The notes under the pieces were generated by a model. That model saw nothing but the letters and a program-made list of their open reading frames with translations, made no database searches and was not told the origin of the DNA. Below, piece after piece: positions 1 to 29,764 of a stretch of DNA of 29,764 nucleotides. This stretch comes from Pseudomonadota bacterium (GTDB taxonomy: Bacteria; Bdellovibrionota_B; Oligoflexia; Oligoflexales; CAIYRB01): positions 1 through 29,764 of the forward strand of contig JANOTL010000214.1 in the NCBI GenBank assembly GCA_031416315.1. The letters run 5' to 3'. Each line of letters starts with the position of its first letter. The first letter of the stretch is position 1. Both the position numbers and the translations under genes were made by a program.

Positions 1-48
1 CAGGATGGCGCCGATGACAAGGGCGGCGAGTCCGAGGGCTTTGGGCAT
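1..48 (-). CDS. 5' end of a secreted/membrane protein running off the window (MPKALGLAALVIGAIL...)
   Basis: Minus-strand ATG at 48 preceded by an AAAGGA RBS. The 16 visible codons form a hydrophobic, signal-like stretch. Confidence 0.55.
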   Translation of the reverse strand, partial: MPKALGLAALVIGAIL

Positions 49-170
49 TTGGCGTCCTTTTTTCTTGCACGGAACGGTGACGAAGCGCGAGAGCAATGGG
101 ACCTCTACGGCGCCGACGATTTCTTACTTTAGCGCATCAGCGGCTGCGCCGCTTGATCTGGACACTCGCA

Positions 171-1409
171 CTAGGAGACCGGCGCCCGTAGCCGCGCCAG
201 CGTCTCTTCATAGAGCGAAGACCGATGCCGATTCGCCGTGATTCCGGAGAAGCAGCGGTCGACGAACAGGTCGAGGCAACGCGCGAGCATGCCGATCGAG
301 TCCAAGACCAACGCTCCGGCGGCGCCTTCGAAGACGTTCAGATTCAGCTCGCCGTGCTCGAGCGAGGCTTTCACGGAGCGGTCGGCCCCTTCCACAAGAA
401 AACAACACTGGATCAGAGTCTCGGGCACGACCGGGTTCACCTTGCCCTTGAAGAAGGAGGAGCCTTCCTGCACCGCGGGCAAAGTAATCTCGCCGAAGCC
501 GGCTGAGGCCATCAGGCGCAGGTCTTTGCACATCTTGATCAGTGAGCCGCCAAGGAGCGAGAGGTTGGCGCTGACGGCTGCTAGCGAGTCGATGTTCTGC
601 GCGGCGTCGAACAGGTTCTCCGCGAGCGAGACGTCCCGTCCTGAAACATGGCGCAAGTGCTCGATGATCGACAGACGGTAGCTCTCCGACGCACCCTCGC
701 CCGAGCCGATGACCGTGCCGCCGAGGTTCAAGGAGCGCAGGCAGAAGATCGCCGCGCCGAGCTCGTGCTTGCGGCGGCCGATCATCGCGCCGATCGCCGA
801 GAAGCTGTCGCCGAGCAAGGTGGCCATGGCGTCCTGCATGCACGTGCGCGCGATCACCGAGACATCTCGGAATTCCACGGCTTTTTCCCAACTTGCCGCC
901 AGCAAACGGCCGAGGGCGGCGTCGAGCGCCTCCCAATGCATGAGAATTGCGAGGTTTTGCGCCGAATGGCAGACGTCGGCGGTCGATTGTGAGGCATTGA
1001 CGTGGAGCTTCGGATGGACCGGATCGTAGCTGCCGCAAGGATGCCCGACGCTCATGTTGGCGAGGTTGGCGATGACCTCGTTGACATTGACGTTGATCGC
1101 GATGCTGCCGCCGCCAGCAAACATGTCGGCGACGAATTGCTCGCGATGAAGGCCAGAACGCAGTTGGTCGCACGCTTCAGCAATCAGATCCCGGCGGGTC
1201 AAGTCGAGCACGCCCGAGCGATGGTTGGCGATCGCCGCGGCCTTTTTCACCAACGCGAGCGCTTCGATCATGACGGGAAAATCGGCGAGCCGCTTGCCGG
1301 AGAACGACATGTTGCTCAGGCAGCGCGCAGTGCGAGCGCCGTAAAGGGCGTTTGCTGGCAGCTCGACCTTACCTAAACTGTCTTCTTCGAAACGCGGCGG
1401 ACTCGTCAT
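171..1409 (-). CDS. Aspartate ammonia-lyase/class II fumarase superfamily lyase, divergent active site (412 aa)
   Basis: EEDSLG...ALYGART start, VNVNEVIAN, VHPKLHVNASQST, RTCMQDA, NLGGTVIG, KMCKDLRLMAS, signature GSSFFKGKVNPVVPE, GELNLNVFE. Start placed at ATG 1409 (MTSPPRF); the upstream part of the 582-aa ORF is antisense shadow of the ALDH. Confidence 0.88.
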   Translation of the reverse strand: MTSPPRFEEDSLGKVELPANALYGARTARCLSNMSFSGKRLADFPVMIEALALVKKAAAIANHRSGVLDLTRRDLIAEACDQLRSGLHREQFVADMFAGGGSIAINVNVNEVIANLANMSVGHPCGSYDPVHPKLHVNASQSTADVCHSAQNLAILMHWEALDAALGRLLAASWEKAVEFRDVSVIARTCMQDAMATLLGDSFSAIGAMIGRRKHELGAAIFCLRSLNLGGTVIGSGEGASESYRLSIIEHLRHVSGRDVSLAENLFDAAQNIDSLAAVSANLSLLGGSLIKMCKDLRLMASAGFGEITLPAVQEGSSFFKGKVNPVVPETLIQCCFLVEGADRSVKASLEHGELNLNVFEGAAGALVLDSIGMLARCLDLFVDRCFSGITANRHRSSLYEETLARLRAPVS

Positions 1410-1502
1410 AGCAAACGTTGCTAACAGTATCCGGTCGACATCGCCAGGCACATCACATACAAGTCGCCCTCGCACACGCAAAAAAGCAGAGGGCTCGGGT
1501 CT

Positions 1503-2975
1503 ATGGAAGCCGCAAGACGCGACTGGGCGATGAGCTGGGCGAGCTCGATCAAGACCTCCAGCGTCGAAGATGGCGCCGCCGGACCGCTCGTCGACACGAC
1601 GAATCCGGCCGACGGCAGCGTCATCGGCCGGATCCGCGAAGCCGGCCGCGAAACGGTCGACGCGGCGGTGGCTTCGGCGCGCGCCGGACTGGCGAGCGTC
1701 GCCTGGGCGTCCATGGCGCGACGCGAGCGCGGCGCGCGACTCCAGGCGATCGCCAGGCTCATCCGCGAGCATCATGCGGAGCTCGCGACGCTCGAGACGC
1801 TGGACAACGGCAAGCTCTATGTCGAGGCATGGGACGACGTCGCCGAGACCGCCGAAGTCTTCGACTATTATGCGGGCTGGGTCGACAAGCTCTACGGCGA
1901 AACGGTCCCCGTCGACCACGGTTACGTCAACTTTACGACGCGCTCTCCGATCGGCGTCTGCGCGTTGATCGTGCCGTGGAATTTTCCGCTACTCCTTTTG
2001 GCGTGGAAGTTGGCGCCGGCGTTGGCGATGGGAAACACTGTCGTCGCGAAGCCGGCGCTGGAAACGTCGCTGAGCACGGCGCGCCTGTGGGAAATCGTGG
2101 CGGCGGCGAAGATTATCCCGCCCGGCGTCTTCAACCTCGTGCTGGGCGGCGCCGAAACCGGCGAGCTTTTGAGCCGTCACCCCGAGATCGACAAGCTTTC
2201 CTTCACGGGCAGCACGGCGGTCGGCCGAAAGGTCGTGGCCGGCGCTGCGGGCAATCTCAAGCAGTTGAGCCTCGAGCTCGGCGGCAAGTCGGCGAACTTG
2301 ATCTTCGCCGATGCGCCCGATCTTTCTGCGGCGATCCTCCGCTCGTTCACGGCGATGTTCTCGCACAAAGGCGAAAAGTGCTCCGAGCCGACGCGGCTCT
2401 TGGTCGAGGCGCCGCACTACGAGGAGGTCGTTCAACGCCTCGCAGCGCTCGCCGAGGCCGTCGTCTGCGGCGACCCCTTCGATCCGCGCTCGACGCAAGG
2501 GCCGCAGTGCACCCAAGCACAACTGGAGAAATGCCTGCGTTACGTCGCCATAGGTCGCGACGAGGGCGCACGCCTCGTCGCCGGCGGCCGGCGCGACGAG
2601 GGCGCCGGTAACGCCCGCGGCTGGTTCATGCGTCCGACGATTTTCGCCGACGTCGCGAAGGCCTCGCGCTTGGCGCGCGACGAGATCTTCGGGCCCGTGC
2701 TCGTCGTGCAAAGATTCGCTACCGAGGACGAGGCCGTGGAAATGGCGAACGACACCGACTACGGCCTCGCCGCCGGCCTTTGGACCAGAGACGTCTCGCG
2801 CGCGCATCGCGTCGCCGAGCGCCTCGAGGCCGGCATGGTCTTCGTCAATCGCTACGGCTGCTATGACCTCGCCAGCCCCTTCGGCGGCTGGAAACAGAGT
2901 GGGTGGGGGCACGAGATGGGCCTGCATTCGCTCGCCGCCTATACGAAGCTGAAGTCCATCTGGATCAAATATTAG
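1503..2975 (+). CDS. NAD(P)+-dependent aldehyde dehydrogenase
   Basis: IVPWNFPL, VVAKPA, FTGSTAVG, LELGGKS (catalytic Glu), catalytic Cys in HKGEKCSEP, EIFGPV, YGLAAG, PFGGWKQSG. Start could be 1503 or 1530. Confidence 0.95.
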   Translation: MEAARRDWAMSWASSIKTSSVEDGAAGPLVDTTNPADGSVIGRIREAGRETVDAAVASARAGLASVAWASMARRERGARLQAIARLIREHHAELATLETLDNGKLYVEAWDDVAETAEVFDYYAGWVDKLYGETVPVDHGYVNFTTRSPIGVCALIVPWNFPLLLLAWKLAPALAMGNTVVAKPALETSLSTARLWEIVAAAKIIPPGVFNLVLGGAETGELLSRHPEIDKLSFTGSTAVGRKVVAGAAGNLKQLSLELGGKSANLIFADAPDLSAAILRSFTAMFSHKGEKCSEPTRLLVEAPHYEEVVQRLAALAEAVVCGDPFDPRSTQGPQCTQAQLEKCLRYVAIGRDEGARLVAGGRRDEGAGNARGWFMRPTIFADVAKASRLARDEIFGPVLVVQRFATEDEAVEMANDTDYGLAAGLWTRDVSRAHRVAERLEAGMVFVNRYGCYDLASPFGGWKQSGWGHEMGLHSLAAYTKLKSIWIKY

Positions 2976-2993
2976 GCTATCAGGAGCTTCCCC

Positions 2994-3839
2994 ATGCAGG
3001 TCCCAGGATTCGACGCGGCGGCCGCCTCTGCCTCCCGCCCGCGGCTCGGCTCGGCAAAGGAGCTGGTCGATCTCGAGCGTTACCCGCTTGATGATCTCGG
3101 CTCGCCGCGAGGCATGGCCTTGCTCGCGCTCTGCCGCGAGCAACTCGCCACGATGGGCGTCGTCATGCTGCCCGATTTCGTCACCGACGCGGCGCTGCGC
3201 ACGATGACGACGGAAGCGGCGCGCGTCGCGCCCCTCGCCTACCGTTCGGACGTCGTCGGCAATCCCTATCTTGAGCCGGTCGCCGCGGGTTTCCCCGACG
3301 ACCATCCGCAGAGCATGGTGGAGCGAACGACGCTCGGCGCGGTCGCCTACGACGAAATCCCCGAGGACTTCGCCTTACGGCGCCTCTATGAGTGGGACCA
3401 GATGCTCGTTTTCCTCGCCGCCGCGCTCGGCCAACCGGCGATTTTCCGCTACGCCGACACCTTGGGCGCGCTCAACCTCGCCGTCATGCTGCAAGACGAC
3501 TATCTGCGATGGCACTTCGATCAAACCGACTTCGTCGTGTCTTTGGCCCTGCAAGAAGCCGAAGCCGGCGGCGACTTCGAGTATGTGCCGATGATTCGGG
3601 GCGAAGGCCGCGAGAACTTCCCCAAGGTGCGCCAGGTCCTGCTCGGCGACGCCGCCTCGGTGCATCGGCTCCCGGTGACCCCTGGCGCGCTGATTCTGTT
3701 CGCTGGGCGCCACTCGCTGCATCGCGTGACGCCGATTCGTGGCGAGCGTCCCCGCCTGATGGCGCTCCTCGGCTATGACACGAGACCGGGCGTCGTGAGC
3801 TCGGAGCACTTACGTTACATGAGGTATGGCCGCTCATGA
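2994..3839 (+). CDS. Fe(II)/2-oxoglutarate oxygenase, BesD/HalD-like fold, hydroxylase-type HxD triad
   Basis: AGGAG RBS. WHFD (HxD), GGDFEY, PGALILF, HSLHRVTP (distal His) and a downstream R for 2OG binding. Stop overlaps the next start (ATGA). Confidence 0.8.
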   Translation: MQVPGFDAAAASASRPRLGSAKELVDLERYPLDDLGSPRGMALLALCREQLATMGVVMLPDFVTDAALRTMTTEAARVAPLAYRSDVVGNPYLEPVAAGFPDDHPQSMVERTTLGAVAYDEIPEDFALRRLYEWDQMLVFLAAALGQPAIFRYADTLGALNLAVMLQDDYLRWHFDQTDFVVSLALQEAEAGGDFEYVPMIRGEGRENFPKVRQVLLGDAASVHRLPVTPGALILFAGRHSLHRVTPIRGERPRLMALLGYDTRPGVVSSEHLRYMRYGRS

Positions 3840-4582
3840 TCCAACTCGAAGCCGTCGCAAAAAGTTACGGCAAAACGGTGGCCCTGCAGCCCCTAACCCT
3901 TGACGTGCCGCGGGGCGAGACGACCGTGCTCCTCGGACCGAGCGGCTGCGGCAAGTCGACGCTCCTACGCATTATCATCGGCTTGGTCGTGCCCGATTCC
4001 GGCCGGGTCCTGATCGACGGCCGGCCGCTGACGGCGGCGAGCCTCCTCGAGGAGCGCCGCCGCATGGGCTACGTCATTCAGGAAGGCGGCCTTTTCCCGC
4101 ATCTCACGGCCTACGACAACGCCTCTTTGGTGGCTCGGCACCTGGGCTGGAGCGAAGCGAAGATCGAGGCTCGCGTCGGCGAGCTGACGGCATTGACGCA
4201 GCTGCCGAGCGCTACGATGGAGCGCTTTCCCAGCGCCTTGTCCGGCGGCCAGCGCCAAAGAGTCAGCCTGATCCGCGCCTTGATGCTCGATCCCGACATT
4301 CTCCTGCTCGACGAGCCGCTCGGCGCTTTGGACCCGCTGATCCGGGCCGACCTGCAGGAAGACTTGCGGCGCATCTTCGCCGTTCTGCGCAAGACGGTCG
4401 TGATCGTGACGCACGACATCGGCGAAGCGGGCTTCCTCGGCGATGCCGTCGTAATGCTGCGCGACGGCCTTATCCTCCAACGCGGCGCGCTCGAGGAGCT
4501 CGTCAGGGCGCCGGCCGATCCCTTCGTGTCGCGCTTCATCGCGGCGCAGCGACTGCCAGCTTACGTACCCACCCTTTCGTGA
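3836..4582 (+). CDS. ABC transporter ATP-binding subunit, osmoprotectant (OpuBA/OsmV-like) class
   Basis: Walker A GPSGCGKST, MGYVIQEGGLFPH, LSGGQRQRV, Walker B LLLDEPLGALDP, VTHD. Confidence 0.95.
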   Translation: MIQLEAVAKSYGKTVALQPLTLDVPRGETTVLLGPSGCGKSTLLRIIIGLVVPDSGRVLIDGRPLTAASLLEERRRMGYVIQEGGLFPHLTAYDNASLVARHLGWSEAKIEARVGELTALTQLPSATMERFPSALSGGQRQRVSLIRALMLDPDILLLDEPLGALDPLIRADLQEDLRRIFAVLRKTVVIVTHDIGEAGFLGDAVVMLRDGLILQRGALEELVRAPADPFVSRFIAAQRLPAYVPTLS

Positions 4583-4602
4583 AGAATTTGGAGTGACCGA
4601 CG

Positions 4603-6123
4603 ATGGGAATGCGTTCTATCGCGCTCGTATGCGGGCTTTTCGGCTTTGGCCTCGGCGCGCGAGCCGGGGACGCGAGCGTCTCGGTCGGCTCGAAGCGCTT
4701 TACCGAAAGTGTGATCCTCGGTGAGATCGCGGCGGAAGCCGCTCGGACCCTGGGTCTCGCGGTCACCCACCAAAAGGAGCTGGGGGGGACGCAGCTCCTG
4801 TGGAAAGCCTTGCTCCGCGGCGACATCGACGTCTATCCGGACTATACCGGGACGATCATCGACGACACGCTCGCCGGCAAGAAGATCCCGGACTTCGGCG
4901 CGCTCGAGGCGGAGCTCGCCAAGCTCGGCGTCGGTGTCACCCGCCCCCTGGGCTTCAACAATACCTATGCGCTCGGCATGCCGCGTAAAATGGCAGAGGC
5001 GCTTCAGATCAAGACGATTTCCGCGCTCGCTCGGCATCCGGAGCTTCCATTCGGCTTCTCTCACGAGTTTCTCGACCGCGCCGAAGGCTGGGAGTCCGTG
5101 CGCAAGAAGTACGCGTTGCCGCAGCAAGGTGTGCAAGGCATCGAGCACGAGCTCGCTTACAAGGCGATCGCCGGCGGTCAGATCGCGGTGACCGACCTCT
5201 ATTCGACCGACGCGGAGATCGCCTATCACGACCTCGTGACGCTGGAAGACGACCTCCGCCACTTCCCGAGATACGACGCCGTCTTCCTGTACCGCCTGGA
5301 CGCTGCGGAAAAACATCCCGAGCTGATCGCGAAGCTCAGATCCCTCGCCGGCGAGATCCCGGAGAGCCGCATGATCGCGATGAACGCTCGCGCCAAAATT
5401 GAGAAGATCGGCGAAGCGCTCGTCGCCCAGGACTTCACCCGCGAGCTTTGGGGCGATGCCGCCAAGACGCCGAAAGCCGCCTCGGCGCGCGACGGCATGT
5501 GGGGGGAAATCTCCCGCCGCGCGAAAGAGCACCTGTTTTTGGTCCTCGTCTCGCTCATCGCCGCGGTCGTCGTGGCGTTGCCGCTCGGCGTCTTCGCCGC
5601 GCGCCGCCCGCGCGTCGGCCAAGTGATCCTGGCGATCTCGGGGATTTTCCAGACGATCCCGTCGCTGGCACTCCTGGTGTTTCTGATTCCGACCTTGGGA
5701 ATCGGCTCGCCGCCGGCGATCGCGGCGCTCTTCGTTTATAGCCTTCTTCCCGTCGTCCGCAACACTTACACCGGCCTGCGCAGCATTCCGGCGCCGTTGA
5801 TGGAGTCGGCCGCCGCGGTCGGCTTACCCGCCGGTGCCCGTCTGTGGCGCATCGAGCTGCCGCTCGCGGCGCGCTCGATTCTCGCTGGCATCAAGACGTC
5901 CGCCGTCATCAACGTCGGGACCGCGACTTTGGGCGCACTGATCGGCGCCGGGGGCTTCGGTCAACCGATTCTCGTCGGCATCCGTCGCGACGACTTCGGC
6001 TTGATCCTGCAGGGCGCGATCCCGGCGGCGGTTTTGGCGCTGCTGATGCAGGGGCTCTTCGAGGTCGCCGAACGCTTCGTCGTCTCGAAGGGCCTGCGGT
6101 ATGAAGCCAAGGGCCTGACTTGA
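4603..6123 (+). CDS. Fused glycine betaine/choline-family substrate-binding protein (N-terminal) and permease (C-terminal)
   Basis: Signal peptide; binding-domain motifs VGSKRFTESVILGE, GDIDVYPDYTGT, GFNNTYAL, FPRYDA; TM region with QTIPSLALL, EAA loop ESAAAVGL, IELPLA, GALIGAGGFG. Confidence 0.93.
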   Translation: MGMRSIALVCGLFGFGLGARAGDASVSVGSKRFTESVILGEIAAEAARTLGLAVTHQKELGGTQLLWKALLRGDIDVYPDYTGTIIDDTLAGKKIPDFGALEAELAKLGVGVTRPLGFNNTYALGMPRKMAEALQIKTISALARHPELPFGFSHEFLDRAEGWESVRKKYALPQQGVQGIEHELAYKAIAGGQIAVTDLYSTDAEIAYHDLVTLEDDLRHFPRYDAVFLYRLDAAEKHPELIAKLRSLAGEIPESRMIAMNARAKIEKIGEALVAQDFTRELWGDAAKTPKAASARDGMWGEISRRAKEHLFLVLVSLIAAVVVALPLGVFAARRPRVGQVILAISGIFQTIPSLALLVFLIPTLGIGSPPAIAALFVYSLLPVVRNTYTGLRSIPAPLMESAAAVGLPAGARLWRIELPLAARSILAGIKTSAVINVGTATLGALIGAGGFGQPILVGIRRDDFGLILQGAIPAAVLALLMQGLFEVAERFVVSKGLRYEAKGLT

Positions 6124-6137
6124 GCTGGACCGACGAA

Positions 6138-6869
6138 CTACCAAGCGTAGCCGATGCCGAGGTTCCCTTCCGGGATCGGACGCGTCGACAAGCGCGTCTC
6201 GGGCAGGTCGCGGATCATTTGCTCGTAGTCGGCGCGGGCGTTCGGGTCATTGCTGTCTACTGACACGGTGCGCTGGAAGTTCAGCGTGATGCTCGCTCCG
6301 AGGCTTAGGGTCAGCTTTTGCTCGAAGAAGGTCCAGCGATTGCCAAAGCCGCCGACCAAACCGTGGCGCACGTCACTGACGAAATCCGTCTCATCGCCCG
6401 GATCCGACGTTGGTAGGGTCACTGGAACTGCGTCCCCGGCACCGCCTTCTTCCGTGTGGCGGTTCGCATGGCTGCTGATGCGCGTATAGCTGTAGCCGCC
6501 TTTCACGAACCAGCCGTGCATCGCCCTCGGCCGCTCCCACCGCGTGATGTTCCACCGGAGGCGGATCGCGTCGAGCTTGTGGCGCTCGCCCGGCCAGAAG
6601 TCTTCGCGGCGATAGGACGCGGTCGGCTCCGACGGTCCATGGACGTTGAACGTCCCCGTCCATATCTCGGGGCCCGTCGACACGACGTCTTTGGCGTTGA
6701 AGTCGGCGAGCGCGCCCCATTTGCTGGTCGCGACGTCGTTGATGTTGTGCTCGAACGACGCCGAGGTCGGGGCCACCGGGTCGAGCTCGGCAACGATGTT
6801 CCTGGCGATCTCTGCAGCCTGAGCGGTGCCGGCAATGACGATCGTTAGAGTGGCGATGATTGTACGCAT
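6138..6869 (-). CDS. Putative outer-membrane beta-barrel protein (243 aa)
   Basis: AGGAG-containing RBS before ATG 6869; signal peptide MRTIIATLTIVIAGTAQA; amphipathic strands (WFVKGGYSY, LTLSLGASITLNF); C-terminal beta-signal NLGIGYAW. Confidence 0.7.
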   Translation of the reverse strand: MRTIIATLTIVIAGTAQAAEIARNIVAELDPVAPTSASFEHNINDVATSKWGALADFNAKDVVSTGPEIWTGTFNVHGPSEPTASYRREDFWPGERHKLDAIRLRWNITRWERPRAMHGWFVKGGYSYTRISSHANRHTEEGGAGDAVPVTLPTSDPGDETDFVSDVRHGLVGGFGNRWTFFEQKLTLSLGASITLNFQRTVSVDSNDPNARADYEQMIRDLPETRLSTRPIPEGNLGIGYAW

Positions 6870-6927
6870 GCGGCCTCTTCTCCTCTTCAATGACGTGATC
6901 TGTGACCAGATCAAAGGTCTGGGAGAT

Positions 6928-6954
6928 CGATCGGTCGGCTCAGATTCAGCTTGA
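6928..6954 (-). promoter_or_regulatory. Putative sigma28 (FliA)-type promoter
   Basis: Minus strand TCAA-N15-ACCGATCG, versus consensus TAAA-N15-GCCGATAA, ~60 bp upstream of the barrel gene. Confidence 0.45.
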
Positions 6955-7103
6955 GGCGGCGATGTTGGTGTCTTGCCAAAAAGACTTTGTGAAACGTGGA
7001 TTTTTGAGACAGGACACTAACGGCCGCGGAGCGTCGCGGCCCTTAGGGGACTACGGCGCTGTCGGGGAGAGCCGGCCGCATAGAGCCGCCTTCAAGGCGG
7101 CGT

Positions 7104-7403
7104 GTGCACGAAACCGTGGCCAAGCAGCTCGCAAGGGAACGGATTAGGCGCAGGCAAATTCGCTGGTCGATCGCGGAAGAATTCGTCGTCGTGCAGGACA
7201 TCAACGTCAGACCGAGAGTCGGCACGTTCGCCGCCTGCTTCGGCGGCGCATCGGCCTGGCCGGCACCGACGCTGATCGCCGACGGTAGCGACTCGGTGTG
7301 GGGGCTTTACCTCGAGCGCGGCGGATTTATGGACGGGCGCGGCGAGCCGCTGACCTGGCCGAACGGGTCGGAGGCGCTCGTCTACTTCGAGCCGCTCCCC
7401 TGA
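7104..7403 (+). CDS. Small hypothetical protein (99 aa)
   Basis: GTG start with AAGGCGG upstream; protein-like composition; fills the gap between 6869 and 7583. No family recognised. Confidence 0.55.
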   Translation: MHETVAKQLARERIRRRQIRWSIAEEFVVVQDINVRPRVGTFAACFGGASAWPAPTLIADGSDSVWGLYLERGGFMDGRGEPLTWPNGSEALVYFEPLP

Positions 7404-7582
7404 CGTGACCTTGGTCACGTACGGGAGCGTCGAGCGCGACGGTAGGGACGCCGACCATCTTCCATTGGCCAGTTGGCCCTTCAGTACGCTAGGTTAGCGG
7501 TGATGGCGTTGCCGCCGTCGGGTCTGGCACGCGCGCGTCGAGTCTCCGACGCAAACGCCCGCCAGAAGCTCGTGGGGGTGCC

Positions 7583-10500
7583 GTGACTCAGCGACTTCTC
7601 GCAATTTGTGTTTCGCTCCTCATCTCTTGGTCGTTCGCCGCGACGGCAGAAGTAGGACCGCGCGACCCTTCACGCGCCGCTATCACCGAGCCCGGTCCCT
7701 ACCTATCGCGCCTTGCCTGGCGCGGGATTGAGGTGACCCTCGGCGCCGAGCGACCATTGGCCCTCGAGGCGAGCCGGATTTCACCGACCGAGCTGACGCG
7801 CATCGCCCTCGCATCGGACGTCCGCGTCGAGGACGCCGCCGAGAGCCTCGGCGAACACGTGCTCGCGCCGCGCGCCGCCGACCGGCGTGGCGGTCGACGG
7901 ACCGTCGACCTCGGTCTGACCCTGGCGACGCCGCCAAAGGGGATTCTCCAGCTCGTGCTTCGCGCGCTTCCGGAGCGCACGATTGTCGACCACCGCACCT
8001 TTCTCGTCTCGGACCTTCACCTGGTCGCCAAACACGGCGCCTTGGGCGAAACACAGGTCTGGGCCTTGAGCGCACGGGATGCCGGCTGGATCGCGGGCGT
8101 CGAGATCCGTGCGATCACGGCCGCAGGTACCGAGGCCGCCGCGTGCACGACGGGAGCGGAGGGGCACTGCGAGCTGCCGGCGCGCGCCGGCGCGGCTCCG
8201 GCGGCGCTGACGGCCGTGAAGGGCGACGACCTGGCCTTCATCCGCTTGGGTCGCCACGAAGCCCGAAGGTCGAGCGCGGCGCAAGGCGCCTCCGAGCTGC
8301 ACGGCTCGGTCTTCGGTGATCGCGCCGTGTACGCGCCAGGCGAGACGGTCCACGTGGTAGGGATCGTTCGGGGCCCTACCCTGAAGGCTCCGCCGGCGAT
8401 CCCGGTCGAGCTCAGGCTCGAGGCGCCGGAGGGTCGACCGGTTCGGCAGCTTCTGGTGCGCACGAACGATGCCGGCCTCGCGACGATCGATTTTTCGATC
8501 CCACCGCTCGCCGCGAGCGGTAATTATGCGCTGGTGCTAACCGCCGGAGGCACGGAGCTCGACCGGACCGTTCTGCACGTGACCGACTTACGTCCGCCGG
8601 AGTTCGGGATCCAGTTCGGCGCGAGGACAGCCGTCTTCGAAGGCGCTGCGGCGGCGGAATTCGTGGTCATGGCGCGGTCGCTCGTCGGCCGCCTTTCCGG
8701 CCGGCTCGAGGCCGTTCTCGACTGCGAGCTCGCGCCGCTCGACACGCCTGCGTTCACCAGCAAAGGGCTCGCGTTCGGCGACCTTCGAACGCCCGAACGC
8801 ACGGGCCCGCCTCTGCGCGTCACGGCGTTGCTCGGGCCGGACGGCCGCGGGACCCTCGCCTGTCCCGTCGCCGACGTGCTGACGCTCGGCCGGCCCGCGC
8901 GCGTCACGGCGCACTTGGCGCTTCGGGGCGGGGCGGGCGGTGGCGTGCATCGTCGACGCGCCGTCGCGATCTCCAGCCCTAGGTCGCGCTATCTGGGGCT
9001 GGCGCCTGCGCAGGCGCGTCGCTCGCGCGATGGTGCCGTCGGCGTCCGCGGCGTGATCCTCGACCGTGAGGGGCGGCCGGTTGACGCCGACGGTCCCGTG
9101 ACGCTCGAGCTCTATCGGATCGATCGCGGGTCCGACGGGATGCCGGCCCGGTTGGTAGCAGACGCCCGCCGCAGTGTCCGCGTCGAAGCCGGCGCGTTTA
9201 CCGCCAGCCTTCGCGCGGCGCGGCGCGCCGACGGCTACCTGGTGCGGGCGACGCTCGGCAGCGCGCGCGCCGAGATCGTCCTGCCGGGCGAGGTGGCAGA
9301 CCACCGTTGGTTGCGAGCTGCGGCGTCGGGCGACGAAAATGGGCCGACCGAGCCCGAGACGATCGCCATCCGGATCGTGCGCGGCAAGGCGAGCGACCAA
9401 GGTCCTGAGGTGACGTTTGTGGCGCCATTTTCCGGGCGCGCGCTCCTGACCTATGAGGCGGGCAACCGCATCACGCACGCATGGAAAGATGTCAAAACGG
9501 GAACGGTCTCGTGGCGTCCCGCGCCTCAGACGCCGGTCGGCGATCTTCGCGCGACCGTCTATCTCGTCGGTCCGCCCGCCGGAAACCACGGGGCTCGCGG
9601 CGGTTTGCGACGGGCGCTCGGAAGCGGCGCATCAGGCTGGCCGGAGGACGCCGGCCCTCGCGAGCTGACGATCAAGGCGCCCAACACCTTGCTGCCAGGG
9701 GGCAACCTCGACCTCGTCGTCGACGTCAACGCGGCCCAGGCCGGAAGCTTCGTCGTCGTGACGGTCGTCGACGAGAGCCTCGATTCGCGGGCGCTCGACC
9801 AACCGCGGCTCCCGGGCGAAGCCACGCTGGACGGCGCGCCGCGCGCCGTCGCGACGATCGACAGCGCCGGGCTCCGGATCCCTGCCGACGATGAGGGGGG
9901 ACGCGCGCCGAGGGGAGAGCTCCTTGACGATATCGCCGGATCACCGCTCGCGGCCCGCAGGTACGCGGATTGGTCGAGAGTCGTGCGGGCTGGGCCGGAC
10001 GGCCGGACAGTCCTGCGCTTCGCCCTGCCGCGCTACCAAGGGCGCTTTCGGGTGGGGGCCGTCGCCTTCGGGAATGCGTGGCTCGGTCGCGGCACGACCG
10101 TGGTGACGACGACCGATCCGCTCGGCCTCTCGGCGCGAATTCCGGCCGTCCTCCGGATCGGCAACGAGGTCGAGGTGCCGGTCTCCGTCTCGAACCCGAC
10201 CAGTCAAGAGCAGACGATCGAAGTCGAGCTGCGCGCCGACACGTTACCCGACGCCGTGACCGACAGCGCGGACGTCGTCCAGATCGACGGCGAGGCCCGC
10301 CGCCCGCTGAAGCTCGCGCCTCGCGAGCGTCGCGAGACGAGCTACCGCGTGCGGGCCGTCCGGCCGCGCGGTCGGGTCCGATTCTTCGCGTCGGCGCAGC
10401 TAGGACAGACGCTTTCGCACTTCACTGTGGACACCGCGGCGCGGCCAGCTGCGCGCGGGATCGTGACTTGGGCAAGGTTCACGGTTCCGTCCCATGAGCT

Positions 10501-11959
10501 CGACCTGACGAAGCAGCTGCCGGGAGCCGGCGGGCGGGTGGGTTTCTGGATGACTGCCGACCCGCTCGCCTCGGCTCGCAGCCTGGCCTCGCGCGTCCTC
10601 CTCGGCAGCGCCGGAGCCCTCGAGGAGACCGCGGCTGCCGTCTGGCTGCGCGCCGCGCTTGGGACGCGGCTCCCTTTCGTCGCGCCACTCGCGGCGGTCG
10701 ACGGGAAGGCTGGGCCGGGTGCCGTGCGGGAGGGGCTCGAGCGGCTGTTGGCCATGCAGACGCTCGACGGCGGGTTCGCAGTGTTCCCGAGCGGCGTCAC
10801 CGCCGACCCCGGGGGCTCAGCCTTCGCGACGCACGCGCTAGTCGACCTCGGAAAACGCGGTCACCGCGTTCACCCGGCCCGCGTCGACGCCGCGCTCGCG
10901 TACCTCGAGACTTCGGCTGCGCTCGCCGAGTCGGGCACTGAGCCGGCGGCGGCTTATGCGCACTACGTTCTCGCCCTCGCCGGCCGTCCGGCGGCAGAAG
11001 GCGCGCGTAGCTTGCTCGCGCGGCTCAAAGAGCGCCCGCCAGGAGACGGGGCGCTCGAGGCAACGGCGCTTGTCGAGCAAGCCGCGCGCCTTGCCGGCGA
11101 CCCGACGGCTGCTGCCACAGTCGCTGGGCGCTCGCCCGACGCGGCCCGCGCCCGCGCCGTCCACCTCCTGGCGCAAGGGCCTGAAGCGTTCGGCGGGCCT
11201 GCGTTCGTCGAGGAGGTCGCGAGCGGCGCGCTGCGCGCTGATTCCCTCCCCTCGCCCTCGGAGCTGGTGTTTGCGCTGATCGGCCTGGAGGCCGCCCGGC
11301 TCCCCGCCAGCAAGCCCTCAGGAACGCTCGTCGTCGACGGGAAGCTCCGCGAGCCGCACGCCGAGGGCGACGATGGCGAGAAGGCGTGGGTCCTCGGGAC
11401 CGAGGCCCCGGGGTCAAAGGCGGTCGCGCTTATAGACCCTGCCGCCGCGCCCGGTACCGTCCTCGAGATGACGAGCGAGGCCGGTCCGCTGCCGCCCGAC
11501 GCCGCGACGGGACCAAAAGACCTCCGCGTCGCGGTAGTCGTTCGACGGTTGGACGGTGCCGCGCTCGACCCGGCGACTCTTCGCCTTGGCGAGAAGCTAG
11601 CCCTCGACGTCGAGGCGCGACGCGACGGCGGTGCGACGGGGGCGAGACCGGTCGAGGTCGTGCTCCACCTCCCAGCGAGCCTCGATCTGGTCAGCGTGCG
11701 TCCAGCCCCGGACGAGATGCGCGGGCTTCCCGAAGGCGGCGCGGCGCTCGACGACGTGACGATCTTTCCGGACCGCGTGATAACGCGTGCGGCCCTAACG
11801 CCGCAGGGCGCCGTCCGCTTTCGAATCCTCGTGCGTGCGTCGTTCTCGGGTCGATCGTCGGGGCCTGTAGCCGAGGCGCGCCTGCTCCCGCGGCAGGACA
11901 CCGACGTTCCCGCACGTGCGTCGTCCGCCCCTATCGTGGTCGCAGGAGACGGGGAGTGA
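7583..11959 (+). CDS. Alpha-2-macroglobulin family protein (MG domains), lacking the thioester motif
   Basis: Signal peptide; VSDLHLVAK; FGDRAVYAPGETVHV (MG2); VVDES; LPRYQGRFRV; PAVLRIGNE; LLAMQTLDGGFAVF (TED-like); YAHYVLALAG. The thioester position reads GALEET instead of GCxEQT. Confidence 0.85.
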   Translation: MTQRLLAICVSLLISWSFAATAEVGPRDPSRAAITEPGPYLSRLAWRGIEVTLGAERPLALEASRISPTELTRIALASDVRVEDAAESLGEHVLAPRAADRRGGRRTVDLGLTLATPPKGILQLVLRALPERTIVDHRTFLVSDLHLVAKHGALGETQVWALSARDAGWIAGVEIRAITAAGTEAAACTTGAEGHCELPARAGAAPAALTAVKGDDLAFIRLGRHEARRSSAAQGASELHGSVFGDRAVYAPGETVHVVGIVRGPTLKAPPAIPVELRLEAPEGRPVRQLLVRTNDAGLATIDFSIPPLAASGNYALVLTAGGTELDRTVLHVTDLRPPEFGIQFGARTAVFEGAAAAEFVVMARSLVGRLSGRLEAVLDCELAPLDTPAFTSKGLAFGDLRTPERTGPPLRVTALLGPDGRGTLACPVADVLTLGRPARVTAHLALRGGAGGGVHRRRAVAISSPRSRYLGLAPAQARRSRDGAVGVRGVILDREGRPVDADGPVTLELYRIDRGSDGMPARLVADARRSVRVEAGAFTASLRAARRADGYLVRATLGSARAEIVLPGEVADHRWLRAAASGDENGPTEPETIAIRIVRGKASDQGPEVTFVAPFSGRALLTYEAGNRITHAWKDVKTGTVSWRPAPQTPVGDLRATVYLVGPPAGNHGARGGLRRALGSGASGWPEDAGPRELTIKAPNTLLPGGNLDLVVDVNAAQAGSFVVVTVVDESLDSRALDQPRLPGEATLDGAPRAVATIDSAGLRIPADDEGGRAPRGELLDDIAGSPLAARRYADWSRVVRAGPDGRTVLRFALPRYQGRFRVGAVAFGNAWLGRGTTVVTTTDPLGLSARIPAVLRIGNEVEVPVSVSNPTSQEQTIEVELRADTLPDAVTDSADVVQIDGEARRPLKLAPRERRETSYRVRAVRPRGRVRFFASAQLGQTLSHFTVDTAARPAARGIVTWARFTVPSHELDLTKQLPGAGGRVGFWMTADPLASARSLASRVLLGSAGALEETAAAVWLRAALGTRLPFVAPLAAVDGKAGPGAVREGLERLLAMQTLDGGFAVFPSGVTADPGGSAFATHALVDLGKRGHRVHPARVDAALAYLETSAALAESGTEPAAAYAHYVLALAGRPAAEGARSLLARLKERPPGDGALEATALVEQAARLAGDPTAAATVAGRSPDAARARAVHLLAQGPEAFGGPAFVEEVASGALRADSLPSPSELVFALIGLEAARLPASKPSGTLVVDGKLREPHAEGDDGEKAWVLGTEAPGSKAVALIDPAAAPGTVLEMTSEAGPLPPDAATGPKDLRVAVVVRRLDGAALDPATLRLGEKLALDVEARRDGGATGARPVEVVLHLPASLDLVSVRPAPDEMRGLPEGGAALDDVTIFPDRVITRAALTPQGAVRFRILVRASFSGRSSGPVAEARLLPRQDTDVPARASSAPIVVAGDGE

Positions 11960-12115
11960 GCGCTCGGCGCCGCGAAGATCAGAACCAAAGAAAGCGCCTT
12001 CAGCCGCGTCAGTAGCTGACCCCAGCTAGAATCGCTAGATACGCGTAGGCGCCACTCCAGCTCTGCCCCCACGCCGTTTGAATGTGGCTGATTTAACAGC
12101 ATATTTGGCCTCCGC

Positions 12116-12142
12116 TTTAGTCGTCGGCCCGGGCACCGAAAG
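12116..12142 (+). promoter_or_regulatory. Putative sigma28-type promoter
   Basis: TTTA-N15-ACCGAAAG, 64 bp upstream of ATG 12207. Confidence 0.35.
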
Positions 12143-12206
12143 GTAACTGTGAGCAGATTTCGTCGCCCTCGACGGAACAAGTCCGAAGCCTGAGGCTCAA
12201 GAATCC

Positions 12207-15200
12207 ATGCGCCGGAGATTTCTTTCCACTGTCATGCTCGTTGCCTCATTTGGGGCACAGATGGCATGCCAACGAGAAGAAACACAAGCCGCATACGGTG
12301 AAGACTACACGCCGGTCGCGCCCGCAGGCAGTACGGGTAGCGTTCGGTCGGGAGTGCAGCCAGGCGGCTCGGGGGGTGGTGGAGGCCGTACCTTCGTCGC
12401 GATCAGCCCAATCACTACGCCCAGCACGCCTGACCCCGGCTCTGCGGAAAATTCGAGCTCCGGAAACGCTGCGGCAAGCAGCAACTCCGTGGCGTCTCCG
12501 CTCATCAACGCCCCGGCAGCCGCAACTAATAGCTCCAACTTCGCCGTCGAGGTCGCCAGCGAAGACTTCGTCCAATACCGCTACGCCATCGTCTACGGCG
12601 AAGAGAGTTGTAGCTCGGCGACCATGTCGGCTTGGATCAAAGGCTCGACGCCGATCGCCGTGAAAGACATCGGAGGGGAAGGCCCCCGCAAGCTTTGCGT
12701 CATCGGCCGTAACGTCTACGGTCACGAGACCGCCGTCGAATATGAATGGACCAAAGACACGACGCCGCCGACCGCTACCGTCGTCGACGCGGCCGACGGA
12801 GTTGCCAGCGCCTTCGCCGCGACTGTTGCCGGAGCCGGCGTCACAAGCTACCGCTACGCTCATCTCGTGGACGCTGGCGACTGCGCGGCGGCGAGTTACT
12901 CCGCCTGGGTAGAGGTCGTGACCACGGTCACCGCAGCCTTCGCGACGAGCGGCAGCCAGCTCCTCTGCGTCCAAGGCCGCGACGCCGCGGGCAATGAACA
13001 GGTGGGGCCGACCGCCTATCTGAAACCTCACGTCGCGCTTTCCGGGACGCCCTTGGCTTTCTCAAACGACACGGTGCTCGACGTCTCCGTGAGCGGAGTC
13101 GGCGTTGCCGAGTACCGTTATTCGCTCCTGGCTGGCGCTGCGAGTTGTGACGGCGCGACGTATTCGGACTGGATGGCGGTCGAAAACAAGATTACCGCCG
13201 CCACCGGCATCGACGGCGCTAAGCTCCTCTGCGTCGTCGGCCGCAGCGCGGCAGGCGCAACGAGCTACATCGTCGCGTCGCACGCGTGGATCAACGACAG
13301 CAGCCCGCCAGACGTGCCGACGCTCTCCGGTACGCCCTCTAACCCGAGTAAGTTCACCACGCTCGACGTGACGGTGAGCGGCAACGACGTATCTCAGTAC
13401 CGGTTTGCTGTGATGACAGGCGCCGCTGATTGCTCTGCTGCGAGTTACGGCGTCTCGACACCAATCGCGGTCAAGATCACGGCCGCGACCGGCGTCGACG
13501 GCGCGAAACGACTCTGCGTGAAGAGCCTCGACCGCGCCGACAATGAGCAGTCGACTTCGACTCAGTTTGCCTGGACGCAAGATTCGACTGCGCCGACGGC
13601 CACGCTGACGGGCGCCCCGGCCGCAAGCACGACCACCGTGGACACCGCCGTATCGGTCACCGTTGGACCGGCTGGTGACGCCACCGAGTACAAATACGCT
13701 TTGCTTAGCGGCACCGCGAGCTGCAGTGGCGCTGCCTATCCCGCCACTTGGGTTGCCGTCGGCACTGCGATTTCGACGAGCCTCGGCGCCGACGGCCTCA
13801 AAACGATTTGCGTCATTGCGCGTGATGCCCTAGCCAACGAGCAGCAGACCGCGACCGCGCGCACCTGGACCAAGGACACTACCCCGCCGGTCACGACACT
13901 CGCCGGCACGCCTGCGAGCCTCTCCAATGTGACGACGCTCAACGTTTCGATCACCGACACTGACACCGACCAGTACAAGTACGCGGTGACGACGGGCCCC
14001 AACTGCATCGGCGCGACCTACGGCGCCTTCCGCTCGAAAGCTACCAACATCACAGACCTGCTCGGCGCCGACGGCGGTTACCGCCTGTGTGTGATCGGGA
14101 AAGACGTCGTCGGCAACCTCCAGGCGGTCGCGGCCGAGTATTCCTGGACCAAGGATACGACCCCGCCCAACGCCGCGGCGCTCACTCTGACTGGAACGCC
14201 GACGGATCCGTCGAACGTGACCGCAGTCGCAGTCACCGTGAACGGCGCCGACATTTTCAAGTACAAGTACAAGATCGGCGTCGACGCATCGACCTCCTGC
14301 AGCAGCTCGACCGGTTACAGCGCTACCGAGTACGACCGCGCCACCGAGACGATCGCAAGTGCCGTCTCCGGACTCGCCGATGGCTCCCTTGAGCTTTGCG
14401 TCTGGGGAAAAGACGGCGCTGACAACTTCCAGGCGTTGGCCGACGCCAGAAGCTTCGTCTGGGTAAAGGACACGATGGCGCCGACCGCGACCTTGTCTGG
14501 CCAGCCCGGAGATCCGTCGCTTGTGACGACACTCAACGTCGACGTCAACGGCACCGCAGCAAGCGACGTATACCGCTACAAGCTCGGCGCTGAGGGCTCG
14601 ACCGACTGCTCGAGTGCGACTGGCTACTCGGGCACCACGATCGCCATCGGCACCAACATTACCGATAATATCTCAGGCCAGGCCGACCAGCGCTTCAAAA
14701 TCTGCGCCGTGGCGATTGACCTAGCCGGCAATATTCAGCCGTATTCGAGCGCGACCACCTACTCCTGGACGAAAGACACGACGCCGCCGACCGTGACTCT
14801 CGGCAACCTACCGGCCAGCCTTGCCAACGCCACGACGCTCAACGTCTCGATCACTGATTCGACAACCGACCAATACAAACACTTCATCACCACTGCTGCC
14901 AATTGCGCCGCCGCCACTTACGGCGCCTACCGCGCCAAGGCCACCAACATCACCGATACGCTCGGCGCCGACAGTGCGATGCGGCTCTGCGTGATTGGCA
15001 AAGATGCTTTGGGCAATGAACAAACGACGGCGACCGAGTATGCCTGGACTAAAGACACGACCCCCCCAACCGCAGCCGCGCTCACCCTGGCGGGCACGCC
15101 AGCCGACCCGACGAACGTAACGACGCTCGGCGTCACCGTCAATGGCGCCGACGTCGCCAAATATAAGTACAAGGTTGGCGCCGATGGCTCGACCACCTGT

Positions 15201-17048
15201 AGTAGCTCGACCGGATACAGCGCGACTGAATACGACCGCGCCACTGAGACTATTACGGCGAGCGTAAGCGGCATCGGCGACGGCTCCGTCGAGCTCTGCG
15301 TGTGGGGTCGCGACGCCGCTGGCAACTACCAGGTGCTCGCCGACACCCGCAGCTTCGTCTGGGTGAAGGACACCGTCCGTCCGACCGCCGCGATCTCGGG
15401 CCAGCCCGCGGACCCGTCTTCGGCGGTTGCACTTAACATCGACGTGAGCGCCGATGGCGCAAGCGATACCTACCGCCACAAGGTCGGCGAAGAGTCGACG
15501 ATCGACTGCGCCAACGCGACCGGCTACTCGGGGGCGACTTCAGTCGCGACCAACATCACCGACGGTCTTACCGGATACGCCGACGGCCGAGTCAAACTTT
15601 GCGTTGTCGCCAAGGATCCGGCCGGCAACGAGCAACTGCTTTCGAGCGCCACCACCTACGCCTGGACAAAGGACAACAATTCGCCGGCGCCAGGGAGCTC
15701 GGGCACGATCACTCCATCGGGCGTCGACTTGACCTCGCTCACGCTCACCTGGACGAAGGCGACGGATCTCGTCACGGCCCAGGCGAGCCTGCAATACAAA
15801 GTCTACCGCTCGGCGACCAACAACATCGACACCATTGGTAACATGGACGCTTGCGAGAGCGCCCTTAGCTGCACGGTGATGAATGGCGGCTTCACGACCA
15901 ACATTGGCACCTACGCGGTGACCGGCCTGAGCTCCAACACCCAATATTACTTCAACGTTCGGGTCAAAGACGGCGTCGGCCGCGAGGCGGTTTACACGAT
16001 GTTGAGCCAGCGTACGCCGCAGGCGATCCACCTCGCTTACGCGGACGTTACCAATGGGCGCGTCAAGTCCGCGAAGACTGCCACCTCGGTCACCAGCTTC
16101 ACCGTCGAAACGGCCGAAACGGTGGCCACCCCCGAGGCGATCGCGTTGGCGATCGACGCGAACAAGAAGGCCAACATTTCCTATCGCTCGGGCAACGACC
16201 TCCGCTACCTCACCAACAAATCCGGCTCCTGGGTTGCGGTGCTCGTCGACGCCGGCTTCGCCCAGTCGAACACGGACATCCAGATCGCCTCGAACGGCTA
16301 CGTCCACGTGACATTTTACCGCTTCGACAGCAACAAGGACTGGAAGCACACCTACCATGACGGGACGAGCTGGCTCGCGACCGCAAATAAAATCTGGAAC
16401 GGCAACGGCAGCGCCGTGAAGGGCTTCTACGCCGCCATGGTTTTGGACTCGAACGACAAGGTCCACGCCGTCGGTCATGATTCGACCAACAAAGACTTAA
16501 TTTACAACACCGACGCCGGCGGCTCTTGGGCGAACGCGAACATGACGATCGTCGACAACGGCGCCAACCCGCCGATCGTCGGCGAATTTTCCTCGGTGGC
16601 GCGCGACGCATCGAACAACATCTACGCCGCCTATTACGACCTGACGAACGGCGACCTGAAGTACGCGAAGAAGACCTCGGGCACTTGGGGAGCGGCGGAG
16701 ACCCGCGAGTCAGCCAACAACGTCGGCCAGTACACCGGAATCGCGATCACTCCCGACAACCGCATCCACATCGTCTTCTACGACGTCACCAACGGCGACC
16801 TGCGCTACGTCTGCCATAACGGAACGAGCTGGCAGGCAGGAGTCGTTGTCGACGGCGCGGGCATCGACGCGGGCAAGTACGCCTCGATCGTCGGGGGCCT
16901 GGACAACAATGTTCACGTTGCTTACTACGACGCGACCAACCTCAATTTGAAGTATGGTAAAGGGAGCTGCGGCGGCTCTTGGGTGCTTTCTACCGTCGAC
17001 TCAACGGGCGACGTCGGCACATGGACTGATATCGCCCTTGACCGCTAA
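12207..17048 (+). CDS. Large surface lipoprotein: 11 Cys-paired Ig-like repeats, FN3 domain, C-terminal beta-propeller (1613 aa)
   Basis: Lipobox-like AQMAC; repeats bounded by WTKDTTPP, each with Y(K/R)Y...C...LCV.G.D..GN; FN3-like LTLTWTKATD...YKVY...VTGLSSNTQYYFNVRVKD; propeller blades such as HIVFYDVTNGDLRY and HVAYYDATNLNLKY. Confidence 0.88.
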   Translation: MRRRFLSTVMLVASFGAQMACQREETQAAYGEDYTPVAPAGSTGSVRSGVQPGGSGGGGGRTFVAISPITTPSTPDPGSAENSSSGNAAASSNSVASPLINAPAAATNSSNFAVEVASEDFVQYRYAIVYGEESCSSATMSAWIKGSTPIAVKDIGGEGPRKLCVIGRNVYGHETAVEYEWTKDTTPPTATVVDAADGVASAFAATVAGAGVTSYRYAHLVDAGDCAAASYSAWVEVVTTVTAAFATSGSQLLCVQGRDAAGNEQVGPTAYLKPHVALSGTPLAFSNDTVLDVSVSGVGVAEYRYSLLAGAASCDGATYSDWMAVENKITAATGIDGAKLLCVVGRSAAGATSYIVASHAWINDSSPPDVPTLSGTPSNPSKFTTLDVTVSGNDVSQYRFAVMTGAADCSAASYGVSTPIAVKITAATGVDGAKRLCVKSLDRADNEQSTSTQFAWTQDSTAPTATLTGAPAASTTTVDTAVSVTVGPAGDATEYKYALLSGTASCSGAAYPATWVAVGTAISTSLGADGLKTICVIARDALANEQQTATARTWTKDTTPPVTTLAGTPASLSNVTTLNVSITDTDTDQYKYAVTTGPNCIGATYGAFRSKATNITDLLGADGGYRLCVIGKDVVGNLQAVAAEYSWTKDTTPPNAAALTLTGTPTDPSNVTAVAVTVNGADIFKYKYKIGVDASTSCSSSTGYSATEYDRATETIASAVSGLADGSLELCVWGKDGADNFQALADARSFVWVKDTMAPTATLSGQPGDPSLVTTLNVDVNGTAASDVYRYKLGAEGSTDCSSATGYSGTTIAIGTNITDNISGQADQRFKICAVAIDLAGNIQPYSSATTYSWTKDTTPPTVTLGNLPASLANATTLNVSITDSTTDQYKHFITTAANCAAATYGAYRAKATNITDTLGADSAMRLCVIGKDALGNEQTTATEYAWTKDTTPPTAAALTLAGTPADPTNVTTLGVTVNGADVAKYKYKVGADGSTTCSSSTGYSATEYDRATETITASVSGIGDGSVELCVWGRDAAGNYQVLADTRSFVWVKDTVRPTAAISGQPADPSSAVALNIDVSADGASDTYRHKVGEESTIDCANATGYSGATSVATNITDGLTGYADGRVKLCVVAKDPAGNEQLLSSATTYAWTKDNNSPAPGSSGTITPSGVDLTSLTLTWTKATDLVTAQASLQYKVYRSATNNIDTIGNMDACESALSCTVMNGGFTTNIGTYAVTGLSSNTQYYFNVRVKDGVGREAVYTMLSQRTPQAIHLAYADVTNGRVKSAKTATSVTSFTVETAETVATPEAIALAIDANKKANISYRSGNDLRYLTNKSGSWVAVLVDAGFAQSNTDIQIASNGYVHVTFYRFDSNKDWKHTYHDGTSWLATANKIWNGNGSAVKGFYAAMVLDSNDKVHAVGHDSTNKDLIYNTDAGGSWANANMTIVDNGANPPIVGEFSSVARDASNNIYAAYYDLTNGDLKYAKKTSGTWGAAETRESANNVGQYTGIAITPDNRIHIVFYDVTNGDLRYVCHNGTSWQAGVVVDGAGIDAGKYASIVGGLDNNVHVAYYDATNLNLKYGKGSCGGSWVLSTVDSTGDVGTWTDIALDR
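13866..15662 (+). repeat. Intragenic tandem duplication of a three-module (ABC) block, 900 + 897 bp
   Basis: WTKD Trp codons at 13866, 14766 and 15663 bound two copies sharing CSSSTGYSATEYDRATETI, KATNITD.LGAD and RSFVWVKDT. Confidence 0.9.
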
Positions 17049-17060
17049 GAAAGGAGCGCC

Positions 17061-17642
17061 GTGCACGAACTACGTCATTACCTTCTGCGCTCGCTCACGA
17101 TAGCGGCAAGCCTTGCGGTCTCCGGCGCCGCGTTCTCGCAAGGTGGAGCCGGCACCGCCGATCAAATCATCGTGAGCGGCAGCGTCTTTTACGTGAGCGA
17201 CGCGAGCCAGCGCGACGGCAAAGACCTTCCTGGCGGCACAACGACCTACCTCTCCGTCGCCGGCCAGTACAACGTCCCGAAGTATTTCGCCGGAATTGGC
17301 CTGATTTATCAAAAAAATGACACCGGGGAGACCCAGAGCGAGACGGCCGTCGGCCTCAAGCTCGAGCTCTTTTATTACGAGTGGCCGTTCTACCTCGAGT
17401 TCGTGCCGTTCTCCGTGCTGCACCAGGAGTTCGCGAATCGCTCGATCGAGTCCCGCGACGGCAACATGACCCTCTTCGGTCTTGGTGTGCGCGCCGACCT
17501 CTTCAGCTGGCTCTTCTTCGACGGCAGCTTCAAGATCCGGACGAGTACATACAAGAAGGAGGATGGGGTCGAAATGCCGGAGCCGATCGTCCGGACCGAG
17601 AAGATGCCCTACCTCGGCCTCGGCCTAAAATTTCCGATCTGA
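17061..17642 (+). CDS. Small outer-membrane beta-barrel protein (193 aa)
   Basis: AAGGAG RBS plus GTG; signal peptide ending AFS; alternating strands (IIVSGSVFY, FAGIGLIY, FGLGVRADL); C-terminus PYLGLGLKFPI. Confidence 0.75.
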   Translation: MHELRHYLLRSLTIAASLAVSGAAFSQGGAGTADQIIVSGSVFYVSDASQRDGKDLPGGTTTYLSVAGQYNVPKYFAGIGLIYQKNDTGETQSETAVGLKLELFYYEWPFYLEFVPFSVLHQEFANRSIESRDGNMTLFGLGVRADLFSWLFFDGSFKIRTSTYKKEDGVEMPEPIVRTEKMPYLGLGLKFPI

Positions 17643-17645
17643 GCC

Positions 17646-18548
17646 ATGCTGAGTTTTTCCCACATTTTTACCTTCGGCTTCGCCTGCCTAGCGCTTGTCT
17701 GCGCGACGGCCTGTGGCGAAGGCTCCGGCTCGAGCGTCGGCAAGTTCACTCGTGACGCCAACTTCCCACTCTACTTCAGCATTTCAGGCACCAGGCTCGG
17801 CGACGGCTCGGTCTACAAGATCGCGGCGCTCGAGCGCGGCGCGCTCGCGACGCCCGAGCTCGTCGTCAGCGGTCTCGACTTTCCGACGGGGATCGCGATG
17901 GACGGCGCCGGACGGCTCTATATCGCCGAGAAGCTCCCCGAACCCGACGGCAAAGTAAAGGTGGTCGAGCCTGGCGCCACGACGGCGACCGTGCTTGTCA
18001 CCGGGCTTCACAACCCCGTTGCGGTAGCCGTCGACTCGTTCGACCGTCTTTACGTGACCGCGAACGACCTCGACCGCATTCTCAAGACCGACGCGGCCGG
18101 CGACGTTGTTCCGTTCGTCGACACCGGCCTCTCTTCGCCGCGCGACCTCTACGTTGATCCGCACGACAACGTATATGTCAGCGAAGTCGGCGAGGGGGTC
18201 GTCGCAAAGATCTCGCCAAAAGGTGAGCGCACAGTTGTGGCGTCGGGGCTCGCCAATCCTTTCGGTCTGACCGCCGACCTCGCGGGTGATCTGTACGTCG
18301 TCGTCAACCGGACCGGCGGTAACGATGGCGAGCTCGTTCACATTCCCGCCGCGGGCGGCACACCCAAGACGCTTGCGTCGGGTCTCGCGAATCCAGTGGC
18401 CGTGGCGTTCGATAACGCCCACGGTCTGTTCTTCATCGAAGGCGGGCCCGCCAATCGGATCGTCAACTACTCCTTAAAGTCCGGAGAGTTAACCGTGGTC
18501 GGCGAGACTCCGGCGAATCCCTACGCGATCATGTTGACGCCCTTCTGA
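17646..18548 (+). CDS. NHL/SMP-30-like beta-propeller lipoprotein
   Basis: Lipobox ATAC; repeated GL..P.(G/A)(I/V)A.D..G.LY blades (GLDFPTGIAMD, GLHNPVAVAVD, GLSSPRDLYVD, GLANPFGLTAD, GLANPVAVAFD). Confidence 0.85.
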   Translation: MLSFSHIFTFGFACLALVCATACGEGSGSSVGKFTRDANFPLYFSISGTRLGDGSVYKIAALERGALATPELVVSGLDFPTGIAMDGAGRLYIAEKLPEPDGKVKVVEPGATTATVLVTGLHNPVAVAVDSFDRLYVTANDLDRILKTDAAGDVVPFVDTGLSSPRDLYVDPHDNVYVSEVGEGVVAKISPKGERTVVASGLANPFGLTADLAGDLYVVVNRTGGNDGELVHIPAAGGTPKTLASGLANPVAVAFDNAHGLFFIEGGPANRIVNYSLKSGELTVVGETPANPYAIMLTPF

Positions 18549-18599
18549 TCCGACGCGGGCCTGAATCAAGGGCATTGGCGGCCGAGCGCGACGGGTCGT

Positions 18600-18626
18600 T
18601 CAAGGTTGCCGCGAGTTTGCCGACAA
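18600..18626 (+). promoter_or_regulatory. Putative sigma28-type promoter, possibly giving a leaderless mRNA
   Basis: TCAA-N15-GCCGACAA ends 4 nt before ATG ATG (18631/18634); no Shine-Dalgarno visible. Confidence 0.55.
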
Positions 18627-18630
18627 GCAA

Positions 18631-19941
18631 ATGATGCGTACGTCATTTCTCGCCATTTTACTCCTAGCCTTCGGCTGTGGGCGCCTCAAAGGTCCCTCTC
18701 AAGCCGAGACGAAGGCCGACGCGAAAAAGCCCGCGACGGCAGCGAGTGAGAGCGAGGGCGACGATGCGATCGAAAAGGCCGGTGAAGCGGCCGTCATCAC
18801 AGGTAGCTTCCTGACCGGCATCGGTCCGGTGAGCGCGATTCCGCCGGAGCTCGCTTCGGCCGACTTTCAAATCTTGGGCCTTGGCTTCTATTTTGCCGAC
18901 GGCAGAAAGCTGCCGATTGCGATCGCGGACCTGCGCGTCAACGTCGAGCTGAGCGATCCAGAGCCGGCCGCGGCACTCGTCGAGTCGCTTCCAGCGCTCC
19001 TAACGCCGGCGATGATGGGGAGCCCGTGGCATGCCTATCTGCGCATCGCAAACGCAGATCTTGCGCGCGTGCGACGATTCGACGTCAGCGCCAAGCTCGC
19101 GGGCACGGACGCGGCGCGCCAAGTGAGCACCGCCGATTTCGTTCCGCGTGCCGATGCGTCTAGCGGGATCGAGAAGCCCGTCGTCGCGGCGCCGGTTTCG
19201 GCCGAAGCGGTGACGACGGAATCCGGCGTCGCGCCGAGCATGCCCGCGCCTCCGGGCGAAATCCCGGGCACCTCCGCAGGCGATGGATCGACTGAGATCG
19301 GATCCGATGATCCGACCTCGGGGGCGCCGTCGACGGAAACTGGGTCGGGCTCGGAGGCACCGCCGCCGCCGCCGCCGCCACCGCCACCGCCACCGCCGCC
19401 ACCGCCGCCGCCACCGCCACCGCCGCCGCCATCACCGCCGCCGCCGTCCAAGCTATTGATTTTCGTCACCAACTCCACATCGAATGCCAACCTTGGCGGG
19501 CGCGCAGGCGCAGACGCCGTTTGTGAAACGGCAGGTAACGCGATTCAAGCAAGCACCACCTGGAAGGCCCTCATTTCGACGAGTACGGCAAGCATTCGCA
19601 ACCTGATCGACGGGAATGTCGAGATTGTCACCGCCGACCTGACGACCGTCCTGCACGACGGGCAAACGGACCTGTTTGTCTCCGGTTTCATCGCGTACCG
19701 AATCCAATACCAGGATGGTACGCCCTTCCTGAGCTCCGACCTCGTTTGGACCGCGAGCGATCACAGCGGAAACTTCGTCGGCGCCTCTGCTTGCGGCGAT
19801 TTCACGATCAGCATGCCGGCCCAGGCCGGGGCCTCGATGCCGGGCCTTGGCGGCACGAATTCGTTTCTGACTTCGTTGGCGCCCGTTTCGTGCTCAACCG
19901 GCATCGTCCATCTGATGTGCTTCGGCTCGGTCGACCCCTGA
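18631..19941 (+). CDS. Lipoprotein with poly-proline linker and C-terminal DUF1554-like domain
   Basis: Lipobox LAFGC; C-terminal IFVT...NLGGRAGADAVC...WKALIS...VWT...C.DFT...C......LMC pattern typical of DUF1554 (endostatin-like). Confidence 0.75.
   Translation: MMRTSFLAILLLAFGCGRLKGPSQAETKADAKKPATAASESEGDDAIEKAGEAAVITGSFLTGIGPVSAIPPELASADFQILGLGFYFADGRKLPIAIADLRVNVELSDPEPAAALVESLPALLTPAMMGSPWHAYLRIANADLARVRRFDVSAKLAGTDAARQVSTADFVPRADASSGIEKPVVAAPVSAEAVTTESGVAPSMPAPPGEIPGTSAGDGSTEIGSDDPTSGAPSTETGSGSEAPPPPPPPPPPPPPPPPPPPPPPPPSPPPPSKLLIFVTNSTSNANLGGRAGADAVCETAGNAIQASTTWKALISTSTASIRNLIDGNVEIVTADLTTVLHDGQTDLFVSGFIAYRIQYQDGTPFLSSDLVWTASDHSGNFVGASACGDFTISMPAQAGASMPGLGGTNSFLTSLAPVSCSTGIVHLMCFGSVDP
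19360..19446 (+). repeat. (CCG/CCA)n trinucleotide tract encoding P24-S-P4
   Basis: Directly visible, in frame within 18631..19941. Confidence 0.95.
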
Positions 19942-20119
19942 CGCGTCAAAGCCGTCGGCGCTTACCGTGAAGGGCCGACGGCTGATGGAGTGCGGGGCTG
20001 GTCCCGCTGCCCGCCGCTTTGTAAACGACTCGGGCTTCGGCTTGCGTCGGCTTGTCGCCTTGGTACTCTGTCTGCATATCTTCAGGCACATTTCCCGATT
20101 CAGAACCAAGGAGCCAGGT

Positions 20120-20653
20120 ATGAAGCTGTTCATCAGGTTGTTGACGCTCGTCGTTACGGTTTTCGGTGCGAGCGCGGCCTACGCCGCTTGGCCGGCGGAC
20201 GTCACCCCGATCGAGGCGAAGAACGGCGCAACCGTGAAAGGGAACCTCGCGAAGGGCAAGACCATCGCCCTCGAATGGGCGTGGAACAGCTCGATGGCTT
20301 GCTTCACCCAGCCACTCTCGTCCAACTTCCAGGCCAACCATGTCTTCTACTCGACGTCCATCCCGCCCAAATCGAAGATGAAGCTTACGGTGACGCCAGC
20401 GGACGGAAAGACCGAATTCACGATCTACGCCTACATGATCGGCGAGAATAATTTCGCGGTCCCGCCCGGCGTGCCGTCGGCCACGACCTGCGAAGCGGGC
20501 CCCGACTCCGGCAAGCCGAACAAGGAAAAACCGTCGCGCTCCGTCAAGCTCAACAACCCGAAGACGGGGAACGCCTTCAATGTGCTGATTGGCATCTCCG
20601 GCGCCAAGGGCGTCACCGGCGATTACACGGTGGCCATGACCTTGGAGAAATAG
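20120..20653 (+). CDS. Secreted hypothetical protein (177 aa), probably a beta-sandwich
   Basis: AAGGAG RBS before ATG 20120; signal peptide MKLFIRLLTLVVTVFGASAAYA; two Cys; strong C/G third-position bias. Confidence 0.8.
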   Translation: MKLFIRLLTLVVTVFGASAAYAAWPADVTPIEAKNGATVKGNLAKGKTIALEWAWNSSMACFTQPLSSNFQANHVFYSTSIPPKSKMKLTVTPADGKTEFTIYAYMIGENNFAVPPGVPSATTCEAGPDSGKPNKEKPSRSVKLNNPKTGNAFNVLIGISGAKGVTGDYTVAMTLEK

Positions 20654-20663
20654 ATCTATCTTG

Positions 20664-20825
20664 GGCTCGGCGCCTGTGCGCCCCTCGAAAACCCTGAGTC
20701 GTCCGAAAGGCCGTACGAAGACAGGTGATTGAGTCGGCCTCGAAGGCAGGTCAAGAAGCGGGTAAAACTGGTCGATGGATATCCGCCCGGCTGGTCCGGG
20801 GCGGAGACCCGCATGACCTTTTTTT
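20664..20825 (+). ncRNA. Candidate structured RNA ending in a U7 tract
   Basis: Several nested helices with G-U pairs and a GAAA tetraloop in the gap between convergent genes (details in findings). No family recognised. Confidence 0.4.
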
Positions 20826-20880
20826 CCCCCGCCGTCACCCTCTCGATCGCGACCCTGATCGTGGCGCCGAGCGCCCGAAT

Positions 20881-21732
20881 CTACCTACCGATCGCGGCGA
20901 CAAAGCCTCTGAACTCGCCAAAGCTGGAAACGCGCGTCTCCGTCTCGCCCCGCATTCGCGGCAGAGCGCTGCCGAAGGTGACGACCTTCACCTTCGCCCG
21001 GCTTGCCCTCGCCTCGATGCGGTGAAAGTCGGAGCTGACGGCGCTGCGTCGCGCGGGACCCGATGCCGACAGCCAAAGCACGTCCGCATCGAACGTCTCC
21101 AGCGCACCTTCGATCACCGTCGCCGGAACGTTGGTCCCAAGTTGCAAGCATCTCGCCTGGTCCCAGACCGCAGCCTCGGCGAGCATCGACGGGATGCCGT
21201 CCACCTCGTACCCGACGTCTGCAAGGACGATGCGTGGGCTTGCGTCGCCGGGCGCGACCCCGACCGGCGCCAACGTCTTACTCAGGGCAGCCTGGAGGAC
21301 GACGATCGCTCTGTGCAGCACCAGACATTCTTCACTTGGGTGCTGACAAGTCGCACGGAGGGCTTGGAACGCCGGGTAGACAAACTTGTCGATGACTGTC
21401 GCAGGCGTCATCTCTGCCAGACGCAACATCTGCAGCGCGCTCTCGAAAGTCGATACGTCGCCGCCCCGAAGGCTCGTCTGGCAAACCTCGATCGCGGCTA
21501 CAGGGAACTCTGCAGGACCTTGCAGCCCTACTGCCTCCGGCGCCACGAGCTTTCTGCCGGTCGCGAGAAGAAAATCGTACAAGCTCGAGACCGTGACACG
21601 ACGATGTCCGCCAGGCGTCTTCTCGGCACTCAGCGTGCCGGCGTCGATCCAGCGCTTCACCGAGGACTCGCCGACACCCATGGCGGCCGCGATCTCGGAG
21701 GTCGACAGATGCTTAACGAGCGTCTCGCACAA
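20881..21732 (-). CDS. MerR/excisionase-type HTH regulator with degenerate B12-binding-like domain (CarH/LitR-like architecture, 283 aa)
   Basis: GGGAGG RBS 6 nt before TTG 21732; LSTSEIAAAMGVGESSVKRWIDAG...KTPGGHRR; helical cap (VIDKFVYPAF); Rossmann-like LQLGTNVP...ADVLWLSAS. Confidence 0.8.
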   Translation of the reverse strand: MCETLVKHLSTSEIAAAMGVGESSVKRWIDAGTLSAEKTPGGHRRVTVSSLYDFLLATGRKLVAPEAVGLQGPAEFPVAAIEVCQTSLRGGDVSTFESALQMLRLAEMTPATVIDKFVYPAFQALRATCQHPSEECLVLHRAIVVLQAALSKTLAPVGVAPGDASPRIVLADVGYEVDGIPSMLAEAAVWDQARCLQLGTNVPATVIEGALETFDADVLWLSASGPARRSAVSSDFHRIEARASRAKVKVVTFGSALPRMRGETETRVSSFGEFRGFVAAIGR

Positions 21733-21859
21733 TCGAAGCCTCCCTCGCCTTGCGTCTCGACGATGGCCCCTCCCGAAGAGCGGCCCCGCGATCGCGTGGG
21801 CCCTCATTTAAACAACCAAAACGGTCATTGTCCAGATCATTCGCCGGATCCTGCACCTT

Positions 21860-22048
21860 TCAGACGGGGACTTCCGCATCAGATCGCGTCAAAGGCTGAA
21901 GGCGCACCCCAAGGCTCCGAACGTTGCTCGACGATTCGTTCGCGTCGCCGACCTCCGACGTGATGCTTTCTCTGAACGCGATGTAGCACCCGGCGAAAAA
22001 GACAAAAAATATCGACGCACCGGCCAAGAGCAGCTGCAACTCAGTCAC
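21860..22048 (-). CDS. Small single-TM membrane protein (62 aa)
   Basis: GGAGG RBS; GTG start overlaps the end of the upstream gene; hydrophobic LLLAGASIFFVFFAGCYIAF. Confidence 0.6.
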   Translation of the reverse strand: MTELQLLLAGASIFFVFFAGCYIAFRESITSEVGDANESSSNVRSLGVRLQPLTRSDAEVPV

Positions 22049-22244
22049 GGCGCCCCCCTCCCAGAACAAGCGCTCCAGCCGCGCAGATCGACGGAACCCA
22101 GAGCCCGACGAAGACCCCCTTGTCGCGATCACCCCCGAACCAAAGGCTGACCGACAAGACCAAGGACGCGAACGCCGCCGCGAGAATCAACGTCTTCGGC
22201 CTTGCCTTCGCCGAAGCCGGCAGAACACCCACTCTAGTTCCCAT
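22041..22244 (-). CDS. Small two-TM membrane protein (67 aa)
   Basis: GGAGGT RBS; two hydrophobic segments LILAAAFASLVLSVSLWF and GVFVGLWVPSICAAGALVL. Confidence 0.75.
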   Translation of the reverse strand: MGTRVGVLPASAKARPKTLILAAAFASLVLSVSLWFGGDRDKGVFVGLWVPSICAAGALVLGGGRRD

Positions 22245-22277
22245 CGAGACACCTCCAGCGTTCAGTTTCCGTTTCTG

Positions 22278-22328
22278 AGCGTAATCCGGCCGGCGTCAGG
22301 AGGCAAGTCTAAAACGTCCAAAACGTTC
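22278..22328 (-). promoter_or_regulatory. Sigma70-like promoter with adjacent 9-bp direct repeats
   Basis: Minus strand TTGCCT (22306-22301)-N17-TACGCT (22283-22278). Plus-strand GTCTAAAAC GTCCAAAAC GTTC (22307-22328) abuts the -35 element. Confidence 0.5.
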
Positions 22329-22369
22329 ATTTTCCTAACTGAGGCGCTGGTGCGGGGCTTTGTATGCGT

Positions 22370-23575
22370 TTATGACCTGAGCCCTCTAAGAACCGTGGCA
22401 AGGTAAAGCGCTGCTGCGGAGAATGCGACGGAAAGCAAGCCCACGTAGGAGAAGTTCTCGAGCCGGAGGGTGACGGGACTCCGCAGCGCCACGAGGCCGG
22501 CGATGAATGGCCCAAGGCTCGTCGAGAGTAGCGAGATCGAATTGTAGACCGTGGTAAAGGCGCCGCGATTCTGGTTCGTCGTAAACGACAAGAGGATGGC
22601 GTGGGCTGGGACGAGGCGGGCGACGGCCACCGCCATAAATAGGGTCGCGACGAGCGCCGCTACCGGCAGGGAGACGACCGGCAAATTCGTCACCACCGCC
22701 ACCATGACCATCACGCACGGCAGTATGACGTAAAGCGTCGGGTATTTTCCGGCCCGGTCCGTTTGTTTGCCGACGGCGATCGCCGTGATCAAGCTGCCGG
22801 CACCCATGAGGAGGAAGATCCACGAGAAGTGCTCTTTCGCGATCCCGCTATTGAGCTCCATGTACTGCGCCATCAACGGAACGACGCAATTCGTACCGAG
22901 CCCTAGGCAGAGCACAAATAAAAATGCCCGGGCGTACTGCCGATCTTTTACGATCGCGAACATCCTTCGATATAGTTCGCGACTCGAAGCCTTTTGCGAT
23001 GTCGTTAGGCGCGGCAGCCGCCTGTACGCCCAGATCCAATTGGCAATACCCAAAGCGAGAACGGCGAGAAATGGCGCGGAAAGGCTCCCCGTCATCAGAT
23101 TGACTGCGACGCAAAGCGGCAGGCCTAAGACGGCCGCGCCCGCAAACGCCGCTCCCACCATCCCCAAGGCTTTGCCGCGGCGGCTGTCCGGAAAGACGTC
23201 GCCGATGACGGCCAGGACGACGCAAGCCGTAATGCCACCAAACCCGCCGGCGAAGAACCGCGCTATGAAGCACGTCCAAAAATCGTAGGCCTGGGATGTC
23301 GCCAAGATCGAAATCAGGAGACCCGCAAAGCTCGTCAGGATGACGGTTTTCCGGTCGAAGCGGTCCATGTAAGCGGCGCCGACGATCCCGCAGAATGCGG
23401 CCGCGAGGCCGTAGATCGCGACGATCGACGTAAATTCCTGCAAGCTCAATTGGAGCTGCGACTGCATCGTCTCCGCCAAAGGCGTCAACAGCAGCGCATC
23501 GGTAATCTCGATGCCGTTCATCAGCACGAGGATGCCGAGCAGACGGCGTTCGTTCTGGTCGAATTTTTCTGACAT
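22370..23575 (-). CDS. Major facilitator superfamily transporter
   Basis: ~12 hydrophobic segments; motif A-like GAAYMDRFDRK and GKQTDRAGK; ARFFAG; GDVFPDSRRGKALG. Confidence 0.93.
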   Translation of the reverse strand: MSEKFDQNERRLLGILVLMNGIEITDALLLTPLAETMQSQLQLSLQEFTSIVAIYGLAAAFCGIVGAAYMDRFDRKTVILTSFAGLLISILATSQAYDFWTCFIARFFAGGFGGITACVVLAVIGDVFPDSRRGKALGMVGAAFAGAAVLGLPLCVAVNLMTGSLSAPFLAVLALGIANWIWAYRRLPRLTTSQKASSRELYRRMFAIVKDRQYARAFLFVLCLGLGTNCVVPLMAQYMELNSGIAKEHFSWIFLLMGAGSLITAIAVGKQTDRAGKYPTLYVILPCVMVMVAVVTNLPVVSLPVAALVATLFMAVAVARLVPAHAILLSFTTNQNRGAFTTVYNSISLLSTSLGPFIAGLVALRSPVTLRLENFSYVGLLSVAFSAAALYLATVLRGLRS

Positions 23576-23595
23576 CCGGCAACCGCCTCTGCGCT

Positions 23596-25200
23596 TCAGG
23601 AACAGACGAAGACCGCCGCGGAAAACGGCTGCAGGGTGATTCGCGTTCCGGCAGCGGAGACGCTGCCCGCAGCGTAAAGAAGCCGCAAGCCCGCCACTGA
23701 GGTCTCCTGCACATCCGAAGGTCGGCGCCCGAAATTTATGGCGACCAGGAGACGCTGGTCCACCAGCTCGCGTCGAAACAAGAGCACCTGGCCGTCAGTC
23801 CGCGCCGCCTCGACCGCACCGTCCTTGAGGGCGCGCCATTCCCGCCGCAAATGCAGCAGCGCACGTACCGTATTCAGTAGCGAGGCGTCCGTCCCCATTT
23901 GGCTCTCGACGTTCGCCGCGGCGCAATCCCCGCCCACTGGCAGCCAGGTACGCCCGGCGCTTGAAAATCCGGCATTGACGCCGCCGGTCCACTGCATGGG
24001 CGTGCGAACTTCGTCACGATTCACCAAATGGCCGAAGAACCGTCCCAGACGCGCTAGGACCGGCGGGAATTTGTGCGCCATCGGATCCAGCGCGGCGGCA
24101 TGCGGCAACCTCGCCCCTTGCATGCCAATCTCTTCACCGTAGTAGAAGCAAGGACTGCCGCGCGCGGTCAACTGAAAGAAGTGAAGCATCCGCGCTTTGG
24201 CCGCGTTGCCACCGAGGCGGCTTATGCTGCGCGGCCGATCGTGATTGCTGAAAACATAGACGGGGCTATTCGGAGCCTGGAACGCCGCCTCCGCGTCCAC
24301 AAGAATGCGCAGAAAAGAGCGCGCGTCGAACCGAAACCGCAGCATCTTGAAGTCGAAGACATGCGTCAGTCCGCTTGTGCCGTCGCCGACAAAGCGCCTC
24401 AATGTCGCATTATCCCCGAACACCTCGCCTAAAAGAACGCGGTCACCGAATTCCCGCACGACGCCGCGCAGCTCCGCCGCGAACGCGACACTCTCGGGTA
24501 GATTGACGGTGTGGACGAAGCTCTGCCCAAATCCCGACATATCGCCTTCGGACGGCACGAACTTCAGCGCGCGCGGGTTGTCTCTGAAGTGAGCGTCTTT
24601 GTAAATGACATTAAATATATCGAACCGGAAGCCGTCGACCCCTTCGCGCAGCCAAAAGCGCACGAGATCGAGAGCAGCGGCCCTTACCGCCGGATTTCGA
24701 TAGTTGAGATCCGGTTGAAATGGCAAGAACGACGCGTAGAACCACTGATCACGACGCGCTTCGTAGTGCCAACCAGAGCCGCCGGTAAGGCTCTTCCAGT
24801 TGTTTGGCTTGTCGCGCCAAAGATACCAGTCGGCACGGGCATTATCCCTCGACGCCCGCGACTGCGAAAACCAGGAGTGATCGATCGACGTATGGTTGAG
24901 CACCAAATCAAACAAGACTTTGAGCCCAAGCTCGTGCGCGCGCGCTATGAGCGAGCGAACGGCCTGCAGATCGCCATACTCGGGCGCGACGTCGTAGTAG
25001 TCGCTGACGTCGTAGCCAAAGTCACGTTGCGGACTCTTGAAGAACGGTGACAGCCAAACGGCGTCGAAGCCCAGGTCCCGGATGTAGGAAAGCTTGGAGA
25101 TGACGCCGGCCAGATCGCCGATGCCCTCGCCATCGCTGTCCATGAAGGACCGGGGGTAAATCTGATAGATTGATAGATTTGGGGCGCTGGGCGCGGTCAC
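23596..25200 (-). CDS. GH13 alpha-glucosidase / oligo-1,6-glucosidase-like
   Basis: IYQIYPRSF.DSDGEGIGDL.G, WLSPFF.SPQRDFGYDVSDY, DLVLNHTS, QPDLN, DGFRFD (nucleophile), LLGEV (acid/base), SNHDRPR, YYGEEIGM, RDEVRTPMQW. Confidence 0.95.
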   Translation of the reverse strand: MTAPSAPNLSIYQIYPRSFMDSDGEGIGDLAGVISKLSYIRDLGFDAVWLSPFFKSPQRDFGYDVSDYYDVAPEYGDLQAVRSLIARAHELGLKVLFDLVLNHTSIDHSWFSQSRASRDNARADWYLWRDKPNNWKSLTGGSGWHYEARRDQWFYASFLPFQPDLNYRNPAVRAAALDLVRFWLREGVDGFRFDIFNVIYKDAHFRDNPRALKFVPSEGDMSGFGQSFVHTVNLPESVAFAAELRGVVREFGDRVLLGEVFGDNATLRRFVGDGTSGLTHVFDFKMLRFRFDARSFLRILVDAEAAFQAPNSPVYVFSNHDRPRSISRLGGNAAKARMLHFFQLTARGSPCFYYGEEIGMQGARLPHAAALDPMAHKFPPVLARLGRFFGHLVNRDEVRTPMQWTGGVNAGFSSAGRTWLPVGGDCAAANVESQMGTDASLLNTVRALLHLRREWRALKDGAVEAARTDGQVLLFRRELVDQRLLVAINFGRRPSDVQETSVAGLRLLYAAGSVSAAGTRITLQPFSAAVFVCS

Positions 25201-25292
25201 GGAGCTGATTCTTTCAAAACGATGTTGGAAGCTCCGTGGGACTTACGACTTTAGCTTGGGCCAGACAATAGTCTAGGCTTGGTGAAGTCTAC

Positions 25293-26822
25293 TTACTTCG
25301 CAACGCAAATAGCCAGGCGCGAGAACGTATCACCAGGCGTGCTCGTGCCACCGCTCGCCATGTCGACCGCAATATGCTTCGTGCCGCGCGCGTCTGCGGA
25401 CCAAAAGGTCCGGCTTCCGGCCAACGGCACACCGTTCAGATGGCTGACCCCGCTCGCGACGCCGGCATCGGTCAGCTCCCGAACGGTCGGCAGGCGCCAA
25501 GAGCCGGCAGGCCGACCGCCCTCGGTAAGGGCGGCACACGCGCTATTCGCCTGCGTCCAGGTCTGCATGGCGCCCGTCTTGCTCCAGGTCGAGCCGCTCG
25601 ACGCCAGGCCGCCCCTGGCGAGCCGGCAGCCGGTGCCGGTCGTCGACCAGTCGGCATCGTTGACCGTGCAGAAGCCTTGGGGACCGACTCGAACGGCGCC
25701 GTACGCGAACCAAGACGTTCTCGCCCCTTCGACGATCCGGCCGCAGACGCCATGCATTCCGCCTCCACCCGCGAGCGACGCCGACGTGTCCCAGCCGTAC
25801 GAGGTGGCCGACTGGTCCAACGGCACCGGCGTCAGGCTCTGCCAACCCGTGAGCGAGCCGTCGAGGCAACCCGCCCCTCCGCCGCGTTTATGGAAGAAAT
25901 CGACGGTCGCCGTGGACGATGCGGCAGGCATCGCCGTGAAGGCGAGCCACACGGTTGCGCCCAGATCGAACGCCGCGCCGGGGAGCGGCGCCTCGAGCGC
26001 GAGGCGGGCTCGGCCGGCCGTGGACGCGCAGCGGAAGCCGACGGTGGCCTGGCCAGTGGTAGCCGAAGTCCAAACATTCGTGGCATAGGGGCCGGCGCCT
26101 TCGCCGCCGCCGAAGTGTCCGCCCCGGACGACGGAGGCGCCGGTGGCGACCGTCCAGAGGCTCTTATCGTCCAGACTTGCGGCCGGCGCCCCCGCGAGCG
26201 GAAAGGCGGCCACTGCGTCCCATTTCAAGGTCGGACGCTGGGCGACGCCGGCGGCGCCGCTCCACTGGCGCCCGGCATAGGAAGCCGTGCCGGCCCCGCC
26301 GAAGTTCTCCTCGCTGGCGGCATCGATTCGGACGTTGCCGAGAACGCCGGAAGAGGAGACGTCGGTGAGGACGTCCGTCATTTCGAAGGCGTTGCCGACT
26401 GCGTCGTAAACTCCTGCGCTGGAGACGCAGGGGCTCGACGCCGATTCGGTCGGGCGAAGGCTGGACGAGCTGGTGTTGCAGCTCACGCCGTCGTCGGGCG
26501 TACCGCTCGCCGCAGCCGCCCATTCCTGCAACGTCGGCAGGCGCAGGCCGCGGCTCGCGCACGCCGCCTTTGCGTCGGCGAGCGACAGCCCGGTTTTCGG
26601 CGTCGCGCCCGCGACTGATTCGTAGCGGCCCAACGCAGCGTTGAAGCTGACCTCGTACTTGTCGACCAGTACATCATAGGGAAGGCTAGAGCTGGCTGGG
26701 ACGGTGACGAGCGAGGCTGCATCAGGAAAGCTCTGCGCCGGCGCGCGGGACGCTTGCCCGGCGAAAGCTACCAGCGACGAAAAAACCATGACGGCGCGCT
26801 CGTGTCTCGTCCTGAGTCTCAT
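25293..26822 (-). CDS. Secreted protein with FGE-sulfatase-like C-type lectin domain and C-terminal DUF1566-like domain (509 aa)
   Basis: AAAGGT RBS before ATG 26822; VDKYEVS, ACASRGLRLPTLQEW, CVSSAGVYDAVGNAFE, VRGG...VGFRC; second domain TWTQANSAC...WRLPTVREL...FWS...AICV. Confidence 0.78.
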   Translation of the reverse strand: MRLRTRHERAVMVFSSLVAFAGQASRAPAQSFPDAASLVTVPASSSLPYDVLVDKYEVSFNAALGRYESVAGATPKTGLSLADAKAACASRGLRLPTLQEWAAAASGTPDDGVSCNTSSSSLRPTESASSPCVSSAGVYDAVGNAFEMTDVLTDVSSSGVLGNVRIDAASEENFGGAGTASYAGRQWSGAAGVAQRPTLKWDAVAAFPLAGAPAASLDDKSLWTVATGASVVRGGHFGGGEGAGPYATNVWTSATTGQATVGFRCASTAGRARLALEAPLPGAAFDLGATVWLAFTAMPAASSTATVDFFHKRGGGAGCLDGSLTGWQSLTPVPLDQSATSYGWDTSASLAGGGGMHGVCGRIVEGARTSWFAYGAVRVGPQGFCTVNDADWSTTGTGCRLARGGLASSGSTWSKTGAMQTWTQANSACAALTEGGRPAGSWRLPTVRELTDAGVASGVSHLNGVPLAGSRTFWSADARGTKHIAVDMASGGTSTPGDTFSRLAICVAK

Positions 26823-26884
26823 TCTATGCACCTTTCTAAGACGTGGGGAATCGAGCCTCGTCGGCGCACGGAGCCGACGCGGAC

Positions 26885-26911
26885 TTATCGGTTGAATCCT
26901 CAGCGATCTCA
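26885..26911 (-). promoter_or_regulatory. Possible sigma28-type promoter
   Basis: Minus strand TGAG-N15-ACCGATAA, 62 bp upstream of ATG 26822. Good -10, weak -35. Confidence 0.35.
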
Positions 26912-27129
26912 GGGATTGCCCTTGAGAAAAACTAGAAGAGCTAACGAAAGATCGCGCTTTTTTGTTGAGTTTGTACGGTGTTGTAGTGGAGGTCGGCGTC
27001 GGTGACGTCGTGGAAGGCGCTTCGAATGGAGCTGGCTCGCGCGCCGTCATCCGGATGCGCGAGCCACGCCGTAATCCAATTCGAAGGTCGTCCGTATCCG
27101 CACGCGAACGGAGGGAGCCGGGCGCGATC

Positions 27130-27477
27130 GTGATCCATACCATCTCGTGCTCGGACGGAAATGACGGCTGCGCGGCCAAGGGCAAGGCTTACATCAATCT
27201 AGCCTCGGACCCGAAATACAAAGGCCAGATCGAAGACCTGCGTACCTCCAACTGGAGCCCGCTCTTCGACAATATCTTGAAGGCGATCCAGGAGAAGGTG
27301 AAGCTCACCTTCGCGTTGGCGCAAAAACCGAGCGACCCCGCGACCGTTGGCGTCTACCTCAACGACAAAAAGCTCGACACGGGCTGGACGTACAACGCCG
27401 CCGACAACACGATCACGCTCGAGCCCGGCTCAGCTGGCGCGGACGACAAGATCGTCGTTGTCTATACGCGCGACTGA
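27130..27477 (+). pseudogene. Orphan C-terminal fragment resembling the tail of VWA-domain lipoproteins
   Basis: IHTI..C....C...GKAY..LA....GQIEDL...NW...FAL...P.DPATV.VYLN......WTYNAADNTITL...IVVVY. No signal peptide or MIDAS motif; the upstream in-frame sequence does not look coding. Confidence 0.5.
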
Positions 27478-27668
27478 TCGGCGCCATTGCAGCCGCTTGG
27501 AACCCTCGCCAAGCGACTCCGCAAATGTTCGACCCTTCATGGCTGTACACTTACGGAGCGAGTCACTGACTCGCCACCCGCGAGCGGCCAAGAAATCGTT
27601 CCGACGCCAACATATTTGCCAGGCCTTTCCGATAAGGAAAACACATCCGTCATCCCGAGGGGGCCTCC

Positions 27669-29291
27669 ATGCGCATCATCCGCACTCTTCTCGTGATCGT
27701 TGCAAGTGGCTTTGCAGCTCATTGCGCTGATTCCGGAGACGAGAAAGGCCAAAACAGCAAGGCCGCCGCTCCGGTGGCAGAGCTGCCGGCCACGGGGAAA
27801 GACGCACCTGGTTCCGCGCCTGGGAGCCCCTCGGCCGCCAGCGGCTCCACGGGCGCAGCAACCGGCACCCCGCAGCCAGCATCGCCGAGCGCGGATGCCA
27901 CATTGAACCCGGACTCCGCGCCAGCGACCACCGCCGCCTCATCGCCAAGCTCGACGCCCACCGGTCCGGCGCCGGAGGGCTCAGTTGAGGTGCCGCTGCG
28001 CGAGAATCCGGCGGTGCGTACGCTCGCGCAAGACTTTCTCGTCCAAGACGTCTGCGTCGACGCGCGCGACGAGCCGACCGCGGACGATCCGGTCGCTTGC
28101 CCGGCGTCGACGCGCCGCCGTAACCTCGCGCCGGGCGAAATCCTTCGATACGCAAGAGAGGACCAGACGCACACGCAGCGCAGCCTGAGTTTTCCGTCAT
28201 GGAACTCCGGGACCAAATCCTTTTGGTACGTGGCGACGTTCGATTTCGGGAGCTCCGGCGTCTTGACCTTCGAGCAATTCGACGACGGCACCGACGGCTA
28301 CGATTTGATCGAAGCCGACGGGCCCCTCGTCTCGATCCCGCAGACGCGCGATCCGGGCGGCGACCACTGGTTCGTCACGACCGACTGTCGTAAGGAGGAT
28401 GGTTGGTTGCTCTTTCCGAGCGACATCGCGCTCGGGGCAGCGAACGGACGGGCCCTAGCCGAGATCGCCGGCTCCGAGGAGCCGCTCCAATGCCCGGCTG
28501 GCTACACGGTCGCAATGAACGCTTACTTCTATCCCAACGGGCCGTTTCGCTACACGGGCGGCCAGGTTCTCGAGTCGATCATCACGTCGCATTTCGACGT
28601 CGACGATTTGCCCAAGGTCCAACACATGGAGCGAATGTACTTCACGAAGGAGTACGGCAAAACGCGCTGGGAGTCGTGGGACCGCAATGGCAAGCCCGAC
28701 GGACTGGGCTGCAATGGCGCTGACACTGATCCCGACCTTCCGGGATTGGTGCGGACGGCCTGTCGGGACTGGACCTTCATTAAGCGCGCGGACGCGCTCC
28801 AACCTTTGCAGTGGCCGATCCTGGCCGGTCTATCGCACGGCAATTTGCTCGAAAACGCTGACTTCGGCCGGCGCAATGTCGATGGTTGGCAACGCCTGCC
28901 GAATACCGACTGGAACGCGGCCCTTCCAAATGCGCAGTCTGCACATCTGGCCCTGGCATGTGCGAATGATCCGTGCGCCAGCGCGTCGCTCTTCCAGGAC
29001 GTCGCCGTCGAGAGCCGGCAAAGGCTCGCCCCGGACGCGGAAATCTCGTTCGGCGGGCGGTTCGCCGCGAGCGACGCCGGTCAGATGACGCTCGTCGTCT
29101 TTCAACTCGGAGCCAACGGCGCGATCCTGGCGAAGGAAACGGTGGCCATCGAGGCGAGCCAGGAGAGTCGCCTGGTTTCGAGCCGCGTCACGGTGGTCAA
29201 TGGCGCGCTGATTCTGCGGTTTCAGGTCTACCTGCTGACGCCGGGCGTCGAATTCCGGGTGGACGATCTTTGGATGGCGCGCGTCCAGTGA
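27669..29291 (+). CDS. Lipoprotein: Ala/Pro/Ser/Thr linker, unknown Cys/Trp-rich domain, C-terminal CBM-like module
   Basis: GAGGGG RBS; lipobox-like FAAHC; low-complexity linker; globular core; GNLLENADF....GW...FRVDDL pattern typical of galactose-binding-like/CBM domains. Confidence 0.78.
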   Translation: MRIIRTLLVIVASGFAAHCADSGDEKGQNSKAAAPVAELPATGKDAPGSAPGSPSAASGSTGAATGTPQPASPSADATLNPDSAPATTAASSPSSTPTGPAPEGSVEVPLRENPAVRTLAQDFLVQDVCVDARDEPTADDPVACPASTRRRNLAPGEILRYAREDQTHTQRSLSFPSWNSGTKSFWYVATFDFGSSGVLTFEQFDDGTDGYDLIEADGPLVSIPQTRDPGGDHWFVTTDCRKEDGWLLFPSDIALGAANGRALAEIAGSEEPLQCPAGYTVAMNAYFYPNGPFRYTGGQVLESIITSHFDVDDLPKVQHMERMYFTKEYGKTRWESWDRNGKPDGLGCNGADTDPDLPGLVRTACRDWTFIKRADALQPLQWPILAGLSHGNLLENADFGRRNVDGWQRLPNTDWNAALPNAQSAHLALACANDPCASASLFQDVAVESRQRLAPDAEISFGGRFAASDAGQMTLVVFQLGANGAILAKETVAIEASQESRLVSSRVTVVNGALILRFQVYLLTPGVEFRVDDLWMARVQ

Positions 29292-29556
29292 GGGACAGCG
29301 CAGGCTGCGCTAAACGCCCGTCGTCGCAAGACGCCGCGGCCAAGACGTCGAGGCAGCCAAAATTTTCGCCAAGGCTCAAAGCATCAACCCCCTCTTAGCC
29401 GCGGATTACGTTCCTACTCTCGCGGCACTCTACGATCCAATCATCGCGCACTGAACGCGAAGCTTCGATCGCCTCGGAATCGCTGCAAGTTTCCCAAGTC
29501 AGTAAAGTTGGACGCCGTGCCTCCATCCCCCAAACGTCGGGACGGCGGAAGTCGAC

Positions 29557-29653
29557 ATGCGGTTTGCTGATGCGCCGTCGCTTACGTTGTCTCTCGCGCT
29601 CTTCATCGGCTTGTTCGCTTCACAGGCCTTCGGAGCTGAGACCTACGAGAACC
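29557..29653 (+). CDS. 5' end of a probable secreted protein, truncated by artefactual sequence
   Basis: MRFADAPSLTLSLALFIGLFASQAFGAETYEN is signal-peptide-like and runs directly into the poly-G. Confidence 0.45.
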
Positions 29654-29764
29654 GGGGGGGGGGGGGGGGGGGGCCCCCCCCCCGGGCCAGTCCCCCGGCC
29701 GGGGGGGGGAATTGACCCTGTCAAGGGGTGTTGGGGGGGTTGGGGGGGGCCGGTTTTGTGCCCT
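29654..29764. other. Poly-G/poly-C low-complexity tail, likely a sequencing/assembly artefact
   Basis: Abrupt switch from coding-like sequence to long G and C runs at the window end, typical of two-colour-chemistry read ends. Confidence 0.8.

Follow-up and report, generated by a model that had tools for sequence, protein, structure and literature searches.

A cluster of five genes in a contig assigned to a Pseudomonadota bacterium probably degrades N,N,N-trimethylhomoserine (homoserine betaine, the head group of DGTS), either free or derived from DGTS, to fumarate and trimethylamine. The whole stretch analysed, referred to here as the window, is 29,764 nt long (JANOTL010000214.1, GCA_031416315.1, forward strand, 1-29,764; GTDB lineage Bacteria; Bdellovibrionota_B; Oligoflexia; Oligoflexales; CAIYRB01). 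The assignment starts from the observed gene set, its synteny, the gene replacements in other genomes and the active-site residues, from which all substrates and products were deduced by chemical reasoning. The conserved unit consists of an Fe(II)/2-oxoglutarate oxygenase, an ALDH and a lyase, with a variable importer, and this core is common to soil and freshwater bacteria of several phyla. No published description of a route from trimethylhomoserine to fumarate and trimethylamine was found in the literature, in line with the first-pass annotation, which knew of no characterised pathway with such a gene set. DGTS is a membrane lipid of algae and fungi. Bacteria and phytoplankton short of phosphorus have been reported to use it instead of phospholipids (PMC4796936). 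Homoserine betaine is the main osmolyte of Trichodesmium, and a 2021 preprint calls its metabolic fate unknown (10.1101/2021.03.10.434842).

The aspartase-fold lyase (171-1409, minus strand, 412 aa, Pfam Lyase_1) starts at an ATG at 1409; a listed 582-aa ORF from 1919 extends antisense into the ALDH gene. It is separated by a divergent intergenic region of 93 bp (1410-1502, read from the sequence) from four plus-strand genes, namely the ALDH (1503-2975, Pfam Aldedh), the oxygenase (2994-3839, Pfam HalD, E 5.6e-10), the ABC ATPase of an importer (3836-4582, Pfam ABC_tran) and a fused binding protein-permease of that importer (4603-6123, Pfam OpuAC and BPD_transp_1). The spacings within the latter group (18 bp, a 4-bp overlap and 20 bp) and the ORFs are exactly those from which a tight operon had been described, and the annotated lack of betA and betI was likewise confirmed, with no betA-type or betI-type family match among the 18 window proteins scanned. 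The betA model gave no match above cut-off in the genome either (93% complete). A promoter and terminator scan returned nothing above chance, the 93-bp region containing no sigma-70-like site. No RNA dataset was listed in a sequencing-run search for the window, and the one DNA run with a match (X1, freshwater sediment) may be the window's own source and thus lends no support.

Comparison across genomes defined the core. Among 80 oxygenase loci, the aspartase-like lyase was found in 39, a lyase resembling 3-methylaspartate ammonia-lyase (MAL) in 18, the ALDH in 38 and the importer in four; a lyase of either kind was present in 57/80, usually one or two genes away and in the same orientation. 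The oxygenase, the ALDH and a lyase recur jointly in Oligoflexia, Melainabacteria and Myxococcota, and the oxygenase with a lyase in Binatia, a grouping that exceeds chance. The co-occurrence of five genes envisaged in the first-pass annotation stood for these three and not for the importer, the complete set recurring at only one of the 80 other loci (L053). In Binatia, 24 of the 80 loci comprise oxygenase and lyase without ALDH, and no ALDH orthologue was found in five of five such genomes (best 43-45%). The 23 oxygenase loci without either lyase are in some cases incomplete, and others adjoin formaldehyde-activating (Fae) or GcvT-type/DAO genes, which indicates that the oxygenase family has other roles.

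Seen from the lyase, the first enzyme is replaceable. At 41 lyase loci (several Bacillales loci being near-copies), a Zn alcohol dehydrogenase occurred in 17, the oxygenase in 12 and both in none; an aldo-keto reductase is present at lyase loci in Vibrio, Ensifer and L231. The lyase remains with the ALDH where the oxygenase is replaced, and the presence of a Zn alcohol dehydrogenase or aldo-keto reductase in its place suggests that the first step likely yields an aldehyde at an oxygen-bearing carbon. One locus (L036) combines the oxygenase with an Fe alcohol dehydrogenase, an enolase and an aldo-keto reductase, and its genome yielded no altered lyase. Soil, peat and freshwater lineages account for most of the loci. 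An ALDH orthologue was detected in one of 401 sampled alphaproteobacterial genomes (only three candidates scored per genome), a search that yielded no marine Roseobacter version. Cultured Bacillaceae carry the core, which makes it directly testable.

The lyase retains the catalytic machinery of aspartases and has lost their amine pocket. The window enzyme keeps the base Ser317 and both carboxylate-binding sets of AspA/AspB, and residues S142, T143, T189, S317, S318, K323 and N325 (S140, T141, T187, S318, S319, K324 and N326 in AspB) are conserved in 28/28 linked orthologues. Mapped on AspB, however, T101, N142, H188 and M321 correspond to I103, A144, C190 and F320, so that the amine-binding T101 (which we take to be an amine-site residue), N142 and H188(Q) are all absent. 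In AspB, H188 and N142 are reported to contact the amine, and T187, M321, K324 and N326 to form the alpha-carboxylate pocket (PMC11744663). The exchanges are nearly uniform in the linked orthologues (T101 to Ile and N142 to Ala in 27/28 each, H188 to Cys in 28/28) and in 120 Bacillales-type homologues (H188 to Cys in all, T101 to Ile in 113, N142 retained in only two). The window lyase scored below the NCBIfam cut-offs for PRK12273 (390 vs 510 bits), aspA (329 vs 681) and fumC (269 vs 665), and its structure model has a mean pLDDT of 89. A separate fumarase/aspartase-family paralogue, 35% identical, is encoded elsewhere in the genome, on C9. Canonical T/N/H(Q) lyases had a partner gene in 0/23 matches, a weak control given flanks of mostly 1.5 kb; the lyase matches from Leisingera and Rhizobium are canonical aspartases.

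The MAL-like gene takes the place of the aspartase-like lyase at its 18 loci and was never found together with it (0/80; the Fisher p of 7e-7 overstates this exclusion, as the swap represents few events, one clade of 17 plus L006 in a quick tree). Its base K331, metal ligands D238/E273/D307 and C361 are kept in 17/17, and its score lies below the NCBIfam cut-off (244 vs 286 bits). The amine site of MAL is not preserved: Q73 and Q172, the latter presumably also an amine-site residue, are each replaced by Ser in 16/17. An engineered MAL-Q73A variant has been reported to accept alkylamines (PMC6973171). Retention of the base and the carboxylate or metal sites together with loss of the amine-binding residues in two unrelated folds points to an N-alkylated aspartate as the substrate of both, and the window lyase is predicted to be a trimethylaspartate trimethylamine-lyase.

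The oxygenase has the BesD-type fold of free amino-acid C-H hydroxylases, with HalB as a structural match (Z 23.2, rmsd 3.0 Å, 232 aligned residues, 15% identity), an HxD...H iron triad (H174-F175-D176...H243) and the 2-oxoglutarate-binding R254; H174 and D176 are invariant in 117 sequences, and H243 and R254 are likewise invariant. A halogenase function was rejected because of this HxD motif, in place of an HxG/A iron site with room for chloride. A search of the ESM Atlas returned HalD-family clusters only. The enzyme is predicted to hydroxylate C4 of trimethylhomoserine or of its glyceryl ether, giving an aldehyde. The ALDH belongs to a distinct subfamily: the catalytic E258 and C293 shared with BetB are present in 36/36 linked orthologues, K289, E291, K292, C293 and P296 are invariant in the same 36, the enzyme has an invariant K-G/A-E-K-C loop of its own, and BetB models are its best NCBIfam matches, under cut-off (483 vs 669 and 469 vs 593 bits) and without linkage to betA. 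Oxidation of trimethylaspartate 4-semialdehyde is its predicted reaction.

The window importer probably belongs to the pathway, as an exchangeable part. Its ATPase best matches a ProV-type model, under cut-off, and its binding domain has the betaine pocket of Archaeoglobus fulgidus ProX (K31, F33, Y81, T84, F118, N120, Y122, R159, Y186, Y200), comprising a four-aromatic cage (Y81, Y122, Y186, Y200) with N120 and a carboxylate site (K31, T84, R159). The best PDB match of this domain is EgtUC; ergothioneine specificity of EgtU has been attributed to G244 and an F293/Y337 switch (PMC9732360), in place of which F33, Y81 and F118 are found. Ergothioneine import and catabolism were rejected on these determinants and on the absence of an ergothionase-like gene among the annotated neighbours. 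As a core gene the importer was also discarded: besides its rarity at oxygenase loci, it is present in 12 of 104 genomes of the phylum, nine of them lacking both the oxygenase and the ALDH, and its pocket is identical in linked and unlinked copies. Elsewhere, oxygenase-ALDH loci carry a BCCT (11/38) or an OpuA-type ABC system (3/38), Bacillales-type loci an OpuC-type ABC system or BCCT, Ensifer a peptide-type ABC system and Priestia an MFS carrier.

Optional neighbour modules look like glycerol-ether-cleaving systems. An Fe alcohol dehydrogenase and an enolase resembling acid-sugar dehydratases, mostly with a second ALDH, accompany eight of the 17 Zn alcohol dehydrogenase loci, and Priestia and Vibrio have an SDR, an FGGY kinase and an FAD enzyme that among PDB entries best matches alkyl-DHAP synthase (E 8e-51); the latter module occurred without the core on both further plasmids checked. 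A search of the source genome with PF11899, the DGTS-synthesis family, gave no signal for its control. Briefly, the importer would bring in homoserine betaine or its glyceryl ether, and hydroxylation of C4 by the oxygenase would give a gem-diol or hemiacetal that collapses to trimethylaspartate 4-semialdehyde, with release of glycerol from the ether. The ALDH would then form trimethylaspartate, from which Ser317 of the lyase may take the C3 proton as trimethylamine is expelled, fumarate entering the TCA cycle.

Other substrates would use much of the same chemistry. It is unlikely that the substrate is a different 2-X-4-hydroxybutyrate, substituted at N or S, that ends up as fumarate and X; candidates would be homoserine with one or two N-methyl groups, a sulfonium analogue or a compound with a larger N-substituent. 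For this reading speak the pocket changes, which as lost hydrogen-bond partners of the amine are silent on methyl number, the carriers of Ensifer and Priestia, and a DddP-like M24 protein beside the oxygenase at five loci with a lyase. It is disfavoured by the recurrence of betaine-class importers, the full aromatic cage in the window and the fit of the glycerol-ether-type modules to DGTS; moreover, no sulfonium or dimethyl analogue of the homoserine-betaine skeleton is known to us as an abundant natural compound. The DddP-like neighbour would also suit a beta-onium propionate, as in the DGTA head group (hydroxymethyl-trimethyl-beta-alanine), which would be oxidised to a malonate that then loses trimethylamine and equally needs alcohol or ether oxidation, an ALDH, a betaine importer and the ether modules. 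We consider this improbable, as both lyase folds keep succinate-type dicarboxylate sites with the leaving group next to one carboxylate, which malonate does not offer, and DGTA is mostly marine, in contrast to the lineages carrying the loci.

It is very improbable that a conventional aspartase or fumarase, as which the lyase would then act, stands beside an oxygenase that cleaves a C4 onium compound (for example S-methylmethionine to aspartate semialdehyde and dimethylsulfide) or N-demethylates a betaine. The action of BesD-fold enzymes on free amino acids and the Fae or GcvT/DAO neighbours of some lyase-less oxygenases fit such a role, but an alcohol dehydrogenase could not substitute in it, yet Zn alcohol dehydrogenase or aldo-keto reductase does replace the oxygenase. 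Residues that would hold ammonia or water are also gone from the lyase, canonical lyases stand without the partner genes (weak control as above), and the genome has its separate paralogue. Least probable of all is the BetA-independent conversion of choline to glycine betaine with an unrelated neighbouring lyase, which the first-pass annotation offered as one of two inferences and which could draw on the BetB-like ALDH matches, the ProX-type binding protein and the lack of betA. It lost support because the lyase, a partner at 57/80 loci that accompanies the ALDH even where another enzyme substitutes for the oxygenase, is left without a role, and the ALDH falls below the BetB cut-off with a loop of its own. 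The second inference, that the cluster is catabolic and its lyase sets the onium group free, gains support from the synteny and from the altered amine site of both lyase folds.

On balance, we favour the view that the trimethylhomoserine pathway would be the first bacterial route for breakdown of the DGTS head group, and a modular one, with three interchangeable first enzymes (Fe/2OG oxygenase, Zn alcohol dehydrogenase, aldo-keto reductase), two convergent trimethylaspartate trimethylamine-lyases (aspartase and enolase folds) and up to three openings of the glycerol ether (direct oxidative cleavage through the oxygenase, elimination of the dehydratase type, or alkyl-DHAP-synthase-like chemistry in reverse). 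If so, the question of what becomes of homoserine betaine would have its genes, its intermediates and strains in culture for testing it. The pathway would also be a new microbial trimethylamine source in soils and fresh waters, and it would offer natural C-N lyases that expel trialkylamines, built on the two scaffolds which biocatalysis groups are engineering to that end.

Compared with AspA/AspB (PDB 1J3U, 3R6Y, 3OCF), the window lyase shares the fold, the SS-loop serine base and both carboxylate sites and lacks the C-terminal part, as does the 401-residue AspB chain of 3R6Y, but it differs in its I, A and C at T101, N142 and H188 and its F at M321, in scoring under the aspA and fumC cut-offs, and in its linkage to genes for an ALDH and an oxidising enzyme. 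The replacement gene of 18 loci, absent from this window, shares base and metal ligands with 3-methylaspartate ammonia-lyase (PDB 1KKO, 1KCZ), and its Ser at Q73/Q172 parallels in nature the engineered Q73A exchange, which widens the range of amines. The oxygenase has the fold of the halogenases BesD, HalA, HalB and HalD and of lysine hydroxylase 7JSD (Z 21.6-23.2), with the triad of 7JSD; at 14-18% identity and in a catabolic context, it is predicted to convert an oxygen-bearing carbon to an aldehyde, whereas BesD-type enzymes functionalise a free amino acid for biosynthesis. The binding domain shares the cluster F-III aromatic cage and Lys/Thr/Arg carboxylate site of EgtU and ProX, has F33 and Y81 at EgtU G244 and F293, as in ProX, and, as a further difference, lies N-terminal to the permease. 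The bet operon (betT/betA/betB/betI) and choline monooxygenase likewise combine an importer, an alcohol-oxidising dehydrogenase or oxygenase and an ALDH; the window, in contrast, has neither BetA nor BetI, an ALDH under the BetB cut-off and a terminal lyase, which marks a catabolic route. Ergothionase, CutC, CntAB and gamma-butyrobetainyl-CoA lyase are known trimethylamine-releasing catabolic enzymes. They resemble the proposed route in betaine import and trimethylamine elimination, and ergothionase is itself a repurposed ammonia-lyase, but they have other folds and substrates, and none is known to proceed from alcohol through aldehyde and acid to fumarate.

The five genes at 171..6123 include a real, widespread enzyme core that would form a catabolic pathway, one that apparently lacks a published description. 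An ORF and sequence check confirmed their positions and the spacings of 93, 18, -4, and 20 bp reported in the first-pass annotation; the lyase start codon is the ATG at 1409, giving a product of 412 aa. By family assignment they encode an aspartase/fumarase lyase, an ALDH, a HalD-like oxygenase, an ABC ATPase, and an OpuAC-permease fusion. None of the lyase, ALDH, ATPase, and fusion protein reaches the cut-off of a named NCBIfam family listed for it, and no NCBIfam match was obtained for the oxygenase. Only one close copy each of the lyase, ALDH, and oxygenase is present in the genome, which, judged from its relatives, probably belongs to Oligoflexales. The operon is followed by a convergent 258-aa ORF without annotation (6138-6914, minus strand), a 1458-aa alpha-2-macroglobulin-like protein (7583-11959, plus strand; local GC about 72% versus 59-68% elsewhere) in which the CxEQ thioester motif is absent by eye, and a likely surface-protein run (12207-21963, plus strand) with a 1613-aa Ig/fn3 protein, an NHL repeat, and DUF1554.

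The proposed co-occurrence of all five genes held for the enzymes but not for the importer. Among the best 80 of 420 oxygenase relatives in the genome collection, whose loci were compared, the oxygenase adjoins the lyase in 39, the ALDH in 38, and a window-type binding protein-permease in 4, with the full set repeated in locus L053 only. These 80 loci comprise 24 with lyase and no ALDH, 15 with lyase and ALDH, 18 with a methylaspartate ammonia-lyase (MAL)-like gene and ALDH, 5 with ALDH only, and 18 with none. Neighbour clustering of the same loci found the MAL-like gene in 18 and a BCCT carrier in 11; the MAL-like gene and the aspartase-like lyase never occur together (0/80). In a quick tree the MAL-like loci form one clade of 17 plus L006, and therefore reflect one or two lyase swaps, not 18. 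Across 104 genomes of the phylum, the ALDH orthologue occurs in 16, all of which carry an oxygenase homologue (present in 19 overall), whereas 9 of the 12 genomes with the importer lack both oxygenase and ALDH. Hence the enzymes make up the core, and the importer does not belong to it.

The lyase pocket points to the chemistry at the end of the pathway. Mapped on the aspartase AspB, all 28 full-length linked orthologues retain the base and the two carboxylate sites; T101, which we take to be an amine-site residue, is replaced by Ile in 27, N142 by Ala in 27, H188 by Cys in 28, and M321 by Phe or Tyr in 28. PMC11744663 describes T187/M321/K324/N326 as the alpha-carboxylate pocket and H188/N142 as amine contacts. 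The same pattern recurs in 120 Bacillales-type homologues, with mostly Ser at N142. The MAL-like protein retains K331, D238, E273, D307, and C361 in 17/17, with Ser replacing Q73 in 16/17 and Q172, presumably an amine-site residue, also in 16/17. The MAL-Q73A variant accepts alkylamines (PMC6973171). Because two unrelated folds with fumarate-type products have both lost hydrogen-bond partners for the amine, the substrate would be an aspartate whose nitrogen is fully alkylated, and conversion of an N-substituted aspartate to fumarate is very probably the final step. Of 76 lyase matches, 4 were dropped as fragments; among the 72 that were scored, a pathway partner lies in the locus for 35/38 with an I/x/C pocket, 0/23 with canonical T/N/H(Q), and 0/5 with T/N/C, a weak control since the flanks of canonical loci were mostly 1.5 kb and several others were near-copies; of the remaining six, two had a T/x/C pocket and a partner, and four were second copies.

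Other lyase arrangements were also seen. L108, L109, L111, and L138 carry a second aspartase-like gene after the core, some 4 kb downstream from where the lyase starts, whose intermediate L/N/C pocket (T101/N142/H188) possibly marks a lyase for another N-substituted aspartate. A further subfamily with a T/N/C pocket (L122, L124, L131, L135, L136) has no link to the pathway. On a Peribacillus sp. R9-11 plasmid (NZ_CP133764.1, L187:7986-10556), the altered lyase and a BCCT carrier share one 856-aa open frame adjoining a transposase; a deletion probably fused the two ends of the cluster.

Searching reciprocally from the lyase yielded 41 metagenome loci, of which 12 (11 under a stricter filter) hold the oxygenase and 17 a zinc alcohol dehydrogenase (Zn-ADH) directly after the same ALDH; the two never coincide (0/41). 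A lyase-ALDH-Zn-ADH core lies on a Priestia megaterium plasmid (NZ_CP146259.1), lyase, ALDH, and an aldo-keto reductase (AKR) on plasmids of Vibrio pelagius (NZ_AP025505.1) and Ensifer adhaerens (NZ_CP083351.1), and the ALDH adjoins a Zn-ADH in one genome from the order to which the window belongs. Since alcohol dehydrogenases can stand in for the oxygenase, its product is likely an aldehyde at an oxygen-bearing carbon, and derivation backwards from trimethylaspartate leads to trimethylhomoserine, which is probably the pathway compound. The oxygenase model (pLDDT 94) matches best the BesD/Hal amino-acid enzymes (Z 23.2), with a hydroxylase-type HxD triad at the iron site.

Whether the window oxygenase acts on the free betaine or on its glyceryl ether is about an even choice. 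Deacylated DGTS is the glycerol ether of trimethylhomoserine, and the absence of glycerol-ether-module genes from 78 of the best 80 of 420 oxygenase loci is compatible with the oxygenase cleaving the ether directly. Such modules accompany some of the dehydrogenase and AKR variants: 8/17 Zn-ADH loci also have an iron alcohol dehydrogenase (Fe-ADH) together with an enolase-superfamily member that most resembles acid-sugar dehydratases, and most of these loci carry a second ALDH (AldA-like and above cut-off in L104, SSADH-like and below it in L119). Such a set could turn the glyceryl ether into a glycerate ether by oxidation, after which the alkoxide would be eliminated. Priestia and Vibrio instead have an SDR, an FGGY kinase, and an FAD protein with alkyl-DHAP synthases as its best relatives of solved structure; these synthases form the glycerol ether bond (PMC3509576). 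In Ensifer, DhaKL and a GolD/DthD-family SDR lie nearby, possibly by chance. Together with an SIS regulator, the SDR, FAD, and FGGY genes (L183:1-4087, L184:15173-19822, L188, L189) form a widespread module, present in 30 records of the plasmid collection, E. coli, Enterococcus, and Streptomyces among them. It is possibly a unit for glyceryl-ether catabolism in general. Against the trimethylhomoserine reading, the FAD module stands without the core in 2/2 further plasmids checked, an ALDH orthologue was found in 0/5 Binatia-type genomes, and more distant oxygenases have other gene contexts. Fae or GcvT/DAO genes adjoin lyase-less relatives (L069, L077, L064, L072), which suggests N-demethylation for part of the family. 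The alphaproteobacterial L036 (377-11067) combines the oxygenase with a peptide-type ABC system, AKR, Fe-ADH, an enolase-like gene (56% to its Bacillales counterpart), and, by eye, a homocysteine-methyltransferase-like gene; that the altered lyase was not found in its genome despite the oxygenase and enolase module also counts against the reading, and the cluster is perhaps a demethylating variant without lyase. Near the oxygenase in L035, L053, L060, L076, L129, and more weakly L064 lies an M24 protein (257 bits against a cut-off of 600; nearest solved relative DddP) that could act on a beta-onium propionate, e.g., beta-alanine betaine or the DGTA head group.

Among the papers listed from a full-text collection with few subscription journals, none was found to describe this set of genes or how DGTS head groups are broken down, and trimethylaspartate is mentioned in none of the 40 listed of 46 matching papers. 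A 2021 preprint calls the fate of trimethylated homoserine still unknown (10.1101/2021.03.10.434842), PMC13403184 measures the compound in seawater, and PMC10132767 and PMC4796936 treat DGTS as a membrane lipid only.

The importer's ligand may or may not be the pathway substrate. Its binding domain is ProX-type, with the same pocket in linked and unlinked copies. A small ligand is favoured because the domain has a Phe where EgtU opens a side-chain channel (PMC9732360).
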